NCBI GenBank assembly: GCA_041665005.1
Contig: JBAYJR010000008.1
Location: forward strand, 1,423 to 65,422
Reading direction: 5' to 3'
Origin: Candidatus Buchananbacteria bacterium
Lineage (GTDB): Bacteria > Patescibacteriota > Patescibacteriia > 2-01-FULL-39-33 > JBAYJR01
Length of the DNA: 64,000 nt
Part shown: piece by piece, positions 1 through 64,000 of the stretch
Numbering within the stretch: position 1 is the first letter of the stretch
Layout: each line of letters opens with the position of its first letter
The notes under the pieces: generated by a model
Databases searched by the model: none
The model's input: only the letters and a program-made list of their open reading frames with translations
Told to the model about the DNA's origin: nothing
Position numbers and translations under genes: made by a program

Positions 1-295
1 AAGCGGCTACTTTTAACCGTTGGCCGAGGTCCGCCCCGGCTAATTTATGAGATTTTAAAGCATGATCTAATAATTTATCGGCTTCCACCACCGCCGCGCG
101 ATAAATTAATTCATTGTCGGTTTCCAACATTTGTTCCACCTGTTGCCATTTTTGTTGGAAATTTTTTTGTTCGTCAGATAACGAACGTCGAAATAAAAAA
201 TTTTGGACTAAAGACGATTTAATAATTACCACTAAAACTAAAACAACCACCACACAACCGGCCACAAAAAAAATTGGAAAAAGCTGTAAATTCAT
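1..295 (-). CDS. Hypothetical membrane-anchored protein, 3' end truncated by the window start. This ORF is not in the supplied track.
   Basis: I translated the minus strand by hand. ATG at 295-293 opens a frame that stays open to position 1 and reads MNLQLFPIFFVAGCVVVVLVLVVIIKSS... (N-terminal TM helix) followed by a soluble region. It lies directly downstream of gatA on the same strand. The plus-strand track ORF 114..314 is probably spurious. Confidence 0.4.
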   Translation of the reverse strand, partial: MNLQLFPIFFVAGCVVVVLVLVVIIKSSLVQNFLFRRSLSDEQKNFQQKWQQVEQMLETDNELIYRAAVVEADKLLDHALKSHKLAGADLGQRLKVAA

Positions 296-369
296 CTTGA
301 TTTTTTTACTTTGATTACTTTAACAAATATTCCACTTTGATAAACCAACAACTTAGCTAATAATTTAAA

Positions 370-1830
370 TTAAAGTTGCGGTTTTTGTTTATGCCAATTA
401 GTGGCTTGCTGATACTGATGACCCACTCGCAGGACCATTTCTTCCTTAAAACGATCCCCTAATAACTGAATACCCACCGGCAAACCGTCGGCCAAACCAG
501 CCGGCACTACTAGGCCGCAAATACCGGCCAAACTGGCGGGAATGGTAAAGACATCTGATAAATACATTTTAATTGGATCATCAATATTTTCACCAATCTT
601 AAAAGCAGGAGTTGGCGCGACTGGGGTTAAAATAAAATCCACTTTAGTAAACGCTTGGGTAAAATCTTGTTTAACCAAAGTGCGCACTTTTTGCGCCTGT
701 AAATAATAAGCGTCATAATAACCAGCCGACAAAGCATAAGTACCAACCATCACCCGACGTTTGGCTTCGGCTCCCAAACCTTCGGCGCGACTTTTTAAAT
801 AAACTTCCAACAAATCATTAGCCAAAGCCGTGCTGTGACCATATTTAATACCATCATAACGCGCTAAATTTGAACTAACTTCTGAGGGACAAATAATATA
901 ATAAGCCGCCACGCCGTAAGCGGTGTGAGGCAAAGAAATTTCTTGGACTTTAACTCCCAGGCTTTCAAATTTTTTAATTGACTCTTCAACTACCGCCTTA
1001 ACTTTAGGGTCCAGACCTTCAATAAAATATTCCTTAGGTACTCCCATTACTAAACCTTTTAAATCTTTAATAATTTCCGCCGAATAATCCGGCACTGGTA
1101 AATTTGGTGTAGTAGAATCTTTATCATCGTGTCCGGCTAAATATTTCATAATCAAAGCCACGTCTTCCGCAGTTTTGCCAAATGGGCCAACCGTATCCAA
1201 AGAAGAAGTCATAGCTAAAACGCCAAAGCGCGAAACCCGACCGTAAGAAACTTTTAAACCTGTCGTGCCACAAAACGAGGCCGGTTCGCGAATAGAGCCA
1301 CCCGTATCCGTGCCTAAGGCGTAAATACATTCATCAGCCGCCATAGCGGCCGCAGAACCACCGGACGAACCACCTGGCACGCGAGCCAAATCCCAGGGAT
1401 TATGCGTCGGAAAATAAGCCGAATTTTCCGTAGAACCACCCATAGCAAATTCGTCCAAATTAGTTTTACCTAAAAAAACTCCACCCGCTGACCGTAAAGT
1501 TTTAACCACCGTTGCATCATAGGGCGGAACATATTGCTCTAAAATTTTAGACGCCGCCGTAGTACGCACTCCTTGAGTACAAAATAGATCTTTAATCGCC
1601 ACGGGAATACCGGCTAACGGCGACAAACTTTCGCCACGACCAATTTTTTGATCCACCGCTTGCGCCTGAGAAATTGCTAATTCTGGCGTTACTGTTAAAT
1701 AAGCCTTAACTTGCTCATCAACTTTTTCAATCCGGGCTAAACAATCGCGGGTTAATTCCTCCGCCGAAAAATCTTTATTGCGTAACCCTTGAAAAGTATC
1801 CACTAAGGTTAGTTCGTTTAGTTTGCTCAT
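370..1830 (-). CDS. gatA: Glutamyl-tRNA(Gln) amidotransferase subunit A
   Basis: 486 aa with the amidase signature region (GGSSGGSAAAMAA, GTDTGGSIREPA). It sits directly downstream of a GatC-like ORF with a 2-nt gap. Confidence 0.93.
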   Translation of the reverse strand: MSKLNELTLVDTFQGLRNKDFSAEELTRDCLARIEKVDEQVKAYLTVTPELAISQAQAVDQKIGRGESLSPLAGIPVAIKDLFCTQGVRTTAASKILEQYVPPYDATVVKTLRSAGGVFLGKTNLDEFAMGGSTENSAYFPTHNPWDLARVPGGSSGGSAAAMAADECIYALGTDTGGSIREPASFCGTTGLKVSYGRVSRFGVLAMTSSLDTVGPFGKTAEDVALIMKYLAGHDDKDSTTPNLPVPDYSAEIIKDLKGLVMGVPKEYFIEGLDPKVKAVVEESIKKFESLGVKVQEISLPHTAYGVAAYYIICPSEVSSNLARYDGIKYGHSTALANDLLEVYLKSRAEGLGAEAKRRVMVGTYALSAGYYDAYYLQAQKVRTLVKQDFTQAFTKVDFILTPVAPTPAFKIGENIDDPIKMYLSDVFTIPASLAGICGLVVPAGLADGLPVGIQLLGDRFKEEMVLRVGHQYQQATNWHKQKPQL

Positions 1831-1832
1831 AT

Positions 1833-2120
1833 TTATTCTTTAAAAACTGCTTTAACTTTAATTTGACCGGCTTCTGTGTCCGGCGCTTGGGCCAATAGCT
1901 CAGCCTGATGATTTAGTTCTACAACTTGATCGGCTTGCGTGATGTTTTCTAGGCCCGTCACCTGACTAGTGGGCAAAACCTGACTAGTATCCACCTGGGA
2001 TAACTGTGAAACATATTCTAAAATAGAAGAAAGTTGCTGCTGATATTTTTGTTCATCAGCGGCACTTAATTGTAACCGCGCTAACTGAGCGATGTGTTGG
2101 ACTTCTTGAATAGTAAGCAT
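1833..2120 (-). CDS. gatC: Asp/Glu-tRNA amidotransferase subunit C
   Basis: 95 aa. The N-terminus reads IAQLARLQLSAADEQKY, typical of GatC, and the gene is immediately upstream of gatA. Confidence 0.85.
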   Translation of the reverse strand: MLTIQEVQHIAQLARLQLSAADEQKYQQQLSSILEYVSQLSQVDTSQVLPTSQVTGLENITQADQVVELNHQAELLAQAPDTEAGQIKVKAVFKE

Positions 2121-2172
2121 AGTAATAAAAAATTTATTAAATACCCAAATATTTTAGCACTAAATCACTCTC

Positions 2173-2201
2173 TTGACAACTACTTAAAAAAGAGCTATAA
2201 A
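2173..2201 (+). promoter_or_regulatory. Sigma70-like promoter: TTGACA, 17-nt spacer, TATAAA
   Basis: Read directly from sequence. TTGACA is at 2173-2178 and TATAAA at 2196-2201, 22 nt upstream of the start codon of ORF 2224..2484. AGGAGG RBS at 2213-2218. Confidence 0.4.
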
Positions 2202-2223
2202 AACTGAAAGATAGGAGGAATCT

Positions 2224-2484
2224 ATGGCCAAAGAATTCTACGAAGACAGTTTTTATTTACTAAAGGCCAAAAATGACCGGGCCTACGCTGAACAAAAAAA
2301 ATTACTTAAACTCAATAAACTTTATATTTTTATTGAGCAAAAGAATAGGTGGCAATTTGCCGTCAGATGCAATGGCTTTACTCCACCCCAGGCGGTGGGG
2401 TGTACCAGGGAATTAATTGATACTAAGGCTAAACAACTTAGCCCTAGCCAACAGAAACTCTGGAAAAAATTAAAAAAGAAATAA
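2224..2484 (+). CDS. Small Lys-rich hypothetical protein (86 aa), apparently a monocistronic unit
   Basis: Perfect AGGAGG RBS 5-6 nt upstream, a consensus promoter upstream and a hairpin terminator downstream. No recognisable domain. Confidence 0.5.
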   Translation: MAKEFYEDSFYLLKAKNDRAYAEQKKLLKLNKLYIFIEQKNRWQFAVRCNGFTPPQAVGCTRELIDTKAKQLSPSQQKLWKKLKKK

Positions 2485-2488
2485 AACC

Positions 2489-2527
2489 AAAACCTCCAAA
2501 CAAAAGTTTGGAGGTTTTCTTATTTTT
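2489..2527. terminator. Bidirectional rho-independent terminator (small ORF on plus, ligA on minus)
   Basis: Hairpin aacctccaaac-aaaa-gtttggaggtt followed by a T-run on plus and preceded by an A-run (T-run on minus). It lies between two convergent genes. Confidence 0.6.
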
Positions 2528-2535
2528 TCTAACTA

Positions 2536-4596
<2,061 letters not shown>

Positions 4597-4721
4597 CTAG
4601 TTATTGCGAGCACAGCGAAACAATCCAAATTACTTCGCCGTCCCCCGCCGTTGCGGGGTCCTCCTCGCAATGACAAAAAGTGATTTATTATACCAAAATT
4701 ATAGCAAAAAAATCTCAAAAA

Positions 4722-4757
4722 CTCAATAAAAAAACCACCGATTAATTACGGTGGTTA
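4722..4757 (-). terminator. Rho-independent terminator downstream of the cupin gene
   Basis: Hairpin aaccaccg-attaattac-ggtggtt with a T8 run on the minus strand. Confidence 0.5.
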
Positions 4758-4790
4758 TAATAATTAACTACTAAATTCTAACTAACTTTC

Positions 4791-5225
4791 CTACCAATCC
4801 AACGACATTGGTTCAATAACATCATCCTTAGGGTTCGGAGCTGGAGTTAGAATACAAAAATAAACTAACTGCTCCATCATTCCTCCGGCCTTACGAAAAG
4901 CGTGAACTACACCCGGTGGAATTATTACACAATCACCTAGCGCCACCTTAGTTATCTTACCAGCCAAAAATACTTCCCCCGCACCCCTTATAATCACACA
5001 AATTTCTTCCGATTTCTGGTGGCGGTGTAAAGGACCTTTGGTCTCAATAGCCACCTCAGTTAAACTTAAATTTTTAGCACCATTTTTTGGACTGACCAAT
5101 TGGTGCACTACTCCGATTCTCTCTCGGAGTAAGCCTGGAGTTTGCGGATTTTGCTCAATTAATACCCAATTATGCTGGGCATTCAATTTTTCTGCTAATA
5201 AAACAATTCCTGTTTTTTTGCTCAT
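4791..5225 (-). CDS. Cupin-fold protein (cupin_2 / sugar-isomerase-like small barrel)
   Basis: 144 aa with a cupin-like motif (GDCVIIPPGVVHAF). Strong RBS AGGAGG upstream. It is the last gene of the pilus operon. Confidence 0.55.
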   Translation of the reverse strand: MSKKTGIVLLAEKLNAQHNWVLIEQNPQTPGLLRERIGVVHQLVSPKNGAKNLSLTEVAIETKGPLHRHQKSEEICVIIRGAGEVFLAGKITKVALGDCVIIPPGVVHAFRKAGGMMEQLVYFCILTPAPNPKDDVIEPMSLDW

Positions 5226-5307
5226 TGTAGCCTCCTATTTTTTCAAATTTAAAACCACCTTAACATAGTCAGGTGGTTTTGTAAAGACTAAAAACTAAAG
5301 GTAAAAC

Positions 5308-6057
5308 CTAAAAAACCAAACTAAAATACCAAGTTAAAATCGGCTGACCCCACAATAGCATCACCCAAGTAGCCATTACCAAAAAGGGGCCAAAAGCAAT
5401 TTGATCTTTGAGGGTTTTATCACGCATGGCCATTAACAGCAAAGAAACCACCGCCCCTACAATATAAGCAATCATTAAAGCTAACCATAAATAATGTAAC
5501 CCCAGCAACAAACCCATCAAGGCCCCTAAACGTAAATCACCATCACCAATCCACCGGCCGCGCGAAAAAAAGTATTGAACTCCAAAAAATAAAAAACCAA
5601 TTACTCCACCCAATAATAAATTCAACCAATTTTGCCCTTGCCATAAACCCAACAACATTGCCAAAATAATTGCTGGCAACGAAATTACGTCCGGAATTAT
5701 GCCATAACGCCAATCAAACACTAACAATAAATAAAGCACGCTAACAATAATTAAATACCACAAATAATTAGTTGTTAGACCATAAACCGCATAACCGGTT
5801 AAAAAATAAACTACCGTACCTAGTTCAACCAAAGGATAATAGGCCGAAATCTTTTGGTGGCAATGCCGACATTTGCCCCCTAAAAAAACGTAACTTAAAA
5901 CGGGCACTAAATCAGTAACCGACAAAACATGTTGACAGTTAGGGCACTTGGACCGGCCCTTAACCATACTTTCTTGTTTATACAAACGATAAACTAAGGC
6001 CGTAAAAAAACTGCCAAAAATTAAAGCAAAAATAATTATCAAAAAAACAATTGCCAT
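5308..6057 (-). CDS. pilD: Prepilin peptidase (A24 family leader peptidase / N-methyltransferase)
   Basis: 249 aa polytopic membrane protein. N-terminal CxxC...CxxC zinc motif (CPNCQH...CRHCHQ) followed by multiple TM helices. It is adjacent to the pilin gene. Confidence 0.85.
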   Translation of the reverse strand: MAIVFLIIIFALIFGSFFTALVYRLYKQESMVKGRSKCPNCQHVLSVTDLVPVLSYVFLGGKCRHCHQKISAYYPLVELGTVVYFLTGYAVYGLTTNYLWYLIIVSVLYLLLVFDWRYGIIPDVISLPAIILAMLLGLWQGQNWLNLLLGGVIGFLFFGVQYFFSRGRWIGDGDLRLGALMGLLLGLHYLWLALMIAYIVGAVVSLLLMAMRDKTLKDQIAFGPFLVMATWVMLLWGQPILTWYFSLVF

Positions 6058-6061
6058 AAAA

Positions 6062-8293
6062 TTATTTAATATTTAAATTTTTTGCTAACAATAAATATTG
6101 CTGGGCTAACACTGGCTTACCCATTTCATTATACAACAAACCAGCCCATTGATACCACTGGACTTGTTCTGGCTGTAATTTAATTAGATGCAAAACAATA
6201 CTTAAAGCTTCAGTTTTAGGGCCTATTTGATGGGTAATTTCTACTAAAATTTTAAGTATCTGCGGATCTAAGGATAAGTGATAAGCCTGCCAAAAACTAC
6301 TTTTAGCCAACGCTATTTTTTTTTGTTGAAAATAGACCTGCCCCAAATCCTGATAAGCCAAAGCTTGTTCCTGAGCAATTAACCGCCGATGCTCTTCATT
6401 AACTCGCCAATCAATTAATGGCGGATAAAGCGCCAAGGCTTGTTTAATTTGCTGTTCCGCTAAATCATATTTTTGCCAAAATAAATACAACTTGCCCCAT
6501 TCGGCCGGCAACCGTGCCATTTGTGGGCTAAGTTTTACCAAAGCCTTAAAGGTTTGTTCGGCAGCCAAAAAATAATCAGGTTTTAAATAATAACCCGCCA
6601 AGACTTGCCACTGAGCTAATTTTAATAAGGCTTCTGGCTCTAACCACAAATAATCAATTTGCTGTAAATTATTAAAACCTAAGTCAATCACCTGTTGTTT
6701 TTGCTCGGAAGTTAAATTAGGATTTAAAAAATTCTGCAACGACTGCGCTAATTGCCAACGATAATACCCTTCGCCACTATTTAAAGCAAAAACTCTCTCA
6801 TATGCCTTGATCATTTTTTGATAACCACCAACTCTTTCCCAAAATTTAGCTTGAGCGAAGTTTTGTTCCGCAGCTAATCTTTGATAATTAAAAAGCGTAA
6901 ACCAAACAAGCATTAAAGCTAAAACTACCACTAAAAAAATCTTAAACCAAACTGACAATTTTATTTGATAAATTTTTATTTGGGCTACTGGCGCAGCTAA
7001 TAAGGCGATAAACAACCAAAAATATAAACCACTAACCACAGTAGTAAAATTAAATTGATTAGCCAATAAATAACCGGCCAAAGCTAAAAATAAAAATTGA
7101 TTTAGCGGATCGATTGTAGTCTTTAAATTTAACCAAGCTAAAAAAACAATCAGGCCTAACACTGCTAGCCAAGCCAATAAACCCAAATAACCGCTGGTCA
7201 ACAATACATCCAAAGTTTCATTATGCGTTCGATCGGGAATAGTATTAATTTTTTCATGCAAAGCAATTTGCGGAATATAGGTGTCGGCCAAAACCAAACT
7301 TTGAGTTTCTTGACCATAACCCCAGGCCGGCAACTTTGGCAATTTACTAGCCGCCGCTTGCCAAAAAAGCCAACGCGAAGCCAAAGAACCATACTGCCAA
7401 TTAAATAAAGTTTGCCAACGAGTTTGTAAATTTTCTGTAAAACCCGGACGGGCCACGGTTTGTATTACTTGACCGCTATACTGCCAAACTAAAAAGCCAT
7501 AACCTAAACTTAACAAGATTAAACCGCTAACCAAAACCAACAACCAACGATAAAACTTTTTTTGGCTCAGCCAATAACCAACTAAGATAATAATTTGACC
7601 CAACAACCCCAGCCAAATAGTTCGCGAAAAAGTAAAAAATAATGCACTAAATTGCCCCACTAACAACAATCGCAACAACCAACGACTTGGCTTTAAACTT
7701 TGCCGCGTCTGATACCAAACTAAGGGCCAAGTTAGCAATAAAAATAAACCTAAAAAATTTGGTTGGCCAAAGGTGGAAAATACTCGCCAAGTAATACTGG
7801 GAGCTTCTGACCAAGCCACTACATCCAAGCCGGCTAACTGACACCAAGCGTAAATAATCACTAAAGCCACTGAACCAATAATGGCTTTAAGCCAATAACG
7901 TTTTTTATCAATCAAAAAAATTTGTAAAGCTAACCAAAAAAATAATAAATAATGCATTATTAGCCACAAACCCTGCTCCCGCCAATAAGAACCCCAAAAA
8001 CTTAAATGTGGACTAATCGAAAATATTGCAGCTAATACTTGAGTAAATAAAAAAATCGCTATTACTAACATCGCTTGCCCTTGCCAAACTAAATTTACTG
8101 AATCTAACCACAGGTTTTTTATCAACCAAACAATTAACAACAATTCAATCAACCAACAACCAATTACCGCTTTATCTAGTTCAAAAATATTCCAACCTCG
8201 CCAATTAAAATAAACTGGCACAATAAAAATAGTAACTGCTAAAATTGCCACTAAAACCGAGTTTAAAATCTTTACTAAATATTGCTTAGACAT
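6062..8293 (-). CDS. O-antigen-ligase (Wzy_C) family polytopic membrane protein with C-terminal TPR repeats. Putative pilin O-oligosaccharyltransferase (TfpO/PglL-like).
   Basis: 743 aa. About 12 TM helices in the N-terminal 450 aa with a Wzy_C-like core, then a C-terminal TPR-like repeat region (e.g. ...YLLLAKNLNIK). It lies immediately downstream of the pilin gene. Confidence 0.6.
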   Translation of the reverse strand: MSKQYLVKILNSVLVAILAVTIFIVPVYFNWRGWNIFELDKAVIGCWLIELLLIVWLIKNLWLDSVNLVWQGQAMLVIAIFLFTQVLAAIFSISPHLSFWGSYWREQGLWLIMHYLLFFWLALQIFLIDKKRYWLKAIIGSVALVIIYAWCQLAGLDVVAWSEAPSITWRVFSTFGQPNFLGLFLLLTWPLVWYQTRQSLKPSRWLLRLLLVGQFSALFFTFSRTIWLGLLGQIIILVGYWLSQKKFYRWLLVLVSGLILLSLGYGFLVWQYSGQVIQTVARPGFTENLQTRWQTLFNWQYGSLASRWLFWQAAASKLPKLPAWGYGQETQSLVLADTYIPQIALHEKINTIPDRTHNETLDVLLTSGYLGLLAWLAVLGLIVFLAWLNLKTTIDPLNQFLFLALAGYLLANQFNFTTVVSGLYFWLFIALLAAPVAQIKIYQIKLSVWFKIFLVVVLALMLVWFTLFNYQRLAAEQNFAQAKFWERVGGYQKMIKAYERVFALNSGEGYYRWQLAQSLQNFLNPNLTSEQKQQVIDLGFNNLQQIDYLWLEPEALLKLAQWQVLAGYYLKPDYFLAAEQTFKALVKLSPQMARLPAEWGKLYLFWQKYDLAEQQIKQALALYPPLIDWRVNEEHRRLIAQEQALAYQDLGQVYFQQKKIALAKSSFWQAYHLSLDPQILKILVEITHQIGPKTEALSIVLHLIKLQPEQVQWYQWAGLLYNEMGKPVLAQQYLLLAKNLNIK

Positions 8294-8331
8294 GTTCTTA
8301 TTATAACAAAAAATTAAAGAAAAAAAACAAA

Positions 8332-8379
8332 CCCCCCATCTTTTAAACGACTAGAGCTAATCGGCTAAAAGATGGGGGG
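8332..8379 (-). terminator. Strong rho-independent terminator after the pilin gene
   Basis: A perfect 14-bp inverted repeat (ccccccatctttta / taaaagatgggggg) separated by 20 nt, followed on the minus strand by a T-run. Confidence 0.65.
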
Positions 8380-8411
8380 TAAGCTTTTAAAGGATCCCCA
8401 AAAAACTTAAC

Positions 8412-8804
8412 TTATGGATTTGATAAACCCGATGGGGTAGCAGTATGGGTGCCGGCTGTAATATCACCAACCGCACTTTCTATCGAATAACCAATAGTAT
8501 AACTAGCGCCACTATCTCGTTGCGTATAAGTATACGTTGCGCCACCCGGACCGGGGTTAGTTGGTACTAAAGTCATATAAGTACCGATCGTACCACCAGA
8601 AGTCACCGTAGCTGGATAGCTGTTATTATCTGTATAATACAACTCTAAGGCAGTCTGAACTTGTTTAATATCAGACAAACGTCGAGCGTCCCGGGATTTT
8701 TGTCTAGCTGAATTTAAAGAAATTACCGCCAAAGTTGATAATAAACCAATAATAGCGATAACCACTAACAATTCAATCAAGGTAAAACCTTTTCGTTTAA
8801 TCAT
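8412..8804 (-). CDS. Type IV (major) pilin with a class III prepilin signal
   Basis: 130 aa. N-terminus MIKRKGFTLIELLVVIAIIGLLSTLAV shows the G|FTLIE cleavage/methylation motif and conserved E5. GGAGGTG RBS upstream, and a dedicated strong terminator. Confidence 0.85.
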   Translation of the reverse strand: MIKRKGFTLIELLVVIAIIGLLSTLAVISLNSARQKSRDARRLSDIKQVQTALELYYTDNNSYPATVTSGGTIGTYMTLVPTNPGPGGATYTYTQRDSGASYTIGYSIESAVGDITAGTHTATPSGLSNP

Positions 8805-8858
8805 GTCTTCACCTCCCCTCTCTTATATAGAATTAAATATTAAGTAAAAATACAAGCC

Positions 8859-9251
8859 CTATTTTAAACCAATAATCTTTTTAATCTTGGCAACCACTTC
8901 GGATGGCATAAAATGGGCTTTTATTAAATAATCTTTGGCCCCCATCGCTAAGCCCCGATCAACATCTCCTTTTTGCGAAAGATTAGTTAATAAGATAACC
9001 GGAATATCTTTAGTATCCTGACCTTTTTTTAAAGTTTCTAAAACCACAAAACCATTTATTTTTGGTAGAATTAAATCTAACAAAATAATATCTGGCACCT
9101 TTTTTTGCACCAATTCTAAGGCTTTTTCGCCATCCATAGCCAAGATTACTTCAAAATTCTCTAACTTAAACTTAGTGGCATACAGTTCTGCTAAAAAAGC
9201 ATCATCCTCAACCAATAAAATTTTAATTTTTTTGTCACTTTTGACTGTCAT
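8859..9251 (-). CDS. Single-domain CheY-like response regulator (PilH/PilG-like)
   Basis: 130 aa receiver domain (KILLVEDD...DIILLDLILPKINGF...K). It is embedded between pilB and the pilin gene. Confidence 0.8.
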   Translation of the reverse strand: MTVKSDKKIKILLVEDDAFLAELYATKFKLENFEVILAMDGEKALELVQKKVPDIILLDLILPKINGFVVLETLKKGQDTKDIPVILLTNLSQKGDVDRGLAMGAKDYLIKAHFMPSEVVAKIKKIIGLK

Positions 9252-9257
9252 AAATAA

Positions 9258-10502
9258 TTAACTAATATTTTTGATCACTTCTTCCAAGGTAGTTAGCCCC
9301 TGACTGGCTTTTATTATACCATCAACTGCTAAAAAGATAAACTCCGGATCTAATTTAGTCAAGCTCTCGGCCGTCAATTCGCCACCTTCAATGAGATAAT
9401 TTTTCAAGGGCTCATTTAATTCAAAAATTTCCGCCAAAACCATTCTACCCTTATAGCCTGTTTGGCTACAATGTGGGCAACCAGCGCCCCGATAAAAAAC
9501 CAAATTTTCGGGATCTATCAAACCTGTAGGAGTCGACTTAACTAACGCTTTGGCAATTTTAAGTAACCCAGGAGCCGGCGTGGTTTCTACTCGGCAATCG
9601 GGACAAATTTTACGCACTAACCTCTGACTAATAATTAAACCCAAAGCTTCGGTTAGCAAAAAAGTTGGTAAGCCCATTTCTAATAACCGCTTGACCGTGC
9701 TTAAAACATCTGAGGTGGCCAAAGAAGAAAAAACTTTTTTATTAAAGGTGGCTACCCAACCGGCTAATTCTACCGCCGTAACGCTATCCAAGGTATCTAA
9801 CAACAAAATATCAGGCTCTTGTTTTAAGGCAACCTGCAAGGCCTCATTTAAATTTGAATCGTGCAAAGAGCCTAAAGAAATTTGATTAACTCCCGACAAA
9901 TAGCGTTCAATCGGCTCTTCTAAAGTGGTAATATTTACCGCTTCACTGTTTAAAATATTTAACAACGTGTACAGGGTGGTGGTTTTGCCTGAATTAACTT
10001 TGCCCGTTACTAAAAACAGGCCACCGCGGGTTAATTTTTTTTCAATCTGACTAAGATGATAATCAGCAAAGCCCAGCTCCACTAAAGTTTGCGGTTGATC
10101 GTAAGCGCTAACTAAATGTAAAACTACTTTTTCGCCTTCAATCATCGGCAAAAAATAAACTAAAACGTTATAAATTTTTCCTTCATATTCAAGTTTATAA
10201 CTGGCTGCCTGGGGTTGCAAATCTTTGGCCGGCGGCAAACCGACTAATTGACGTAAAGCTTGTAGCAAAGAAACTAATACCGTCGCACTTAAAGTTAGCG
10301 AAGAATGCAAAATTCCATCCACGCGATAACGTATTCTTACCTCACCCGCGCTAGGTTCAATATGAATATCCGTCGCCCGACCGTCTAAAGCGTTTTTGAT
10401 AATCACCTCTAAAATCTTTTGTCCGGAAACCAAAGCTTCGATCGATTGATCAGCTTTAGTCAAAGCGGGAGTAACTGCTGTGAAATTATTTTTAACTGAC
10501 AT
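9258..10502 (-). CDS. pilB: Type IV pilus assembly ATPase (PilB/GspE family, short form lacking the N-terminal domain)
   Basis: 414 aa. Walker A GKVNSGKTTTL, Asp/His boxes, and a C-terminal tetracysteine motif (CPDC...CPHC) characteristic of GspE/PilB rather than PilT. Confidence 0.8.
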   Translation of the reverse strand: MSVKNNFTAVTPALTKADQSIEALVSGQKILEVIIKNALDGRATDIHIEPSAGEVRIRYRVDGILHSSLTLSATVLVSLLQALRQLVGLPPAKDLQPQAASYKLEYEGKIYNVLVYFLPMIEGEKVVLHLVSAYDQPQTLVELGFADYHLSQIEKKLTRGGLFLVTGKVNSGKTTTLYTLLNILNSEAVNITTLEEPIERYLSGVNQISLGSLHDSNLNEALQVALKQEPDILLLDTLDSVTAVELAGWVATFNKKVFSSLATSDVLSTVKRLLEMGLPTFLLTEALGLIISQRLVRKICPDCRVETTPAPGLLKIAKALVKSTPTGLIDPENLVFYRGAGCPHCSQTGYKGRMVLAEIFELNEPLKNYLIEGGELTAESLTKLDPEFIFLAVDGIIKASQGLTTLEEVIKNIS

Positions 10503-10504
10503 AA

Positions 10505-11584
10505 TTAAGGCACTAGATTACTTGACTGCCACACAAAATTAGCGGTAAAACTTTCTTGCTCAGTAACCGGGGTATTTAAGGTAAAAATTAAACCACTTAA
10601 ATTATCAATTTTTTGCCAAACCATTTCTTGACGCTTAACCACTGCCGCCGTAGTCGCTAAACCACTAACAGCAATCTGATTACCACTAACTTTTACTTCA
10701 CTAATTTTTACTCCAGGTAATAAGCCACTCCGCAAAGCTTGATAAACTTCTAACTGAACTAGGCTTTGTCGATTAGCTTGACCTGAAATATTATCTAAAA
10801 AATTTTGTTGCGCTGAATCATAGTTATTAATTACGCCTTCTAGACCACTCACCCGTTTTTCTAGGCCGCTAATTTTTTGTTCCAAAAGATTGTTACGCTG
10901 CAATAAATAATTATCAGTCGTACGTAAAATTAAATAAAAAGATAACACAATAATAATAATTAACAAATAAACCAGAGCGGGAAAAAACGACGCCCAGTCA
11001 AAAAAATCATTTGGCGCTGTCTTAGCTTTAATTTTTTCTGCCCCGGCTGTTAAACCAAGTTTAGGGGTAGGAGTAGAAATTAATTTCTCAGAATTCAGGC
11101 GATTAAAATATTGCCAAAAACCTGGCCGAACTACCGGCTTGTTTAAAGGTTTAATCACTGGTTTAGTGATATTGGCCGGCACCGAATTTTTAGCAACTGC
11201 TTTATAAGTAGCTGGCGGTGGCAAATTAGGTAATTTAACCGTGCTCGCCATTTTAGGCTTAAAACTAAACCACCGGCGCCAAAAACTTCGCCTAACCACA
11301 ACTACTGGCTTTTTAAACGGCGCTTTAGGCTGAGGCTTAACCGCCACTCGGATCTGTCTGATTTCCGGCAATGGCGGACGACTAATTGGTCGACTGGTTT
11401 TAACCACGGGGGGCTGAAAAAATAATCTCTGCCATAAAGACAGACTGGGCTGTTTAACGATAGAATTCTTGGCTTGAGGTGAAACGTACTTAATGTCTGC
11501 CGAGGGCTTTTGTTTTTGCAATTTTTTTTGCAACTTTTCCTCAGACCAACGCAGCTCGGGTGGCAATAAATTAACGTTGGGCAT
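10505..11584 (-). CDS. PilN/PilO-like inner-membrane pilus alignment protein with atypical architecture
   Basis: 359 aa. N-terminal PilN-like NLLPPELRW motif, then about 170 aa of Pro/Lys-rich linker, one TM helix (FFPALVYLLIIIIVLSFYLIL), a coiled coil and a periplasmic domain. Located between pilM and pilB. Confidence 0.45.
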   Translation of the reverse strand: MPNVNLLPPELRWSEEKLQKKLQKQKPSADIKYVSPQAKNSIVKQPSLSLWQRLFFQPPVVKTSRPISRPPLPEIRQIRVAVKPQPKAPFKKPVVVVRRSFWRRWFSFKPKMASTVKLPNLPPPATYKAVAKNSVPANITKPVIKPLNKPVVRPGFWQYFNRLNSEKLISTPTPKLGLTAGAEKIKAKTAPNDFFDWASFFPALVYLLIIIIVLSFYLILRTTDNYLLQRNNLLEQKISGLEKRVSGLEGVINNYDSAQQNFLDNISGQANRQSLVQLEVYQALRSGLLPGVKISEVKVSGNQIAVSGLATTAAVVKRQEMVWQKIDNLSGLIFTLNTPVTEQESFTANFVWQSSNLVP

Positions 11585-11615
11585 AATGTTTTATTTTGTT
11601 TTATTTTTTAATTTT

Positions 11616-12710
11616 TTAAATAATTTCTCGCATTGCTAAGCCAACGGCGATAGACATCCGTGAACCAACTACATCCAAAACCGGTTTTAATTCTTCCGGA
11701 TACATCACTCTCGCCCAAGGATCCCCCAAATATACCTTAGTGCCTAAAATATTTGCTAAAAATTGTGGTAATTCTGGCAATAGCGCCCCGCCACCAGTTA
11801 AAATTACTTTTTCTATTTTTTGACCGGGTTGCTGTTGAAACAAATTATACGTGTATTTGATTTCATTAATAATCGGATTGAGAGCGGTTTGAAAAATTTC
11901 CAATAAATATTGTTGCCCTTTAATTTGCGTTAAGTCTCTTTTGACTTGCTCCGCCTGCCAAACCGATAATTTTAATTTTTCGGCAATTATTTTAGTCGCT
12001 GCCCAACTGCCATGTTGCAAACTCCGATGCAACAAGGGTAAACCATTTTGTACTAAAATAATTGTAGAAGTAGAAGCACCTAAATCCACTAACATGATAG
12101 AGGCCTGATCGTTGCCAATTAAAGAACGAGTCAAAGCAAAATCTTCAGTTTCCAAACTTAATAAATTTAAATCTGCGGCCTTAAAAATATTAATAAAATT
12201 TTCTACCAACCTTTTAGCGGTACCGGTCAACAAAACTTTCAAGTAAGGTTGTTGTTTAGTTAAAATTTGTTTTACCGCACCGTTGCCGTTTTCAAAAAAT
12301 TTACTACTCTTGGCCGCTAAGGGTTCGGGCCTAGCTTCGGCCACCACCTTCCAATCAATAATTACTTGATCCAAAGGTAACGGAATTAATTTTTTAGCTT
12401 CACTAAAAACTGCCTCCTTTAATTCTTTCTTTTCTAACTTAGGCAAAGTAATAATTGAAGTATAAACATCAAAACTCGGCAAAGACGCCACTACTTGACG
12501 CGAAGTAGTTTTGGCTTGCACGCAAATCTCTTTTAAAACTTTAGCCACTTCTAGGGTAGCTGGCGTAAAACCAATTTGCGATAAATTAACCAAGTTTTCA
12601 GAAAAACCGTAGGTAATTAGCTTAGGGCGTTTTTTGTCATTAGCTAGCTCCACCACCTTTAAGCCGGCACTGCCCAAATCAACCCCCAAAAAACTTGAAT
12701 TTCTAGCCAT
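11616..12710 (-). CDS. pilM: Type IV pilus assembly protein PilM (actin-like ATPase)
   Basis: 364 aa. N-terminus FLGVDLGSAGLKVVEL matches the PilM/FtsA-like sugar-kinase fold. It is the first gene of the operon. Confidence 0.8.
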   Translation of the reverse strand: MARNSSFLGVDLGSAGLKVVELANDKKRPKLITYGFSENLVNLSQIGFTPATLEVAKVLKEICVQAKTTSRQVVASLPSFDVYTSIITLPKLEKKELKEAVFSEAKKLIPLPLDQVIIDWKVVAEARPEPLAAKSSKFFENGNGAVKQILTKQQPYLKVLLTGTAKRLVENFINIFKAADLNLLSLETEDFALTRSLIGNDQASIMLVDLGASTSTIILVQNGLPLLHRSLQHGSWAATKIIAEKLKLSVWQAEQVKRDLTQIKGQQYLLEIFQTALNPIINEIKYTYNLFQQQPGQKIEKVILTGGGALLPELPQFLANILGTKVYLGDPWARVMYPEELKPVLDVVGSRMSIAVGLAMREII

Positions 12711-12794
12711 AATTAATAATTGATAATTTTTGATTTTTATTTATAAACCCAATCTAACCAACTAAACGCTCCAAAAAACAACTCAACAACAACA

Positions 12795-12823
12795 TTGACC
12801 GCTCTTGGTTATTATTATATAAT
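12795..12823 (+). promoter_or_regulatory. Sigma70-like promoter: TTGACC, 17-nt spacer, TATAAT
   Basis: Read from sequence: TTGACC at 12795-12800 and TATAAT at 12818-12823, in the divergent intergenic region upstream of lemA. Confidence 0.4.
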
Positions 12824-12936
12824 AAAAAAGAGTTTTTGGCACTTTTGACTGCTAAAAATATTTCAAACCTTTATTATTATAACATATTTTAATAATCTAA
12901 TTCAACCCCTTTGGGGAATCTAAAATAAAAAACTTT

Positions 12937-13491
12937 ATGGCAATGTTTTATTGGTTTCTGTTTGTTGTAATCGGTTTAATCGCAATCTGGCTAATTGCCG
13001 TTTATAACGGTTTAATTAGAGCTAAAAATCAAACCCAAGAAGCCTTTTCCGATATTGACGTGCAGCTTAAACGTCGTTACGACTTAATTCCTAATTTAGT
13101 AAACACCGTCAAGGGTTACGCCACTCACGAACAGCAATTATTTACTAAAGTTACCGAGGCTCGCGCTCAAGCAATGTCCGCTAAAGGTTTAGCCGAAAAA
13201 ACTCAAGCGGAAAATACTTTGTCGCAAACTTTAAAATCTTTATTTGCCGTCAGTGAAAATTATCCTGATCTAAAAGCTAGCCAAAATTTTTTACAACTCC
13301 AAGATGAATTAACTGACACCGAAAACAAAATTCAAGCCTCCCGTCGCTTTTACAATGGCAATGTCCGAGACTTTAATATTAAACTTCAAGTTTTTCCGAC
13401 CAATCTAATTGCCTCCTCTCTTAACTTTAAGCCCTTTGAATTTTTTGGCGCGGCCGAAACTGAAAAAGAACCGGTCAAAGTACAATTCTAA
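12937..13491 (+). CDS. lemA: LemA family membrane protein
   Basis: 184 aa. N-terminal TM helix, then a LemA-like region (IAVYNGLIRAKNQ...). The classic pairing with a downstream HtpX-like protease is present. Confidence 0.8.
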   Translation: MAMFYWFLFVVIGLIAIWLIAVYNGLIRAKNQTQEAFSDIDVQLKRRYDLIPNLVNTVKGYATHEQQLFTKVTEARAQAMSAKGLAEKTQAENTLSQTLKSLFAVSENYPDLKASQNFLQLQDELTDTENKIQASRRFYNGNVRDFNIKLQVFPTNLIASSLNFKPFEFFGAAETEKEPVKVQF

Positions 13492-13599
13492 CTAAAAAAT
13501 TCACAATTTTTTCTTTTCAATTTTTATAGCCCTACTCTAGTAGTGATGACTTGAAACTGCCTTAAATTGAAAAATAAAAAAATTAAAAATACAATTTTT

Positions 13600-14493
13600 A
13601 TGTACAACCAAATCGCCGCTAACAAACGTCGTACGATTATTTTAATCAGCGTTTTTGTAATTTTAATTATGGCGATTGGTTATTTTTTTAGCCAATACTT
13701 TCAAGCAGGCTCTGGCTTTTTAGTTTTAGCGGTAGTTATTTCAATTGCGATGTCTTTAATTAGTTACTATTCTGGAGATAAAATTGCTTTGTGGACCGCT
13801 CATGCCAAACCAATAACCAAGGCGGATAATCCTTATGTCTATCGCCTGGTAGAAAATCTTTGCCTGACCGCTGGTTTACCGTTACCGAAAATTTATCTCA
13901 TCGCTGACCCCGCCATCAACGCTTTTGCCACCGGTCGTGACCCCCAGCATGCTTCCTTGGCTTTAACTCTAGGCGCCGTAGAAAAATTACAAAATGAAGA
14001 ACTAGAAGGAGTGATCGCCCACGAATTATCACACATTAAAAATTATGACATCAGATTAATGATGGTAGTCTTGGTTTTAGTGGGAATTATCGCCTTATTG
14101 TCTGATTGGTTTATTCGCGGTAGCCTGTTCAGCCGTGGTCAACGAAGCGACGAAAATAAACTAAATCCCATCATTGCTTTAATCGGGATTATTTTAATTA
14201 TACTTTCACCAATTATTGCTCAATTAATCAAATTAGCAATTTCTCGGCGCCGGGAATTCTTAGCGGACGCCGACGGAGTACTATTAACCCGCTACCCAGA
14301 AGGTTTAGCCGGAGCCCTAACTAAAATTGCTCAGGATAATTTACCCTTACAACAAGCCAACAATGCCACCGCTCATTTATATTTAGCCAATCCTTTTGGT
14401 GGCACTAAAAAATTATTTAGCCGACTCTTTGCCACTCACCCCCCGATTGAAGAAAGAATTAAAGCCTTAAAAAATATGGGGCAAGCCAAATAA
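13600..14493 (+). CDS. htpX: HtpX-like M48 zinc metalloprotease
   Basis: HExxH motif (HELSHIKNYD) with multiple TM helices. The track ORF starts at TTG 13567, but the ATG at 13600 (MYNQIAAN...) is the more likely start. Confidence 0.85.
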   Translation: MYNQIAANKRRTIILISVFVILIMAIGYFFSQYFQAGSGFLVLAVVISIAMSLISYYSGDKIALWTAHAKPITKADNPYVYRLVENLCLTAGLPLPKIYLIADPAINAFATGRDPQHASLALTLGAVEKLQNEELEGVIAHELSHIKNYDIRLMMVVLVLVGIIALLSDWFIRGSLFSRGQRSDENKLNPIIALIGIILIILSPIIAQLIKLAISRRREFLADADGVLLTRYPEGLAGALTKIAQDNLPLQQANNATAHLYLANPFGGTKKLFSRLFATHPPIEERIKALKNMGQAK

Positions 14494-14543
14494 ACTAAAT
14501 TTTATTCTCCGGTTAATCAACAATCTAACCTTTTAACATCTTT

Positions 14544-17030
14544 ATGTCTCATCATATTTTGCAACGTTTTACTAATAATTTTAAAAAAGCTTTAACCGAA
14601 GCAAAAATTTTAGCGACTGAATTAAGACAGCCAGAAATTAATCCCGAACATTTACTTTACGGCCTATTAATCCAGCGCGGTTCTTTAGGCGCCGAAATAT
14701 TAATCAAAGCTAAAGCGGATAAAGAAGAATTAAAAAAATTAATCAGCGAACTAGCCGGACCAAAAATTATTGAACCAGCCACCAAACTATCTGCCGACAG
14801 TCGCCAGGTGATAAAAAAAGCAGTATTGACTGCTTATGCCAGTCTTCATCCTTACGTTGGCAGTGAACATTTATTAGCCGGCTTAATCCAAAGCCGATCA
14901 GCCAACTTAATAACCGTTTTAAGACAATCAAAAATTGATTTGGATTTTTTGTCACAACAAGTTTTTGCTACTTTAAAAAGCACTTCCAAATTTCCCGATT
15001 TAACCGAATCTTTTACCGAAAACTTAGACGCTGAAAATTTAACTAAAGAAAAAGAAAACAAGGCTTTAGAATTTTTTGGCACTAATTTAACCAGCGAAAA
15101 AGCCCAACAAAAAATTGACCCGGTAATTGGTCGCGAAGAAGAAATTACCCGCCTGATTCAAATCTTATGCCGTCGCCACAAAAATAACCCCCTCCTCTTG
15201 GGCGACCCCGGAGTGGGTAAAACTGCCATCATTGAAGGCTTAGCAAAAAAAATTTTAAACCACGAAGTGCCCGACATTTTATTAAATAAAAAAATTTATA
15301 CTTTAGATTTGGGCTCCACCGTCGCCGGCACGATGTATCGTGGTGAATTTGAAAATCGGCTAAAACAAATTATTGCCGAGGCCAAAGCTGACCCTAATAT
15401 TATTATTTTTATCGACGAGATTCATACCCTAGTCGGCGCCGGTTCGGCTTCGGGTTCTTTAGACGCCGCCAACTTATTTAAACCCGCCTTGGCCCGCGGT
15501 GAAATTAGAGTAATCGGCGCTACCACCCTAGAAGAATCACGTAAATACATTGAGAATGACGCCGCCTTAGAACGTCGCTTTCAAACAATTATTGTTAACG
15601 AGCCTTCGGCGGCTAAAACCAAAGAAATTTTACAGGGTATTAAAAAATTTTATGAACAATTTCATCAAGTACAAATTATGCCTTCGGCGATTGAGGCAGC
15701 GGTTAAGTTGTCTGAACGCTATTTACCAGAAAAATTTTTACCCGATAAGGCAATTGATTTAATTGATGAAGCGGCGGCCAGTTTAAAATTAAAACAACCC
15801 AATAATCCAGCCCAAAAAGAATTACGCCGACTAGCCAAAAATTTAACTGAGCTAAAAATTAAAATTTCTAAAGCTTTATTAGCTGACGATTTTACTTTAG
15901 CTAAAACTTTAAAAACTGAACAAGCCGTTTTAGTCCACCAGCAAGTCACGCTTAGCAAAAACTCCGGCCGAGATTTAACTAAAAACCTAGGCCAAATAAC
16001 TGATCAAGATATTGCTATTTTAGTAGCCAAAATCACCAACATTCCTTTAACTAATTTACTAATTTCCACCAAAAAGAAATTTACTAACCTAGCGAAAGAA
16101 TTAAGTACGGAAATTATCGGTCAAACCGAAGCGATTACCGCGGTGGCTGAATTTATGCGCCGAGCGGAAGCCGGCCTAGCCTCCCACAACCGCCCCATTG
16201 CCTCTTTTCTATTTTTGGGGCCTTCGGGGGTCGGCAAAACCGAACTGGCCAAAGTAATGGCCAAAAAACTATTTGCCACCGCTGGCGGAAATTTATCTGA
16301 CCGCGAAGCTTTTGTGCGTATTGATATGTCGGAATATCACGAAAGTTTTAATATATCCAAATTAATCGGCGCCCCAGCCGGTTATGTTGGTTACAAAGAA
16401 AGCGGCAAACTAACCGAAAGCGTCAAACGCCGACCTTATTCCTTAGTTTTGTTTGATGAGATAGAAAAAGCCCATCCGGATGTCTTTAATTTGCTTTTAC
16501 AAATTTTAGAGGACGGTCATTTAACCGACGCCACGGGCAAAAAAATAAATTTTAAAAACACCATCATCGTGTTAACTTCCAACCTTGGCACGGCTCAGTT
16601 GCGCCAAAAAGATATTGGTTTTAATAGCAAAAAATCCAGTCTACTTAAAGAAGATTTTATGCAAGCCAAGGAACAAATTATAACAGAGCTAGAAAACACC
16701 TTGCGCCCAGAATTTTTAAATCGTTTAGACAAAATTATTGTCTTTAATCCTCTCTCTAATCTTGATTTGATTAAAATTGCCCAATTACAACTAGCCGAAC
16801 TAGCCCACAAACTAAATGAGCAAAAAATTAAACTAAAATATTCTCCAGAAATAGCTAAATTTATTGCCAAAAAATCTTTTTTAACCAACCAAGGCGCTCG
16901 GGCAATCCGTCAAAAAATTTCTGACCTAATTGCCAACCCTTTGGCTGAACGCTTATTAAACAACAAATATCCGGCTGGCCAAACCTTACAATTAACCCTA
17001 AAAAGTGGTAAAATACATTTAGCAAACTAA
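14544..17030 (+). CDS. clpC: ClpB/ClpC-family AAA+ chaperone ATPase
   Basis: 828 aa. Double Clp_N repeat, two AAA+ modules (GDPGVGKTA and [12 protein letters not shown] Walker A) and a short middle domain, which favours ClpC over ClpB. Confidence 0.85.
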
Positions 17031-17037
17031 CCACTTT

Positions 17038-17961
17038 ATGGCCTTATCTTTAGCCGAGGAACTGAAAAACAAACGCCAACTAACTAACGCTAAGTTTATT
17101 AAACAATTTAGCCAAGTTTTGAGCAACCAGCCGACTGGTTTAGTTAAATCACAAATACCAAAAACTTTTATCCCTACCACTAATTCTAACCTAAGCGAAA
17201 GTAAGGCCACACCAAGAACTAACCTAAAAAGTTTTAACCAAACAAATGCCAATCCTGATTATGTTTCTCGCCCTGCCATTCAATCGACCGCTAATTATCC
17301 TGCGGACTCCGGCGATAGTTTAGAAGCTGAAATACCAGAAAAAGAACCCGGCGCCATTAGACAAGCTGCCGATCGGGGCTTAGAACAACTTAAAGAAGAA
17401 GCCAAAAATAGATTAAAGCAAAAAGCCAAAAAAGAATTAGAAAAAAGATTTCCCGAACAATACCAAAAATATCAAGAATTTGCTAGAAATTTAAATAGTT
17501 TAAGAGGCACGGCCCAAGCTGGTCAAAATCTTAGCACTGCTACCGCCGAAGGTGTTACTGGCGGGGCGGCAGCGGGAACCGTAGCCGAAGGTGCGGTTGG
17601 TGGCGCCGCCGGAACAGTGGCTAGCGGTGGAGCTGCAGCTGGAGGAGCCGCAGCCGGTGGAACTGCAACCGCGGCGGCTGGTGGCACGGCTACTGCCGCT
17701 GGTGGCACGGCGGCCGCGGCTGGTAGCGTCTCAATTGGTTGGATTATCCTAATTATTGTAGTTGTTATTTTGGTTATAATTTTTATCTTTATGCTAATTA
17801 ATATCGCCGCTGACCAAACCAACAGCAAAGATAATAACATACAACTTATCCAACAAGGAGCGGCAGCACGCCAACAACTGCTTATTGAACAACAAGAGGC
17901 CTCGCAGGCAGCAATTGATGAAAAAAATTCGCGAGCTGGCGGCAGTGTAGACCAACAATAA
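17038..17961 (+). CDS. Hypothetical protein with a Gly/Ala-rich low-complexity tract and a C-terminal TM anchor
   Basis: 307 aa. A charged coiled-coil-like N-terminal half, about 70 aa of GGAAAGT-type repeats, then a TM helix (IGWIILIIVVVILVIIFIFMLI). The antisense track ORF 17523..17978 is a mirror artefact of the GC-rich repeat. Confidence 0.5.
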   Translation: MALSLAEELKNKRQLTNAKFIKQFSQVLSNQPTGLVKSQIPKTFIPTTNSNLSESKATPRTNLKSFNQTNANPDYVSRPAIQSTANYPADSGDSLEAEIPEKEPGAIRQAADRGLEQLKEEAKNRLKQKAKKELEKRFPEQYQKYQEFARNLNSLRGTAQAGQNLSTATAEGVTGGAAAGTVAEGAVGGAAGTVASGGAAAGGAAAGGTATAAAGGTATAAGGTAAAAGSVSIGWIILIIVVVILVIIFIFMLINIAADQTNSKDNNIQLIQQGAAARQQLLIEQQEASQAAIDEKNSRAGGSVDQQ

Positions 17962-17983
17962 ACCAATAATTTAACCAAATAAT

Positions 17984-19228
17984 ATGATAATTAGCTCTTG
18001 GCCTTGGAAAAAAATTTTAATGATCGCCGGTTTTTTAATTTTGGCGGTATTTTTAGCGGTCTTACTTTATTTAGTTTTTTTTCAACCCGCCACTACCCCT
18101 AACGAACCCCTTAACAACAATCTTAATCAAGATGAGTTGCCTAATACTAATTTAAATTTAAATGCCCAATCAAATACCAATAGTAGTGGCTTAACCCCAT
18201 CAGGAGAAATAACTCAACCACAAACCAATACTAATACCGCCCCCGCCCTGGTGGCTAATGGTGGCTTAACCGAAGTTAACCAATTAACCGAAAATTCCGT
18301 GATTAGTTTAACCAGCGAAAGTGCCAAGGTTATCTACTACCAAGCCACTGACGGCAAATTTTATACCTTAAACGCCAACGGTCAACCGCAGGCCCTAAGC
18401 GATAAAATTTTTTACTCCGTGCAAAAAGCCACTTGGTCACCGGACCGCAGTCAAGCTATTTTAGAATATCCCGATGGCAGCAAAATTGTTTATAATTTTC
18501 AAACTAAAAAACAAGTCACCCTACCTAAACATTGGCAAGATTTTTCTTGGTCACCTAGCGGGGGGCAAATTGCCGCCAAAAGCTTAGGCCTAGATTCGGA
18601 CAATCGCTACATTATTGTCAGTAATGCTGATGGTAGCCAAGCAAAAATTATTGAAAGCATTGGCAACAACGCCGATAATTTTATTATTAATTGGTCACCC
18701 AACCAACAAATTATTGCCTCTTACAGCAACGGCTTAGATTTTGATCGGCAAAAAATTTATTTCGTTGGTTTAAATCAAGAAAATTTTAAAGGTATGACCG
18801 TGCCGGGTCGTGGCTTGCAAACTAAGTGGTCTACGGCCGGCGATTTATTGCTTTATAGTGTTTACACTAGCACCAACGGTTACCGCCCGGAATTATGGGT
18901 GGCTTCTGGCTTACCCAACACTATGGGCGAGGCCAGGCGCAGTCTCAAAGTTAATACCTTTGCCGATAAATGCGCTTTTGCTGATAACCAAACTTTATAT
19001 TGTGCCGTGCCAACTGACCCCGTAGAAAATAGCGGTCTACTACCGGATTTACTTAAAAATATTCCCGATAAATTACAAAAAATTAATCTTGGTACCGGAC
19101 TAGTCACAGAAATAGCCACCCTACCAACCAATTACACCATCAACAAATTAATTGCCGCCTCAGATAATTCGGCTATCTATTTTACCGCCAGCAATCAAAT
19201 GGGTTTATTTTCAATAAAACTTAAATAA
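17984..19228 (+). CDS. Membrane-anchored or secreted beta-propeller (TolB/PD40-like) protein
   Basis: 414 aa. N-terminal TM/signal anchor, an S/T/N/P-rich linker, then repeats of WSPDxxxIA / WSPSGGQIA resembling PD40 blades. Confidence 0.5.
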   Translation: MIISSWPWKKILMIAGFLILAVFLAVLLYLVFFQPATTPNEPLNNNLNQDELPNTNLNLNAQSNTNSSGLTPSGEITQPQTNTNTAPALVANGGLTEVNQLTENSVISLTSESAKVIYYQATDGKFYTLNANGQPQALSDKIFYSVQKATWSPDRSQAILEYPDGSKIVYNFQTKKQVTLPKHWQDFSWSPSGGQIAAKSLGLDSDNRYIIVSNADGSQAKIIESIGNNADNFIINWSPNQQIIASYSNGLDFDRQKIYFVGLNQENFKGMTVPGRGLQTKWSTAGDLLLYSVYTSTNGYRPELWVASGLPNTMGEARRSLKVNTFADKCAFADNQTLYCAVPTDPVENSGLLPDLLKNIPDKLQKINLGTGLVTEIATLPTNYTINKLIAASDNSAIYFTASNQMGLFSIKLK

Positions 19229-19233
19229 AAAAT

Positions 19234-19989
19234 ATGCCATTCATTAAAAAAAATGCTTCCAAAAAATTTGACCGCCAATTTGTTCTGGCTTCCTTATTAA
19301 TTTTGGCCTTACTGGTCGCCACTTTAGTTTTTTTAAGAATTAGTCTAGGCGGCCTATTGACCGCTTTAAAAACTAACAGCACCGACATTACTTTGGGCGC
19401 TTTAGAAAAATTCCAAACTGGCGATTTATTAATCACCAAAGCCGACCCCTTTAGCCCCGAGGCTTCAGGTGAACCAATTATTAAAGACACTGACCAAACT
19501 CAAGGCCCGCGCAACGCCCCAATTACTTTAGTAGAATACACCGATTTTTTATGTCCTTATTGCGCCCAAATCCAACCGCTAATTAAACAAGCACAAGCAG
19601 CCTATCCCGGAAAAATTCGCTTAATTTTTAAAGACGCCCCCAACGAAAATTTACACCCCGGCAGTTGGCTAGCTCATCAAGCGGCCTGGTGCGCCCAGAA
19701 TCAAAACAAATTCTGGCCCTTTGCGGAGTTATTATGGGCACAAGTAAACTTTCAACCCACCGCTACGCAATTAACCGCTTTAGCAAAAATTTTAAAACTA
19801 AATCTGGCACAATTTAACACTTGTTTAAGCGAACAGGAAACTCTAAAATGGATTTGGCTTAATAATAAAGAAGCAGAAGCTTTAAATATTAGCAACACTC
19901 CCTTTTTTTATCTTAACCAAAAACCTTTAGGTAGTACCCTAACCTGGGAAAGTCTGAAACAAACCATTGATCAAGAATTAGCCAAATAA
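19234..19989 (+). CDS. DsbA-family thiol:disulfide oxidoreductase (thioredoxin fold)
   Basis: 251 aa. N-terminal TM anchor and a CxxC active site (FLCPYCAQI). Confidence 0.7.
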   Translation: MPFIKKNASKKFDRQFVLASLLILALLVATLVFLRISLGGLLTALKTNSTDITLGALEKFQTGDLLITKADPFSPEASGEPIIKDTDQTQGPRNAPITLVEYTDFLCPYCAQIQPLIKQAQAAYPGKIRLIFKDAPNENLHPGSWLAHQAAWCAQNQNKFWPFAELLWAQVNFQPTATQLTALAKILKLNLAQFNTCLSEQETLKWIWLNNKEAEALNISNTPFFYLNQKPLGSTLTWESLKQTIDQELAK

Positions 19990-19994
19990 TTTTT

Positions 19995-20993
19995 ATGCCG
20001 AAACTAAAAAACATCTACCTAGCCCTAATTGTTTTAGGCTTGATGTTTTTACCCCTAGCGCCGATGCTTGCCGAAACCACTGTTAAACTACAGGTGCCGC
20101 TATATGGTACTAACGAAATTAGTGGCGAAGCTAGTACCATTTTGCCCACCTACATCGGCTTGTGGTTTAATTTAGTAGTTGGCACCGCTGGAGTGCTGGC
20201 CGCCATTTATATTATGTGGGGCGCTTTTAAGTGGCTAACTGCCGCCGGTAATGCCGCTACCATTAAAGACGCTCAAGAAACTATTTACAGTGCGGTGGCC
20301 GGCTTAATTATCGCCTTATTGGCTTATTCTATTTTATATATTATTAATCCCAACTTAATCAAACTACAATTGCCCGGCTTGTCATCCACAACTTATTCTA
20401 CCGAACCAGCTACTCCCCCAACCACTCAATGCAAGCAAACTCTGCCAACTTCCAACCCCTGTTCCGAGCAATATATTAATTCTGTACTCAATAGCCATCC
20501 TGAAATAAAAAAGTTATGCTCTAACATGGATTCCGGTTATATGTCGCAAATTTGCAGAATAGAAAGTTCTGGTGGCGTACCTACCCTGGTTTCTGGTACT
20601 GATAAATGTAAAGATGGCACCAGTTTTTCTTATGGACTATTTCAAATAAACATTGCGGCTCAAGGTCAAAACATTCAAGCTATAACCAACTCAAGCGCTT
20701 GCACCAATCTAATTATTAATGACAGCACTGGCCAAAATGGCAAACCACTTCAATACTCCAATGGTCGCCAAACCTATGACAGCTATACTGCCTGTAAAGA
20801 CGCCAATCCTGGTAAATTTTGCTACGTTAGTAAATGGGATTGTCGCGCCTCATCTTCCACCTCGGTAGCAGAATGCAAAAAATTACTTTTTGACCCCGAA
20901 ACCAGCATTTTACTTGCTTGCAAAATTTATGGCCGAGAAGGTTATAATGCCTGGCCGGTTAGTAATAAAAAATTACAAGCTTGCACTAATTAA
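19995..20993 (+). CDS. T4SS-pilin-like (VirB2/TrbC-like) membrane protein fused to a C-terminal lysozyme-like (VirB1/SLT-like) Cys-containing domain
   Basis: 332 aa. Signal peptide plus two hydrophobic segments (IYIMWGAFKWLTAAGN...LIIALLAYSILYIINP). C-terminal ...ICRIESSGG...SFSYGLFQIN...GYNAWP resembles the ES...GLMQIN...YNAG transglycosylase motifs. Confidence 0.5.
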   Translation: MPKLKNIYLALIVLGLMFLPLAPMLAETTVKLQVPLYGTNEISGEASTILPTYIGLWFNLVVGTAGVLAAIYIMWGAFKWLTAAGNAATIKDAQETIYSAVAGLIIALLAYSILYIINPNLIKLQLPGLSSTTYSTEPATPPTTQCKQTLPTSNPCSEQYINSVLNSHPEIKKLCSNMDSGYMSQICRIESSGGVPTLVSGTDKCKDGTSFSYGLFQINIAAQGQNIQAITNSSACTNLIINDSTGQNGKPLQYSNGRQTYDSYTACKDANPGKFCYVSKWDCRASSSTSVAECKKLLFDPETSILLACKIYGREGYNAWPVSNKKLQACTN

Positions 20994-21001
20994 TTATCTT
21001 T

Positions 21002-21442
21002 ATGAAAAAAATCAAATTTATTCTTAGTCTAATACTTGTTCTACTGGTGGCCGGGCTACTACTTTGGCGCTTTATGCTGGAACCGAAAATTCCTAAATTA
21101 GTCATTAATACTAACCAAGGGGCAATAGAAATAAATTTGCCAAAGTCAGTTGGCCAAAAAATTAGCACCGAACCACAACGCGAAGATTATTCTCTCAAGC
21201 AAACTGACACTTACGAAATATTTGCTTACGCCTTTGGTGGTGATCAAAGTTTTTTAATTTCTCTGAAACAATATTCAGCTGTCGTCAGAACCGAAGCCGA
21301 AACTAGCTTTTTAAACTCTTTAGGAATTACTAAAAGCGCCGCTTGCAAATTGGCGGTCCTAGAGTCATTTACTGGTCTACCAGAACTAGCGGGCATTAAT
21401 TACGGCTTGAGTTTTTGTCCTGATTCCTTACCGTTAAATTAA
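21002..21442 (+). CDS. Small membrane-anchored hypothetical protein
   Basis: 146 aa with an N-terminal TM helix. It sits between the two pilin-like paralogs. Confidence 0.4.
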   Translation: MKKIKFILSLILVLLVAGLLLWRFMLEPKIPKLVINTNQGAIEINLPKSVGQKISTEPQREDYSLKQTDTYEIFAYAFGGDQSFLISLKQYSAVVRTEAETSFLNSLGITKSAACKLAVLESFTGLPELAGINYGLSFCPDSLPLN

Positions 21443-21455
21443 TTTTAAAATATTT

Positions 21456-22394
21456 ATGTCAAAAAAAATCTTCTTCGGTCTAACCCTACTACTCTTAACT
21501 TTTACTATTGCTACTCCCCTATTGGCCGTGGATAAAAGTGCCGCTTTACAAGTAGACCTTGGCTACGGCACCGTAGTGGCAAATTTAGAAACTTATATCG
21601 GCTGGTGGTATAAGTTAATTATGGGCACAGTGGGCGTGTTGGCCACGATTTATATTATGTGGGGTGGTTTTAAATGGCTAACCGCGGCGGGTAGTTCTTC
21701 ACAAATTTCCGACGCCCAAGAAACCATCAAAGCCGCCATCGCCGGGTTGTTGATCGCTTTATTTTCTTTTTCCATACTTTATATTATTAATCCTAATTTA
21801 CTTAATCTAAATACTGAAGGAATAGGAAGTAATGATACTACAACAAGTACCGCCGACAATACTCCCGGTTGTTGCATTAATGAATATGAATCTTTAAAAC
21901 ATTCCTGTTCATATATCATCAAAAGCAACTGTACCACCAGTGATACAGTTAAATTTTACTCTAATACAACCTGCGATAAAGCAAGCAATTATTGTGCATC
22001 TACAAATTCATCAGTATATTGTAGAAGTGACTTGGCTGGTTATAGTTTAATAAAAAAAGGAGACCAGGCGACAATAAATGCCGTAAACAGAAAAACTAAT
22101 TGCAGTTATCTAGAACGTCCAATGTATTCGTCTTATGACGGAAGTGAGGCAACCACTGCTGAATTTATAGCACTTGGTTACACCAGTTACCCACAAAAAT
22201 GTTTATACGAAAGCTGTACAAACACTATATCCTGCTCTGATAAAACCGACGGGACAGCCTGTGATTATCCTAATCAAGCCGGAACACAAAAATGTTTCCG
22301 AGGAGTCTGCAAAACTTGTGTCAATTCTGGAATTAGCTGCAGTAGCGCTTCTTGTTGTAATAGTTTAACCTGTACAAACAACCTCTGCAAATAA
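21456..22394 (+). CDS. T4SS-pilin-like paralog with a Cys-rich (knottin-like) C-terminal domain
   Basis: 312 aa. The N-terminal 120 aa are paralogous to the ORF at 19995, at both protein and DNA level (IYIMWGGFKWLTAAGS...DAQETI...SILYIINPNL). The C-terminal 190 aa contain more than 30 Cys. Confidence 0.5.
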   Translation: MSKKIFFGLTLLLLTFTIATPLLAVDKSAALQVDLGYGTVVANLETYIGWWYKLIMGTVGVLATIYIMWGGFKWLTAAGSSSQISDAQETIKAAIAGLLIALFSFSILYIINPNLLNLNTEGIGSNDTTTSTADNTPGCCINEYESLKHSCSYIIKSNCTTSDTVKFYSNTTCDKASNYCASTNSSVYCRSDLAGYSLIKKGDQATINAVNRKTNCSYLERPMYSSYDGSEATTAEFIALGYTSYPQKCLYESCTNTISCSDKTDGTACDYPNQAGTQKCFRGVCKTCVNSGISCSSASCCNSLTCTNNLCK

Positions 22395-22407
22395 TAAAAA
22401 AATATTT

Positions 22408-23772
22408 ATGCCCAAACCGCAAACAATTTACAGTTGCGAAAAATGCGACGCCCAATTTCCTAGATGGTTAGGGCGTTGTTCAGAGTGCGGCGCCTGGGGC
22501 ACACTTAAACAGCAATTGACGACTAAACGACCAACTACTTCCACCCAAAATTTGCCCACTGGGCAAATTTTGAATTTAGCCCAAGTTGACCAAACCCAAC
22601 TCGCTCGCCTAACTTCGGGCTTAGCGGAATTTGATAATTTAGTCGGCCCAACCGAACATCCCGGTTTGGTGCCCGGCTCTTTAATCTTACTATCCGGCGA
22701 CCCGGGTATTGGCAAATCTACTTTAGTTTTACAACTAACGGCGCACTTTGCCAGTCGGGGTCAAAATATTTTATATGTTTCAGGTGAAGAATCAGCCCAA
22801 CAAATTAAAACTCGCGCTAAACGGTTAAATTTAAAATTGGAACAACTAAATTTTCTAGGCGAAAGCGACATTGAAACTATTTGTGCTACCCTAAAACAAG
22901 TTAAACCGGTTTTGGCCATTATTGATTCTATCCAAACCATGTTTAGCGCCACCCTGCCTTCCGCGGCCGGCAGTCTTAATCAAGTCCGGGCTGTGGTTAG
23001 TCAATTATTAGAAACCAGCAAACTAAATAACACCGCCATTATTTTAATCGGTCATATTACCAAAGAGGGCCAAATTGCCGGACCCAAAACTTTGGAACAT
23101 TTAGTGGATGTAGTTTTATCTTTTGAAGGTGATCCAAATTTTCATTATCGTTTGCTACGAGTTAACAAAAATCGCTTTGGCCCAACCGGCGAATTGGCTG
23201 TTTGGGAAATGCAGGCCAATGGTTTAAAGCCCGTCGCCAATCCTTCAGAAATTTTTTTAACCAAACGAACCGAACCGTTAAGCGGTTCCATTATTACCGC
23301 CACTCAAGAAGGCGGCCGGGTGTTTATGTTAGAAATTCAAGCTTTGGTTACTAAAACCGCTTTTGGCTATCCGCAACGCAAAGTCGCCGGTTATGATCTA
23401 AATCGTTTGAACATGCTGGTGGCCGTTTTAATCAAACGCGCCGAAATTTGGTTGACTAACCGCGACTTACATTTAAACCTAGCCGGGGGCTTTAAAACCA
23501 AAGAGCCGGCTTTAGACCTAGCGGCCGCCTTGGCCATTGCCTCGGCCTACTACAATCATCCCATAAGCCCAGATTTGGTCGTTTTAGGCGAGGTTGGCTT
23601 GGGAGGTGAAATTAGACCAGTCCCCCATTTAGCCAGTCGCCTAAAGGAAATTAAACGGTTGGGTTTTAAGGCAGTAGTTTTACCCGATAATTCCGAAATC
23701 CCCGCTAATTATTCCTTAGATTTAATTTTAGTTAAAACTCTCAAAGAGGCCATTCAAAAAGTAATTCAATAA
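22408..23772 (+). CDS. radA: DNA repair protein RadA/Sms
   Basis: 454 aa. N-terminal C4 zinc ribbon (CEKCDAQ...CSECGAWG), Walker A GDPGIGKSTL, the KNRFG motif, and a C-terminal Lon-protease-like domain. Confidence 0.92.
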   Translation: MPKPQTIYSCEKCDAQFPRWLGRCSECGAWGTLKQQLTTKRPTTSTQNLPTGQILNLAQVDQTQLARLTSGLAEFDNLVGPTEHPGLVPGSLILLSGDPGIGKSTLVLQLTAHFASRGQNILYVSGEESAQQIKTRAKRLNLKLEQLNFLGESDIETICATLKQVKPVLAIIDSIQTMFSATLPSAAGSLNQVRAVVSQLLETSKLNNTAIILIGHITKEGQIAGPKTLEHLVDVVLSFEGDPNFHYRLLRVNKNRFGPTGELAVWEMQANGLKPVANPSEIFLTKRTEPLSGSIITATQEGGRVFMLEIQALVTKTAFGYPQRKVAGYDLNRLNMLVAVLIKRAEIWLTNRDLHLNLAGGFKTKEPALDLAAALAIASAYYNHPISPDLVVLGEVGLGGEIRPVPHLASRLKEIKRLGFKAVVLPDNSEIPANYSLDLILVKTLKEAIQKVIQ

Positions 23773-23849
23773 AAACAATTTAATATTTTCTTGCCATCTC
23801 AAACCTTGTCTACCAGCTTACTTGCTGATGTGCTTGCCCACTTATTAAA

Positions 23850-23892
23850 ATAAAAGACGCCTTAGATTTTACTCTAAGGCGTTTGTTGTTAT
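23850..23892. terminator. Bidirectional rho-independent terminator (radA on plus, DksA-like gene on minus)
   Basis: Hairpin gacgccttaga-tttta-ctctaaggcgt flanked by an A-run and a T-run. Confidence 0.6.
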
Positions 23893-23905
23893 GCATAATA
23901 ACAAT

Positions 23906-24370
23906 TTAACGACCTGCCGCGCGTTCTACCATTTCCTGATGACGAGCACACAAACGTGCGGTTGGCAAAGACTCCAATCGCTCTAAAGGTATTTCCACCT
24001 TTAACAAAGCCTTGGTGTCTAATTTATTAATGTTCAGGCCGTGCTGTCTGACACAACCGGAACAAATTCCGTAGGTGCGAGAGTTAAATCTCTCTAACGC
24101 ACCGACGATCGCGTTATAGTCTTTAGATGCGATATTCGCGATCATCACACTGTCCTCTTTGATCCTAGAAAGTGCGGCGTGGTCAGTAAAGTCTGCCCGT
24201 TCCTCGCTTTCATGGATGGGAGGCCTGGTTGAGTCTGCTTTACGTATAGCAGCTTGCTCCAGAGCATCTTTTAAATTTAAATATGCCGCTAATCTTTTTT
24301 TAGAGCTAGCTCGAATAATCAGATCCGGCACCAAATTCCTTTTTTCTTTACTACTTGTTGCTACTGCCAT
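23906..24370 (-). CDS. DksA/TraR-family C4-type zinc-finger protein (variant finger)
   Basis: C-terminal CSGC...IPLERLESLPTARLCARH resembles the DksA CxxC...RLEA.P.A.LC..C region. Start assigned to ATG 24370 (MAVATSS), which is preceded by an AGGGGG SD. The gene is visibly GC-richer than its neighbours. Confidence 0.55.
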   Translation of the reverse strand: MAVATSSKEKRNLVPDLIIRASSKKRLAAYLNLKDALEQAAIRKADSTRPPIHESEERADFTDHAALSRIKEDSVMIANIASKDYNAIVGALERFNSRTYGICSGCVRQHGLNINKLDTKALLKVEIPLERLESLPTARLCARHQEMVERAAGR

Positions 24371-24529
24371 TAAAACACCCCCTAACAACCTAATTTAATT
24401 TTAACTGCAAACTGCAAAAATCTGGCTATCTTTCCTCCTTTCTAACTTAGCCAGTCAAGTCAGGTTAAATTTTTAAAAAATCAAAACTGATTATCTTATT
24501 CTAATTAAAAACAAAAAATTTGTCAAGGC

Positions 24530-26605
24530 CTATTCCCAGTGGACAACTGCAGACTGTTTTAATTTAGCTAAAATTTCCGGATAACTATCCAAAGTCGGAT
24601 CTTGCTTAATTAGTTTAGCCGCCTGCTCACGCGCTAATTTAATTAATTCACCATCGGCCAAGGTGGCTAGTTTTAATTGCCAAAAACCCGATTGTTCAAT
24701 TCCGTAAATTTCTCCCGGACCCCGCAAAGCTAAATCTTTTTGTGCTAAGGCAAAACCGTCATTGCTTTCTACTACTGCTTGTAAGCGGGTTAAAGTTTCT
24801 CGGGCCGCCTCTTCGGTAAACAGCAGACAATAAGCCTGTTCCTCACCCCGACCCACCCTGCCTCGTAACTGATGCAGTTGCGCTAAACCAAACCGCTCGG
24901 CTCCTTCAATTACTATGACTGTGGCATTGGGTACATTAATTCCTACCTCAATTACCGAAGTAGCTACTAAAATATCTAACTGGCGATCGGCAAATTCTTG
25001 CATAACTTTGTTTTTTTGCTCAGCCTTCAACCGACCATGTACCAAACCCACTTTAAATTCCGCAAAAACTTCTTTTGTCAGTCGCTGATATTCCGTGGTG
25101 ACTGATTTTACCCCCAAAACATCCGATGGATCAATAATTGGGCAAATAACGTAAACTTGCCGTCCCGCCTGAATTTGTTGTTTGATAAAATCATAAGCCT
25201 GGACCCGTTTCGCTTCCGAAACTATTTTAGTAATAACCTTTTTTCTTTCTTGGGGTAATTGTTTAATTAACGAAATTTCTAAATCGGCATAAATTGCTAA
25301 AGCCAAACTACGCGGAATGGGCGTAGCTGATAACGACAAAAAATGCGGAATTTTGGCCGTTGATTTTTTAGCTTTTAAAATTTGTCGCTGGGCCACCCCA
25401 AAACGATGTTGCTCATCAACTATTGCTAAAGCCAATTGCTTAAACTTAACTTTAGTAGCCAACAAAGCTTGCGTGCCAATAACTAAATCTACCTGGCCTT
25501 TTTTAATCAAAGTTAACAAAGCGGCGCGAGTAATGGCGGGCACTTGATTAAATTTAACTGACTTGCTGGTCAATAAAGCAATCCTGACTGGTAACAATTT
25601 GGTCTGATCTTGATATAATTTACAAAATTCTAAAAAATGCTGATTAGCCAGAATTTCCGTCGGCGCCATAATCGCCGCTTGATAACCCGCGGCAAAACAA
25701 TTTAGCGCCGCCACCGCGGCCACTACGGTTTTGCCCGAACCCACTTCCCCCAACAACAAGCGACTGGTCGCTTGCGCGGTCTCTAAGTCCTGAATAATTT
25801 GCCAGGCCGCTTTTTTTTGATCGTCCGTCAAAGTAAACGGTAAATTATTAATAAAAGTCTGGACTAATTTTAAATTAAACGGCACCACTGCGGCTGAAAT
25901 TTTTTTTAATTGCTCCTTGCTGTATTGACCCTGTAGTTGCCAATAAAATAATTCGTCAAATTTTAATCGGCGGCGCGCGGCTTGCAAGTTAGCCCAGTTA
26001 TCTGGAAAATGAATTTGCGCCAAGGCCCAAGTCCGGGCCGCCAATTTTAATTCTTGTTTTATCGCTAATGGCAAAAAATCCGGCACCATTTTAGCTAATG
26101 GCCAAACTTGCCGTAATAAATAACGCAACTGTTTAACGGTCAAACTCTCAGTCACTGAATAGACCGGCACAATTCTGGCGGTGTGCGTTTGCTCGGTAGC
26201 TAATTTTTCATAAACCGGATTAACTAACTGCAAACTAAATAAATCGCCGGTTAATTTTCCGGACAAATAGACCATTTCTCCAGCTTGCAAATTTTTTGCA
26301 ATCCAGGGCTGGTTAAACCAAATTACTTTTAGCGAACCAGTTTCATCCGTGACCAAGCCTTCAATAATTATTTTATGTTGACGAAAACTCCGCCGAGATT
26401 GAATCAATTCCACTTTTGCTTTAATCGTAACCGTTTGGCCAACCGTTAAATTTTTGACTGTGGTAATTTGTGAAAAATCATCATAGCGAAAAGGAAAATA
26501 AAAAATAAGATCCTGCACGGTGCGGATCCCTAATTTATTTAATTTAGCCGTTAAGGCCTGGCCGATTCGGGGCAATTCGGCCATAGCGGAATCAAGTTTT
26601 AACAT
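24530..26605 (-). CDS. recG: ATP-dependent DNA helicase RecG
   Basis: 691 aa. N-terminal wedge domain (FPFRYDD), helicase motif I GEVGSGKT, and DEQHRFG. Confidence 0.92.
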   Translation of the reverse strand: MLKLDSAMAELPRIGQALTAKLNKLGIRTVQDLIFYFPFRYDDFSQITTVKNLTVGQTVTIKAKVELIQSRRSFRQHKIIIEGLVTDETGSLKVIWFNQPWIAKNLQAGEMVYLSGKLTGDLFSLQLVNPVYEKLATEQTHTARIVPVYSVTESLTVKQLRYLLRQVWPLAKMVPDFLPLAIKQELKLAARTWALAQIHFPDNWANLQAARRRLKFDELFYWQLQGQYSKEQLKKISAAVVPFNLKLVQTFINNLPFTLTDDQKKAAWQIIQDLETAQATSRLLLGEVGSGKTVVAAVAALNCFAAGYQAAIMAPTEILANQHFLEFCKLYQDQTKLLPVRIALLTSKSVKFNQVPAITRAALLTLIKKGQVDLVIGTQALLATKVKFKQLALAIVDEQHRFGVAQRQILKAKKSTAKIPHFLSLSATPIPRSLALAIYADLEISLIKQLPQERKKVITKIVSEAKRVQAYDFIKQQIQAGRQVYVICPIIDPSDVLGVKSVTTEYQRLTKEVFAEFKVGLVHGRLKAEQKNKVMQEFADRQLDILVATSVIEVGINVPNATVIVIEGAERFGLAQLHQLRGRVGRGEEQAYCLLFTEEAARETLTRLQAVVESNDGFALAQKDLALRGPGEIYGIEQSGFWQLKLATLADGELIKLAREQAAKLIKQDPTLDSYPEILAKLKQSAVVHWE

Positions 26606-26649
26606 AAAGCTTTTATCCTTTAATTATAATGACTAAATAGATTTTTTTC

Positions 26650-26680
26650 AAGAAAAAAAACAAACCCCCAAGGGTTTATT
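26650..26680 (-). terminator. Rho-independent terminator downstream of the tRNA
   Basis: Hairpin aaaccc-cc-aagggttt followed by T8 on the minus strand. Confidence 0.5.
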
Positions 26681-26683
26681 TTC

Positions 26684-26758
26684 TGGTGCGCTCGACAGGA
26701 ATCGAACCTGTATTGCAAGCTCCGCAAGCTTGTGTCCTATCCGTTGAACGACGAGCGC
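26684..26758 (-). tRNA. tRNA, probably tRNA-Arg. I read the anticodon loop as UUGCGGA, i.e. anticodon GCG. CCA is encoded.
   Basis: Hand-folded cloverleaf of 75 nt. Acceptor stem GCGCUCG/CGAGCGC, T-arm ACAGG-UUCGAUU-CCUGU, D-loop with GG, G37 and A73. The isotype call is uncertain. Confidence 0.75.
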
Positions 26759-26819
26759 CAATTGCTACTTAGGGCTCTATTATAGCCTAACTAAGCCCCA
26801 ATTGTCAATTGAGCTCTGT

Positions 26820-27332
26820 TTATAATTTCCACTTACGGGCTAAATAATCAGATAAAGGCTCATCCTGACGGCTTAAATTTTCTGGCAACTGTCGCAATAA
26901 TACCGCCCGCACTTCCACCGGATCATTATCCTGCAAGGGAATGGCCAAACGTGGGCGCAGGTAACTATCAAATTCAAAATGCAAATCTTTAACGGCTGGC
27001 GGTTCGTAAATAATAAAAAAATCTTTAATTTCTTTATACTCAAAAAACTTGTCAGCTAATTTAATTCCGTCTTCGTTAATTTCAAAATTTACAGTCAAGG
27101 GATCACGATTTTCATGTAAAGCAACAATCAAAGCAATTATAATTAGGCCCAAAGCAAACAAAAAATTAGCGGTCCAGACTGACCAGATAATTAATGCTAA
27201 GCTAATTAAACCAGCGGTTAAATACCAACCGCGGCCGCGATCGTATTGCACAAATTCCGGAAATTGCCAGCTAAAAAATACTTCACCGTGATCAGTGGCT
27301 TTTATTTTTTCTTCAACCATTGGCGTAGACAT
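26820..27332 (-). CDS. Hypothetical membrane protein (two TM helices)
   Basis: 170 aa with TM segments at about aa 35-75. No recognisable domain. Confidence 0.45.
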   Translation of the reverse strand: MSTPMVEEKIKATDHGEVFFSWQFPEFVQYDRGRGWYLTAGLISLALIIWSVWTANFLFALGLIIIALIVALHENRDPLTVNFEINEDGIKLADKFFEYKEIKDFFIIYEPPAVKDLHFEFDSYLRPRLAIPLQDNDPVEVRAVLLRQLPENLSRQDEPLSDYLARKWKL

Positions 27333-27442
27333 ATATTTAAGTTAAAGGTTATAAAATAACCATCTTTATTAGGTTAATTTTACTACTAGACATTATATCA
27401 CTTTTTTAAAGTTCTAAACAGAGCCCAAACTAAGGCCGACCA

Positions 27443-27482
27443 ACCAAAAACCGCCAGTATTTATTTTAGTTTACTGCGGTTT
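27443..27482 (-). terminator. Rho-independent terminator downstream of the LysE-like gene
   Basis: Imperfect hairpin aaccgc(c)agta...tactgcggtt with T5 on the minus strand. Confidence 0.4.
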
Positions 27483-27489
27483 ATCTAAG

Positions 27490-28107
27490 TTATTTTACAA
27501 AAAACCAAAAACTGGTAGCAATTGCCTTAACAGCAAAAAATATCAAAATTAAAGCAAAAATTTTAAAAACTATGGCTACTAAATCCCTTCTTAACAACCA
27601 CGGGCGTAATCTGGAAAAAATAAACGCTAATGATGCCGTGGCGACTAACCAACCAAATTCAAAAGTGGCTAAAAAAATAAATTGTCCACCCATTATATCG
27701 GCTCGCAAAGCAAAAGCCTTGGGAACACAAACTGTAATCCAAAATATCCAAAAAGCCCCACTTAAAATCGTTAAAATAAAAATTTTAAAAAAGGTAAATA
27801 TTTCTCGGTTCTCCCCCTCTACTCTATCTATTTTCCAAAGCTTGGTTGCCAACCAAATCAAAAAAATCGCTCCGGCAATTGAAACTATTTGAAAGTAAGC
27901 CGACGGAATATTTAAAGCAAAAACTAACAGTAAGATTAAAATAGCTACACTGGATTCAGCCAACAAGGCTCTAAAAATAACTCTAAAACTTTTTTTAAAT
28001 CCCCCCTTAAGCACTTCCGTAAAGACAGCAGTCAACATCGGTCCAGGCACCGCCCCGCCAATTAAACCCAAGAGAAATATTTCTACTATCTGACTAAATA
28101 TTTTCAT
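27490..28107 (-). CDS. LysE/RhtB-family amino-acid exporter
   Basis: 205 aa with six TM helices and an N-terminal LGLIGGAVPGPML motif typical of the LysE translocator family. Confidence 0.6.
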   Translation of the reverse strand: MKIFSQIVEIFLLGLIGGAVPGPMLTAVFTEVLKGGFKKSFRVIFRALLAESSVAILILLLVFALNIPSAYFQIVSIAGAIFLIWLATKLWKIDRVEGENREIFTFFKIFILTILSGAFWIFWITVCVPKAFALRADIMGGQFIFLATFEFGWLVATASLAFIFSRLRPWLLRRDLVAIVFKIFALILIFFAVKAIATSFWFFVK

Positions 28108-28129
28108 AGTTTAACCTCAACTAACAAGG

Positions 28130-28218
28130 CGGAGAGTACAGGATTCGAACCTGTGCGGCGTTTTTGAGACGCCCGCGGTTTAGCAAACCGCTGCCTTAAG
28201 CCGCTCGGCCAACTCTCC
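28130..28218 (-). tRNA. tRNA-Ser (anticodon GCU), type II with a long variable arm
   Basis: Hand-folded. Acceptor GGAGAGU, 3-bp D-stem GCC/GGC, anticodon stem GCGGU/ACCGC, loop UUGCUAA, a long variable arm, T-arm ACAGG-UUCGAAU-CCUGU and G73. Confidence 0.85.
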
Positions 28219-28226
28219 ATAAAATA

Positions 28227-28469
28227 TTAATTACCCAGTAACCACTTTAGACGCTCCCTGCCCTTGCCGCTTTTTAAAAACTTTTCCTCTTTTTGAGCGA
28301 AGTTTTTAGAAATAAAAGCTGCATAATAAACAAGCTGCCATGGTCCATTTTGCTTAGTGAACACGGAATTACCAGTCTTATGCTCAGAAATTCTTCTTTT
28401 TAAATCATTAGTAAAACCCTTATATAATTTACCGTTCTTTAAACTCTTTAATATATATACGTAATACAT
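28227..28469 (-). CDS. Small stand-alone GIY-YIG nuclease domain protein (copy 1)
   Basis: 80 aa. MYYVYILKS...GKLYKGFTNDLKRRISEH...GKGRERLKWLL shows the GIY...YIG motifs and the conserved Arg and Glu. Confidence 0.75.
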   Translation of the reverse strand: MYYVYILKSLKNGKLYKGFTNDLKRRISEHKTGNSVFTKQNGPWQLVYYAAFISKNFAQKEEKFLKSGKGRERLKWLLGN

Positions 28470-28483
28470 ATTAATTCACTCCC

Positions 28484-28535
28484 AGCCCGAGGCTGGTCGG
28501 CCTTGGGCCGAGGCCAACTCTCCCTAAAATTTTCA
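28484..28535. repeat. GC-rich hairpin element (copy 1) fused to a duplicated 5' end of tRNA-Ser(GCU)
   Basis: cccagcccgaggctggtcggccttgggc forms a 9-bp stem. It is followed by ggccaactctcc(c)taaaat, which duplicates the 5' end and upstream flank of the tRNA at 28203-28226. Confidence 0.55.
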
Positions 28536-28575
28536 CTATCTTATTCCTCTCTCTTCCGCTCATTACTACCCACTG

Positions 28576-28662
28576 CGGAGAGAGTGGGATTCGAACCCAC
28601 GGAACCAATTAAGGTTCGGCAGTTTAGTAAACTGCTGATTTAAACCGCTCATCCATCTCTCC
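28576..28662 (-). tRNA. Type II Ser-like tRNA whose anticodon loop I read as UUACUAA, i.e. anticodon ACU (unusual A34)
   Basis: Hand-folded, 87 nt. Acceptor GGAGAGA/UCUCUCC, G73, 3-bp D-stem GAU/AUC, anticodon stem GCAGU/ACUGC, a 5-bp-stem variable arm and T-arm GUGGG-UUCGAAU-CCCAC. Confidence 0.7.
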
Positions 28663-28769
28663 TGGTTATTCTTCAAACTTATCAAAACAACTAATGTAAT
28701 AACCACTATTGCATTTTAAACTACAAACATAGTGCCTAATTTTATCTTCCCGCCTTCGCTCGTTTTCTG

Positions 28770-28857
28770 CGGAGAGGGCGAGATTCGAACTCGCGAGACT
28801 CTTTTGAAGCCTAACGGTTTTCAAGACCGTCCCATTCAACCACTCTGGCACCTCTCC
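28770..28857 (-). tRNA. tRNA-Ser (anticodon UGA), type II
   Basis: Hand-folded. Acceptor GGAGAGG, D-stem CCA/UGG, anticodon stem ACGGU/ACCGU, loop CUUGAAA, a long variable arm, T-arm GCGAG-UUCGAAU-CUCGC and G73. Track ORF 28666..28851 overlaps it and is spurious. Confidence 0.85.
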
Positions 28858-28863
28858 AAATAA

Positions 28864-29115
28864 TTACTTCAAAGTATCAACTAACAAAAACTTAATTCTT
28901 TCTTTTCCTTTCCCACTTTTTAAAAATAATTCTTCAACTAAAGCATCTTTTTTACTAATAAACGTTTCATAATAAATAAGAACCCAAGGACTAAATGCTT
29001 TAGTCGACTTTACTTTTCCCCTATTATGATCAATTAGTCTTTGTTTTAAATCAGCAGTACTACCTTTATAGAGCTTATTTATTTTTTTACTTTTCAATAT
29101 ATAAACGTAATACAT
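28864..29115 (-). CDS. Small stand-alone GIY-YIG nuclease domain protein (copy 2)
   Basis: Paralog of 28227..28469 (MYYVYILKSKKINKLYKGSTADLKQRLIDH...GKGKERIKFLL). Start set at the internal ATG 29115, because the upstream part of the track ORF runs through the hairpin repeat. Confidence 0.7.
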   Translation of the reverse strand: MYYVYILKSKKINKLYKGSTADLKQRLIDHNRGKVKSTKAFSPWVLIYYETFISKKDALVEELFLKSGKGKERIKFLLVDTLK

Positions 29116-29137
29116 ATTATTATCTATGAGGTTTTTC

Positions 29138-29215
29138 GGCCCGAGGCCGACCAGCCTTGGGCTGGCAAGACCGTCCCATTCAACCACCCTGGCACCTCTC
29201 CAAATAATTACTTTT
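29138..29215. repeat. GC-rich hairpin element (copy 2) plus a duplicated 5' half of tRNA-Ser(UGA) with its upstream flank
   Basis: 29166-29201 matches the 5' end of the tRNA at 28822-28857 (36 nt, one mismatch), ending inside the anticodon loop. The following aaataattactt also matches the tRNA's upstream flank. The hairpin ggcccgaggccgaccagccttgggc precedes it. Confidence 0.7.
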
Positions 29216-29317
29216 AAATAACACCTAATGCCCTTATGAAGTTTTTCGGACCGAGGCTGACCAGCCTAAAAAAGACCTTAATACTATAATAAAAAACTTA
29301 ACCTTTGTCAATATTTT

Positions 29318-30016
29318 TTAACCCTTAGCCAAAACTAAACCAAACACTTTACCCACTCCCGCTTGTTTTAAAACTTTAGCGCATTCTTGCATAGTTGAAC
29401 CTGTCGTATAAACATCGTCAATTAACAAAATATCCCGACCAACCAGATCAACTGCCTTTACCAGAACAAAGGCCTTTGTGATATTACCAAAACGTGATCG
29501 ATGTTTTAATTGGGCTTGTGGTTTGGTATAACGTTGACGCTGTAAAACTTTTTGCACTTGTGATGGCTCAAAAAAATTAATGGCTAAATTATAGGCTTGG
29601 TTAAAGGTCCGCCATAAATAACGTTTAGGGTGCAGTGGCACCGGCACCACGATAAAATTTTTAAAACTAAAATCGTTGGCTAGTAATAACGGTTTAAACT
29701 TTTGACCTAACAAATCCGCTACTTCTTGAATAAAATTATACTTAAAACTGGCAATAATATTTTGCCAGATCGGTTGAGAATAATTGCCCAAAAACCACAA
29801 ACCATCTAAATAATTTATTGGCTTAGCCAAACACTGGTGATTAACTTTTTGCAACTGCTGGCAAGCCGGGCAATAAAATTTTAAAATTTGGGATAACAAA
29901 TTAAAACATTTGGCACACAGCCACTTCCCCTCTTGACCGCAGTTAACACAACTGGCCGGGAATAATATTTCCAGACACTCCTGCTTGATCTTAGCTAACC
30001 ATGATTTTACTGCCAT
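29318..30016 (-). CDS. comFC: ComF-family phosphoribosyltransferase (competence protein ComFC-like)
   Basis: 232 aa. N-terminal double zinc ribbon (CVNCGQ...CAKC...CPAC) and a PRTase motif ILLIDDVYTTGSTM. Confidence 0.8.
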   Translation of the reverse strand: MAVKSWLAKIKQECLEILFPASCVNCGQEGKWLCAKCFNLLSQILKFYCPACQQLQKVNHQCLAKPINYLDGLWFLGNYSQPIWQNIIASFKYNFIQEVADLLGQKFKPLLLANDFSFKNFIVVPVPLHPKRYLWRTFNQAYNLAINFFEPSQVQKVLQRQRYTKPQAQLKHRSRFGNITKAFVLVKAVDLVGRDILLIDDVYTTGSTMQECAKVLKQAGVGKVFGLVLAKG

Positions 30017-30579
30017 TTGGCTTCATCCACCAACCATTGTGAACCAACTTTTAGTAACCTAACCACAATAGCTTGATAATAAATTTTATCTGGACCATTA
30101 GCACTTGCTTGCTGACGCTGAGTATTAACCAAAACACTGGCGCTATCACTGGTGATATTTTTAACTTGACTACTTAAGGCCTTGGTAGTAACTCCGCTAT
30201 AAATTTGTGCACTAGTCTTAGCCAAAGTTTTAATTTGAGTATTCAAATAATCTTGCCAACTTTTAGTTGCCACCAACTTTAATTCTTGTAGATTACTAAA
30301 ATTATTTTGATTAGAATAACTACCAAACCGTTCCGCGAAATCACTGGCCAACCTAGTCACCGAAACAGTCGCTAATTCGGTTTCGGACATTTTTTTAGCT
30401 GGCCCTGGCGAGGCCTGATTGTTGCTATTAGTTGCTGAGTTTAAATTAGTTTGATTAGTATTAGCATAAAATTGCGGTCGGGTAATAAAATAGTAAACCA
30501 ACCACAAAACCGCTAGACCAATTAAGGCTACCACTAAAACAATTATTCCTTGCTGACGTTTAGTAAGATTTAATTCCAT
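30007..30579 (-). CDS. Membrane-anchored hypothetical protein
   Basis: 190 aa with an N-terminal TM helix and a Ser/Thr/Asn-rich periplasmic domain. It overlaps the comFC start by 10 nt. Confidence 0.4.
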   Translation of the reverse strand: MELNLTKRQQGIIVLVVALIGLAVLWLVYYFITRPQFYANTNQTNLNSATNSNNQASPGPAKKMSETELATVSVTRLASDFAERFGSYSNQNNFSNLQELKLVATKSWQDYLNTQIKTLAKTSAQIYSGVTTKALSSQVKNITSDSASVLVNTQRQQASANGPDKIYYQAIVVRLLKVGSQWLVDEAKWQ

Positions 30580-30600
30580 AAAATAATTTTAAGCTAAAAA

Positions 30601-32502
30601 TTAAAGATTTTTGGCTTCAGCCTGATTAATAGTTGCTTCGGCAAACTCTCTCTTGGCCGCTTCAATTTCTAATATTTGTCGCGGATCCGAGGTAATTAAC
30701 TGATCTTCGGTATAAGAGGCCACTACTTTAATCGCCGCGTGTTTATCACCGGCAAAAAATATTCCTTCACCCGGTGCACTTTCTAATAATAACAACTTTT
30801 CTCCCTGCGTTAGTAAAAAAGTTTTTTGCACCAAATCAATGGCCGCAGTAGATTGTCTAAGCAATAGCCGCAAAGAAGAATTAGTAATTACGGCCTGCCC
30901 CTCAGGTGATAATAAAAAATCATTAACATCCTGTGAAATAGTAGTCACCCCCAAATAGTAATGACGCGCCCGCTTAACTAAAGCATACAAAAATTTTGCA
31001 GAATCTTCATACATCATCAGCCACCAAGCCTCATCAATAATTAAAATACGTTTTTTTAATTCCGAACGAATCACATTCCAAATATAATAAATAATGGTAT
31101 AAATGGCCATGGGCCGTAATTCATCTTCTAAATCACGAATCGAAAAAACTACCAATTGACTACGCATTTCAACATTTGTTGGATGGTTTAATAAGCCAGA
31201 AAAAGTTCCTTCGGTATATTTTTTTAAACGTAAAGCCAAATCGGCTCCACCTTCCATCCCTTCTAAAATTTCTTGCAAATCCTGTAAAATTGGCATTTCC
31301 GGTTTAGTCTGCAAATCTGTTCCGGGGGTGATGTCTTTTTTGGCATAAGCTTCTAAAATCGCCCGATCCATAATTGAGTCTTCTTGGTGCGTAAATTGTC
31401 CCAACATTATTCGCAACAAACCTTTAATAGCAATGGAAGCGCTCAAAATAATATTAGCCGTTGTGCTTTCTTTTTCAACCGACAAGGGCAAATCAAACGG
31501 ATTAATTTTACTTTCCGAATTTAAGGAAACATTAATATAAGTACCGCCCACCGCCTCGCATAAATGCCGATATTCTCTTTCCGGATCAATAATGATTACA
31601 TCAGTGCCTAGCATTAGGCTACGCAAAACTTCTAGTTTAACTGCGTAAGATTTGCCCGCGCCCGAGGTAGCAAACACTACCATATTGGCATTGGGCAAAG
31701 AAAAACGATCAAATAAAATTAAACTATTATTGTGACGATTAATACCATACAAAACCCCATTATCAGAGGTCAGGTCAGCCGAAGCAAACGGAAAAAAAGA
31801 AGCGGCCGGCGAAGTATTCATATTAGCGGTAATTTGCAATTCATCATTTAACAACGGCAAAGTAGAATTAAAACCTTGTTCAGCTTGAAATAAAACTTTC
31901 TTAGAATAAACTTGGCGTGAACCAAAAATCGCTTCCACTCGATCAGTAATTTCCTCTAATTCTTCTTTACTAAAAGCATACAAGGTAACATAAATTGCCA
32001 CTTGAAAAAATCTTTCCACACCTTGAGTTAAATCATCCCGCAATTTTTCCATATCACGCAAGGCCGTTTCTCGCAACGGATCGCGAGGCGCACCTTTTTC
32101 GGCATCCGCTGATAACTGGGCCTCTAAATTACCTACTTTATTACGTAATTGTTTTAAAATAATCGCAGACTCCACTGGATAAAAATACATGGCAATATCC
32201 AAAGTAGAATCTAAGTTGATAATCGCATTAAACCAACCCATGCTAATATAACGCGGGTAAGTAATAACAAAAATTGTCCGTACAAAACGATCGTTTAGCC
32301 GTAAAAAATTAGCCGATACCTCAAATGCGGCCGGCGCAATTAAGTCCCGAATAGAAACTAAACCTTGTCGATAAATCTGTTCCTCTTCTAAGGTTACCTT
32401 GGCTTCTTCTAAGCTTTTGGGCGCTACCGCTTTAGCGCGGTCTAAAAAAGTACCGGCCTGATTATCCGCAATCTGATCTTTTATTTGTTTGGGGTCAAAC
32501 AT
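30601..32502 (-). CDS. VirB4/TrbE/CagE-family T4SS ATPase, C-terminal ATPase part
   Basis: 633 aa. Walker A FATSGAGKSYA and Walker B IIDEAWWLM (the DEAW motif typical of VirB4). Confidence 0.8.
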   Translation of the reverse strand: MFDPKQIKDQIADNQAGTFLDRAKAVAPKSLEEAKVTLEEEQIYRQGLVSIRDLIAPAAFEVSANFLRLNDRFVRTIFVITYPRYISMGWFNAIINLDSTLDIAMYFYPVESAIILKQLRNKVGNLEAQLSADAEKGAPRDPLRETALRDMEKLRDDLTQGVERFFQVAIYVTLYAFSKEELEEITDRVEAIFGSRQVYSKKVLFQAEQGFNSTLPLLNDELQITANMNTSPAASFFPFASADLTSDNGVLYGINRHNNSLILFDRFSLPNANMVVFATSGAGKSYAVKLEVLRSLMLGTDVIIIDPEREYRHLCEAVGGTYINVSLNSESKINPFDLPLSVEKESTTANIILSASIAIKGLLRIMLGQFTHQEDSIMDRAILEAYAKKDITPGTDLQTKPEMPILQDLQEILEGMEGGADLALRLKKYTEGTFSGLLNHPTNVEMRSQLVVFSIRDLEDELRPMAIYTIIYYIWNVIRSELKKRILIIDEAWWLMMYEDSAKFLYALVKRARHYYLGVTTISQDVNDFLLSPEGQAVITNSSLRLLLRQSTAAIDLVQKTFLLTQGEKLLLLESAPGEGIFFAGDKHAAIKVVASYTEDQLITSDPRQILEIEAAKREFAEATINQAEAKNL

Positions 32503-32511
32503 AAAAAATAA

Positions 32512-33216
32512 TTAGTCTACTCGCAATTCTTCGGGATTAGTCATTTTTTGTTTTTCGGCTAAATCCAAATTATAAGTATTATAAAATAATTCAATCAAAC
32601 TAACGGTGTCTAGTTGCGCCGCCCGCAAACCAATACCGGACAGCCCAGCCAAAACTTTTTCAATCCGCCGATCTAATTCGTGATAATAAGTGCGGAAACG
32701 TTGTTCTTCTAGGCGCAAAGCGGCGGTAGTAAAAAACAAAGAAGCAATCCTTTCCCAGAAACCGCGCCGTTTAAGCGCCTTAGAACTATAAGGCACGACC
32801 ACATAAAATCTTTTGGTCATAATTTGCCCCAATTTAATCAATTCCTTAATCGCTTGGCTATAATCAGCAATTTGCAATCTTAACAATTCATTGCTCTGTT
32901 GCCTTTCTTTTTTATTTAAATCAAGCAAATAGGCATCAATATTTAGTTGGCGCGACTGAATAACAATTTCCAAAGGAAAATCCAACATGTTTAAAAAACC
33001 AACATAATTGCCAATAATCGCCTGCTGTTCTTCTTCGGATTTTAAATCAAAATTAAGACTAGAAACCAACAACACGGCCCGCAAAGAGCCGTCCTTTAAA
33101 ATAACCGTATTTTCTTTAATTTCGGCAATTTCAACAAACCGTTGCGTCGTGGGCGTGGCCGCAGTGGCTTTATGAAATTTTAACGGCCGAGGGCCGGTAT
33201 TAATACTTTGCGCCAT
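32512..33216 (-). CDS. VirB4 N-terminal domain encoded as a separate ORF (split gene, or a frameshifted virB4)
   Basis: 234 aa. ...ENTVILKDGSLRAVLLVSSLNFDLKSEEEQQ... matches the conserved LKDGSL...D...EE block of the VirB4/TrbE N-domain. The stop lies 9 nt before the ATPase ORF's ATG, in a different frame. Confidence 0.55.
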   Translation of the reverse strand: MAQSINTGPRPLKFHKATAATPTTQRFVEIAEIKENTVILKDGSLRAVLLVSSLNFDLKSEEEQQAIIGNYVGFLNMLDFPLEIVIQSRQLNIDAYLLDLNKKERQQSNELLRLQIADYSQAIKELIKLGQIMTKRFYVVVPYSSKALKRRGFWERIASLFFTTAALRLEEQRFRTYYHELDRRIEKVLAGLSGIGLRAAQLDTVSLIELFYNTYNLDLAEKQKMTNPEELRVD

Positions 33217-33276
33217 AGTTATTCAATTATAGCAAATTTTACCTAATTTTTAAATTTTTACCAACCTAAAACTGAT

Positions 33277-33723
33277 TTATTTTTTAAGTTCCGAATTTTC
33301 CCCCGCATAATAGCCACCGGTATCTACAATTAAAGCCAATTCGGACAAACGAGAAACGCCAATCGCCTTTTTAAACATTGGCTGACTAGGGATTACTGGC
33401 ATTAAAGGTTGTTTTAGATAACTTTTTAGTTCCGCGGTGCTGTATTTTTTTCGCCAAATCCGTAATCGTGGTTTTTTAGAAGTTTCTACAAAATTGATTA
33501 AAAAATAATGAAAGGGTTGACCGTTGATTTTTAAAAACCCTAAAACCAAAACCAACAACCCTAAAACAATCGTCAAAAAAATAAAAAGGCCAATATCAGA
33601 AACTTTATATGCAATAAATTCTAAACCGCCGCCCACCACCAAAATAACAAACTGTCGGGTAGTAATCGGCCCAATAATTTTATCTTCTACTTCTAAAAAT
33701 TGTGGTACGGTAAATGCTTCCAT
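33277..33723 (-). CDS. VirB3/PrgI-like small membrane protein
   Basis: 148 aa. The N-terminus reads TVPQFLEVEDKIIGPITTRQFV and is followed by two TM helices. It lies immediately upstream of virB4, as PrgI/VirB3 do. Confidence 0.45.
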   Translation of the reverse strand: MEAFTVPQFLEVEDKIIGPITTRQFVILVVGGGLEFIAYKVSDIGLFIFLTIVLGLLVLVLGFLKINGQPFHYFLINFVETSKKPRLRIWRKKYSTAELKSYLKQPLMPVIPSQPMFKKAIGVSRLSELALIVDTGGYYAGENSELKK

Positions 33724-33766
33724 GTTTTTTACTAAATTATTTTACTAATCTGCTAACTCGCTTATC

Positions 33767-35098
33767 CTAATATTTTAGCTGCTTATTTAATTCCGCCAAA
33801 GCCTGAAATTCGGCTAAAGTTAAGGTCGGCTGATTGTTTTGCTGACGAAGGCTAATTGCCTCGCTTAATGCCTGACTAGCTAATAAGGCTTGCTGAATAA
33901 TTTGTAAATATAATTGATTTACCGGACTACTTTGCCAAGCCTTAATCCCTGCCACTTTTTTCGCAATCCCTTCGGTGGATAACAGTTCGATCTTACCACG
34001 AATTTTTTGGCGCGCTTGTTCCGGATCAGGGTTTAACCGCCGAAAATCAATCAAATCAAAGCCGGCTAATTCTTCCACTGGACCTACTAACTTTTTAGCA
34101 TATTTAATATCTTCAATCACCGGTTTTTGTGGCAATAAATCTGCGGACTTTTTAAAACCCGATGGCGCCTGTGGTTGGCCTGGTCTAGGATTAGCGTTAA
34201 CCGTTGCCATTCTTTTGGCCTGCATTAATTGATCGGTTTCGGCTACTTGATCGCTAGTCGCCAAAGTTTCCGAAGACTGCCGTAAACTTTCTAGGCTCCG
34301 ACGTTGACGATCAACAATAGTCAAAAGATTTTCGGCTTGTTCTTTGGTTAAACTTACCCCCCCGGCCGAAGCTTCATGCATTAAAAAGCCTCTAGTTTCT
34401 ACCCAATCACGAACACCGCGTAAATAAGTCATTAAAATATTAACCAACTTTTTTGTTAACTCCGGTGAAGTCAAGGTTAAACCGGCTAACTGAATTAACC
34501 GCTTGGCCTCTTGTTCTAAAATATTTGGTAAATTATCCCGTTGGCGAGCGCTATTCTGATTAGCTAATTTTTTTATTTCTTCCTCATCTTCCGGAAACAA
34601 ATGCCAATTAGAAACCGGCCGATCTAAATTTTCGGCGGATCTAACTATCCCCTGAGGCCGTGTAGGAAAAATTGTCGCCGGTAACTTGACTGGCTTAATT
34701 TCGGTTTTAGCTTCAACGCTAGTTGGCTGAACTATTATTTTGGATGTAATCAAAGGCGCCATTATCGGCTTAGTCGGTGTGGCCGGCGCTTTAACTTCAA
34801 TTTTAGATGCTGTTTTAATATAATTTAAATGCCCCAAAACCGGTTGAAAAATTTTATTTATTAAAATCGTTTTAATCTCTTTGGCTTGCTCAACGGTTAA
34901 GGTAAAATTGGCGGTTAAATAAGTTTCCAATTCTGCTAAAGCCACTTCCTGTTTGGCAATTTTTAAAACCAAATTAAAAGCATTGAGCTGATACTTATCT
35001 TTCAACTCTCTTAAAACCCGTTGGGCCGAAACATTAGCAATGGCTTGCCGCAAATTTGGCGCCAAACTATTAAATTTTGCCAAAACTTCTTCGGACAT
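33767..35098 (-). CDS. Hypothetical soluble protein (443 aa)
   Basis: Long ORF with no TM helices and no recognisable motif. Part of the T4SS-like operon. Confidence 0.4.
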   Translation of the reverse strand: MSEEVLAKFNSLAPNLRQAIANVSAQRVLRELKDKYQLNAFNLVLKIAKQEVALAELETYLTANFTLTVEQAKEIKTILINKIFQPVLGHLNYIKTASKIEVKAPATPTKPIMAPLITSKIIVQPTSVEAKTEIKPVKLPATIFPTRPQGIVRSAENLDRPVSNWHLFPEDEEEIKKLANQNSARQRDNLPNILEQEAKRLIQLAGLTLTSPELTKKLVNILMTYLRGVRDWVETRGFLMHEASAGGVSLTKEQAENLLTIVDRQRRSLESLRQSSETLATSDQVAETDQLMQAKRMATVNANPRPGQPQAPSGFKKSADLLPQKPVIEDIKYAKKLVGPVEELAGFDLIDFRRLNPDPEQARQKIRGKIELLSTEGIAKKVAGIKAWQSSPVNQLYLQIIQQALLASQALSEAISLRQQNNQPTLTLAEFQALAELNKQLKY

Positions 35099-35103
35099 AA
35101 TAA

Positions 35104-35598
35104 TTATTTTTTATCTTCTTCTTCCAAGGTCGCCTGCGCTAAAAAAGCCTTTTCTTCAGCCGAAATATCCGCCGGTAAATTATCTAAATTAAGGTTAGCC
35201 GAGGGTTTAGTTGAGGTTTGAACCGGTTTTACTGCGACTGGCTGATTAATTACGCTTGGCTGATTTGCTACCGCCGGTTTATTTGTTGTCTCTAAAACTG
35301 GTTCTGCTAAATATTCCTGGCGATTGGCCGTAATTTCCGGTAAAATTTCATACCAAACCTTATCATATAGCTCATCTTCAATTTCCAAGGCTGCTTCTTC
35401 CCCTGCTCCCAATTGTTCCACCAAAAAATCCACTACATCTTCCAGGGCTAGTTCCCCGCCTACCACCAACCAATATAAAGCCGACAGTTGTTTGGGTTCA
35501 GCTTTAAAAATTTCATACTTAGCCGGCAAAGAATTCAAAACTTCCTGCACCGCCGGACTTTGATAATAAGTTACTAATTTTTGTTCTTGATCTGCCAT
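35104..35598 (-). CDS. Hypothetical acidic protein (164 aa)
   Basis: ORF tightly packed between the VirB6-like gene and the 443-aa gene. Glu/Asp-rich. Confidence 0.4.
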   Translation of the reverse strand: MADQEQKLVTYYQSPAVQEVLNSLPAKYEIFKAEPKQLSALYWLVVGGELALEDVVDFLVEQLGAGEEAALEIEDELYDKVWYEILPEITANRQEYLAEPVLETTNKPAVANQPSVINQPVAVKPVQTSTKPSANLNLDNLPADISAEEKAFLAQATLEEEDKK

Positions 35599-35602
35599 AA
35601 AA

Positions 35603-38600
35603 TTACTTATAATATTTAATCAAACCCGAGAGTTCGTTCACGATGTCATCAATTTCTTCCTGACTACCAAACATCTTTTTCTGTTCAACTCCGGCCATAA
35701 AATTCTTCAATTCACTGCTAGCTCGGTCAAGTTTTTGTTTTTGACCAACATCTCCACTCTTTTTACTTACTTTATTTAAAGCTTTAATTCTGTTCTGTAG
35801 ACTATGCACAGTTTTATTTAAAACTTTGACATCTTTATCAAAATTTTTCATATTTAATGGCAAGCTAGACAAGCGACGAATACCCTCGGAAAAGGAAATT
35901 ATACTACGATCCAATTTAGGCAGAAAAGCTTGATTAATTTTGTCCTGCAGAATCGGATGCACCATTTGCCCCGCTACAGCCGCCGCCGTTTTAATCAACT
36001 TGGAATCACGATCTGTAACAGTTTCTCTTCTTTTTTGCTCTTCTTTGCCGGAATAATATTCATCAATCTTTTTTCTAAGGTCACCAAACAACATATAGGC
36101 GGCCCGATCATATTTTAAAACACTCGCCCCCGTATTGGCAATTTTCCTCACACCGCTCTTTTTATTTTCTTCTTCATAACGAATTCGTTCTAATGGCCGA
36201 TTAACCACGGTAAAACTATCGTCTATCGCCTTCTGATTATTTTTAGCTTCTTTAATGGCTTTTTCTTTAGTGTCTTTATTGTCTGAAAGAGTATCCCCTA
36301 AAGCGCTCGCTTGTTTATCAGTGGCCTTGCTAATATTTTCCAAATCCTTATAAACAACACTCTTCTCTTTTAAATAATCAGCAAAAGAATATTTTTCCTT
36401 TCGATCCGGCCTTAAAATATCTGTTTTAGCATCACCCTTAGAACTAGCCACCGACTCCATACTTACTCTTAATTCCTCAGCTAAATTTTTAATTTTTTCG
36501 TTTATCCCATAGGCCTGAATTTCCTCGCCTGGTTTTAATTTATCATAATTAAACTTAGCGGCCTGTTCTTTTAATACTTGCAATTCTTGCAAACGATCAT
36601 CCCAATTAGCCACTTTTAACTCTTTAACAAACATTTCTTCATTTTTTACTACCTCCGCATCCGCCGCAACATAATATTTTTCTTTATTGGCTCTAGTTTT
36701 TAAATCAGTGGACTCAATTTCTTCTCTACGCTTAACAACTTCATCACTCAACTTATTACCCGCTAAATCCTCAGCAGTTGAAATAAATTTAATACCAGTA
36801 TTTGGATCAAATCCCTCGATGTATTTTCTATCGGGGCTATCTAGCAAACCCTTAACATCACCTTTTGGAAGATTCATTGCTTCATAATCTATATTACTAC
36901 CACTATAGGCAACGGTAGCCATGTTAATTACCTTGTTCAAATCATCAATGGTATTTTTATTATTCAAATCAAAGCCTTCCTTGGCGAATAACTCCGGTTT
37001 AGCCAGCATATTTTTGACTGCCTCCATAATTTGCCGGCGACCAGCCGCACCTGCAAAACCCAAATTACCACCAGCTTTAATATAATCCGCAATACCCATA
37101 ATCTGTTGCGAAACATTAGCCCCCTTCATGCCCAAACTACTATTAGTAATCACAATATTAGACAAATCTTTTTCGGACATATTAGCCACTGTATTACGAA
37201 CAGAGTTTGCTCCAACTTCAGTGCCTACCAATTGTCCGTCCTCATTTTTGTAACCAGATACTCCCACTAAACCAGCATTTTTCCTGGTCGCCAATCTTTC
37301 CATATCATAAGCAAAGGTTTTAAAATCCGCTTCTGGAATATTAAATTGCTTTTGATATTTTTGTAAGCTTTCTCCTAATTCAGAGTCCCCTGCTTCGGCT
37401 AAAGAGGTAATTAAAGCCCGAGCCGTGCCAACATCTTTATTCTTTTTCAAAATTTCATGAGCGGCATTGGTGTTGGTAAAATCAAAACCGGATTTTTGTA
37501 AGCTATCGCGAGCCGCCATCTGTTCCTCTTGTCTAAATTTCTCAATGGCATCCGCTTTACCACCAAACTTTTGATTCATCTGAGCTTGAATTAACCGATT
37601 ATCGCGTTCAGTTTTCTTTTCATTAAAGCCCAACACCCCGCCAATTCGCGAATTAGCAAAACGATTATAAGAAGCCCGCGCCGCCGCCGGCACCCGAGTT
37701 TTTTCACCAAAATTTTTGGCAATTTTGGTACCTTTCTTTTGAATTTCCCCCATAGCTTTATTAGCTAATTGAGAACCAACTGTGCCAGCCTTACCAGCAG
37801 CAATTAAGGCGGCAATTAATAAACCAATAGTTAAAATTGAGACAAATATTTGCTCGGTTGAGGTGTTCAAAAAATCCCCCACACCTTCTCCTGTGCCCGA
37901 AACTATACCACCTACCACCTTAAACTTACTACTAATCTCGTCTTTTAAACTACCGGCCGTCACTGATCCCGTACTATCGGTTCCTGATGGACCAATCATA
38001 GCATTCAAAAAATTCATAGAGATAAACAAAAACAGGGCGATGGCTGGGCCAACCACTAAATATTTTGTGAAAGTTGACCACCACTGCCCTGAATAAGTTT
38101 GCAACGCCGGAAAAGCCGAGGCAAAATAAGCAAAAGGTGATAAAACAATTAAAAACCAAAAAGCGATTATTCTGGCTAAAAGTATAATAAAGAATATTAA
38201 GATAACTACACAAGCAATAACCGAGAATATGGCGGCAGTGGCGGCCTTAATAAAATCCTCAACACCATTGCCTAAAGCCACATTAGCTATGGCCATATAT
38301 CCTACATTAAAAAAAGCAAGAACGCCCACCTTTATTGCAATCGTATTGGTTAGTTGTTGTGCGTTACCAAGCAAAGTTAACATCACTACTTGTGAAGCAT
38401 CAATTAATAACCCCGTGAACATCTTAGAAAAATTTATCAAGATAGCCATTAACAAAACTTTGCCTAGCAACCTTTTGTAATTATAAGTTTCTACCCTTAA
38501 AATGGTGGCCACCGCAATCACTAATAAAAACACAATAAAAAAATTATTACACAAATCTCTAATAAAAACCCAACTTTGAACCACACCATCGGCATTAATA

Positions 38601-38896
38601 AAATTACTATATTCAGCCACAATGCGTAATAAAAATAAGAAAAAAGTCATCAATGTAGCAAACAGAACTCCTGTAGCTGCTAATATCTCCGTATAAGGAA
38701 ATAATACAGCCCCAAGTGCAACCTTTGTTATTCCAGCGGCAATCTGGCTACCTGTACCGGCTTCCTGTGTAGCTGGTGTTGTCCCAGCAGTCTGTGCCGA
38801 CGCTCCGGCCATTGGCAAAACTAGACAACTTAAAACCACCGCTCCCGCCACAAACGTTAAAACTTTCTTTTGATTATTTTTTAACCAGTGCTTCAT
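35603..38896 (-). CDS. VirB6/TrbL-like polytopic membrane protein with a large hydrophilic C-terminal domain
   Basis: 1097 aa. Signal peptide, then 6-8 TM helices in the first about 380 aa with conserved Trp residues, followed by about 700 aa that are charged and coiled-coil-rich. Confidence 0.55.
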   Translation of the reverse strand: MKHWLKNNQKKVLTFVAGAVVLSCLVLPMAGASAQTAGTTPATQEAGTGSQIAAGITKVALGAVLFPYTEILAATGVLFATLMTFFLFLLRIVAEYSNFINADGVVQSWVFIRDLCNNFFIVFLLVIAVATILRVETYNYKRLLGKVLLMAILINFSKMFTGLLIDASQVVMLTLLGNAQQLTNTIAIKVGVLAFFNVGYMAIANVALGNGVEDFIKAATAAIFSVIACVVILIFFIILLARIIAFWFLIVLSPFAYFASAFPALQTYSGQWWSTFTKYLVVGPAIALFLFISMNFLNAMIGPSGTDSTGSVTAGSLKDEISSKFKVVGGIVSGTGEGVGDFLNTSTEQIFVSILTIGLLIAALIAAGKAGTVGSQLANKAMGEIQKKGTKIAKNFGEKTRVPAAARASYNRFANSRIGGVLGFNEKKTERDNRLIQAQMNQKFGGKADAIEKFRQEEQMAARDSLQKSGFDFTNTNAAHEILKKNKDVGTARALITSLAEAGDSELGESLQKYQKQFNIPEADFKTFAYDMERLATRKNAGLVGVSGYKNEDGQLVGTEVGANSVRNTVANMSEKDLSNIVITNSSLGMKGANVSQQIMGIADYIKAGGNLGFAGAAGRRQIMEAVKNMLAKPELFAKEGFDLNNKNTIDDLNKVINMATVAYSGSNIDYEAMNLPKGDVKGLLDSPDRKYIEGFDPNTGIKFISTAEDLAGNKLSDEVVKRREEIESTDLKTRANKEKYYVAADAEVVKNEEMFVKELKVANWDDRLQELQVLKEQAAKFNYDKLKPGEEIQAYGINEKIKNLAEELRVSMESVASSKGDAKTDILRPDRKEKYSFADYLKEKSVVYKDLENISKATDKQASALGDTLSDNKDTKEKAIKEAKNNQKAIDDSFTVVNRPLERIRYEEENKKSGVRKIANTGASVLKYDRAAYMLFGDLRKKIDEYYSGKEEQKRRETVTDRDSKLIKTAAAVAGQMVHPILQDKINQAFLPKLDRSIISFSEGIRRLSSLPLNMKNFDKDVKVLNKTVHSLQNRIKALNKVSKKSGDVGQKQKLDRASSELKNFMAGVEQKKMFGSQEEIDDIVNELSGLIKYYK

Positions 38897-38906
38897 AAAA
38901 ATTTAA

Positions 38907-41900
38907 TTATTGACTAACCTTAACCGTGGGCCCTTTTTGCCAGGCATTAGTATCAGTACTGCAAGCATTTTGATAATAACCCCAAGCCGAGGTGCCAAAA
39001 GGAGCCAAAACTGCCGAACCAAGATTTAAATTACCGTTGCACCAGCCCCAATTATCTTTTACCTGAATAGCAATTGGCGCTGAACAAGTAGTACCGGAAC
39101 AAACGCCCGTGCCCAGGCTAACATTCTTTTTCATAGAATAATAATCATAGGTGTGATACAACACCACCGGCGTAGAGGAGCTAGAAGAATCGCGTAACGA
39201 CACACCGGAAACTGCTGTTTCGGTGCCATCGCCCCAATTAACTTTATAAGCAGTTAACGGCCATTGGTTGGCATCAATTGTAATATTAAATTCCAAACCC
39301 GCCGTTTGGGTGCCAACCCCCAAACTAACCACATCAGAAGTCTGCACGCCATTAACTTTTATCTTAGTCACCCGCGGCGCTAAGGCACAGTAATCGGCAT
39401 CTGGATCAGTCGCATCATAAGGTGGCCGAGTTAAATTTCGTTGATGAGTATCGGCACAAAGATTACCTTCATCAGGAACACTCCATAATTTTTTGTTGCT
39501 AATTTCATACTTTTTATCAGTCCAATTCCAACTCCATTCCGCATAAGCTTGGGCAAATAATCTTTTTAAAGAAATGGTAGCCGAATCAATAGTGGCGTAA
39601 GAGCCTTCAACAAAATTACTGGGATCAACGTTATATCCATTAATTGACCAATTACCCGCACGGTCAAAACCAACATTACCACAACCGCCATACTCGTTAT
39701 CGCAAGAATAAAATTCCCCCGCATGAGCCTTGCCACTATAAGTACTACTAGGATCGCCAGCGATATCTACCGGCAATAAAGACCAATCAGTCGGATTATA
39801 ATCCGGGCTAGGCGCTAAAATGCTGGCAAAAGGCGCATAATCATCGTTTTGCGAAAAATTCTGCACCGCGGTTTTATAACCACTGCCACTCGACACCCGT
39901 CCCAACCAGGCCTTGTTTTGACCATTAGGAGTTACCGTTTGAATAATATCCGTACAAAAACTAGCGGCCGTAACTGGCGGATCAGAAATAGTTTTGCTAT
40001 TAGTCTGACAACAATTATAACCAGACGCTTCCGTGCATTTTAGAGCTCTAACACATTCTCCGGAACCAGCCACAGTTAATAACTGTGAGCGATAAAATAA
40101 AATTTTACCAGTTAAGACCACCTCCGTCCCAGCTGCACAAGTAGCTGAAGTAAGATCAACATTATAAACATGGTTAGCATCTCCATCGCACAGAACATGT
40201 TGACCAGAACGGAAAGGTAAAGAACCGCTAGTTGCATCCTTGCTGATTACCGAATACCCATAATATTTCTGACCATTATTATCTGTATAAACTTCATCTT
40301 GATTATTATAAACAAAAGCCAAGCAAACATCAGAATCAGTGCTAATCTTTTGCACATCGGAGGCGTAACCAAAATAAGGCTCATAACCATCAACTGACAA
40401 ATAATAATATTTTGTAGCATCACTATTATCATAAGCTTGATACCAAGCAGTGGTGCCATATTTACTAGCCACTCCACTACAATTATTAGGATTATCGCCA
40501 CCTTCGTTCCAAGAAGCGGTAGCAATTATTCCTTCAAAACGTTTTTGCAAAAGTGTACCGGCCGCGCAGTAATACAACGGCGAACGACCGGAGTAACCAC
40601 CGTAGCTACCAGTTAACTCCCCTTTAGGCAAGTCAATTGGCCACCACTGTAAACAAATTTTGGTATTTTTACTGTCATATTGCAAGCAATAACCTTTTTG
40701 TCCGCGATAAGTAACATTAGTAGCAGTATTGGTATAATCACAACTTAAAGCTGAATCTTCAGGGTATAACCGACAATCGGTGGCCAAGATAGATTTACCA
40801 TTTATCTTTAAGGCGGGCTTCAAACGTAAATTAGCAAAATAACTTGAACCAGAACCCTCAGCAACCACCCCGGTGCTAACCGCGGGGTTAAAATTAGAAA
40901 GTTCTAGTCTTAATTGAGTGGTATTAGCAGAAGTTTTAATTCTAACGGTAAATGGCGTCCAGTCTTTTCTGGCCATCAAATAATAAACACTGTAAGCGCC
41001 ACGACTATTCATTCCAAAAGTATTAGTCGCACCATCATTAAATGTTTGGTCCAACAACCAAACCTGTTCACTGCTTGGTGAAATCCGCGGATTAGTGGTG
41101 GCGTCTTGATTTAAATAAACCTTAGTACCATTATTCTTTAATTCCCACACCTGAACCACCGCTTGAGCTGTGGCGGGATTTAAATTTAAAGTATTAATAT
41201 AACCAGACACCACGTATTCGCTGTCAGGAAACACGTCAATTAATTCTGACTCTACAATTACCGCTTCACCCTTTTCATAATCACCATAATTAACCTTTAG
41301 TACCGGCTTATTATTGGGTGAGGTAATGCCTTCGGTAATTAAATCTGAAGGATTGGTGATGGCCTTAAAATATTTAGTATTCCAAGAACCCAGCGTGCTG
41401 GCATTACACCAATTTTGTTTATACTCTTTGGGGGCTATATGATCATCGCAAACCCAAGAGTCGTAACAAATCTGACTAGCTTTATTAGAACAAGTATCAG
41501 AACTTAACGGCAACCAACCACGAGGCTGACCGTCGTCTTGCAGGTCCGTAAAATCACCATTTGGCACTTCGGTACTTTCACCTACTTGAGTCATTTGCGC
41601 AAACGGGAAATCGCCCGTAAATTTAGATTGATAACCAACCTTGGTATAGCCACTTAGATTGGCCACTAAACCCGGCTGGGTAGGATTATAATTTAATTCA
41701 GCCACTTCTTGATTTAAAACTTGCGAACAATTACCTTTTTCGTCCACCGCTTTGCATAAGCCCAAATCTAAACAAACATCTTTGTTGCGATTGGCCGTGC
41801 CAATATTACTGGTGCCATCGTTACTGGCAATGGAAGTTTTACAATATAACCAAGTATTACACACCCGATCCGGTGTAACTTTTAAAATAGTATTGCTATC

Positions 41901-44900
41901 GCAACGATTCCAAATATCCACTTGGCAGTTAGTGCCGGCCGTGCCATTACCATTGTTATCGGGATTAACCGGACTGACGTCGGAATCATAACCATTTTTT
42001 AAATAATCACTACTATGACTGATGGCGTAGCTATCGCGATTATTAAACAGCACGCAACCTAGGCCCGGATTAACCACACCGTTACAAGACTTAGCATCTA
42101 AATTATCCGCCAGAGTGTAGTAAGGATTATTTTCTACCAACCTTATTTCGGCTATCGCAAAACTGCTTTGTGTTGCTTTAATACCCAAAGTTAGTGCTGT
42201 TGCCTGACCAGTATAAACTCGACCACTAAAACTAACAAAATCACTCGGGTTAACCTGATCATTACCTACTACTAAATTGTAAGAATTATAAGCCGGAACC
42301 GCAACTAAAGAACCATCGGGAGAAGATAATTGATTAGCAACCGAACTGGTCACAAAAGTTTCAAATCTACCGCCTTCCCCAGCCAAAACCAATTTTACTT
42401 TAGCGGACAAAGTATATAAAGTATTAGCTTTAACTTTTAAACCACTGCCAGTAATCACATAAGTATTGCCAGAATTTAAAGCTAATTTACCAGCGCTATC
42501 ACTATAAGAAATTTCCGCCCCCGCTGCGGTTTTCCAACCACTAATATAATCTTGCCCCGCGGCCGTATATTTTTGACTAAAATCAGCGTTAAATACTAAA
42601 TTGGAACCATTAATTCCCGCTGGCTCAATTAATTCAGTGCAAGAATTTTGACTGGCCGGACATAACCCCGCGTAGCCGCCGGGTGAGGCAATAGTCGTTA
42701 AATCCACTGGTTGAGTCACTGGCGATTCAGAATAACCAACCGTATAAAGTGGCGAGGCGGAATAATTTGGACAGGGAATTAACACTTCACTACCCGCCGA
42801 ATTTTTACTGCGCACATACCAAGCCGGAGTAGTTAAACCGGCCTTAGTGATATATTCACAAGCCCGACCATTCACCGGGCCAGTGGTGGTGGCGGTATTT
42901 AACGGATTGCGGAAAAAGTAAGTATTATCATTGGCGGTAAATTTATCGCAACGGAAATAAGGATCTGAACAAAATACTTGCGTAGGACTATTCAAATCTA
43001 AAATTTTATAAGTGGTGCTATAAGTATTGACAACTGGGGCCGTCCAATCGGTTTGGTAATCTTTTTGCCCCACCGCCTGGCAACCCACCGCTTCGGCCGT
43101 GCAATATTTTTTACTGTCATTAACCCAATAAGAGATTGTATCCGCCGGCGCATGATAAATATAGGCCGAATCATTCCCGTTAGACAAATTTAAAGTTTGC
43201 GCTTCGGGCGAATTGGTGTTGGCGGTATCAATCAAGGCTTCACAACCCGCGGCATCAGCCGGACATAATTCACTAAACTGCCGGAAATACCAATTAACCT
43301 TATCAACATCTTGATATTGTTGACACCCCGCCATATAACCGGTAACGCAACGGGAAGGCGTACCTTCTGTTCCCCCGCAAGCGGCGCCCACCTGATCATC
43401 CAAAATATTATCGCAAGCCACCGGCACGTTCCAAGAATTTTTTATTAAATAAGTATTGCTACGAATCAACTTGATTAAAATATTATCTAAATACCAACCA
43501 GCGCTGGTAATTTTTAAAGCGGTGGTTAAATCACCAGTCACCGTCGCTGGCAAGGTGAAATTATTTTTATAAACTCCCCACTGCGTAGTTGATAAAGTAC
43601 TGCCAGTACCACTGATAGGATAAATTTGATAATCAATACCGGATAATTGCAAAGTCGGCTTAACATTGGCGTTGTAGGCTTTGGCAATAAAACTGATTTC
43701 ATATTCTTGACCGGATTGTAATACAAAATTACCCGAAGTAACATTACTAGCAATTATTTTTAAACTATGTCCACCAGCATAACTGGCTTCGGAGCTAACA
43801 TTAAAGCTACCAGTTGCTCCCGACCAAACCGGATTATTTTCAAAAGTATCTAAAAATATTTGTTTAGTATTATTGCCACTATTGCCTAAATATTGACGGC
43901 AACCGGCTAAATTAGCAGCACACTGATTACCTTCATTAGGCACCGCATAATACAAACACTCACTGCCATTCCACCAACCGGCCACACCTACCCAAGTACC
44001 GGCGGCATTTACACCACTACAATCTTGCTCGGCCGTGTTACCATTTTGCGGGTTTTGATTGTAATTATTGGTAGTGCGGCGATAAGGATGACAGTTTTCT
44101 GAAGAAGTAACCGTTAATGATAATTTACGTTTGTAATTAGCTCCACGCGTATCAAAAAATTCTCGGCAATCGCTGTCGGTAGCCGGGTCACAACTGTCCG
44201 TTGAATAAGTGGCTATTTCGTTACAAGCCGTCACGCTGGGTGAGCTGTAAGTTAAATGTGTGCACGGCGGATAACTGGTAATACCACTAGCCTTATCAGC
44301 CACGGCGGTATCGCTTTTTCTTAATTGATAAGTTTTTAATTGATAACCAGTAGTATCCGAACCTTCCCAAGTATAATAAGTACCCTCTGTAGCGGCGTTA
44401 GGTTGTTGACATAATTTTAACTTAGAATAATATTCTTTGCCTTCGCCGCCCCTAGCTTGTTCATCAACATTAGTAAATTCTTCACAACCAGCCGCTTCGG
44501 CCGTACAAGTTTTACCGTTATTAATTAAATATTGATTGCTTGGCGCGCTAAAAGTTGTCCCTTGTTCCACATAGTTAGCATAGCCCACACAACTTGCCGG
44601 GCATTGATCAGTACTATGCGTAATAGCCGAAACATCTGGATCACCATTAACCGGCTTATATAATTGACAGCCAATATCTTGCTCGGTGCAGGCGGTGGCA
44701 TAATTTACGCATTGCGCATTATCGTTGCTCTTTTTTAAACTGCCATCAGTATTATAATCATCACAATAATAATAAGCAGGCGGTTTGGTTAAATATAATA
44801 AATTTTTAGTGCCATAATCGGTAACCGCGCTAACCGCTGTTTCGTTACTATTTACTTCTTCCAAAAATATTTGATCTAAATAAATTTTGGCCGTGGCGCT

Positions 44901-47495
44901 GCCGTTGCAATTACTAAAATTAAAATTAATTGTACCTGGATCCGCCCAAGAATTTATTTTAATAGTTTCAGTAGTAAATTTTTGCCAATCAGTAGTAATA
45001 TTTAAAGTCGCTTCGTTATTATATTCTTTAAAAGTCTGGTGGGTTTTATTTTGACCTACTTCATTGTTATATAAAGGAGAAGCACTATCGCCAAAAGATA
45101 AATTTGCATACCAATGACTAGTAGCGTCTTCCGCCTTACCCCAAAAAGACAAACGATAATAATGATTAGGTTTTAAATAAGGCTTAACCAGTTGACTGGT
45201 TAATTGCTGACAACTAGCATCGCCGGTAGGTACCGAACGATTAACCAACGCTAAAACTTTACTGCCAAAAATACCAGTATCTCCTTGGGGTATATCAGCT
45301 GTATTGATTACATCGGCAAAAACCGAACCATTAAAAATTTCCCAAGCCTTGGGGTTATTAATATTTACCGTTGAGCCTTCGGTTTGTGCCCAAACGACCG
45401 AATTAACCCCCTCTTCAAAACTATTGTTAGCAATTAAATTAGTGCCTAAACTAGGTTTTAAACGAATAAATTTAGAACAACCCGCTTGGGCACTGGTACA
45501 AGCTTGCGCATCATTATCTAAATAATAAATTGCATTATAACTTTGACCACCAGACACGGAAATATTGGCTTGCCACAGGCCATTAGCTTGCCACACGCTA
45601 TAAGGTCGGCAACCGGCTACGCCATTAGTACCATAACCGTCACCAACCGCACAAGACCAAGACACAGAATTTTTTAAATAAGAAACTGTTTGGCCATTTG
45701 AATTTTGAAAAGTTTGACAACTGTTATAGACCGGGCTACAACTACTATTTTTACCAAAATCATAAGTCCGACGTTCTTCGGTGCAATAACCATAAAATTT
45801 ACAAGAGCCATCTTCATTTTCCACAATGCAACTCTGCTCATCCGCGCAATAATCTTCGCGCGATAAAGATAAAGAAGAGGGCGTGTCGCCGTTATCATCA
45901 TAATCGCCATCGGCGTTAGCATCCGTGCCACTGTTGACCGAGCTACTAGAAACTTTTGGCCCCGGACCTTCTTTACGGCAATAGGCTTCTGGCGCTTTTA
46001 ACACCCAATTGGGGTCCACCAAGCCTTTGAGTGGCAATAAATCCGCATTACCATAATATTTACTGGCCGGATCATTAACTCCTACTACTTGTTCTAAACT
46101 AAAATTTTGGCCGGCAAAATCCCGAATGTATTGGGCCGCTACTTCCCAGCCCACCGGTAAAATTCGATATTTACGTAAAATTAAAAAACTACGATAAGGA
46201 TAACCATTTTTATAATCTGGCTCTTTGCCGGCGGTGCCCTGCGTGGCTTCAAAACCAAAGGCCTTTTTACCGTCCAGCCAACCTTCAGCCATGGCCTGCT
46301 TAACCGTCAAACCCTTTTCAATACCAAACCGGAATTTTTCATCAATGACGCAATCAGTTGGCCCGGGATTAGAAGAATCCGGACAAGCCGTTAATTTATT
46401 CAAAATGTCATAAGGCCCGCCAACAATCGGCGAGACATCACGCAGACTAGCAAAGCGAGTTTTGGCGGCTGCTTGACCACTGCTAGCAGAACCAGATTCG
46501 TAATTATAAACTGTAGACGAAGAATCGCTGTCGTCATTATTCCAATATAAACCGTTAATTAAATTTTGTAAGACCTGACCAATCAAAGTATTGGTAAAAA
46601 CCGCAATCGCATCGGCCACCGGTTCCCCCACCCAACTTTTTTCTCGCACCGTAGCATCAGTAATCATCCCCTTAAAAAAGAATTCCGCCACCGCTGCCCC
46701 AGGAGTTTTAATTTTGTCATCTTTAGTTTTAATATCCTTAAAACCTAAATTTTGTATTTTTTCTAAAATTGCCAACTGTTCAATCTTATCCTGAGTTTTA
46801 AACATTACTTCTTTTAAATCCAAATACAAACTCAGGTCATTTTCTGATTTTAAAACCGTGGCTAATTTTGGTAAATATTGTTCGTCTTTAATCGCATCAT
46901 CCCAATTACTAATCATTTTTGATATTTTGCAACGACTGGAATAAGTAGTCGGCTTGGTCAAACCTAAGCCCACCATAATATTTATTTGAGTTTTTAAACT
47001 AGGGGCGCAAATATCCAAACTAAACAAGGTGGTGCCATTTTGTTTAATGGTAAATTTACCGGCCGTAAATTCACCGCCGCCGCTATTCCAGGCCACGCTT
47101 AATTTGTCTAAAAAAGTTCCCGCTAAATTATCCGCCGCATCCGTTAAATAACTAGTCCAACCCTTGGTCACAAATAATGGCTCTTGACCTTCCCCACCCG
47201 AAGCAATCCAAGTGGCGGTGTCGTAAGCAATTTGATTTAAAAAATTACCCAAAGCAGTCTTAAAAGCAATCTTAGCCGCTTTGGTTAAACTGTCTTTGAG
47301 AGTTTGTTTCGTGGCGGCGGTAGTTCTTGGTATATCCGAAACAACTTTAATTGGAACACCAGGCACCACGTTAGTCGCAGATTCAGGAACTAGCCCTGCC
47401 CCTTGCGCCAAAACTAACAACGGTGAAACTAACAAAACTAGACTAAAAAAGATTAAGGCTGATTTTTGAAAAATATTTTTAGTTTTTACCGGCAT
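38907..47495 (-). CDS. Giant secreted Cys-rich surface protein (2862 aa) with several CBM4_9-like beta-sandwich modules and a C-terminal PKD-like domain. Putative adhesin.
   Basis: N-terminal signal/anchor (ALIFFSLVLLVSPLLVLA). Repeated N.SFE...W...G...Y.LSFW.KA CBM-like blocks. C-terminal VNWGDGTE...VLYHTY PKD signature. Very high Cys, Trp, Tyr, Asn, Ser, Thr and Gly content. Confidence 0.75.
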   Translation of the reverse strand: MPVKTKNIFQKSALIFFSLVLLVSPLLVLAQGAGLVPESATNVVPGVPIKVVSDIPRTTAATKQTLKDSLTKAAKIAFKTALGNFLNQIAYDTATWIASGGEGQEPLFVTKGWTSYLTDAADNLAGTFLDKLSVAWNSGGGEFTAGKFTIKQNGTTLFSLDICAPSLKTQINIMVGLGLTKPTTYSSRCKISKMISNWDDAIKDEQYLPKLATVLKSENDLSLYLDLKEVMFKTQDKIEQLAILEKIQNLGFKDIKTKDDKIKTPGAAVAEFFFKGMITDATVREKSWVGEPVADAIAVFTNTLIGQVLQNLINGLYWNNDDSDSSSTVYNYESGSASSGQAAAKTRFASLRDVSPIVGGPYDILNKLTACPDSSNPGPTDCVIDEKFRFGIEKGLTVKQAMAEGWLDGKKAFGFEATQGTAGKEPDYKNGYPYRSFLILRKYRILPVGWEVAAQYIRDFAGQNFSLEQVVGVNDPASKYYGNADLLPLKGLVDPNWVLKAPEAYCRKEGPGPKVSSSSVNSGTDANADGDYDDNGDTPSSLSLSREDYCADEQSCIVENEDGSCKFYGYCTEERRTYDFGKNSSCSPVYNSCQTFQNSNGQTVSYLKNSVSWSCAVGDGYGTNGVAGCRPYSVWQANGLWQANISVSGGQSYNAIYYLDNDAQACTSAQAGCSKFIRLKPSLGTNLIANNSFEEGVNSVVWAQTEGSTVNINNPKAWEIFNGSVFADVINTADIPQGDTGIFGSKVLALVNRSVPTGDASCQQLTSQLVKPYLKPNHYYRLSFWGKAEDATSHWYANLSFGDSASPLYNNEVGQNKTHQTFKEYNNEATLNITTDWQKFTTETIKINSWADPGTINFNFSNCNGSATAKIYLDQIFLEEVNSNETAVSAVTDYGTKNLLYLTKPPAYYYCDDYNTDGSLKKSNDNAQCVNYATACTEQDIGCQLYKPVNGDPDVSAITHSTDQCPASCVGYANYVEQGTTFSAPSNQYLINNGKTCTAEAAGCEEFTNVDEQARGGEGKEYYSKLKLCQQPNAATEGTYYTWEGSDTTGYQLKTYQLRKSDTAVADKASGITSYPPCTHLTYSSPSVTACNEIATYSTDSCDPATDSDCREFFDTRGANYKRKLSLTVTSSENCHPYRRTTNNYNQNPQNGNTAEQDCSGVNAAGTWVGVAGWWNGSECLYYAVPNEGNQCAANLAGCRQYLGNSGNNTKQIFLDTFENNPVWSGATGSFNVSSEASYAGGHSLKIIASNVTSGNFVLQSGQEYEISFIAKAYNANVKPTLQLSGIDYQIYPISGTGSTLSTTQWGVYKNNFTLPATVTGDLTTALKITSAGWYLDNILIKLIRSNTYLIKNSWNVPVACDNILDDQVGAACGGTEGTPSRCVTGYMAGCQQYQDVDKVNWYFRQFSELCPADAAGCEALIDTANTNSPEAQTLNLSNGNDSAYIYHAPADTISYWVNDSKKYCTAEAVGCQAVGQKDYQTDWTAPVVNTYSTTYKILDLNSPTQVFCSDPYFRCDKFTANDNTYFFRNPLNTATTTGPVNGRACEYITKAGLTTPAWYVRSKNSAGSEVLIPCPNYSASPLYTVGYSESPVTQPVDLTTIASPGGYAGLCPASQNSCTELIEPAGINGSNLVFNADFSQKYTAAGQDYISGWKTAAGAEISYSDSAGKLALNSGNTYVITGSGLKVKANTLYTLSAKVKLVLAGEGGRFETFVTSSVANQLSSPDGSLVAVPAYNSYNLVVGNDQVNPSDFVSFSGRVYTGQATALTLGIKATQSSFAIAEIRLVENNPYYTLADNLDAKSCNGVVNPGLGCVLFNNRDSYAISHSSDYLKNGYDSDVSPVNPDNNGNGTAGTNCQVDIWNRCDSNTILKVTPDRVCNTWLYCKTSIASNDGTSNIGTANRNKDVCLDLGLCKAVDEKGNCSQVLNQEVAELNYNPTQPGLVANLSGYTKVGYQSKFTGDFPFAQMTQVGESTEVPNGDFTDLQDDGQPRGWLPLSSDTCSNKASQICYDSWVCDDHIAPKEYKQNWCNASTLGSWNTKYFKAITNPSDLITEGITSPNNKPVLKVNYGDYEKGEAVIVESELIDVFPDSEYVVSGYINTLNLNPATAQAVVQVWELKNNGTKVYLNQDATTNPRISPSSEQVWLLDQTFNDGATNTFGMNSRGAYSVYYLMARKDWTPFTVRIKTSANTTQLRLELSNFNPAVSTGVVAEGSGSSYFANLRLKPALKINGKSILATDCRLYPEDSALSCDYTNTATNVTYRGQKGYCLQYDSKNTKICLQWWPIDLPKGELTGSYGGYSGRSPLYYCAAGTLLQKRFEGIIATASWNEGGDNPNNCSGVASKYGTTAWYQAYDNSDATKYYYLSVDGYEPYFGYASDVQKISTDSDVCLAFVYNNQDEVYTDNNGQKYYGYSVISKDATSGSLPFRSGQHVLCDGDANHVYNVDLTSATCAAGTEVVLTGKILFYRSQLLTVAGSGECVRALKCTEASGYNCCQTNSKTISDPPVTAASFCTDIIQTVTPNGQNKAWLGRVSSGSGYKTAVQNFSQNDDYAPFASILAPSPDYNPTDWSLLPVDIAGDPSSTYSGKAHAGEFYSCDNEYGGCGNVGFDRAGNWSINGYNVDPSNFVEGSYATIDSATISLKRLFAQAYAEWSWNWTDKKYEISNKKLWSVPDEGNLCADTHQRNLTRPPYDATDPDADYCALAPRVTKIKVNGVQTSDVVSLGVGTQTAGLEFNITIDANQWPLTAYKVNWGDGTETAVSGVSLRDSSSSSTPVVLYHTYDYYSMKKNVSLGTGVCSGTTCSAPIAIQVKDNWGWCNGNLNLGSAVLAPFGTSAWGYYQNACSTDTNAWQKGPTVKVSQ

Positions 47496-47509
47496 GTTAA
47501 TAAAATAAA

Positions 47510-48328
47510 TTATTTGACCGTATTAGTATTCGTTTGTTGCTCCGTTAATTTCTGTATAAATACCTGTTTTAACTGCTCGTCCGTATATTTACTTAATAAA
47601 TCCGCACTCGCTCCTTTTTCAATCAACAAGGCCCTAATTTGCGAACCCGTTAAGCTTTGTAGTTGGCTAACACTATTGATATTCAAACCGCTATTGGTAT
47701 TAGCGACTGGAACAGTACTGGTATTATTATCTACTTCCCCTAAATTGCTAGGCACTTGCCCCGTGGCAATAGCGCTGGCCATTTGCTGATAAATAGCCAA
47801 AATTTCTGTATCACTTAAAGCATCAACCTGATCTTGCGACACCCCATTTTGTACTAAAAACTGACGAATAGCTTGCGGGTCACTGGCCGAAGGCAAACTG
47901 ACGTTAGACTGACTAGCTGAACCGGTAGCCGCCGTTGCCTCGCCGTTACTAACTTGTGGAATACAGGTTTGACCTTCAGGACAATTTGGATTATGACCGG
48001 ACAAAATCTCTTGTTTATCATTAAAGCCGTCGGAATCCGAATCAGCTAAATAGGGGCTAGTACTATAAACCCTTAATTCTTCATAATCAGTCAAACCATC
48101 GTTATCGGTGTCCTGCTTTTTTAATTGTTCATCAGAAATTGCCGCCACTTGATTTAAATTTTCGGTGGCAGAATTTTTATTAACCGTAGAGCCAACACTG
48201 CTGGCCGTTAAGTTAGCCTTGGTTTGCCAAAAACCAAACACCAAAGTAAAAACACCAAGCACCAAAATGCTATAGGTGATTCTTTTTTCCATCTTTGGGT
48301 TAGCGGGCATAATTAGCCAAATCGTCAA
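47510..48328 (-). CDS. Membrane-anchored protein with TSP3-type (DxDxDG) calcium-binding repeats
   Basis: 272 aa. TM anchor, then DTDNDGLTDYEE and DSDSDGFNDKQE motifs. It is the first gene of the operon. Confidence 0.55.
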   Translation of the reverse strand: MTIWLIMPANPKMEKRITYSILVLGVFTLVFGFWQTKANLTASSVGSTVNKNSATENLNQVAAISDEQLKKQDTDNDGLTDYEELRVYSTSPYLADSDSDGFNDKQEILSGHNPNCPEGQTCIPQVSNGEATAATGSASQSNVSLPSASDPQAIRQFLVQNGVSQDQVDALSDTEILAIYQQMASAIATGQVPSNLGEVDNNTSTVPVANTNSGLNINSVSQLQSLTGSQIRALLIEKGASADLLSKYTDEQLKQVFIQKLTEQQTNTNTVK

Positions 48329-48388
48329 ACTTTAAGACTTTATCCACTATTTTAATTATACTACTTTTTTAATTTTTTTTCCAAGTCG

Positions 48389-48417
48389 AATTGCTTATAT
48401 TATAACACAAATTAGCT
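48389..48417 (-). promoter_or_regulatory. Candidate extended -10 promoter (TGTGTTATAAT) for the TSP3/giant-protein/T4SS operon
   Basis: Minus-strand tgtgttataat sits about 60 nt upstream of the TSP3 gene start. The -35 is weak. Confidence 0.3.
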
Positions 48418-48481
48418 TTAGCAAACAAGTTAATTAATGATTATCAAGCCAAGAATCTATACTCCTCCTCGCAATAACAAA

Positions 48482-49393
48482 TTAATTTGTCTGTTTAAAC
48501 AATTCCAACCAATCCGCCACCGCCAGATCTTGGGGTCGAACCGTTGGCGCTAAACCGGCGGCTGTCAACCAGGCTTTAGTTTGAGTTGAGTCTATTTTCC
48601 AACCCGCCGCTAAGTTGTTATGCAATTGCTTGCGCCTAGCCGAAAAACCAACCTTAACTAAATGAAAAAATTTTTTTTCATCAACCTGCGGACTAGCCCT
48701 TTTTACTTTTAATCTAACAATTGCACTATCTACTTTTGGTTCCGGCCAAAAGCAACTAGCCTTGACATAATCAATTATTTCCGGCTCCGCGTAAAATTGC
48801 GTCGCTACTGATAAAATACTCATCCCCTCGCCGGCACTACTACGCGGTTTGGCACACAACCGTTGCGCCACTTCTTTTTGCACTAACAACACCATTAGTT
48901 GAGGCTTGGGCTGATAGGCTAAAAATTTTTCAATCACCGCCGAAGTAATATGATAAGGTAAATTAGCCACAATTTTATAGGGTTGCCCCAAGGGCAATTC
49001 TAGCTTTTGCGTAATTTCTTCATTTTTCAAACGTAAAATATCTTGCGAACAAATAAGTAATCGCTCCTTATTGCTAAGTTCGGCTGATTGCTGCAAATAT
49101 TTTGCCAACCGAACATCGGCTTCGACCGCTAAAACTTTTTTCGTTCCCGCCAGCAAATGACCGGTCAGAAAACCCCAACCCGAACCAATTTCTAAAACAT
49201 AATCTTCGGCCGTCAGCTCCGCCGCTGTAATAATCTTTTCATAAATATTTTCGGCAATCAAAAAATTTTGCGACAAACCCTTGTTGGGTCGCGCCTGATA
49301 AATTTTACTAAGATATTTAGCTTGAGCAATTAAAGACACAAATTTTTTATTTATAACAAAGAATAAAGTAAGGCCATAACCGCCGCCAGACAA
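48482..49393 (-). CDS. rsmA: 16S rRNA (adenine1518/1519-N6)-dimethyltransferase
   Basis: 303 aa. KsgA motifs: GQNFLIAENI... and a SAM-binding EIGSGWGFLT. Confidence 0.9.
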   Translation of the reverse strand: MSGGGYGLTLFFVINKKFVSLIAQAKYLSKIYQARPNKGLSQNFLIAENIYEKIITAAELTAEDYVLEIGSGWGFLTGHLLAGTKKVLAVEADVRLAKYLQQSAELSNKERLLICSQDILRLKNEEITQKLELPLGQPYKIVANLPYHITSAVIEKFLAYQPKPQLMVLLVQKEVAQRLCAKPRSSAGEGMSILSVATQFYAEPEIIDYVKASCFWPEPKVDSAIVRLKVKRASPQVDEKKFFHLVKVGFSARRKQLHNNLAAGWKIDSTQTKAWLTAAGLAPTVRPQDLAVADWLELFKQTN

Positions 49394-50511
49394 AAAATCA
49401 TACTAAAGCCCCCATCAAAAATTGAAATTAAAGCAATGGCTAAAACTGCCACCATAATTTTGCCTAAGACCAAGGAAGCTTCATAAAAAACCACCCCGTG
49501 CATTACACTACCCTGCCGGGAACGTTCATAAATAACTGACACTAACGGAATTGACAAAGAAGCTTTAGAAATTCTAGATAACGCATCCACCAAGAATACC
49601 CCAATGGAAGTGTTGACCGCAATCCGCAACAGCCAGGAAGCCGAACAAAACATCGTGCTAAGTCGCAACACCGAATATTTATCTTTTTTATCTGTGGCCC
49701 GACCAACATAAAAAACCAATAAGGTGGCCACTAAAGTAGATAAGGCTGCTAAGCTACCCACTGACAAATAATCTTTAAAAATAATCACAATAAATACCGG
49801 CCAAATAATCAAGGCGATTAATTCTTCACCATAACCCAAACAAGCTATTAGTTGTCGCCGATTGGCTGGCTTAAACATGGCTTTGTAAGTATCTAAGTAG
49901 GGAAATTTACGAGGAATAAATTTTTCCGGCGTCATTAAGGTTGGAATGTTGGATAAAATAATTAAAAATGACACCACTACAAACAACACTTTAAAACCAG
50001 CCATTTTAATAATCAAACCGCCCATCAAGGGGCCTAAAATATAAACCAACGAATCTAATACCATTAAATTAGAAATTTCGCGACCCTGTTCGTCTTGCAC
50101 GCTATGGTGTGCAAAATTAGCATGATAAGCCGGCCAAAACAAAAATTTTTGGACGACTAGTGCCGGCACCGCTAGAAATAACAAACAAGGATATTGCCCG
50201 GCCCCAAATAAACACAGATAATATAATACTAAAAAAACTGAACCATAAAACATAGTGTGCTCAAAGCCCCGCTGTTGCGCGATATGTGCACCAACCGGTA
50301 CCGTAAAAAAATACAACACATAAACCGCCAACCAAAAAAATAAAATCTGCCTTAAGGAATACCCTAAAGAATAAAGATAGATGGGTTCAAAAATCATAAC
50401 CGCCGAGATGGCAAAATCTAAAATAGCCACCATGGCATACATTTCTCGCACCTCGGAAGTTAGTTTACTGGCTAAATAAGGACGAAACATCCCCGTAAAC
50501 GAATTTTGCAT
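49351..50511 (-). CDS. MFS-type transporter
   Basis: 386 aa with about 12 TM helices. It overlaps the rsmA start by 43 nt. Confidence 0.65.
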   Translation of the reverse strand: MQNSFTGMFRPYLASKLTSEVREMYAMVAILDFAISAVMIFEPIYLYSLGYSLRQILFFWLAVYVLYFFTVPVGAHIAQQRGFEHTMFYGSVFLVLYYLCLFGAGQYPCLLFLAVPALVVQKFLFWPAYHANFAHHSVQDEQGREISNLMVLDSLVYILGPLMGGLIIKMAGFKVLFVVVSFLIILSNIPTLMTPEKFIPRKFPYLDTYKAMFKPANRRQLIACLGYGEELIALIIWPVFIVIIFKDYLSVGSLAALSTLVATLLVFYVGRATDKKDKYSVLRLSTMFCSASWLLRIAVNTSIGVFLVDALSRISKASLSIPLVSVIYERSRQGSVMHGVVFYEASLVLGKIMVAVLAIALISIFDGGFSMIFCLAAVMALLYSLL

Positions 50512-50578
50512 AATAAATAATTTAAAATTGAAAAGTCAAAAAAATTAAAGTAAAATTAAAAATTATTAATTTTAATAT

Positions 50579-51193
50579 TTAAATTTTAATTTTAACTACT
50601 CCCTGTCTTAAAATAATAATTAGACTTTTTTTAATTTCCGCTACCGTCGAAGGTTGGTTCCGCCGAGACAGTTTACCGCCATCAATAATTAAATCTGGCT
50701 GGTGGGGCTGATTTTTAAATTGCCCTAAAACCTCTTTGGTATTATAGCATGGTACTTGACCCGAGAGATTGGCCGAGGTTGAAACCAAAGGCTTTTTTAG
50801 AATCCAAGCAAGGCGCTGAGGCAGGCCAAAATTGGGCACCCTAAGCCCTACCTTACCCCGTCTGGCTGTAGCTAATTTCAACCCGGTCTGTTTTACCGGT
50901 AGTACTAAATTAAGCGCCCCGGGCCAGTATTTTTGCGCTAAGCGCAATGCTAGCGGGCTAAATTTAGCATACCGTTTAGCCATCGCTAAATTAGCACAAA
51001 TATTGGGTAACGGCTTAGTTTCTCGTCGTTGCTTAATTAAAAATATTTTTTTAATCCCTTTAGCGTTAGTCGCGTCGCAACCCAAACCATAAACTGTGTC
51101 CGTAGGATAAACAATCGTGCCACCACTATGCAACAAATCAATTATTTTTTTAAGTTGCACCTTAGTAATCTTGTTCTCTTTAATTATCTCCAT
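50579..51193 (-). CDS. tsaC: L-threonylcarbamoyladenylate synthase (YrdC/Sua5 family)
   Basis: 204 aa. GGTIVYPTDTVYGLGCDA is the YrdC signature. Confidence 0.85.
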   Translation of the reverse strand: MEIIKENKITKVQLKKIIDLLHSGGTIVYPTDTVYGLGCDATNAKGIKKIFLIKQRRETKPLPNICANLAMAKRYAKFSPLALRLAQKYWPGALNLVLPVKQTGLKLATARRGKVGLRVPNFGLPQRLAWILKKPLVSTSANLSGQVPCYNTKEVLGQFKNQPHQPDLIIDGGKLSRRNQPSTVAEIKKSLIIILRQGVVKIKI

Positions 51194-51265
51194 TTTGCCT
51201 CTTGCTTTTTAAATTTTAAATTGACTCGTGTCACCGGTTTGGCTAAAAATTATTTTTTAAAAAAA

Positions 51266-51775
51266 TTAAGCTTCAATCTTGCTAATAATCTCCCGATATT
51301 CTTTTAGAGTTGCCTTGCCTAAATAGGCCACTCCCATCGCTTCGTAGCGAGGTTGTTTGTAGGCGGAGGTGGAATAAATAGTAATCCCCTTACCCTGTAA
51401 AGCTTCCGCAATCTCAAATCCCTCATCACCGCTGTCGCCGGAAAGATTATGATCTAAAAACAAAACTTTGGGCAGATGTTTATCAACCGCCGCTAAAGCT
51501 TCCTCTACATTATGACATTCGGCAAATACCACTCCTGATTCGTCCCGAAAAGCTCGGGCCAGAGAAGCTAAATAATCGCCCTTATCATCAATAAACAAAG
51601 CCTTGCTTAATTTATTGCGATAATCGGTAGACGTCCGTTCTTCAATGGTGCCCGGCTCTTTTTCAGAAGGAGCTATCCCTGATCCACGCCAATCATCCTC
51701 CTCCTTTTTTTGGTCTATGGTAATTTGTTCTGGTGTTTTTTCAAAAAATTTTTTGCCAAACATATTTCCAAACAT
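51266..51775 (-). CDS. Orphan receiver (REC-like) domain protein with an N-terminal extension
   Basis: 169 aa. ALFIDDKGD...VLFLDHNLSGDSGDEGFEI fits the receiver-domain acidic pocket and phospho-Asp pattern. Confidence 0.45.
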   Translation of the reverse strand: MFGNMFGKKFFEKTPEQITIDQKKEEDDWRGSGIAPSEKEPGTIEERTSTDYRNKLSKALFIDDKGDYLASLARAFRDESGVVFAECHNVEEALAAVDKHLPKVLFLDHNLSGDSGDEGFEIAEALQGKGITIYSTSAYKQPRYEAMGVAYLGKATLKEYREIISKIEA

Positions 51776-51818
51776 ATTTTTTTAGTTACCCCGTTAGGGA
51801 TTAATAATTAATTAACTT

Positions 51819-52823
51819 TTAATTTTTTTTTAACCACTGATAAGCCAAATACCAAAATCTGTTAACCACTGAATCATAACAACCAGGATAAGTGCTAAAT
51901 TTTTGACCGGGAGCAAAACCTTGTTTAAAACGGGTAATCCCCGCCCAAGATTTTTTAGTTTCCGAAACTCCCCAAAAATCATAAAATTTCTGGCCGGCTG
52001 CTTGCGCCTCTAAAATGGCTTGCCACTGCAATAAATAAGGTGCCATTAAATTTTTATCAGCATCCGCCGAAGCCCCATGCAAATAATAAGCCCAATTGCC
52101 ACTTTGCACGACTAAATTAACTGCAATAATTCTACCCTGAAAATCAGCTAAATACAACTTGACTTGGCCCCGTGAAGCAAACTGCTTAATCATGGCTTGA
52201 TAATATTTTTGCGAATGCGAAGAAATTTGTTGTCTAGTTGAAGTTTGTTTTATCAATTCCCAAAAGGCGGTAAAATCTAATTCCGTAATCTGGCTGGCTA
52301 CTCTAACTTGCACACCATGCTTTGACGCTACCGAAATATTGTAGCGCGTTTTACTTTTCATTTGCGCTAATAATTCGCTGGCCGGCTTAGTCAAATCTAA
52401 AATTAAAGTTTGTTTAGGTTGCACTTGACCGGAAGCGACTAGTTGTCGATCAACCGCGGGTAACTGATAAGTCGGTTCTAACCGAACAAAAACCGCTTGA
52501 TTATTTTTAGCTAGTTTTGTAACTTCAACCAAAAAAAAGTTTAGTACTGCAGTTTGTTGTGACTGGTTTAAATTATTTTTTAGTACTGGCCCGCGCGGAC
52601 AGTAAAGATAACTAAAACCCGCCGGCAAGCTTTCTTTAATTATTTGAGCCACTAATAAAATTGCTTCGCCGTCCATTACGGCCAGGCGCCAAACGGTTTG
52701 TTTTAGGGACTGTTTAAATTCACCCCATGGCCAAGCCTGCAACAAGCCACCATCTAAGGCTTGCTGACTAACAAACTTGTCCCAAAGATTGCCCTCTTGA
52801 TTAGTAAAATATTTGACTAACAT
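51819..52823 (-). CDS. FemAB-family peptidoglycan peptide-bridge aminoacyltransferase
   Basis: 334 aa with a FemAB-like double GNAT-fold sequence pattern (WPWGEFKQ...FDFWG). Confidence 0.65.
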   Translation of the reverse strand: MLVKYFTNQEGNLWDKFVSQQALDGGLLQAWPWGEFKQSLKQTVWRLAVMDGEAILLVAQIIKESLPAGFSYLYCPRGPVLKNNLNQSQQTAVLNFFLVEVTKLAKNNQAVFVRLEPTYQLPAVDRQLVASGQVQPKQTLILDLTKPASELLAQMKSKTRYNISVASKHGVQVRVASQITELDFTAFWELIKQTSTRQQISSHSQKYYQAMIKQFASRGQVKLYLADFQGRIIAVNLVVQSGNWAYYLHGASADADKNLMAPYLLQWQAILEAQAAGQKFYDFWGVSETKKSWAGITRFKQGFAPGQKFSTYPGCYDSVVNRFWYLAYQWLKKN

Positions 52824-52900
52824 AGTTTCATTATAAAGAAATAAACTATAAAATAAAAGGCCATCAAGCTAGCGCCTAGTTTATTTTAAAAATTAAAAGA

Positions 52901-52933
52901 CCCGAGCAAAATAAATTTGCTCGGGGGGTTTTT
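52901..52933. terminator. Intrinsic terminator/attenuator hairpin about 80 nt upstream of femAB
   Basis: Hairpin cccgagcaaa-ataaa-tttgctcggg flanked by T-runs on both strands. Confidence 0.5.
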
Positions 52934-53180
52934 GTAGGGGATGCATCTCATCCCCCAGTCGCGGCTATTTGGCCGCGAATTTCGCCTTCCTTAGAAGGCG
53001 ATAATTGCTGGATAACAATGTTGGAAATGTGGACTAGGCCGGCGACCTTTCCTTCATTGCATATCCTCCTTGTTTTTGAAGGTATTTAAAGATTACAGCA
53101 AAACTTTAAAATAGTCAATGGGGGTTATCCACAGGATTGATAAATAAAGCAAGCAATTAAACAGGTGCAGAAATAACAAC
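52934..53180 (-). other. Candidate structured leader or small RNA between two terminators. It contains a 7-codon uORF with a perfect SD and a DnaA-box-like TTATCCACA.
   Basis: The minus strand reads aaggagg-N7-ATGAAGGAAAGGTCGCCGGCCTAG, then three GC hairpins and a terminator. The 9-mer ttatccaca is at 53126-53134. Confidence 0.3.
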
Positions 53181-53210
53181 AAAAAATTCGCCCCGTAGCA
53201 ACGAGGCGAA
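53181..53210 (-). terminator. Rho-independent terminator of gene 53229..53783
   Basis: Hairpin ttcgcc-ccgtagcaacga-ggcgaa followed by T6 on the minus strand. Confidence 0.6.
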
Positions 53211-53228
53211 TTTTAACAACTTATTAAA

Positions 53229-53783
53229 TTATATTTTTTTCTTTTCTAATTTTGATTTTGTGCAGACTTCCCCTTTCACATTTAAATAAGATTTTTTATT
53301 GCCAAAATTGGCAATTTCCACTTCTTGCGATATTTTCCCAGTATTGTCTACTTCCATATTTACTTCCTTACCCAAAGCCAGGGCTACCAACTTTAACTTA
53401 TCAAAATTACTCATACCCATAATACCATCTTCCCAATTTTTTAATTTGAAAACGACCTTACCTTCCTCTGCAGACAATAGTTCTCTTAAATTATCTTCTG
53501 AGGCTAATTCCAGCAACACCTCTTTAGTTATATCATCAATTTTAAAAACATCATACGTCTGTTTTGCTTTTAAAGCGCCTAAGGCTTTAGTAGCGCCATC
53601 TTCATTGCCGGCTAATTTTAGTAACCGATATCTTTCGTAATCTACTTTTAATCTTGGATCACTATTAATAATCTCCGCTACATCCTTTGAGCGGTCAATA
53701 TATTCTTGCTGTTCCTCTTTAGGTAAAGCCGAAAAGTTTTTTTGGGCCTCTTCGGTAGAAAAATCGCGTTCACCTTTCATCAT
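53229..53783 (-). CDS. Hypothetical protein (184 aa)
   Basis: ORF with its own terminator. Charged and soluble, with no recognisable motif. Confidence 0.45.
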   Translation of the reverse strand: MMKGERDFSTEEAQKNFSALPKEEQQEYIDRSKDVAEIINSDPRLKVDYERYRLLKLAGNEDGATKALGALKAKQTYDVFKIDDITKEVLLELASEDNLRELLSAEEGKVVFKLKNWEDGIMGMSNFDKLKLVALALGKEVNMEVDNTGKISQEVEIANFGNKKSYLNVKGEVCTKSKLEKKKI

Positions 53784-53860
53784 AATTTTAAAATTAAATT
53801 ATTTAAAAGTTTAGTTTATCAGTCTAAAATTAGTATAGCACAAATTAAACAAAAAGTCAA

Positions 53861-56800
53861 CTAAATTACGATATTTACTAATCTATTTTTGATATAAATA
53901 AACTTTTTGATTGGTTGATTATCTAACCATTTTTGTATTTTATCCGAGGCCAACACTTTAGCCTTAACCTCTTCCTCAGAACTTTCGGCTGGTAAGGTAA
54001 TTTTATCGCGCACCTTGCCGTTAATTTGTATTACTACTTCAATTTCAGTCTCTAAAATTAATTTTGGATCAAACTTGGGCCAGGGTTCTAGACTAATGGA
54101 TTTTTTATGACCAAGTTTTTCCCATAACTCTTCCGCTAAATGCGGGGCAAATGGCGATAGGATGATTAAAAACTTTTCCCAAACTTCTTGATCGAGGTCA
54201 TCTGCCTGATTTTGCAAAGCATTAACTAAAATCATCATTTGTGAAATGGCCGTATTAAATCTAAAATTTTCAATGTCTTCGCCAACCTTTTTAATAGTTT
54301 GATGTAAAATTTTTTCTAGATCTGGATTGCTCTCCTTACCAATCCTATCTGACAAATTATAAATTTTTTCCAAAAACCGGCGCACGCCAATAATACTTTT
54401 AGTATTCCAGGGTTTAGCATCTTCAAACGGCCCCATAAACATTTCATACAACCGAAAAGTGTCGGCGCCGTATTCTTTTAACACTTCATCAGGATTAACC
54501 ACGTTGCCCCGCGACTTAGACATCTTTTCATTGTTTTCTCCCAAAATCATGCCTTGATTTTTTAACTTCATAAACGGCTCGGGCGTAGAAACAAAACCCG
54601 CATCAAACAAAACCTTATGCCAAAAACGCGCATAAAGTAAGTGCAACACGGCATGTTCCGCCCCACCGACATAAACATCTACCGGATTCCAATAATTTAT
54701 TTTTGCTAAATCCCATTCGTATTTTTTACTTTGAACTTTGAACTTTAAACTTTGAACTATTGCGTATGCGAGGTAATACCAACACGAACCCGCCCACTGC
54801 GGCATTGTATTAGTTTCGCGTTTAGCCTTGCCGCCACAACGCGGACATTTAGTATTCACCCACTCCGGCACATTAACTAGCGGCGACTCCCCGGTACCCG
54901 AAGGTTCATATTTTTCCACTGCCGGCAACTTAATGGGTAATTCTTCTTCCGGAACTGGTACCCAACCCAAATTTAAGGCTGACACAGAGGGAAATTCTTC
55001 TAAAATTTCTGGCAACTCTGTCGTTCCCCAACGCGAACTAAAATGTTTTTTGTCTTTAAAAACTACTACTTTGCCGTGTAATTCTAAAAAATCCTGTTGC
55101 ATCGTCACTGGTATATAAGGATCATCTTGAGAAAAATATAAGGTTGTTTTGGCCACCAAGTTATTTAATTGCGCGAAATCAACCTTAGCCCCGCCAAAAA
55201 GCTTAATGGTATTAATTTCATTATCCGTAAAATCATATTGCTTCACGTGTTGCCAATCGGAACTGTGGCCAACTGGTGCCACTAAAATTAATTTTTTAAC
55301 TGGTAATTTATTCTTTAAAATAAATTGCATGGCGGCCGGAGCGCCCAAAGAATGACCCACCACGAATAATTCATCGTCAGTAGTCAAACCTAATTTGCTC
55401 AACGGCTTTAGCCAATCATTTAATGCTAATTTTTCAGCTTTAGGTAAATCAGGAATAAGCACCTCGTATCCCCGATTTTCCATTTCTCGTTTAAAATAGG
55501 GAAACCAATTTTCTTGGGTATTGCCACCAAGGCCATGAATTAATAAAATTTTTGGCTTGCGCTTAGCACAAGTCTCGCAATAAACTAACGGAATCGGTTC
55601 GCCCCAATAACGTTGCCGCGAAAAAATCCAATCGCGGAGTTTATAGTTCACTTGTCGCTTGCCAATTAATTCTTGTTCCAACCAATCCGCCATTTTTTCG
55701 CGTGCCTCGGCCGAAGTCAAGCCAGTAAATTTTTCAGAATTAGTCAACACGCCGTCTTCCGTATAAGCTTCTTTAATATTATTAGTCATCTCTTCTAAAA
55801 ATATTGCTCTTTTTAAATCATTTTTACCTTGACGGCGTTCTTTAACTGCCGTTATCCGATAACAATCAGCTAACCATTGTGCCTGAGGCACCGGATATTT
55901 TATATTATTTATTTCTACCACTTGATCGCCTAGGTCATGATCAAAGGTACCTATTTCTAAAATAATTTTGCCTTTTTGATAAATAGAAACCTTAAACTTC
56001 TCATTTTCTTTATCTTCAATCTTTTGATAGCCATTATTTTCCACTACTTCTTTAGCGGCCAAAAAATCTTTAACCAAAACCCCACAATCAACATCAGCTG
56101 GTAAATCAAAAAACTTACCATAATAGCCAGCCACCCCAAAAGTACCGTTAAACCAAACTTTAATGTTTTTTGCCTGCAATAATTGGTTGACTTCTTGAAC
56201 CACCTCTAACATTTCGGATATTTGTTGACTTTGATTCACCTCACCCAAAACTGGCACGATAGTTGGCGTAATTCCAATCTTATGTTTTTTTGCAAATTCA
56301 AAATCCCGTTCATCATGCGCTGGCACGGCCATCACGGCGCCGGTGCCATAATGCCCTAGTACAAAATCACCAACGTAAATGGGAATTTCTTGTTTAGTAA
56401 ACGGATTAATCGCTTTAACGCCTTGTAATTCTACACCGGTTTTTTCTTTATTTAATTCGGTGCGCTCTAAATCCGACTTACTTTGCGAATCCTGAATATA
56501 TTTTTGTACCTCTTCAATATTTTTGATTTTTAAATTTTGCTCTTTGATTTCGAGGAGCGAAGCGACGAGCGGATGTTCCGGCGCGATGACACAAAAAGTC
56601 ATCCCAAATACCGTATCAATTCTGGTGGTATAAACGGATAATTTTTGATTAGTAATAGTTAGTGGTAAATCAAACTGTACGCCTTCCGAACGACCAATCC
56701 AATTGCGTTGTAAAATTTTAATTGACTCTGGCCAATCTAATAACGCCAAATCTTTTTCTAACCTGTCAGCATAATCCGTAATTTTTAAAATCCATTGCCG

Positions 56801-57379
56801 AATTGATTTTTTAACCACCGCCGTGCCACACCGATCACACTTGCCATCCTTGACCTCTTCATTGGCTAAACCCGTTTTGCATGATGGGCAAAAATTAATC
56901 GGCGCCTGACTTTCGTAAGCTAAACCACGGTTAAACAATTGTAAAAAAATCCATTGGGTCCATTTATAATACGCCGGGTCCGTAGTATTCACTTCGCGCG
57001 ACCAATCATAAGAAAAACCCAAGGCTTTAATTTGGCGCCGAATGTTATCAATATTTTTTTGCGTAGTCACCGCCGGATGCGTGCCAGTTTTAATGGCATA
57101 ATTTTCGGCTGGCAAACCAAAGGCATCCCAACCCATGGGGTGCAGTACTAATTTGCCTTGGGCACGTTGGTAACGAGAGTAAATATCCGTAGCGGTATAA
57201 CCTTCAGGATGCCCCACATGCAAACCTTCACCCGACGGATAAGGAAACATATCCAACACATAGACGCGCTGATCTTTGGGAATTTTTTTATCTTCTTTGA
57301 CCGCAAACAATTTTTCTTGCTCCCAAATTTTCTGCCACTTAGCCTCAATTTCTTGATGATTATATTTTTGTTCCGCCAT
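53861..57379 (-). CDS. leuS: Leucyl-tRNA synthetase with two large in-frame insertions, including an RBBP9/YdeN-type serine hydrolase domain
   Basis: 1172 aa. HIGH (HVGHPEGY) and KMSKS (KMSKSRGN) motifs, a CP1 editing domain, and a C-terminal anticodon-binding region. There are about 310 extra residues compared with typical bacterial LeuS. Confidence 0.93.
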   Translation of the reverse strand: MAEQKYNHQEIEAKWQKIWEQEKLFAVKEDKKIPKDQRVYVLDMFPYPSGEGLHVGHPEGYTATDIYSRYQRAQGKLVLHPMGWDAFGLPAENYAIKTGTHPAVTTQKNIDNIRRQIKALGFSYDWSREVNTTDPAYYKWTQWIFLQLFNRGLAYESQAPINFCPSCKTGLANEEVKDGKCDRCGTAVVKKSIRQWILKITDYADRLEKDLALLDWPESIKILQRNWIGRSEGVQFDLPLTITNQKLSVYTTRIDTVFGMTFCVIAPEHPLVASLLEIKEQNLKIKNIEEVQKYIQDSQSKSDLERTELNKEKTGVELQGVKAINPFTKQEIPIYVGDFVLGHYGTGAVMAVPAHDERDFEFAKKHKIGITPTIVPVLGEVNQSQQISEMLEVVQEVNQLLQAKNIKVWFNGTFGVAGYYGKFFDLPADVDCGVLVKDFLAAKEVVENNGYQKIEDKENEKFKVSIYQKGKIILEIGTFDHDLGDQVVEINNIKYPVPQAQWLADCYRITAVKERRQGKNDLKRAIFLEEMTNNIKEAYTEDGVLTNSEKFTGLTSAEAREKMADWLEQELIGKRQVNYKLRDWIFSRQRYWGEPIPLVYCETCAKRKPKILLIHGLGGNTQENWFPYFKREMENRGYEVLIPDLPKAEKLALNDWLKPLSKLGLTTDDELFVVGHSLGAPAAMQFILKNKLPVKKLILVAPVGHSSDWQHVKQYDFTDNEINTIKLFGGAKVDFAQLNNLVAKTTLYFSQDDPYIPVTMQQDFLELHGKVVVFKDKKHFSSRWGTTELPEILEEFPSVSALNLGWVPVPEEELPIKLPAVEKYEPSGTGESPLVNVPEWVNTKCPRCGGKAKRETNTMPQWAGSCWYYLAYAIVQSLKFKVQSKKYEWDLAKINYWNPVDVYVGGAEHAVLHLLYARFWHKVLFDAGFVSTPEPFMKLKNQGMILGENNEKMSKSRGNVVNPDEVLKEYGADTFRLYEMFMGPFEDAKPWNTKSIIGVRRFLEKIYNLSDRIGKESNPDLEKILHQTIKKVGEDIENFRFNTAISQMMILVNALQNQADDLDQEVWEKFLIILSPFAPHLAEELWEKLGHKKSISLEPWPKFDPKLILETEIEVVIQINGKVRDKITLPAESSEEEVKAKVLASDKIQKWLDNQPIKKFIYIKNRLVNIVI

Positions 57380-57508
57380 ACTTTATAACTTTATACTTTT
57401 TTACTTTAAACTATATAAACTAACTGACTTTGCCTTTACTTTATCATATTTCCCCCAAGAAAAAAAGGCCTTACCTTAAGACCTTTAAAAAACCCGCGAC
57501 ACTAAAAT

Positions 57509-60331
57509 TTATAAAACCTTTTTAAGATACTGAGCGGTATAGCTTTTTTTAGACTTAACTACTTGTTCCGGCGTGCCTTCGGCCACTACATAACCACCAC
57601 GTTCGCCGCCTTCCGGGCCCAAATCAATTACCCAATCACAAGATTTAATAACATCCAATTGATGCTCAATAATTAAAATTGAATTGCCTTTATCTACTAA
57701 GCGACTTAAGACCTGTAATAAACGTTTAATATCTTCAAAATGTAAACCCGTAGTGGGCTCATCCAAAATATATAAAGTGCGACCAGTAGCGCGACGTGCT
57801 AATTCCGTTGCTAATTTGACCCGCTGGGCCTCCCCACCCGAAAGCGTGGTGGCCGCTTGACCTAATTGTAGATAACCCAAACCAACTTCGGCTAAAATAT
57901 TTAATTTATCAACAATTTGTGATTGGTCTTTAAAAAAATCTTTGGCTTCGGTCACGGACATTTCTAAAACATCGGCAATATTTTTACCTTGATAATGAAT
58001 TTCTAAAGCTTGCTGATTGTACCTACGACCGTGGCATTCTTCGCAGGCGACATAAACGTCTGGCAAAAATTGCATCCCAATTCGGACCTGGCCTTCACCG
58101 GCACAAGCCTCGCAACGACCACCACCTTTAACATTAAAACTAAAATGACCTTGCGAAAAACCTCGCACTTTAGCCTCGGGCAAAGTGGTAAACAAATCAC
58201 GGATATGCGTAAAGACGCCGGTATAAGTGGCCGGATTAGACCTGGGCGTACGGCCAATCGGCGATTGATCAATAATAATTACTTTGTCTAAATTTTCTAA
58301 ACCTTTAATTTCTTGATGTTGCCCCGGCAAATCTTTAGCCCGATAAAATTTTTGCGCTAAAGCTTTGGCTAAAATTTCAATAATTAAGGTGGACTTACCA
58401 GAACCCGAAACACCGGTTACCCCCACCAACATCCCTAAAGGAATCTTAACATCAACATTTTTTAAATTAAATTCTTTGGCTCCTTTGATAAAAATTGCTT
58501 TGCCATTACCCTTATGGCGCTTAGCTGGCGAATCAATTTTTTTCGCGCCGGACAAATATTGGCCGGTTGAAGATTTTTTATTCTTTTTTACCTGGGCCGG
58601 CGTACCTTGGGCAATAATTTCTCCCCCAAACCGTCCGGCGCCGGGGCCAATATCAATTAGATAATCAGCCGCTTCCATCATGGCCTCGTCATGTTCAACC
58701 ACAATTACCGAATTACCTAAGTCTTTTAATTTTTTTAAAGTATCAATTAATTTATCATTGTCTCGTGAATGTAGACCAATTGACGGTTCATCTAAAATAT
58801 AAACCACTCCTTCTAAGCCCGAACCAATTTGGGTGGCCAGCCTGACTCGTTGTGCTTCCCCGCCCGATAAAGTGCCAGCCGTCCGATCTAAGGTTAAATA
58901 ATACAAGCCTACCCGATCCAAATAATTTAAACGTTTGATAATTTCTTTAAGTAGTTGTCGGGTAATTTTTTCGGTCGCGCCACCCGCCTTTTCCATTTGC
59001 TTAGTTAATTTGGTAAAAAATTCCAAACTCGCTTGTACAGATTGCGCTGTGAGCACCGCAATATTTAAATTTTCAACCGTTACCGCCAAGGCTAGTTTGC
59101 TTAAACGTTTGCCACCGCAACTTGGACAAGTAAAGGTGCGCATGCAAGCCTCAATTTCTTTTTGTAAATATTCGGATTTAGTTTCGGCATATTTGGTGGT
59201 GAGATTTTTAATTACGCCTTCAAAAATTAAATTTTCTCCATCTATTAAATACTTTTTATCACCTGTTCCTTGTAAAATAATCTCTAAAGACTTTTTGCCT
59301 AATTCTGTCACCGGCACTTCTAAAGAAAAATTATTTTCTTTGGCGACGGCGATTAATAATTTCCATAAGCTGGTTTGCGAAGAAAAATTTCGTGCCCAGG
59401 GCTTAATCGCACCTTCGGCTAAAGTTAAACGTTTGTTAGGGATAACTAAATCTGAATCTACTTCTAATTTAGTGCCCAAACCACTACAAACTGCACAAGC
59501 CCCCGAGGGTGAATTAAAAGAAAAAGTCCGTGGCTCAATTTCTGGTAAATCTAAATGACAGTTATCGCAATGTAAATATTGATTAAAATTATATTCCTGA
59601 TTTGGTTCAACCAATACCTTAACAAAGCCTTTGGTAAAATCCAAAGCCACATTAATTAAATTTTTTAACATTGGATCTTGCCCGGAATTTTTAGTCAAAA
59701 CATAACTTCCCAACACTACTTCCAAATTATGACTTTTTTGTTTATCAATTACATTTTCCGCAAGCTCCTCCGCTTGATAAAAAATGCCATCCAAACGTAA
59801 TTGTTGATAGCCCACCTTGGCTAGTTGTTTTATTTCGGTCAAATGTTCCCCTTTCTGATTGCGCACAATGGGCGCTAAAATTTTTAGACTACTACCTAAA
59901 GGCAGGTCGGCAATCCGCATTAAAATTTGCTCCGCGGTTTGTCGTTCTAATTTTTGGTTACACTCTGGACAATGCGCCGTGCCGATCTTGGCATAAAGCA
60001 GTCGCAAATAATCATAAATTTCGGTAATCGTGCCAACTGTTGAGCGTGGATTATGAGAAACTGAGCGTTGATCAATAGCAATGGTTGGCGACAAACCTTC
60101 AATCTGATCAACGTCTGGCTTATCTAATAAATCTAAAAACTGTCTGGCATAAGCTGACAGACTTTCGGCATAACGCCGCTGACCTTCGGCATAAATAGTA
60201 TCAAACGCTAAAGACGATTTACCGGAACCAGAAATCCCGGTAATTACCACCAGTTTATTTTTAGGAATTTCCAAACTAATATTTTTTAAATTGTGTACTC
60301 TGGCACCGTGTATTTTTATACTATCTGGCAT
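57509..60331 (-). CDS. uvrA: Excinuclease ABC subunit A
   Basis: 940 aa. Two ABC ATPase modules ([11 protein letters not shown] and [11 protein letters not shown]) and zinc-finger Cys clusters. The whole protein is collinear with UvrA. Confidence 0.95.
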
Positions 60332-60406
60332 AAATTAAAAATTGAATTCAAATTTTTTTTATTAAACCTTCAAGTTATCCACAGGGGTTAAACAATAATC
60401 TTTTCC

Positions 60407-60435
60407 AGTATACTACAACTTTGCTTAGGGGTCAA
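60407..60435 (-). promoter_or_regulatory. uvrA promoter: TTGACC, 17-nt spacer, TATACT
   Basis: On the minus strand the -35 is at plus coordinates 60430-60435 and the -10 at 60407-60412. A DnaA-box-like 9-mer ttatccaca (60378-60386) lies in the 5' UTR. Confidence 0.5.
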
Positions 60436-60455
60436 GCGCGAAGCGTGCTCTCCTA

Positions 60456-60493
60456 AAAACAAAAAGGGGTGGTTTTTTTATTAAAATCACCCC
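60456..60493 (-). terminator. Terminator of the HD-domain gene
   Basis: ggggtg / cacccc stem with a 16-nt loop, followed by TTTTTGTTTTT on the minus strand. Confidence 0.45.
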
Positions 60494-60496
60494 AAT

Positions 60497-61165
60497 TCAC
60501 GAAATAATGCCGGCGGGTGTTTTGGCAAATTCCCGCCATAAAATTTCGGCCTTATACGGATAGACCCATCCAACCCCGCTGATCAACGGCTGATAAAATT
60601 TTTGCGATTCCAAAATTTTACGCTGACGCTTGGGTTCTGGCAAAAAACACACGGTCCGCATGTTATCCAAATTATCTACCAATTTAGTAAGATGGACATA
60701 CAAACCGCCTTGAATAATTTGTTGATGATAGGCTTCCTGTCGCTTAAAGTCGCAGGGTTGACCAAATTCATCAATAAACCTTGGGTCCCCTGGTCGCGGC
60801 TTAGAAACCACCATCACAATAGTCGAAACTCTTAACCCCAAATTATCCGTAATTTCCTGATAACTGGAGGACTGACCGGTTTTCTCGCTTACCCTTTTTT
60901 CGTCCTCAGTCTCAATTACATCATGCAATAGATAGGCCTGCAATAAAAAAGCTTTTCTAAGATTCAATTCATAATGCAAGGTCTTGAGGCCACGTAATAA
61001 GTGACAGCAATAATCTTCACCAGACAACCGATACTGGCCTTCATGAGCTGCTAAGGCTTTCTGCCAAGCCCACTCTAAACCGATAATCTCTGACCGACGA
61101 TAACAACCACTGACCCGGCTAACTAACAACTGAAATTCTGACAACACCAACGGGTTGATTGCCAT
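60497..61165 (-). CDS. Small alarmone hydrolase: RelA/SpoT-type HD-domain (p)ppGpp hydrolase
   Basis: 222 aa. AAHEGQYRLSGEDY...LLHDVIETED matches the HD motifs of the SpoT hydrolase domain. Confidence 0.65.
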   Translation of the reverse strand: MAINPLVLSEFQLLVSRVSGCYRRSEIIGLEWAWQKALAAHEGQYRLSGEDYCCHLLRGLKTLHYELNLRKAFLLQAYLLHDVIETEDEKRVSEKTGQSSSYQEITDNLGLRVSTIVMVVSKPRPGDPRFIDEFGQPCDFKRQEAYHQQIIQGGLYVHLTKLVDNLDNMRTVCFLPEPKRQRKILESQKFYQPLISGVGWVYPYKAEILWREFAKTPAGIIS

Positions 61166-61279
61166 GTTTTATCCCTCCTTTTGGTTAAATTCCTAACATC
61201 ATAACAGCAAAAATTTTTGCTGTCAATTAACCAAAAAACACTGCCGATTTGCTGGCCAGTGTTTTAATTATTAACTATT

Positions 61280-61903
61280 TTATTTTCTTTTTACCGCTTT
61301 TTTAATCAGTTTAATAAGCTCGGGAAATTTGGCTATTTTAAAATGTCCGTTTTTGCTTTCGTAAAAAATAAACTTAGCCTGGCTTAGCTTATTTTGATAT
61401 TTTTTAGCCTGTACCATTGGCACTACCGGATCATCTTTAGAAAATAACAAATAAAGATTTTTAGAACTTTTTTCCAACCTTGATAAATCTGCTGATAATT
61501 TAAACCCCCCCACCAAATCGTCACTTGGCAAGGTGTTATCAAATGGCGGACAAATTAAATAGGTGGCTAAAATTTTTTTGGGAAATTTATTTTCAGACAA
61601 ATACTTAGCCAAAAAAATTCCCCCCAACGACCCCCCAATTAAAACTAAGTTATTTCGCAACAAAGGAAAATATCGTTCAAAATAAATTTTCCACTCAACA
61701 TACTTTGCATCATCAGCTTTGGGCATTCGGGGCTGAATGACTTCAAAATTTTGACCCAGTTTTTTCTTTAAATAATCATCGGACCAACGCACTTTTTCCT
61801 CAATAGATATCTTTCGGTTTTTTAAAAAACTTAAATAATCACGTTTATTTTTAAAGGTGGTACCGCCAGAGATATAAACTACCTGGGTTTTGGTTTTTGG
61901 CAT
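61280..61903 (-). CDS. Alpha/beta-hydrolase-fold serine hydrolase (GxSxG), possibly RBBP9/YdeN-like
   Basis: 207 aa. GGSLGG nucleophile elbow and a C-terminal ...SKDDPVVP...GHF block. Confidence 0.55.
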   Translation of the reverse strand: MPKTKTQVVYISGGTTFKNKRDYLSFLKNRKISIEEKVRWSDDYLKKKLGQNFEVIQPRMPKADDAKYVEWKIYFERYFPLLRNNLVLIGGSLGGIFLAKYLSENKFPKKILATYLICPPFDNTLPSDDLVGGFKLSADLSRLEKSSKNLYLLFSKDDPVVPMVQAKKYQNKLSQAKFIFYESKNGHFKIAKFPELIKLIKKAVKRK

Positions 61904-61943
61904 ACTTCACTACATTACTTAATTACTTTTTGCTGAATTTTTA

Positions 61944-62831
61944 TTATACTAAATTATACTTCTTAATATTCTCGTCAGCAATTTGCTGTAATTTAGCAAT
62001 CACCTGCTGCCCCGCTTCATCTTTAAAAAGATGAGCAAAGCGTTTTTGCGGTTTCAAATATTCCGTCACTGGCACCGGTTTAATTTTTTGGACTTTAGTA
62101 AACTGACCGTTAATAATTTCTAGCAACGGATATAAACCGGATTGCACGGCTAATTTAGACAATTCTACCGTCAAAGCTGGATCATAGCCCCAACCTGGCA
62201 CGCAAGGCGTTAAAATTTGTAAATACTTAGGGCCAACTATTTCTAAAGATTTTTTAGCTTTCGCTTGAATATCTAACGGGTAAGCTGAGGTGGCTGTGGC
62301 AATATACGGCACGCGATGAGCCAAGGCCAAACCAATCATATCTTTTTTAATTAAATTATTACCTTCTGAATTTTTACCGGGTGGCGTAGTAGTAGTAAAC
62401 GCGCCCAACGGTGTGGCTCCTGAACTTTGATAACCAGTGTTCATATAGGCCTCATTGTCATAACAAACATACAAAATATTTTCTTGCCGTTCCCATAAAG
62501 CCGAAATAAAACCCAGACCAATATCATAAGTGGCACCATCTCCACCAACAGCTACCACTTGAACCTTTGTTAAACCTTTTTGCTTAAGCGCCGCCAAAAC
62601 ACCCGAAGCCACTGGCGCCGCATTTTCAAATAAAGAATGTAGCCAAGGAATTTTGTAAGCCGACAAGGGATATTGCGTGGTAGTTACCTCCGAACAACCG
62701 GTGGCGTTAGTCATGATCGTATTAGGACCTAACGCAGTTAGTAAGTGTCTAATCGCGATGGCTTCACCGCAACCCGCGCAAGCCGAATGACCAGGATTAT
62801 ATAAATGAGGAAAAGTTGATTGGTATTTCAT
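61944..62831 (-). CDS. porB: 2-oxoacid:ferredoxin oxidoreductase beta subunit (TPP-binding)
   Basis: 295 aa. TPP-binding GDG motif (VGGDGATYDIGL) and Cys ligands near the N-terminus. Confidence 0.85.
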   Translation of the reverse strand: MKYQSTFPHLYNPGHSACAGCGEAIAIRHLLTALGPNTIMTNATGCSEVTTTQYPLSAYKIPWLHSLFENAAPVASGVLAALKQKGLTKVQVVAVGGDGATYDIGLGFISALWERQENILYVCYDNEAYMNTGYQSSGATPLGAFTTTTPPGKNSEGNNLIKKDMIGLALAHRVPYIATATSAYPLDIQAKAKKSLEIVGPKYLQILTPCVPGWGYDPALTVELSKLAVQSGLYPLLEIINGQFTKVQKIKPVPVTEYLKPQKRFAHLFKDEAGQQVIAKLQQIADENIKKYNLV

Positions 62832-62890
62832 AGATAAAATTAAAATTCAAAAATCAAAATGTAAAATAAAAATTTAAAATTATACTACCT

Positions 62891-64000
62891 TTATCCAACA
62901 AAAGTTACGGCCGTGGTTGTGGCCTTTGGTGCCAATTTAATAATTTTTTTAATGGTTTCTTTAGTCACATCACGACCACCTAAACCGACGACAAAACTAC
63001 TAATCGGCGCTTTAAGTTTTTGCCCGGCATGAGCCTTAAGGTCAGTGGCTAAAATTCCTTGACCACCCAAAGAAATATCTTTTTCCACAACGGCAATAAT
63101 TTTAGCCTTAGCTAAAGCTTTAATAATTAATTCTGTAGGAAAGGGGCGATAAGTGATAATTTTTAAAATTCCCACTTTAACTCCTTTGGCCCGTAATTCA
63201 TCCACCACCTCACGCATCGTGCCGATTACTGAACCAAAAGACACTAACACAATTTGCGCATCGGCTAATTTATAACCATCAATCAAAGTATTACCCGCGC
63301 GACCAAAAACTTTTTTAAACTCCCGGCCAACTTGTAAGGTATTTTTTTGTGACTTAATTAAATCCTCATGCAATTCCTGTCGAATCTCAAAATAATCAGC
63401 CGGGCCAACTAGCGGCCCAAAAGTCTGCGGTTTTTGGGGATTCAAAAACTCAACCGGTCGGTAGGCGGGCAAAAATCTTTTAATTTTAGCGGCCTCGGGA
63501 ATATCCACTTCTTCCGTCAAATGAGTCAGCACAAAACCATCTAAATTAACTATCACCGGCAATTGGGTGCTTTCCGCTACTTTAAAAGCTTGCACGTGCA
63601 AATCACAAGCCTCCTGATTATTTTCCGCATACCAAAATTGCCAACCGGCGTCGCGAACTGTTAAAGAATCCTGTTGATCATTCCAAATGTTAATCGGCGC
63701 CGAAACCGAACGATTAGCACAAGTCATTACCACCGGCAACCGCATCCCAGCAATATTAAACAAAACTTCGGTCATCAATAACAAGCCCTGTGAAGAAGTG
63801 GCGGTGTAAGTGCGCACTCCGGTAGCCGCTGCCCCTAAAACAATTGAGGCCGCCGAAAATTCTGACTCGGCTCTAATATATTCCGCCGTTAACTTTCCGG
63901 CGGATTTTAATTTGGCTAATTCCTCCACCACGTGAGTTTGCGGGGTAATCGGATAAGCCGAAATTACCTGGGGCTGACAATTCGCCACCGTTTGCGCCAC
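62891..64000 (-). CDS. porA: 2-oxoacid:ferredoxin oxidoreductase alpha subunit, N-terminus truncated by the window end
   Basis: 369 aa visible. Collinear with the PFOR/KOR alpha subunit. The frame runs off the 3' edge of the window. Confidence 0.85.
   Translation of the reverse strand: MAQTVANCQPQVISAYPITPQTHVVEELAKLKSAGKLTAEYIRAESEFSAASIVLGAAATGVRTYTATSSQGLLLMTEVLFNIAGMRLPVVMTCANRSVSAPINIWNDQQDSLTVRDAGWQFWYAENNQEACDLHVQAFKVAESTQLPVIVNLDGFVLTHLTEEVDIPEAAKIKRFLPAYRPVEFLNPQKPQTFGPLVGPADYFEIRQELHEDLIKSQKNTLQVGREFKKVFGRAGNTLIDGYKLADAQIVLVSFGSVIGTMREVVDELRAKGVKVGILKIITYRPFPTELIIKALAKAKIIAVVEKDISLGGQGILATDLKAHAGQKLKAPISSFVVGLGGRDVTKETIKKIIKLAPKATTTAVTFVG

Follow-up and report, generated by a model that had tools for sequence, protein, structure and literature searches.

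A TPR-fused Wzy_C-family protein, a candidate pilin-linked O-oligosaccharyltransferase, in a reduced type IV pilus locus of Candidatus Buchananbacteria

Genes for PglL homologues adjoin pilin genes in 21 of 31 cases, and WaaL depends on its residues R288 and H338, which PglL conserves (PMC3643930). Likewise, tfpO and tfpM are located downstream of their cognate pilin genes, and PglL-type enzymes are general O-oligosaccharyltransferases (O-OTases; PMC9829042). TfpW has a C-terminal TPR domain that is periplasmic (bioRxiv 10.1101/2020.04.19.049825). WsfB consists of Wzy_C plus TPR, and WsaB acts beside a separate TPR protein, WsaA (PMC2943079). Among CPR bacteria, a Parcubacterium was reported to be without lipid A and LPS genes (PMC5220378).

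The window analysed here is a stretch of 64,000 nucleotides from Candidatus Buchananbacteria, a tiny uncultured groundwater-type bacterium of the CPR/Patescibacteria. Seven co-directional ORFs, pilM through pilD, were found on the minus strand, as are all features described below, at the coordinates given in an earlier sequence-only reading. Their Pfam and NCBIfam identities agreed with the pilus gene order claimed there: pilM, a PilN-like gene, a short PilB-like ATPase gene, a single-domain receiver gene, the pilin gene, a terminator, a gene for a 743-aa Wzy_C and TPR protein (here wzy), pilD and a cupin gene. This order is no assembly artefact, since the identical sequence is present in two independent assemblies. 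The region, there called a type IV pilus operon, could not assemble a pilus by its own genes alone, since the PilB-like protein is degenerate and pilT and pilC are missing. That the latter two are absent from the window, as had also been claimed, was supported by Pfam scans and phmmer: neither a T2SSF domain nor a second T2SSE domain was detected by Pfam in nearly all window ORFs of at least 100 aa, and phmmer searches of the six-frame translation, with the window PilB and three PilCs encoded at related loci as queries, hit nothing but the PilB gene. Nor did the window ORFs scanned include a glycosyltransferase, flippase or initiating phosphoglycosyltransferase, which weighs against the glycosylation proposed below. 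As a type IV pilus locus, it is reduced; its machinery is incomplete and its ATPase degenerate, and a pilus is not necessarily built from it.

The first gene of its unit, pilM (11616–12710), encodes a 364-aa actin-like cytoplasmic pilus alignment protein (PilM_2, 8.6e-37; TIGR01175, 142.3 bits vs. a cutoff of 133), upstream of which a consensus scan listed two sigma-70-like promoter-like sites (12905–12876 and 12842–12814). The following ORF of 359 aa (10505–11584) gave no Pfam match and was assigned as a PilN-like bitopic protein from its N-terminal motif, its position after pilM and a weak BLASTP alignment. It begins with MPNVNLLPPELR, an INLLP-type motif that we take to be of the PilM-binding PilN type, behind which a long linker rich in Lys and Pro leads to a TM helix at about aa 200–222 and a coiled-coil/periplasmic C-terminal part. 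The weak BLASTP alignment was to the protein in PilN position at the locus of the closest Wzy_C/TPR homologue (L006) and included the N-terminal NLLP motif; the position directly after pilM is the same in L006 and in two loci from other Buchananbacteria (L090 and L091).

The PilB-like protein (414 aa; 9258–10502; T2SSE, 3.7e-67) matched only positions 183–561 of the 564 in TIGR02538, i.e., it does not contain an MshEN/T2SSE_N domain. It was correctly described as a short PilB with a tetracysteine motif (CPDC...CPHC), and it also retains Walker A (GKVNSGKT). An alignment with four full-length PilBs and a motif scan of two Buchananbacteria PilBs showed DTLDS in place of GE(I/V)RD at Walker B, NKK...LATSD in place of TGH...LHTND at the His box, and PQAASY in place of PQDGR, losses that the sequence-only reading had missed. 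Judged by these motifs, the protein is hydrolysis-dead. Its only close homologue, P0173, is 61% identical, contains the same substitutions and is followed by a receiver highly similar to the one in the window, and selection on the degenerate PilB is therefore indicated. The receiver itself (CheY-like, 130 aa; 8859–9251; Response_reg, 4e-22) has a complete phospho-acceptor set (D16/D17, D59, T89, K111). Single-domain orthologues of 126–146 aa, 10 of them with phmmer E-values from 1e-46 to 1e-52, adjoin pilB in related type IV pilus clusters, as they do in L086, L090 and L091, and the receiver probably modulates the pilus motor via the PilB-like protein.

In L090 and L091, the pilin encoded at the same LemA...LigA-GatCA locus differs in its tail, and a Wzy_C/TPR gene is absent. 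Compared to these loci, the one in the window is without pilT, pilC, two small genes after pilN and four pilin-like genes after pilD. This reduced state, the minor pilins included, had also gone unnoticed earlier. Such losses, together with the degenerate ATPase motifs, could mean that the locus is decaying and that the pilin, the Wzy_C/TPR protein and PilD are remnants without joint function. We consider this highly improbable: the ORFs that remain are all intact, with little space between them, the degenerate PilB appears to be under selection, the catalytic residues of Wzy_C and the motifs of PilD are intact, and the pilin gene retains a strong Shine-Dalgarno sequence and a terminator.

The pilin gene (8412–8804) encodes a 130-aa type IV pilin (N_methyl, 9.8e-9; TIGR02532) with the leader MIKRKG|FTLIE and the C-terminus ...AGTHTATPSGLSNP. 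No other class-III signal motif was found in the window, i.e., this is the single type IV pilin there, and we read it as the major pilin. The strong Shine-Dalgarno sequence, GAGGGGAGGTG, lies at about 8811–8822. An intrinsic terminator (8319–8380) follows the gene and consists of a hairpin at 8331–8380 and a U-run at 8319–8330; the 14-bp repeat terminator proposed at 8332–8379 was thus essentially right. The hairpin has a 16-bp outer and a 6-bp inner stem (−38.3 kcal/mol, z = −8.8), and none of 200 shuffled sequences folded as well. A crude script detected similar GC-rich hairpins with T-runs in 14 of 25 gaps between pilin and Wzy_C/TPR genes, whereas visual inspection showed them in most of the 25. 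The terminator of the window divides the region into what are probably two transcription units, one running from pilM to the pilin gene and the other comprising wzy, pilD and possibly the cupin gene. A candidate extended −10 element read from the sequence (TGTTATAAT; 8300–8308) lies six nt before the wzy ATG, which is not preceded by a Shine-Dalgarno sequence; the consensus scan did not list the element, as no −35 hexamer reached 4/6. Possibly, a leaderless or nearly leaderless wzy-pilD transcript starts from this element. The start of pilD (5308–6057) lies 4 nt past the wzy stop, and its 249-aa product, a prepilin peptidase/N-methyltransferase (A24_N_bact, 9.1e-29; Peptidase_A24, 1.5e-11), shows the CxxC...CxxC and GDGD motifs. 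The gene for the 144-aa Cupin_2 protein (4791–5225; 1.8e-11), located just beyond the range given in the sequence-only reading, is possibly the last of the wzy-pilD unit. It is followed by a terminator-like hairpin and T-run (4733–4756; 8 pairs, 5 of them GC, tail TTTTTATTGA) and is not conserved after pilD in relatives, where ftsA or minor pilins are found instead.

The 743-aa protein (6062–8293) showed the Wzy_C and TPR domains assigned to it previously, Wzy_C above the gathering threshold (5.9e-14, 52.5 bits vs. a cutoff of 31.7; aa 210–376) and TPR_8/TPR_9 as weak Pfam matches (aa 646–734). It is named 'O-antigen ligase family protein' by NCBI. Thirteen TM helices are predicted, 12 of which belong to a WaaL-fold catalytic core (aa 1–437; 6983–8293), assigned by Wzy_C, AF2 and fold match. 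A large outer loop (aa about 271–358) bears R307 and H357, which were invariant among 20 homologues, in which R224 was nearly invariant; S223-R224 lies at the outer end of TM7/8 and an STFGQPNFL motif in the loop after TM5. AF2 models (pLDDT 84.8–86.8) gave WaaL (7TPG) as the only significant fold match in the PDB (E 2.6e-5, TM-score 0.54/0.61), and a profile of the family matched the same structure at 4.4e-13, hhalign placing R307 on R288 and H357 on H338 of E. coli WaaL. The remainder (aa 438–743; 6062–6982) contains a K-rich cytoplasmic linker, the 13th TM helix (aa about 448–470) and a TPR superhelix of about 270 aa, which matched consensus TPR and the TPR domains of OGT and SPY by both structure and profile. 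Since all Lys/Arg-rich loops, located by sequence and AF2 helices, fall on one side, i.e., the cytoplasmic one, both the catalytic loop and the TPR domain are predicted to be extracytoplasmic. Nine related loci encode the TPR part on an ORF of its own, which starts with a signal anchor.

A search for the family gave 140 confirmed matches, the best 80 loci of which were studied, with synteny counted in 83 non-duplicate loci. Judged from these best 80 or so, the family is Patescibacteria-wide and usually located upstream of pilD, which was found 0–5 genes downstream in 61 of the 83 loci; 10 of the other 22 end less than 3 kb past the Wzy_C/TPR gene. A neighbour-joining tree showed the arrangement secDF-wzy-pilD-ftsAZ to be essentially one clade, and much of the wzy-pilD adjacency thus reflects shared ancestry and not repeated independent association. 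About 26 loci have genes for glycosyltransferases and methyltransferases between wzy and pilD, the 50 intervening proteins including 23 GT2, 3 GT4, 2 GT8, 1 GT9, about 12 SAM methyltransferases and 2 radical SAM proteins; L018 contains an additional PMT_2 protein. The protein might instead be a Wzy-like glycan polymerase, or a ligase that joins lipid-linked polysaccharide to something other than protein, for example a cell-wall polymer or membrane lipid, with the TPR domain as glycan binder or scaffold and a purely positional link to the pilus. Pfam Wzy_C spans both polymerases and ligases, the sole solved relative is the ligase WaaL, the NCBI name points the same way, TPR domains are able to bind sugars or to serve as scaffolds for export machinery (bioRxiv 10.1101/2020.04.19.049825; PMC2943079), and the neighbours secDF and ftsAZ function in the envelope and in division. 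However, such a function would hardly account for the constant pairing with a specific pilin subfamily and a prepilin peptidase, or for the absence of the enzyme from the alternative pilin cassette of relatives; the CPR genomes studied are without lipid A and LPS (PMC5220378), and the scanned loci showed no genes for polysaccharide export, co-polymerases or LCP-type proteins. We therefore regard it as distinctly unlikely.

A pilin gene lies directly upstream of the Wzy_C/TPR gene in about 30 of the 83 loci, and these pilins belong to one subfamily with a shared tail motif. What had been called a Ser/Thr/Pro-rich tail is not loose low-complexity sequence but a conserved motif closing the pilin-head domain, in the window pilin AG-T-H-T-A-T-P-S-G-L-SNP with T121, T123, S125 and S128 as candidate hydroxyls. 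Among the pilin ORFs of Wzy_C/TPR loci, 27 have the motif ...H-T-A-T-P-x-G-[ILV] in its strict form and another 5 in a loose form, and almost every one of them immediately precedes the Wzy_C/TPR gene. Most other pilins of those clusters, many of which end in ...RGW, do not have it. The motif also ends pilin-like domains with C-terminal extensions as well as tandem head-domain repeats in large proteins without a pilin N-terminus (P0024, P0030, P0032, P0037), and the L006 pilin has ANP and not ATP, Asn replacing Thr; the motif was for these reasons rejected as a sequon. The same proteins with extended or repeated head domains, the about 43 loci without a nearby pilin (secDF context) and the broad role of PglL-type enzymes (PMC9829042) would fit a general protein O-OTase acting on many surface proteins, the pilin being one substrate or none and its adjacency, like that of pilD, reflecting envelope co-regulation. 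This we hold to be unlikely, as the neighbouring pilin is of one subfamily in all 30 cases, L021 and L083 from one MAG each pair a pilin with their own split enzyme, and, within Buchananbacteria, pilin type and Wzy_C/TPR gene co-vary, having been swapped jointly at one locus.

Thus, comparative genomics suggests, short of proof, that the Wzy_C/TPR enzyme puts sugars on the pilin, and we consider it moderately probable that the 743-aa protein is a pilin-linked protein O-OTase of a TPR-fused variant, belonging to none of PglL, TfpO or WaaL. The earlier proposal of a candidate pilin O-glycosylase gained substantial independent support from synteny, glycan genes, the Arg/His pair, TPR topology and co-variation with the pilin; the likeness to PglL/TfpO was not supported. 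We read wzy and pilD as a pilin-maturation pair and infer the activity, glycan donor, acceptor and site as follows. PilD would cut the MIKRKG leader at the cytoplasmic face. On the outside of the membrane, the enzyme would take an oligosaccharide preassembled on polyprenyl pyrophosphate and attach it en bloc to the hydroxyl of a Ser or Thr in the pilin head domain. The conserved Arg/His loop in the WaaL fold would serve as catalytic centre, while the outward TPR superhelix, held by the 13th TM helix, would capture the acceptor protein. Other surface proteins sharing the head domain may be modified as well.

Compared to the known systems, the protein is without the PglL_A motif that defines PglL, and it differs from TfpO/TfpM in size and in their C-terminal Ser/Thr acceptor; membership of either group was rejected on these grounds. 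It matches WaaL in fold and in R307/H357 corresponding to R288/H338, and a WaaL role is unlikely because the CPR Parcubacterium is without lipid A and LPS genes. With TfpW and WsfB, which are known protein glycosyltransferases, it shares the possession of TPR domains, and, if the reading proposed here is true, it represents a new TPR-fused variant.

The pilus locus on this Candidatus Buchananbacteria (CPR/Patescibacteria) contig consists of eight minus-strand ORFs between positions 12710 and 4791, whose identities, backed by Pfam and NCBIfam, agree with the gene order from pilM to a cupin gene that the sequence-only reading had claimed. The same sequence was found to be present in a second, independent assembly. 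The first ORF encodes PilM and is followed by ORFs for a 359-aa PilN-like protein without a family match, which has an N-terminal NLLP motif and is weakly similar to the protein at the PilN position in a related locus, a 414-aa PilB-like T2SSE ATPase (9258–10502), a 130-aa receiver in which the phospho-acceptor residues are all present, a 130-aa type IV pilin with the leader MIKRKG/FTLIE (8412–8804), a 743-aa Wzy_C protein with C-terminal TPR repeats (6062–8293; gene below called wzy), PilD (5308–6057) and, last, a cupin. A role of the cupin as a sugar-modifying enzyme was rejected, since only generic Cupin_2 matches were obtained and its position after pilD was not conserved in relatives. The window contains a pilin with a class III signal peptide, a prepilin peptidase, PilM and PilN, all of them type IVa-like components. 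PilC, PilT and a second pilin were not found anywhere in the 64-kb window, as had been stated earlier for pilC and pilT, and the missing PilC, PilT and minor-pilin genes may be located elsewhere in the same genome. Domain scans of the 64-kb window detected no histidine kinase, glycosyltransferase or flippase, and neither an S-layer gene nor slg genes were present in the window.

The inverted-repeat terminator predicted after the pilin gene was recovered as a strong hairpin (8331–8380, minus strand; −38.3 kcal/mol, z = −8.8) followed by a U-run (8319–8330). It lies within the 118 nt that separate the pilin gene from wzy, the ATG of which lacks a Shine-Dalgarno sequence and has a TGTTATAAT element six nt upstream. 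Related loci were collected in a one-genome-per-species scan that gave 140 confirmed matches, of which the best 80 were kept and supplemented with five loci of close homologues, giving 83 non-duplicate loci labelled as Patescibacteria or unclassified MAGs, with a few labelled as Gammaproteobacteria, Peregrinibacteria or Planctomycetota. Most pilin-to-wzy gaps in this set (best 80 of 140 plus five) contain terminator-like hairpins with a T-run tail; an automated terminator flag was raised for 14 of 25 gaps, which is an undercount compared to inspection of the same gaps. Together with the TGTTATAAT element and the absent Shine-Dalgarno sequence, these hairpins suggest an abundant pilin and a separate, weakly expressed wzy-pilD transcript.

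NCBI lists an identical copy of the 743-aa protein as 'O-antigen ligase family protein', and a PF04932 search supported the earlier family call with 52.5 bits at aa 210–376 (gathering cutoff 31.7), the TPR repeats being confirmed at the C-terminus. A single-sequence phmmer search against the PDB returned matches to designed TPR proteins only, and an AlphaFold model of the full-length protein (pLDDT 86.8, pTM 0.84) likewise retrieved only TPR proteins from the PDB, including the TPR domains of OGT and SPINDLY. Because TPR matches swamped the fold search, the membrane part (aa 1–470) was modelled alone (AF2; pLDDT 84.8, pTM 0.86), and WaaL 7TPG was then the only PDB match at E ≤ 0.001 (E 2.6e-5, TM-score 0.54/0.61). 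In the AF2 model the fold is polytopic and WaaL-like, TM9 and TM10 being joined by a large outer loop, and 7TPG was also recovered by sequence with the family profile (4.4e-13). The catalytic Arg/Arg/His residues are R215, R288, and H338 in E. coli WaaL and R224, R298, and H349 in PglL. An hhalign comparison with E. coli K-12 WaaL placed R307 of the window protein on R288 and H357 on H338, two residues that are required for WaaL activity and conserved in PglL (PMC3643930). In 20 homologues of 19–29% identity R307 and H357 were invariant and R224, which was equated with WaaL R215 by position only, was nearly so. On the basis of this fold and these residues, the protein very probably acts on a glycan linked to polyprenyl pyrophosphate.

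In the model with 13 TM helices, the Lys/Arg-rich loops (aa 129–136, 199–212, 244–249, and 438–449) all fall on the cytoplasmic side, so that the catalytic loop (aa about 271–358) and the TPR domain (aa about 471–743) are predicted to be outside the membrane; this topology combines AF2 helices with loop charges, as three helices escaped a Kyte-Doolittle scan with a threshold of 1.5. The same outward position of the TPR domain is supported by nine related loci (among the best 80 of 140 plus five) in which the TPR part is an ORF of its own, with a short run of basic residues and a signal-anchor helix at its N-terminus. In these split loci (L021, L045, L050, L065, L067, L068, L073, L080, and L083) the Wzy_C core measures 453–489 aa and the TM-anchored TPR part 295–330 aa, with the two ORFs adjacent or overlapping.

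Two gene arrangements were found to recur among the related loci. In arrangement A the order is secD-secF-wzy/TPR-(0–3 genes)-pilD-ftsA-ftsZ, and in arrangement B it is pilB-receiver-pilT-like-pilC-(minor pilin)-pilin-wzy/TPR-(0–4 genes)-pilD-(minor pilins), with PilC and the PilT-like ATPase verified by Pfam. Within the best 80 of 140 plus five, pilD was located no more than five genes downstream of wzy/TPR in 61 of 83 loci, 10 of the 22 others ending less than 3 kb past the wzy/TPR gene, and a pilin gene was directly upstream in 30. In a neighbour-joining tree of the core domain, arrangement B occurs on both sides of the root and arrangement A forms essentially one clade; B is thus probably ancestral, and the wzy-pilD pair would have stayed joined as the upstream pilus genes left. 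Locus L008 is intermediate (pilin-wzy-pilD-ftsA). Since loci with the secDF...ftsAZ context fall essentially into one clade, within which a pilin-context subclade is nested, the pairing of wzy with pilD in them was given less weight as independent evidence. Of the 50 proteins with genes between wzy/TPR and pilD (best 80 of 140 plus five), the overwhelming majority are enzymes that build glycans (23 GT2, 3 GT4, 2 GT8, 1 GT9, about 12 SAM methyltransferases, and 2 radical SAM proteins), and in L018 genes for GT2, a methyltransferase, GT9, PMT_2, and GT2 lie in a row. Judged from this gene content, the wzy/TPR gene sits in a variable glycosylation island within the pilus locus. Another protein encoded beside pilD was seen in L013, where a gene for an 884-aa protein with a C-terminal Peptidase_S74 domain (endosialidase chaperone; 11266–13920) lies directly downstream of pilD and before further pilins.

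In two other Buchananbacteria (L090 and L091) the syntenic locus lies between LemA and LigA-GatC-GatA and contains pilM, pilN, two small genes, a full-length PilB (MshEN, canonical motifs), the receiver, a PilT-like gene, PilC, a pilin with a different tail (...CP), a small membrane protein, PilD, and four further genes, at least two of which encode minor pilins. No wzy/TPR gene was present at this locus in either of them. Pilin type and enzyme are thus exchanged together, which argues for a cognate pair and resembles the pilin/accessory-gene cassettes of P. aeruginosa. By this comparison the window locus is a reduced derivative, from which the pair of small genes behind pilN, the pilT-like gene, pilC, and the pilin-like genes that follow pilD are missing. 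The small membrane protein between the pilin gene and pilD (L090 15310–15717; L091 15232–15801) has a pilin-head-like domain (…RDYERLGDMRVLE…FYLEGSL.GLPSG.YALT.EGLGR) and no class III signal motif.

The pilins encoded directly upstream of wzy/TPR belong to one subfamily ending in ...[AG]G-x-H-T-A-T-P-x-G-[ILV] plus 0–3 residues, and the window pilin fits this tail motif (AGTHTATPSGLSNP). Among 52 pilin-like ORFs in the loci (best 80 of 140 plus five), 27 strict and 5 loose matches were found, almost all of them with the Wzy_C/TPR gene as immediate downstream neighbour; the motif is missing from most of the remaining pilins in these clusters, many of which end in ...RGW. In 150 pilin-family representatives, Pro was preceded by Thr or Ser in 55 of the 71 instances of the motif. 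The motif is the structural end of the head domain: in some pilins Pro-rich linkers and extra domains come after it, and it also closes head-domain copies repeated in tandem in large proteins from which the pilin N-terminus is missing. Because of these extensions and repeats, and because the pilin adjoining the closest enzyme homologue (L006) has ANP, the conserved A-T-P-x-G tail was rejected as a glycosylation sequon; it is a reasonable candidate site, not an established sequon. The extended true pilins include P0041 and P0046, with Pro-rich linkers and extra C-terminal domains, and the repeat proteins P0024, P0030, P0032, and P0037 (452–855 aa) have two to four tandem head copies, each closing with ...A-T/S-P-x-G-I, and no hydrophobic pilin N-terminus.

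The PilB-like protein has lost its N-terminal domain, aligning with positions 183–561 only of a 564-position PilB model, and has kept Walker A and the zinc-binding tetracysteine. In Walker B, GE(I/V)RD is replaced by DTLDS with loss of the Glu, the His box TGH...LHTND by NKK...LATSD with loss of both histidines, and PQDGR by PQAASY. A search of 5.8 billion proteins gave a single close relative (P0173; 415 aa, 61% identity), which carries identical substitutions and is encoded after a PilN-like gene and before a highly similar receiver. This shared pattern points to a maintained pseudo-ATPase and not to a random wreck, and we consider it highly improbable that the locus, with its altered motifs and missing genes, is decaying. 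Roughly a dozen related clusters, and the two Buchananbacteria relatives as well, have a single-domain orthologue of the receiver next to pilB, usually between pilB and a pilT-like gene, and the receiver is on this evidence a conserved component of the pilus locus in this group. The PilT-like ATPases of two related loci (L013 4517–5551 and L008 3257–4303; 344–355 aa) likewise have no recognisable His box and only a weak T2SSE match (1.9e-11), so that the pilus motors of the related clusters may be unusual in general. A second, weak receiver-like ORF in the window (51266–51775, minus strand; 169 aa; Response_reg 4.6e-7, cREC_REC 1.5e-4) adjoins a FemAB-family gene. In Synechocystis (PixG/PixH) and P. 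aeruginosa (PilG/PilH) a receiver protein is likewise associated with the type IV pilus ATPase, and phosphorylated PixG binds PilB1 (PMC11181946), but the window receiver is a stand-alone 130-aa protein encoded next to pilB, with no kinase in the window. By analogy, we infer that its target would be the pilus ATPase; the hydrolysis-dead PilB paralogue and the CheY-like receiver might be a new regulatory pair for the pilus in the window lineage, with a bearing on the regulation or remodelling of pilus motors in reduced genomes.

Other features were noted elsewhere in the window. A 1172-aa leucyl-tRNA synthetase (53861–57379, minus strand) contains an inserted Ser_hydrolase/alpha-beta-hydrolase domain at aa 611–794 (PF06821, 1.1e-13), and a separate 207-aa member of this hydrolase family is encoded 4 kb from its gene (61280–61903, minus strand). 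A type IV secretion-like cluster (30601–47495, minus strand) encodes a TraG/VirB4-like ATPase, a PrgI-family protein, a 1097-aa protein weakly similar to TrbL/VirB6, and a 2862-aa protein without any Pfam match, and T4SS_pilin-like ORFs were found at 19995–20993 and 21456–22394. ARAGORN predicted a tRNA-Ser with anticodon ACT (28575–28662, minus strand) beside tRNA-Ser(GCT) and tRNA-Ser(TGA), followed by a GIY-YIG ORF (28864–29187); an A34 Ser tRNA is unusual in bacteria.

The reading that we favour, and hold to be reasonably probable, is that the 743-aa protein is a pilin-linked protein O-oligosaccharyltransferase (O-OTase), a new TPR-tethered Wzy_C variant encoded beside the prepilin peptidase, which would work next to that peptidase on the pilin. 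More tentatively, the WaaL-fold/TPR transferase, the glycosyltransferase/methyltransferase island, and the prepilin peptidase could form a lineage-wide Patescibacteria O-glycosylation module in the pilus locus. In such a module the TPR part may be an external 'acceptor-catching' domain and the island its variable part, a specific pilin head domain may be decorated at its conserved T-A-T-P-x-G terminus, and the sequon-bearing head domain may be reused in large multi-domain surface proteins; if so, swaps of pilin-plus-enzyme cassettes would diversify the surface glycans that episymbionts show to hosts and phages. A central role in host attachment is attributed to type IV pili in CPR/Patescibacteria. 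Experimental evidence on pili in attachment has so far come from Saccharibacteria, in a study that treated pilin glycosylation with a generic predictor only and named no transferase (PMC12206443), and a literature search for Patescibacteria and O-antigen ligase gave nothing relevant. A conserved pilus-linked O-OTase family would supply a concrete gene for surface glycosylation in this large uncultured radiation and would help to account for the large number of glycosyltransferases that these small genomes encode (PMC5220378), and its TPR-tethered architecture would extend the O-OTase toolbox for bioconjugate engineering (PMC9829042).

Compared to known systems, the 743-aa protein is placed within the Wzy_C superfamily and outside all of its characterised classes, an assignment made by curated HMMs (PglL_A, NCBIfam), with WaaL as the only reference enzyme compared at the sequence level; NCBIfam gave no subfamily match and no WaaL equivalog. 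The sequence-only reading had likened the position of the gene to that of TfpO/PglL. This stood as far as the position directly downstream of the pilin gene is concerned, but PglL_A is absent and neither the size nor the C-terminal Ser/Thr of the TfpO/TfpM systems was found. TfpO (PilO; P. aeruginosa 1244, Acinetobacter) and TfpM (Moraxellaceae) are Wzy_C enzymes encoded directly downstream of the cognate pilin, with a conserved catalytic His; they have 420–470 aa and no extra domain, and the pilin residue that they modify is the final Ser/Thr (PMC9829042, Table 2). In those systems, too, pilin and accessory gene act as a cassette, whereas the window protein has 743 aa, a 13th TM helix, and an external TPR domain of ~270 aa, pilD comes after the enzyme gene, and the host is probably monoderm. 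Besides, the window pilin ends in Pro (...TATPSGLSNP) with the nearest hydroxyls 2–9 residues from the end, and related pilins terminate in D, N, P, Q, or similar residues.

General O-OTases of the PglL type act on many protein substrates at internal low-complexity sequons, and such a general O-OTase is an unlikely identity for the enzyme. Like PglL (PglO; Neisseria, Burkholderia, and others), the window protein has a Wzy_C core with the Arg/His residues that WaaL and PglL have in common, but PglL has 550–600 aa and no TM-anchored TPR superhelix, and PglL_A (PF15864) gave no match in the window protein at E ≤ 0.01. PglL homologues adjoin pilin genes in 21 of 31 cases, and the PglL_A motif distinguishes PglL from WaaL (PMC3643930). 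Still less do we expect an enzyme that polymerises glycans or ligates them to an acceptor other than protein. WaaL (Cupriavidus metallidurans 7TPG; E. coli K-12) shares the fold (7TPG) and, in E. coli, the residues R288/H338 that correspond to R307/H357, but has 12 TM helices and about 400–420 aa, is encoded in an LPS core cluster, and uses lipid A-core as acceptor, whereas the window gene lies between pilin and pilD with no LPS genes; a CPR Parcubacterium genome was reported without lipid A genes, lpxC and kdsA being absent (PMC5220378).

TfpW (P. aeruginosa Pa5196/PA7) is also a polytopic pilin glycosyltransferase encoded directly downstream of pilA and has a large periplasmic C-terminal TPR domain (bioRxiv 10.1101/2020.04.19.049825). 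It belongs to the GT-C enzymes, was modelled on ArnT, carries a DDX motif, and uses D-arabinofuranose, in contrast to the WaaL/Wzy_C fold of the window protein, in which no PMT_2 or ArnT-type Pfam match was found. By architecture, not sequence, the protein is likened to WsfB from the monoderm Paenibacillus alvei, which combines Wzy_C with a C-terminal TPR, and the nine split loci are mirrored in architecture by WsaB and the separate TPR protein WsaA of Geobacillus stearothermophilus; these are predicted S-layer protein O-OTases (PMC2943079) from S-layer glycan clusters, unlike the pilin and pilD context in the window. A pilin-linked, TPR-tethered Wzy_C O-OTase, the reading we favour, would thus have its post-pilin gene position in common with TfpO and TfpM, its external TPR domain with TfpW (bioRxiv 10.1101/2020.04.19.049825), and its Wzy_C-plus-TPR and split forms with WsfB, WsaB, and WsaA (PMC2943079).

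Follow-up and report, generated by a model that had tools for sequence, protein, structure and literature searches.

On the plus strand of a 64-kb window, i.e., the whole stretch of DNA analysed here, which comes from a Candidatus Buchananbacteria MAG, two paralogous genes combine a pilin-like N-terminus with unrelated, cysteine-rich C-terminal domains. A T4SS gene set lies on the minus strand of the same window, which raises the question of whether the paralogs work with this T4SS and what their C-terminal domains contribute. We consider it fairly likely, with a probability of roughly 0.6, that the segment 17984-22394 supplies the pilins and accessory proteins of a Gram-positive-type (MPF-FATA-like) T4SS, whose modular pilins would present peptidoglycan-acting or recognition domains outside the membrane.

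Genes around the two pilin-like paralogs

Six plus-strand genes were considered. They are predicted to encode a 307-aa low-complexity protein (g1, 17038..17961), a TolB-like (PD40-type) beta-propeller protein of 414 aa that is anchored by an N-terminal TM segment (g2, 17984..19228), a membrane-anchored DsbA-like thiol:disulfide oxidoreductase (g3, 19234..19989), an extended VirB2-like pilin of 332 aa whose C-terminus is a lysozyme-like SLT_3 domain (g4, 19995..20993), a 146-aa TM-anchored protein of an undescribed family (g5, 21002..21442), and a 312-aa extended VirB2-like pilin with an orphan Cys-rich tail (g6, 21456..22394). A sequence-only reading of this DNA had described six tightly spaced genes. 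Its coordinates hold exactly, and the ORF coordinates leave intergenic gaps of 5-22 nt; however, this spacing does not delimit a six-gene unit, because clpC ends 7 nt upstream of g1 and radA starts 13 nt downstream of g6. The sole strong terminator-like hairpin in the stretch follows radA (23855-23884). The same reading passed over g5 between the paralogs, a gene that proved informative.

The g1 protein has a Lys/Glu-rich stretch, a Gly/Ala-rich stretch and one TM helix (aa 236-254), and contains no Cys. No g1 homolog was found in the fetched loci. In relatives, the place of g1, after clpC or the T4SS operon and before g2, is taken by a hydrophilic protein of low complexity that has TM segments at its C-terminus and no detectable sequence similarity to g1. 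For g2, no PD40 match was found in Pfam at E<=1, only weak beta-propeller matches, whereas the g2 family profile (A11) matched the TolB beta-propeller in the PDB with E 2.6e-6. The g2 family has an invariant Cys pair (C330 and C340 in g2). In L011-L025, homologs with 35-45% identity immediately precede dsbA or the pilins, and others adjoin pilin-SLT_3 genes in L006, L008 and L009.

A DsbA-like CPYC oxidoreductase had been reported directly upstream of the paralogs, and g3 indeed matched Thioredoxin_4 (E 2e-27) and DSBA (E 2.7e-11), with C107-P-Y-C110 at aa 107-110 and a TM segment at aa 16-34. The functional link proposed between DsbA and the pilins is suggested by its recurrence directly 5' of extended pilins in seven more of the fetched loci (L002, L013, L015, L017, L018, L019 and L024), or six distinct ones, as L017 and L018 gave identical hits. 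The pilin gene adjoining dsbA in L002 is a pilin-GH24 fusion, and in L020 dsbA is likewise 5' of a pilin whose ORF is truncated. About half of the relatives lack dsbA at this site, and its presence is uncorrelated with pilin Cys counts (0-2 Cys in the L013 and L002 pilins). Disulfides in the pilin tails, g2 and g5 would be made by the membrane-anchored g3 DsbA or by a DsbA encoded elsewhere.

Pilin modules with exchangeable tails

The N-termini of g4 and g6 are 57% identical across 123 residues (E 2e-38), and the motifs IYIMWG(A/G)FKWLTAAG, DAQETI and SILYIINPNL noticed earlier are all present. Each paralog has a signal-peptide-like segment and two hydrophobic helices by sequence prediction. 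AlphaFold2 placed the two helices of each protein in a hairpin with pLDDT of about 80-93 (helices 46-82 and 87-117 in g4). The g4 module (20082..20378, plus strand, aa 30-128) comes after a signal peptide that covers aa 1 to about 26, with a putative cleavage site, and ends in N-P-x-L. This motif never varies at the module boundary, and a linker rich in Ser, Thr, Pro and Gly comes next; the g6 hairpin spans 21552-21821 (plus strand, aa 33-122).

The suggested resemblance to VirB2/TrbC-like pilins was borne out by profile searches. Against Pfam PF18895 (T4SS_pilin, VirB2-like), with a cut-off of 26.6 bits, g6 scored above it with 28.1 bits and g4 below it with 24.8 bits. The local pilin family HMM matched g4 with E 1e-39; g6 also gave a weak TrbC/VirB2 match (E 0.0057), and 15 of 39 relatives matched TrbC at E<=1e-3. 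By the profiles of their N-terminal domain, g4 and g6 are thus PF18895 T4SS_pilin-type proteins, and they are the only two PF18895-like ORFs that the local HMM detected in the window. NCBI annotates g6 as 'pilin' and lists g4 as WCW02_03705 of Candidatus Buchananbacteria. A plain filament-subunit role is doubtful for both, because they are 2-3 times longer than usual pilins (typically 102-188 aa among the best 120 family hits), and a 200-aa appendage on each subunit may fit poorly into a VirB2-type filament.

Comparison of the two tails revealed no similarity, in agreement with the earlier description of completely different C-termini. The Cys numbers given there were not reproduced: g4 has 12 rather than 10, every one in its C-terminal part, and the g6 tail has 20 rather than more than 30. 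The lysozyme-like nature of the g4 tail (20430..20984, plus strand, aa 146-330) was upheld through transitive homology to SLT_3 (PF18896). In the Pfam scan g4 itself had no SLT match at E<=1, but a family HMM built without g4 (leave-one-out) detected it with 102.7 bits, and the sampled family members matched PF18896 in 37 of 38 cases and PF01464 SLT in 15 of 38. The SLT_3 family keeps Glu, Ser, Gly, Gln, Asn and Trp without exception, including the Glu-Ser motif, which corresponds to the putative catalytic Glu190-Ser191 of g4 (20562-20567, plus strand) and is followed there by GLFQIN. By homology, the g4 C-terminus therefore belongs, as a divergent member, to the lysozyme-like SLT_3 family (PF18896), with a putative enzymatic activity. 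The SLT_3 family comprises 590 cluster representatives, and a pilin-like N-terminus occurs in 107 of the best 150. A PDB profile search returned only weak, probably spurious, RNase A matches, and the AlphaFold2 models of the g4 and g6 tails were unusable (pLDDT below 50). The orphan Cys-rich domain of g6 (21870-22391, plus strand, aa 139-312) measures about 174-188 aa (190 aa in the earlier description) and had no relative in a search of 5.8 billion proteins or in any fetched locus.

In relatives, the first pilin slot carries SLT, GH24 lysozyme or L,D-transpeptidase in place of SLT_3, so that one syntenic slot, between neighbour genes that are 35-68% identical, is filled by any of four wall-acting enzyme families. 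Past the invariant NPxL, the conserved N-terminus is joined to unrelated C-termini, which form at least 22 sequence clusters among 41 extended pilins. Among 39 extended pilins, the tails recognisable by Pfam are GH24 lysozyme (five), SLT_3 (four, or nine by the local HMM), SLT (two) and single cases of SLT_2, glucosaminidase, YkuD and PG_binding_1; apart from one PKD domain, all are peptidoglycan-related. Domain swapping between relatives is evident.

The gene between the paralogs follows one tail type. In 8 of 9 loci with a pilin-SLT_3 gene, g5 or a homolog comes directly after it (starting 7-40 nt downstream in L001, L004, L005, L006, L007, L008 and L010), and none of 29 loci without SLT_3 has one (Fisher p 1.8e-7). 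Gene order thus marks g5, which has two conserved Cys (ACKL ... GLSFCP) and no Pfam or PDB match, as a dedicated neighbour of pilin-SLT_3 genes. After the GH24, SLT and YkuD pilin fusions, no g5-like or other small gene was found; the second pilin comes next.

Relation to the T4SS and rival readings

The core of the cognate T4SS occupies 30007..38896 on the minus strand. It consists of a 190-aa TM protein (30007-30579), VirB4 (30601-32502), a TrsD-like VirB4 N-terminal part (32512-33216), a PrgI/VirB3-like protein (33277-33723), two unknown ORFs and a VirB6/TrbL-like protein (35603-38896). Pfam scans of the window's larger ORFs revealed neither a relaxase nor a coupling protein. The conserved order in relatives is clpC-X-g2-[dsbA]-pilin-pilin-radA, with virB4 about 7 kb off. 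L015, L022 and L025 keep the T4SS genes in synteny with the g2-dsbA-pilin block, in the layout of the window, and in L024 the T4SS operon runs directly into g2-dsbA-pilin-radA on one strand. In three distant Patescibacteria whose other neighbours differ (L006, L008 and L009), pilin-SLT_3 lies 1-2.5 kb after virB6-prgI-trsD-virB4 on the same strand. The contiguous operon and the distant loci support the pilin-T4SS link that had been proposed.

Under the favoured reading, an inversion would have separated the block 17984-22394 from the virB4 operon. Sec would export g4 and g6, and their signal peptides would be removed. The VirB2-like two-helix hairpin would cross the membrane and turn back, its loop lying inside and its two termini outside, which would leave the long C-terminal domain facing the cell wall. 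The hairpin would be the module recognised by the VirB4/VirB6 machine, which may thereby recruit g4 and g6, and would carry the tail to the secretion site or filament. There, the g4 SLT_3 domain with its obligate neighbour g5 would cut peptidoglycan, filling the otherwise missing role of VirB1, homologs of which are mostly missing in Patescibacterial T4SS (PMC12102498, PMC10633639, PMC12857230). The orphan domain of g6 may be a variable surface or recognition module, and the TolB-like propeller g2 a conserved envelope partner. The wall acted upon may be the cell's own or the host's.

A host-directed variant is possible, but we think it unlikely. It takes the VirB2-like module as a delivery scaffold, with extended pilins put into or handed over by the T4SS filament (they may sit at its tip or along its surface), interchangeable enzyme and recognition domains that act at the contact site on the wall of the host bacterium, and g5 as a cognate immunity protein or inhibitor that shields the producer from its own SLT_3 domain. 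The many unrelated tails behind one N-terminus and the four enzyme families in one slot speak for it; such swapping is more easily reconciled with a fast-evolving, host-directed function than with VirB1-like housekeeping. So do the position and strict coupling of g5 to SLT_3, which resemble those of immunity genes, and the F-pilus and T-pilus structures, in which both termini of VirB2-type pilins are at the outer surface. For Patescibacteria, lytic transglycosylases have also been put forward as a means of weakening the host envelope (PMC11665869). However, Pfam and PDB searches linked g5 to no known family of immunity proteins or inhibitors, and the GH24, SLT and YkuD fusions lack a small downstream gene, so immunity is not a general feature.

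That g4 and g6 are plain surface proteins seems improbable to us. On this view the hairpin would do no more than hold the proteins in the membrane: g4 would be a housekeeping autolysin and g6 would belong to the surface of the cell's own envelope. DsbA and the propeller would serve the envelope in general, and the nearness of the T4SS would be historical synteny that has no functional meaning. The block does lie between the housekeeping genes clpC and radA with gaps of 7-13 nt and no internal terminator, its base composition is unremarkable, and DsbA does not follow Cys content. The lemA, htpX, recG and comF region is also syntenic in relatives, so a conserved neighbourhood alone is weak evidence. 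Yet the anchor is specifically a PF18895/TrbC-type module found in arrays with short pilins, the block forms the tail of the T4SS operon in L024, and the pilin-SLT_3/g5/g2 set follows virB4 in distant Patescibacteria despite differing neighbours. Least probable is a speculative carrier or pro-domain role, in which tails cut off after NPxL become soluble secreted enzymes and what is left is an ordinary short pilin that builds the filament. The invariant boundary with its linker would suit such cleavage, and C-terminal trimming is established for TrbC (RP4 TraF processing) and VirB2 (Ti VirB2 processing). Short pilin genes are also absent from the window and within 10 kb in L015, L022 and L025; but the block showed neither a TraF-like peptidase nor another dedicated one.

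Comparison with known systems

F-plasmid TrbB and Bacillus subtilis BdbDC, which acts on ComGC, are T4SS- or pilus-associated disulfide oxidoreductases. Like g3, they have a thioredoxin fold, and Cys-containing components of a secretion system or pilus are encoded next to them or depend on them; g3 differs as a TM-anchored DsbA-like protein in a monoderm-type Patescibacterium, and its linkage is kept in only about half of the relatives, independently of pilin Cys counts. VirB1, PrgK of pCF10, TraG of pIP501, TcpG and CwlT share with g4 a T4SS-encoded lysozyme-like or SLT-type domain outside the membrane; their proposed task is to make a local opening in the wall for the machine. Those of Gram-positive systems are likewise membrane-anchored, but by a simple N-terminal TM helix, whereas the anchor of g4 is a VirB2-like pilin hairpin that follows a cleavable signal peptide. 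The g4 enzyme domain also comes from the Cys-rich SLT_3 family with its dedicated neighbour g5, and the enzyme type is exchanged between close relatives.

The principle of a pilin module carrying a grafted globular functional domain is known from the modular type IV pilins PilB and PilC of Streptococcus sanguinis. Their display on the filament has been shown, whereas that of g4 and g6 is only inferred; the pili are also unrelated, using a class III signal peptide and prepilin peptidase, while g4 and g6 are VirB2-type and would use Sec. Polymorphic toxin/immunity systems and the X-Tfe/X-Tfi pairs of Xanthomonas and Stenotrophomonas, which are antibacterial T4SS effectors with their immunity proteins, likewise join a conserved targeting part to a variable, often peptidoglycan-directed enzymatic tail, with a small gene directly downstream that travels with the domain (here SLT_3). 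Their targeting part is XVIPCD, Rhs or LXG rather than a membrane hairpin pilin module, and here the partner gene accompanies the SLT_3 type only, toxicity and immunity both being putative.

The closest systems are the VirB2-like pilin arrays of Patescibacterial T4SS (Wang et al. 2023, PMC10633639; Quinonero-Coronel et al. 2025, PMC12102498), which are essential in Southlakia epibionticum (PMC12102498, PMC10633639, PMC12857230). They share PF18895, the signal peptide with a two-helix hairpin, at least two divergent paralogs in tandem or with one non-pilin gene between them, the linkage to virB4, prgI and virB6, and a location on the chromosome. The Southlakia pilins SEML1_0014-0019 are short (about 126-190 aa), whereas g4 and g6 add C-terminal domains of 175-200 aa that are predicted to be extracytoplasmic. 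PMC12102498 and PMC10633639 make no mention of enzyme fusions, a g5 partner, a TolB-like propeller or DsbA, and the polymorphic enzyme fusions and the SLT_3/g5 pair appear in no paper of the literature searched. The pilin arrays themselves were already known, and such modular, putatively wall-acting pilins hint at how ultra-small Patescibacteria breach cell walls.

Extended pilins in the gene block

Six plus-strand open reading frames, g1 to g6, were confirmed at 17038–22394, with intergenic gaps of 5–22 nt. Equally tight spacing continues beyond them, with clpC 7 nt upstream and radA 13 nt downstream, and spacing therefore cannot delimit a six-gene unit. The sole strong terminator-like hairpin of the gene run was found at 23855–23884, after radA. 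A scan for promoter-like and terminator-like sites gave counts equal to the shuffled-sequence expectation, without excess. A recent transfer or mobile-element origin of the block was considered and rejected: base composition was unremarkable, no compositional trace of recent transfer was found across the block, and tblastn of g4 against plasmid and phage collections gave no match.

Two of the six genes encode proteins with a VirB2-like pilin module, as the sequence-only reading had suspected. The product of g4 (19995–20993, plus strand; 332 aa) carries a PF18895-like module followed by an SLT_3-like tail (SLT_3 is PF18896), and that of g6 (21456–22394, plus strand; 312 aa) carries a PF18895 module followed by a Cys-rich tail. 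Their paralogy was clear, with 57% identity over the first 123 residues (E 2e-38) and no similarity beyond. Against PF18895 T4SS_pilin, which has a cut-off of 26.6 bits, g6 scored above it (28.1 bits) and g4 just below (24.8 bits), and a local HMM built from ten relatives matched both at E 1e-38 to 1e-40. The TrbC (PF04956)/VirB2 match was weak in g6 (E 0.0057) and reached E ≤ 1e-3 in 15 of the 39 extended relatives; for both proteins, the mycoplasma ICE pilin-like family NF045849 was a further weak match. Hydropathy analysis bore out the proposed topology of a signal-peptide-like segment plus two helices in each protein, and both are likely to have a signal-peptide cleavage site. AlphaFold2 models of full-length g4 and g6, computed from 22-row alignments, show the hydrophobic helices as a helix-loop-helix hairpin with pLDDT of about 80–93. 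A Foldseek search of the g6 model against the PDB gave no match at E ≤ 0.001, which is uninformative because a helical hairpin is too generic. The module ends in an invariant N-P-x-L motif, after which a Ser/Thr/Pro-rich linker begins.

A profile search with the pilin module in 5.8 billion proteins revealed 351 matches, and the best 120 of these are all 102–188 aa long. The family comprises small proteins of about 100–190 aa made up mostly of the hairpin, a description that g4 and g6 do not fit. They are no ordinary pilins, being two to three times longer than the best 120 family matches. Of the 116 pilin ORFs that the fetched loci contain, 64 have fewer than 40 aa behind the module and 41 have at least 100 aa. 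The local HMM found no such ORF in the 64-kb window besides g4 and g6. Both tails are rich in Cys as had been claimed, but the counts are 12 for g4 and 20 for g6 instead of 10 and more than 30; all of these residues (12/12 and 20/20) are confined to the C-terminal parts. A short Cys-x(4-5)-Cys loop that immediately precedes the first pilin helix (for example, CEEGSC, CTAGQPC or CDDQEC) is common in relatives, including the proteins P0006, P0008 and P0010 and the ORF at 1542–2642 of locus L003, and is lacking in g4 and g6.

The tail of g4 and its neighbour g5

The tail of g4 had been described as lysozyme-like, and this description held, by profile and in a transitive manner. Searched directly against Pfam, g4 gave nothing for SLT, SLT_3 or Lys at E ≤ 1, the tail by itself matched none of the Pfam models, and the best match of the tail alone among PDB sequences was a silkworm c-type lysozyme at E 0.26. 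The tail contains the motifs C-R-I-E-S-S-G-G, Y-G-L-F-Q-I-N and Y-N-A-W. An exhaustive HMMER search using a profile of this tail and that of its single close relative, P0005, retrieved 590 cluster representatives, with E ≤ 1e-10 for 207. PF18896 ("Lysozyme like domain") was matched by 37 of 38 sampled members, with a best E of 1.6e-11, and PF01464 (SLT) by 15 of the 38; a profile built without g4 scored its tail at 102.7 bits. The tail has the Glu-Ser pair expected to be catalytic (E190-S191 of g4), and in the family this pair, the G-L-F-Q-I-N motif, one Trp and a number of Cys vary little or not at all; the Glu, Ser, Gly, Gln and Asn are the same in all members compared (38–150). When the profile of the 38 members was compared with the PDB, weak matches to pancreatic RNase A (E 0.015) were obtained over a Cys-rich stretch, and we regard these as compositional, Cys-pattern noise. 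The same comparison gave no lysozyme match, and a bacterial c-type (GH22) lysozyme was rejected for the g4 tail; SLT_3/SLT was chosen instead because it is the assignment that Pfam supports. The C-terminal domains of g4 and g6 were modeled by AlphaFold2 with pLDDT below 50, and for this reason no fold comparison was made.

The product of g4 is therefore a fusion of a VirB2-like hairpin and a divergent SLT_3 domain, and this domain is predicted to be enzymatically active. A pilin-like N-terminus was found in 107 of the best 150 SLT_3-family representatives (590 in total), indicating that the fusion of a pilin module to a wall-acting enzyme is a common arrangement.

Eighteen of these best 150 representatives are at least 700 aa long (700–1165 aa; P0140, P0168, P0179, P0208 and P0223 among them), and most of those of 950–1165 aa have one or two hydrophobic segments just ahead of the C-terminal SLT_3. 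By this arrangement, they resemble pilin-SLT_3 proteins enlarged by a huge extracellular part at the N-terminus. None of them was matched by the local pilin HMM.

Directly after g4 lies g5 (21002–21442, plus strand), which encodes a 146-aa TM-anchored protein in which two Cys are conserved. Homologs of g5 begin 7–40 nt past the pilin-SLT_3 gene in seven loci of relatives (L001, L004, L005, L006, L007, L008 and L010), and the loci bearing it come from MAGs of Moraniibacteriota, Niyogibacteria, Paceibacterota and Saccharibacteria, among others. It accompanies SLT_3 in 8 of 9 loci, the exception being L009, and is missing from all 29 distinct loci with non-SLT_3 pilins (Fisher p 1.8e-7). The g5 family matched nothing in Pfam or the PDB, including any immunity family. 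This association marks g5 as a dedicated partner of SLT_3 and points to an obligate pairing.

Two of the g5-bearing loci have further features. In L004 (Candidatus Moraniibacteriota, CP064994.1), the pilin-SLT_3 protein at 8726–10381 has 552 aa and 43 Cys, and its gene heads an array of seven more pilin genes, two of which encode Cys-rich products (15 and 12 Cys). In the Saccharibacteria MAG locus L007, a coiled-coil protein is encoded at 3542–4834, directly upstream of the pilin-SLT_3/g5/pilin set. Putative Peptidase_M23 motifs were spotted in it by eye, and it may be a second wall-acting enzyme in such a cluster.

Exchanged tails, DsbA and the link to the T4SS

Sequence clustering divides the 41 extended-pilin tails into at least 22 unrelated groups. 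In syntenic relatives, the neighbouring genes are 35–68% identical to those of the window, and the BLAST alignments of g4 and g6 end after the pilin module. In this joining of a conserved N-terminal module to unrelated C-terminal domains in close relatives, the pilins resemble polymorphic toxin/effector-immunity systems. In the first pilin slot, which g4 occupies, the window has SLT_3 together with g5, L015 has SLT (PF01464, E 5e-18), as does L011 by sequence clustering, L017 has a YkuD L,D-transpeptidase domain, and L013 and L019 have domains without an assigned family. In this slot, the pilin module is fused to a GH24 Phage_lysozyme domain in L012, L016, L021, L022 and L002, and glucosaminidase, SLT_2 or PG_binding_1 domains were found on other extended pilins. 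A small partner gene resembling g5 was sought after the GH24, SLT and YkuD fusions, and none was found. In the second slot, that of g6, no recognizable domain was present in any of the relatives. The Cys-rich tail of g6 had no relative in the search of 5.8 billion proteins or in 39 loci; the spacing of its last six Cys fits a cystine-knot-like arrangement, by pattern alone.

Upstream of the pilin genes, g1 (17038–17961, plus strand) had no homolog that we could find. In relatives, its slot is filled by other proteins that are hydrophilic, of low complexity and furnished with TM segments at the C-terminus; these are positional analogs only. The product of g2 (17984–19228, plus strand) is a TolB-like beta-propeller with 35–45% identity to its counterparts in the L011–L025 relatives. 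A propeller had been expected, specifically one of PD40 type; the profile of the g2 family matches the TolB beta-propeller at E 2.6e-6, but Pfam PD40 was unmatched and generic propeller matches were weak.

The next gene, g3 (19234–19989, plus strand), encodes the DsbA-like protein recognized earlier by its CPYC motif, which lies at residues 107–110, after an N-terminal TM anchor. This identification was confirmed by matches to Thioredoxin_4 (E 2e-27, 96.8 bits; cut-off 23.2) and DSBA (E 2.7e-11, 44.1 bits; cut-off 25.6). The scanned ORFs of the window included no DsbB or VKOR partner. A dsbA homolog lies between g2 and the first pilin gene in L013, L015, L017/L018, L019 and L024, immediately ahead of a truncated pilin ORF in L020, a short contig, and directly upstream of the pilin-GH24 gene in L002, where the other neighbours differ. 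It is absent at the block site in L011, L016, L021, L022, L023 and L025. The suggestion that a disulfide catalyst is encoded beside its Cys-rich substrates stood only in part. The presence of DsbA does not track the Cys content of the neighbouring pilins, since those of L013 have 0 and 2 Cys with DsbA and those of L011 have 4 and 14 without it. A functional link of DsbA to the block is plausible; g2, g5 and the SLT_3 domain have conserved Cys.

The T4SS genes of the window lie on the minus strand at 30007–38896 and encode a 190-aa TM protein, VirB4, a TrsD-like VirB4 N-terminal part, PrgI/VirB3 and a VirB6/TrbL-like protein. The core gene nearest to the block is virB4 (30601–32502), which begins about 8 kb from it and is encoded on the other strand. 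The pilin modules closest to those of g4 and g6 (40–55% identical) are from L011–L025, which keep the order lemA-htpX-clpC-X-g2-[dsbA]-pilin-pilin-radA, X being the gene in the g1 position. The layout of the window recurs in L015, L022 and L025, where recG, comF, the 190-aa gene and virB4 come next in the opposite orientation, at a distance of about 7 kb. In L024, the T4SS operon continues directly into X-g2-dsbA-pilin-radA on one strand. In L006, L008 and L009, a pilin-SLT_3 gene follows virB6-prgI-trsD-virB4 in the same orientation at a distance of 1–2.5 kb, and g2 homologs adjoin. The earlier proposal that the pilin-like genes work for the VirB3/4/6 apparatus is supported by this synteny, the contiguity in L024 and the virB4-adjacent genes. 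In the window, the block was probably parted from the T4SS operon by an inversion.

Several other features of this region were observed. VirB4 is encoded in two parts (30601–33216, minus strand), a TrsD-like N-terminal protein of 234 aa and an ATPase of 633 aa, and the same split occurs in all related loci. The 190-aa TM-anchored protein directly past virB4 (30007–30579, minus strand) is kept in L015, L022, L024 and L025 at 25–33% identity, has no Pfam match, and may be a VirB8 analogue; structure-based analysis found no VirB8 homologue in Southlakia epibionticum (PMC12102498). A 2862-aa ORF without a Pfam match (38907–47495, minus strand) adjoins the VirB6-like gene, and beside it a 272-aa protein (47510–48328, minus strand) has a bacterial TSP3 repeat; the two are candidates for giant surface proteins belonging to the T4SS locus. 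A type IV pilus gene set (5308–12710, minus strand) comprises PilD prepilin peptidase, an O-antigen-ligase-like/TPR protein, an N-methyl pilin, a response regulator, a PilB/T-type ATPase and PilM. Because this set lies just upstream of lemA, the type IV pilus and T4SS loci are less than 20 kb apart.

Elsewhere in the window, the leucyl-tRNA synthetase (53861–57379, minus strand; 1172 aa) has a Ser_hydrolase/alpha-beta hydrolase domain inserted at residues 611–794, and a stand-alone ORF with the same Ser_hydrolase match (61280–61903, minus strand) lies 4 kb from its gene. ARAGORN predicted tRNA-Arg with anticodon GCG (26684–26758, minus strand) and tRNA-Ser with anticodon ACT (28575–28662, minus strand), the latter beside tRNA-Ser(GCT) and tRNA-Ser(TGA). 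The wobble-position choices of tRNA-Arg(GCG) and tRNA-Ser(ACT) are unusual in bacteria.

Candidate functions and known systems

In the mechanism that we propose, g4 and g6 would be exported by Sec with removal of the signal peptide, and the hairpin would enter the membrane with both ends outside. Their tails would then fold oxidatively, the VirB4/VirB6 machine would recognize the pilin module, and SLT_3 together with g5 would cleave peptidoglycan at the secretion site; g6 would act as a variable surface module. We favour a VirB1-like role in which the SLT_3 enzyme opens the producer's own wall (probability about 0.6). A recognizable VirB1 is missing from most genomes (PMC10633639, PMC11665869, PMC12102498, PMC12857230).

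The enzyme might instead attack the wall of the host from a filament, with g5 as its immunity protein. The swapping of domains in the first slot speaks for such a target, but the GH24, SLT and YkuD fusions have no partner genes, which argues against a general immunity logic, and we consider this reading unlikely. Equally tentative is a broader proposal, in which the VirB2-like pilins would be a modular scaffold, so that the T4SS filament or base presents swappable peptidoglycan-cleaving and host-recognition domains and g5 is an inhibitor or immunity protein of SLT_3. If this were true, the scaffold domains would breach the wall of the host bacterium at the attachment site, and a mechanism would be at hand for the essential yet unexplained T4SS of epibiotic Patescibacteria. 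In the literature searched, T4SS-dependent filament formation is not reported for any Patescibacterial pilin. Whether the wall is that of the producer, as we favour, or of the host, the fusions, the slot swapping and the SLT_3 partner g5 are candidates for how a secretion channel crosses it. The pilin-SLT_3/g5/pilin arrangement recurs in the Saccharibacterial locus L007, and the idea could therefore be put to the test in Saccharibacteria, the class in which some members have been cultivated and can be manipulated genetically.

In the one Patescibacterium that has been studied by genetics, epibiotic growth is impossible without the T4SS, and the role of this system has been described as completely unknown (PMC10633639, PMC11665869, PMC12102498). 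Both domain families are already in Pfam (PF18895 and PF18896). PF18896 is not mentioned in the literature searched, where we also found no paper on pilin-enzyme fusions in Patescibacteria/CPR; such fusions are not mentioned in PMC12102498. Arrays of VirB2-like pilins in Patescibacterial T4SS loci have been published and are essential in Southlakia epibionticum (PMC10633639, PMC12102498, PMC12857230). That species has short pilins and a separate wall-hydrolase protein.

What the first reader, a model, noticed from the sequence alone, without database searches (positions are those of the whole stretch)
19995..20993. Fusion of a T4SS-pilin-like N-domain with a VirB1/SLT-like lytic transglycosylase domain
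After the pilin-like double-helix segment, the C-terminal region reads ...ICRIESSGG(V)...SFSYGLFQIN...LLFDPETSILLACKIYGREGYNAWP. This parallels the catalytic E-S ... G-L-M-Q-I-N ... A-Y-N-A-G pattern of family-1 lytic transglycosylases (VirB1, IagB, Slt). T4SS normally encode VirB1 as a separate wall-opening enzyme. Here the muralytic module appears to be appended to a pilin-like protein. No stand-alone VirB1 is visible in the operon at 30-48 kb.
Basis: partly seen in the sequence, partly recalled or inferred. Interest (0 to 1): 0.65.

Follow-up and report, generated by a model that had tools for sequence, protein, structure and literature searches.

The report
Pilin-anchored lysozyme of CPR secretion system
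A gene in an ultra-small Patescibacteria (CPR) bacterium joins a type IV secretion pilin-like membrane module to a lysozyme-like wall-cutting domain. The fusion is real, common in that group and linked to its secretion-system genes. Pfam already holds both domain families, but I found no paper describing the fusion.

Summary
ORF 19995-20993 (332 aa, Candidatus Buchananbacteria MAG) has four parts:
- a signal peptide;
- a two-helix VirB2-like T4SS_pilin module (PF18895);
- a Pro/Thr linker;
- a 12-Cys C-terminal domain carrying the quoted ES...GLFQIN...W motifs.

The C-domain gets no direct Pfam SLT hit. It does belong to a family of at least 163 cluster representatives. 50 of 52 aligned members match Pfam SLT_3 (PF18896, "Lysozyme like domain") and 15 of 52 match SLT.

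A profile built without the query scores it at E = 5e-27. Across 236 domains, Glu190, Gly214, Gln217 and Trp320 are 100% conserved.

83% of family proteins carry the pilin module, always N-terminal. In 70 related genes the fusion sits next to VirB4/PrgI, or in a module of propeller protein, (DsbA), pilin::lysozyme, small protein and pilin::peptidase. Locus L060 has this window's exact gene order next to VirB4.

Best reading: a membrane- or pilus-tethered peptidoglycan glycosidase that serves as the wall-cutting part of the CPR type IV secretion system.

It is a new variant of a known kind. Pfam holds both domains, and relatives pass both thresholds. The literature I could search does not describe the fusion. 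Interest is moderate.

The parts
19995..20993 (+). Complete ORF (332 aa plus stop): pilin::lysozyme-like fusion. NCBI names it 'hypothetical protein WCW02_03705, Candidatus Buchananbacteria bacterium'.
19995..20072 (+). Probable Sec signal peptide, aa 1-26 (...PLAPMLA|ETT). The cleavage site is inferred, not predicted with a dedicated tool.
   Evidence: Hydrophobic segment aa 3-30; the sequence itself
20145..20345 (+). VirB2-like T4SS_pilin module: two transmembrane helices (aa ~53-78 and ~95-117) joined by the short loop KWLTAAGNAATIKDAQET. It ends in the conserved INPNL motif.
   Evidence: PF18895 E = 2.2e-5; NF045849 pilin-like, weak; helix hairpin; 59% identity to the paralogue's N-domain
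20346..20429 (+). Pro/Thr/Ser-rich linker (aa 118-145); Gly-rich in relatives.
20430..20990 (+). Lysozyme-like (Pfam SLT_3-type) domain, aa 146-332, with 12 Cys. The AF2 model has pLDDT 93.
20562..20567 (+). Codons for Glu190-Ser191 (GAA AGT). Glu190 is the putative catalytic acid at the C-terminal end of a helix; it is conserved in 100% of 236 family domains.
20601..20651 (+). Asp203 ... Ser212-x-Gly214-Leu-x-Gln217-x-Asn219 (SGTDKC...FSYGLFQIN). This is the beta-hairpin and GLxQ substrate-site region. D203 is 99% conserved, S212 98%, G214 and Q217 100%, N219 99%.
20952..20954 (+). Trp320, 100% conserved.
21002..21442 (+). 146-aa single-pass membrane protein and conserved partner gene. Homologues lie directly downstream of 40 of 60 fused genes. 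Invariant residues are R96, A99, C115 and C139, with a C-terminal GLSFCP motif. It matches no known family.
21456..22394 (+). Paralogous pilin (312 aa) with an unrelated orphan C-domain holding 20 Cys. In relatives this position holds pilin::Peptidase_M15_4 or pilin::NlpC/P60.
19234..19989 (+). DsbA-like thiol-disulfide oxidoreductase, ending 5 nt upstream of the fusion gene. It is a plausible oxidant for the Cys-rich exported domains. The same position is occupied in L060, but DsbA is adjacent in only 5 of 73 loci.
17984..19228 (+). 414-aa membrane-anchored protein with weak, sub-threshold beta-propeller Pfam hits. Homologues lie within 2 kb of 35 of 60 fused genes.
30601..38896 (-). Core of the monoderm-type T4SS operon: VirB4 (30601-32502), TraC-like (32512-33216), PrgI/VirB3 (33277-33723) and a VirB6-like 1097-aa protein (35603-38896). 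It continues into the 2862-aa ORF 38907-47495. It lies 9.6 kb from the fusion gene on the opposite strand.

Best explanation
The gene encodes an exported, membrane-inserted protein. After a signal peptide, a VirB2-like two-helix T4SS_pilin module places both ends outside the cytoplasmic membrane. A flexible linker then carries a lysozyme-fold glycosidase domain with 12 cysteines (probably disulfide-bonded) on the outer face, and a DsbA-like gene lies immediately upstream.

The domain most likely cleaves the glycan strands of peptidoglycan. Glu190 would act as the general acid at the end of a helix, and the S/D/GLxQxN/W residues would line the cleft.

The protein is a component of the Patescibacteria type IV secretion apparatus and supplies the wall-cutting function that VirB1 (diderms) or PrgK/TraG (monoderms) supply elsewhere. 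It belongs to a conserved module of pilin-anchored wall hydrolases: pilin::lysozyme, a small partner protein, and a second pilin that in relatives carries an M15 or NlpC/P60 peptidase.

Shown here: domain identities, family conservation, architecture and gene linkage.
Inferred: topology, catalysis, and role in the T4SS.
Not resolved: whether the target is the cell's own wall or the host's, and whether the reaction is hydrolysis or lytic transglycosylation.
For: Domains:
- PF18895 matches aa 51-116.
- The family matches SLT_3 in 50 of 52 members and SLT in 15 of 52.
- Relatives P0138, P0164, P0190 and P0169 pass both Pfam cut-offs.
- The leave-one-out profile gives E = 5.3e-27.

Structure:
- The AF2 model has pLDDT 93. 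The catalytic Glu lies at the C-terminal end of helix 45-55 (domain numbering), followed by short strands and then a helix, the order seen in lysozymes.
- Three of the four Foldseek PDB hits are lysozymes (hen lysozyme twice, as chains of antibody complexes by my identification, and goose lysozyme) and the fourth is a GH19 chitinase. The top BFVD hits are dominated by SLT and LT_GEWL proteins. All are weak.
- hhalign against real VirB1 sequences aligns ES and GLxQIN (Prob 72%, E = 3.3e-5).

Conservation:
- E190, G214, Q217 and W320 are 100% conserved; S191, D203 and N219 are 99% or more, over 236 domains.

Architecture:
- 195 of 236 family proteins have the pilin module, always N-terminal.

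Gene context, over 70 distinct genes of which 60 are fused:
- VirB4 lies within 10 kb of 28 fused genes and within 3 kb of 18.
- The propeller-protein homologue lies within 2 kb of 35.
- The small partner lies directly downstream of 40.
- 57 of 60 have at least one of these three.
- L001 reads PrgI, TraC-like, VirB4, X, fusion.
- L060 reads PrgI, TraC-like, VirB4..., propeller, DsbA, fusion, small, long pilin. That is the window's order, contiguous with the T4SS.

Companion enzymes:
- Companion pilins carry Peptidase_M15_4 (E = 8e-16 and 8e-18) or NlpC/P60 (E = 3e-7 and 2e-6).

No other wall hydrolase was found in the window.

Literature:
- T4SS and pilin genes are essential in Southlakia epibionticum, and most Patescibacteria with VirB2 lack a detectable VirB1 (PMC10633639, PMC12102498).
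Against: - The query hits neither SLT_3 nor SLT in Pfam, and its pilin hit is 1.8 bits under the cut-off.
- It differs from the family at two strongly conserved positions: Val291 where 89% have Tyr, and Ser304 where 95% have Asn. It could therefore be a weakened or retargeted enzyme.
- In this window the gene lies 9.6 kb from VirB4 on the other strand, among housekeeping genes (clpB, radA, recG).
- No short stand-alone pilin exists in the 64 kb, so a pilus role is not supported here.
- There is no biochemical evidence for any member of the family.
Confidence: 0.7

Rival explanations
1. Host-directed weapon on a filament. The pilin module polymerises into, or caps, a T4SS pilus, so that lysozyme and peptidase heads are presented at the contact site and open the wall of the host bacterium on which the CPR cell lives. 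The small downstream protein protects the producer as an inhibitor or immunity factor.
For: - In pilin arrays there is one fusion among five to six short pilins (L003, L005, L025, L013). That ratio resembles a minor or tip pilin.
- Muramidase and peptidase heads occur on paralogous pilins.
- A conserved small exported partner lies next to the enzyme gene in 40 of 60 cases. A precedent is the Brucella T4SS autolysin SagA with its inhibitor PhiA (PMC8334348).
- The T4SS and the pilin series are essential for epibiotic growth in Southlakia (PMC10633639).
Against: - In 17 of 18 loci where the fusion is within 3 kb of VirB4, it is the only pilin-like gene within 6 kb. The window also has no short pilin.
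- A filament built only of subunits with 200-aa heads is sterically doubtful (inference).
- The partner protein is absent from the VirB4-adjacent layout.
- No polymerisation evidence exists.
Confidence: 0.2
2. Housekeeping autolysin. The pilin-like hairpin is only a membrane anchor, and the enzyme remodels the cell's own wall for growth or division, independently of the T4SS.
For: - In this window the gene sits in a tight same-strand run with clpB, a DsbA-like gene and radA, away from the T4SS operon.
- L004 has the same ClpB-linked placement.
- CPR genomes are small and reuse modules (general knowledge).
Against: - 28 of 60 fused genes lie within 10 kb of VirB4 and 35 of 60 beside the propeller protein that itself follows the T4SS genes.
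- L060 shows the whole module contiguous with VirB4.
- The anchor is specifically a T4SS_pilin fold, not a generic transmembrane helix.
Confidence: 0.08
3. Non-catalytic lysozyme-like domain used as a glycan- or peptidoglycan-binding adhesin head.
For: - The query lacks two residues that are conserved in the family, Tyr291 and Asn304.
- The paralogue's head is a Cys-rich orphan domain that looks like a binding module.
Against: The catalytic-type Glu and the whole ES / D / GLxQxN / W set are retained in the query and are 97-100% conserved across 236 domains. That pattern is typical of active enzymes.
Confidence: 0.05
4. Chance motif resemblance: the C-terminal region is not lysozyme-related at all.
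For: - There is no direct Pfam hit for the query.
- Foldseek E-values are above 0.01.
- A profile search of PDB sequences returned only spurious RNase A hits.
Against: - Relatives at E = 1e-18 to 1e-10 carry SLT_3 above the Pfam cut-off.
- The leave-one-out profile gives E = 5e-27.
- Weak structural hits are dominated by lysozymes and transglycosylases: three of four in PDB, and most of the top BFVD matches.
- hhalign against VirB1 gives E = 3.3e-5.
Confidence: 0.02

Closest known systems
Pfam architecture T4SS_pilin (PF18895) + SLT_3 (PF18896) in uncharacterised Patescibacteria proteins
   Same: The domain order, size (~290-350 aa), Cys pattern and invariant residues are the same. Relatives P0138, P0164, P0190 and P0169 pass both cut-offs. 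The query is a divergent member (leave-one-out E = 5e-27).
   Different: The query falls below both Pfam cut-offs, has a ~25-aa insertion (around aa 247-275) and differs at Tyr291 and Asn304. No member has been studied. The one paper I found that uses PF18895 (PMC12102498) does not mention the fusion.
VirB1-type specialised lytic transglycosylases of T4SS (A. tumefaciens VirB1, IncN TraL and related; GH23 / Pfam SLT)
   Same: Both are lysozyme-superfamily domains with a catalytic Glu-Ser and a GLxQIN motif that align. Both are genetically tied to a T4SS, and both neighbour the pilin function: in four of the six MPF_T plasmids fetched, the gene directly downstream of virB1 is annotated VirB2/TrbC.
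   Different: VirB1 is a soluble periplasmic stand-alone protein, with no fusion to pilin. In operons the order is virB1 then virB2, whereas here the pilin is N-terminal. Only about 40 columns align. The AYNxG motif is absent. The extra invariant Asp203 and Ser212, the many cysteines and the beta-rich insert are not VirB1 features.
Monoderm T4SS wall hydrolases PrgK (pCF10), TraG (pIP501), TcpG
   Same: They are membrane-tethered, face outward, and combine a muramidase/SLT function with a peptidase function (CHAP, NlpC/P60 or LytM). The CPR T4SS is of the same monoderm (MPF-FATA) lineage (PMC12102498).
   Different: In those proteins one polypeptide with a simple transmembrane anchor carries all the hydrolase domains. 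Here the activities are split over separate proteins, each anchored by a VirB2-like pilin hairpin, which monoderm conjugative systems lack.
Goose-type and hen-type lysozymes (GH23, GH22)
   Same: The Glu lies at a helix end, followed by a beta-hairpin and GLxQIN. Goose and hen lysozymes are among the few PDB fold hits. An insect C-type lysozyme is the best PDB sequence hit (E = 0.24).
   Different: The hen lysozyme Asp52 position is Ser212, which is 98% Ser in the family (my motif alignment). Pfam Lys is hit by only 1 of 52 members. hhalign against hen lysozyme gives Prob 0.8%. The domain is not a member of GH22.
Brucella T4SS autolysin SagA with inhibitor PhiA
   Same: A lysozyme-like enzyme serves a T4SS and comes with a dedicated small partner protein (PMC8334348).
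   Different: There is no detectable sequence relationship. The inhibitor role of the 146-aa partner here is only a hypothesis.

Membership tests
Pfam PF18895 T4SS_pilin (VirB2-like pilins of CPR and Mollicutes ICEs) | Profile match at or above the gathering score (26.6 bits) | tested here: not met
   The query scores 24.8 bits, E = 2.2e-5, over aa 51-116. The paralogue 21456-22394 scores 28.1 bits and is 59% identical over 105 aa. Membership is therefore well supported through the paralogue, although the formal cut-off is missed by 1.8 bits.
Pfam PF18895 T4SS_pilin / VirB2-TrbC fold | Signal peptide followed by two hydrophobic helices joined by a short polar loop | tested here: met
   Hydrophobic segments at aa 3-30, 53-78 and 95-122; helices 46-83 and 87-117 in the single-sequence model, which is of low confidence.
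Pfam PF04956 TrbC/VirB2 | Profile match at or above the gathering score (27.9 bits) | tested here: not met
   The query has no hit. The paralogue scores 17.3 bits, E = 0.0057.
VirB2-type pilin (function) | Polymerises into a T4SS pilus | not testable with these tools
   Context only: one fusion among short pilins in some arrays, but the sole pilin-like gene near VirB4 in 17 of 18 loci.
Pfam PF18896 SLT_3 (Lysozyme like domain) | Profile match at or above the gathering score (27 bits) | tested here: not met
   The query has no hit even at E <= 10. However, 50 of 52 aligned relatives hit SLT_3 (best E = 1e-9) and several pass 27 bits. The query matches a profile of those relatives at E = 5.3e-27. 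It is a divergent member by transitive homology.
Family-1 lytic transglycosylases / Pfam PF01464 SLT (GH23), including VirB1 | Motif I: catalytic Glu-Ser at the end of a helix | tested here: met
   E190-S191 are 100% and 99.6% conserved, lie at the C-terminal end of helix 45-55 of the model, and align with the VirB1 VES.
Family-1 lytic transglycosylases / Pfam PF01464 SLT (GH23), including VirB1 | Motif II: G-L-M-Q | tested here: met
   G214-L-F-Q217, with G and Q 100% conserved; aligned to GLMQIN of VirB1.
Family-1 lytic transglycosylases / Pfam PF01464 SLT (GH23), including VirB1 | Motif III: A-Y-N-x-G | tested here: not met
   The query's YNAW is not conserved in its family (Y 3%, N 15%, A 22%); only W320 is. 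The hhalign alignment does not extend to this region.
Family-1 lytic transglycosylases / Pfam PF01464 SLT (GH23), including VirB1 | Profile match at or above the gathering score (21.3 bits) | tested here: not met
   The query has no hit. 15 of 52 relatives hit SLT at E <= 1 (best E = 5.3e-6). Those shown in detail were below the cut-off: 18.6 and 16.3 bits.
Lytic transglycosylase (reaction type) | Product carries 1,6-anhydro-MurNAc (no water used) | not testable with these tools
   Needs muropeptide analysis. The invariant Asp203, 13 residues after the Glu, leaves a hydrolytic goose-lysozyme-like mechanism open (inference).
VirB1 orthologue | Stand-alone secreted protein encoded at the head of the virB operon, directly before virB2 | tested here: not met
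   Here the domain is fused C-terminal to the pilin module. VirB1 genes fetched for comparison are separate genes, and four of the six are followed directly by a gene annotated VirB2/TrbC.
C-type lysozyme (GH22, Pfam PF00062) | Glu35 plus Asp52 catalytic pair; profile match | tested here: not met
   By my motif alignment the Asp52 position is Ser212, 98% Ser in the family. Pfam Lys is hit by 1 of 52 members at E = 0.037. hhalign against hen lysozyme gives Prob 0.8%.
Lysozyme-like fold (superfamily level) | The predicted 3D structure superposes on lysozymes or transglycosylases | tested here: inconclusive

The most novel reading that the evidence does not exclude
The T4SS filament of Patescibacteria is an enzyme-armed pilus. 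Paralogous VirB2-like pilins carrying a muramidase head (this gene), peptidase heads (M15 or NlpC/P60 in relatives) or orphan Cys-rich heads (the neighbouring gene) are built into the tip or shaft. They cut through the host bacterium's wall at the attachment site, and the conserved small downstream protein shields the producer. This would explain why the T4SS and pilin arrays are essential for the epibiotic lifestyle, and why no VirB1 is found in most of these genomes.
Probability: 0.2. Interest if true: 0.85.

Novelty: new variant of a known kind. Interest (0 to 1): 0.52.

Why it matters
Reviews state that the role of the type IV secretion system in Patescibacteria is completely unknown (PMC11665869), yet it is essential for epibiotic growth in the one species tested (PMC10633639). 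A 2025 survey concluded that most Patescibacteria with VirB2-like pilins lack VirB1, and that pilus biogenesis may not need one (PMC12102498).

The present analysis shows that some of those "pilins" themselves carry the missing wall-cutting domain. Sister pilins carry peptidoglycan peptidases. In 17 of 18 VirB4-adjacent loci the fusion is the only pilin-like gene nearby.

This changes how "VirB2 homologue" counts in CPR should be read. It also gives concrete enzymes with named catalytic residues for testing how these cells open a wall, whether their own or their host's.

The finding is not a new fold or a new principle. T4SS-linked muramidases are well known, and Pfam already holds both domain families.

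Tried and rejected
- Single-sequence AF2 of the full protein gave pLDDT 43 and was useless for the C-domain. It was replaced by an alignment-based model of the domain.
- The word-indexed homologue search with the C-domain found only the protein itself. The exhaustive HMMER search was needed.
- A profile search of PDB sequences returned only pancreatic RNase hits at E = 0.25 or worse. I judged these to be Cys-rich compositional noise.
- Foldseek against PDB gave no significant hit.
- I considered that the domain is a bacterial C-type (GH22) lysozyme, because the best PDB sequence hit was silkworm lysozyme and the C-terminus resembles GMNAW...C. I rejected this. The Asp52 position is an invariant Ser, Pfam Lys hits 1 of 52 members, and hhalign gives Prob 0.8%.
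- I asked whether the small downstream protein or the paralogue's head belongs to any known family. Pfam, PDB, PADLOC and the homologue search found nothing.
- I asked whether DsbA adjacency is general. It is not: 5 of 73 loci.
- I asked whether a second lysozyme-like gene or another wall hydrolase hides in the window. None was found.
- Model coordinates are not exposed to scripts. Disulfide pairing and the Glu190-Asp203 geometry could therefore not be measured.
Full report
**What is there**

ORF 19995-20993 (+) is an uninterrupted 332-codon frame. Its exact sequence is on record at NCBI as a hypothetical protein of a Candidatus Buchananbacteria MAG, a Patescibacteria/CPR lineage.

It starts 5 nt after a DsbA-like gene ends. 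An 8-nt gap separates it from a 146-codon ORF, and another 13 nt on lies a 312-codon ORF. This is a tight same-strand run.

**N-terminal half**

- Three hydrophobic segments lie at aa 3-30, 53-78 and 95-122.
- A helix hairpin is predicted at aa 46-83 and 87-117.
- Pfam T4SS_pilin (PF18895) matches aa 51-116 at E = 2.2e-5, 24.8 bits against a 26.6-bit cut-off.
- A weak match to the Mbov_0395 pilin-like conjugal transfer family was also found.

The neighbouring ORF 21456-22394 passes the PF18895 cut-off (28.1 bits). Its first 119 residues are 59% identical to those of the fusion (E = 2e-38), while the two C-terminal halves are unrelated.

With a cleaved signal peptide and two membrane helices, the C-terminal domain is predicted to lie outside the cytoplasmic membrane. 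This is an inference. It is consistent with the 12 cysteines and the adjacent DsbA-like gene.

**C-terminal half**

Pfam gives no SLT, SLT_3 or lysozyme hit for this protein even at E <= 10. The word-indexed homologue search found only the protein itself.

The exhaustive HMMER scan of 1.84 billion cluster representatives found 163 relatives at E <= 1e-3, the best at 5.5e-18. The domain is nearly always at the C-terminus of 280-500-aa proteins.

I aligned 52 domains as A1.
- Scanned one by one, 50 of 52 hit Pfam SLT_3 (PF18896, "Lysozyme like domain", best E = 1e-9).
- 15 of 52 hit SLT (PF01464, best E = 5.3e-6).
- A profile built without the query scores it at 111 bits, E = 5.3e-27 at whole-database size.

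The query is therefore a divergent but secure member of an SLT_3-type family.

Over 236 family domains:
- Glu190, Gly214, Gln217 and Trp320 are 100% conserved.
- Ser191, Asp203 and Asn219 are 99% or more.
- Ser212 is 98% and Ser200 is 97%.

In the third (YNAW, read as AYNAG) only the Trp is conserved. The query also departs from the family at Tyr291 (Val in the query) and Asn304 (Ser in the query).

**Fold**

With alignment A1, AF2 gives a confident model (pLDDT 93, pTM 0.85). Glu190 closes a helix. Short strands holding GLFQIN follow, then a helix, a beta-rich insert and three C-terminal helices. This is the order of elements in lysozymes and transglycosylases.

Foldseek gives only weak matches, but their nature is consistent.
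- Of the four PDB hits, two are chains of antibody complexes that I identify as hen lysozyme, one is a goose-type lysozyme and one a GH19 chitinase (E >= 1.7).
- In BFVD the top hits are mainly phage SLT and LT_GEWL proteins (best E = 0.024, prob 0.96).

I fetched six real VirB1-type transglycosylases from MPF_T plasmids and ran hhalign against A1. It gave Prob 72% and E = 3.3e-5 over 40 columns, pairing E190-S191 with the VirB1 VES and GLFQIN with GLMQIN.

A C-type lysozyme assignment, suggested by a weak silkworm lysozyme hit, fails.
- The Asp52 position is an invariant Ser.
- Pfam Lys hits 1 of 52 members.
- hhalign against hen lysozyme gives Prob 0.8%.

**The fusion is the rule, and it belongs to the T4SS**

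Of 236 family proteins retrieved, 195 carry the pilin module, always N-terminal. 26 are short, either fragments or stand-alone domains. The other 15 lack a detectable pilin module; most of them are 565-1165-aa proteins. Relatives P0138, P0164, P0190 and P0169 pass both Pfam cut-offs, so relatives pass both Pfam cut-offs on one polypeptide.

A scan of GTDB species genomes gave 67 loci. Nearly all carry Patescibacteria titles (Parcubacteria, Nomurabacteria, Kaiserbacteria, Paceibacterota, Doudnabacteria, Moranbacteria).

I searched 73 loci with local profiles. They hold 70 distinct genes, 60 of them fused. Among the fused genes:
- VirB4 lies within 10 kb of 28 and within 3 kb of 18.
- A homologue of window ORF 17984-19228 lies within 2 kb of 35.
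- A homologue of window ORF 21002-21442 lies directly downstream of 40.
- 57 of 60 have at least one of these neighbours.

Two layouts recur.
- Layout A: PrgI, TraC-like, VirB4, X, fusion, propeller protein (for example L001, beside dnaA).
- Layout B: VirB4, ..., propeller protein, (DsbA), fusion, small protein, long pilin.

L060 has exactly the window's order, DsbA included, contiguous with PrgI, TraC-like and VirB4. In the window the same module has been separated from the T4SS operon (VirB4 30601-32502, PrgI, VirB6-like, minus strand) by 9.6 kb and an inversion.

**Companion pilins carry peptidases**

In layout B the long pilin after the small protein carries Peptidase_M15_4 (E = 7.8e-16 and 7.6e-18) or NlpC/P60 (E = 2.8e-7 and 1.8e-6).

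The T4SS_pilin module is thus a recurrent carrier for several classes of peptidoglycan hydrolase. Between them these reproduce the muramidase-plus-peptidase content of monoderm T4SS hydrolases such as PrgK and TraG (as described in PMC12102498).

The window's own second pilin has an orphan head with 20 Cys and no detectable relative.

**No other wall hydrolase in the window**

Pfam scans of the ORFs of 100 aa or more that I scanned (nearly all; 28864-29187 and the partial ORF at the window's 3' end were not scanned) found none. The family HMM found no second copy in six frames.

**Mechanism proposed**

The steps are: Sec export; hairpin insertion; a probably disulfide-bonded lysozyme-like head held on a ~28-aa linker outside the membrane; and glycan-strand cleavage with Glu190 as the acid.

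Asp203 is invariant and lies 13 residues downstream of Glu190. As I recall goose-type lysozyme, it has a similarly spaced second acid. Hydrolysis rather than lytic transglycosylation therefore remains possible, and sequence cannot decide this.

I put the T4SS-linked wall-cutting role at about 0.7. The data cannot separate own-wall remodelling (VirB1-like) from attack on the host wall.
- The array context, with one fusion among several short pilins, and the conserved small partner favour a displayed, possibly inhibitor-controlled enzyme.
- The fusion being the sole pilin-like gene near VirB4 in 17 of 18 loci favours a membrane-anchored assembly factor.

**Comparison with what is known, and novelty**

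Relatives pass both Pfam cut-offs, so the architecture is not a sequence-level discovery.

I found no paper that describes it.
- A full-text search for PF18895, PF18896, T4SS_pilin and SLT_3 found one relevant paper.
- That paper, PMC12102498, used PF18895 to count VirB2-like pilins. [quoted passage not shown]
- The Southlakia Tn-seq paper and a 2024 perspective do not mention them either.

Relative to characterised systems this is a new variant of T4SS-associated peptidoglycan hydrolases.

Noticed in passing
window 21002-21442 (+): A 146-aa single-pass membrane protein. Its homologues sit directly downstream of the pilin::lysozyme gene in 40 of 60 related genes. Invariant residues are R96, A99, C115 and C139, with a C-terminal GLSFCP motif. 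It has no Pfam, PDB or PADLOC match. It could be an inhibitor or immunity partner, or an unrecognised T4SS subunit.
   Followed up: partly
window 21456-22394 (+): A second T4SS_pilin protein, named 'pilin' by NCBI. Its N-domain is 59% identical to the fusion's, but its head is an orphan with 20 Cys (ending CFRGVCKTCVNSGISCSSASCCNSLTCTNNLCK). It occupies the slot where relatives have pilin::Peptidase_M15_4 or pilin::NlpC/P60. No homologue was found apart from itself.
   Followed up: partly
window 17984-19228 (+): A 414-aa membrane-anchored protein with weak beta-propeller-like Pfam hits. Its homologues lie within 2 kb of 35 of 60 fusion genes and directly follow the fusion in VirB4-adjacent loci. 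It is probably an unnamed T4SS accessory component.
   Followed up: partly
L007 3789-6938 and 8604-10709; L008 2-2164; L014 7811-10465: In records titled 'archaeon' (one of them Aenigmatarchaeota), the same lysozyme-like domain sits at the C-terminus of large non-pilin proteins (885 and 1050 aa in the two scanned), one of which has CarboxypepD_reg domains. I did not check whether these contigs are truly archaeal.
   Followed up: partly
window 38907-47495 (-): A giant 2862-aa ORF immediately upstream of the VirB6-like gene in the T4SS operon. It has no Pfam family at E <= 1e-3.
   Followed up: no
window 53861-57379 (-): A leucyl-tRNA synthetase of 1171 aa with an inserted Ser_hydrolase / alpha-beta hydrolase domain at residues ~610-793. 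A separate gene of the same hydrolase type lies at 61280-61903.
   Followed up: no
window 5308-12710 (-): A type IV pilus cluster, distinct from the T4SS: prepilin peptidase, an N-methyl-motif pilin, a response regulator, a T2SSE-type ATPase and PilM.
   Followed up: no
L003 8551-13008; L005 8551-12542; L025 6199-10140; L013 9497-13472: Pilin arrays of six to eight T4SS_pilin genes. The lysozyme fusion is the first or second gene and the rest are mostly short pilins (~120-190 aa). This matches the 'VirB2 arrays' of PMC12102498.
   Followed up: partly
window 20865-20867 and 20904-20906: The query has Val291 and Ser304, where 89% and 95% of family members have Tyr and Asn. It also has a ~25-aa insertion around aa 247-275. 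It may be a functionally shifted member.
   Followed up: no
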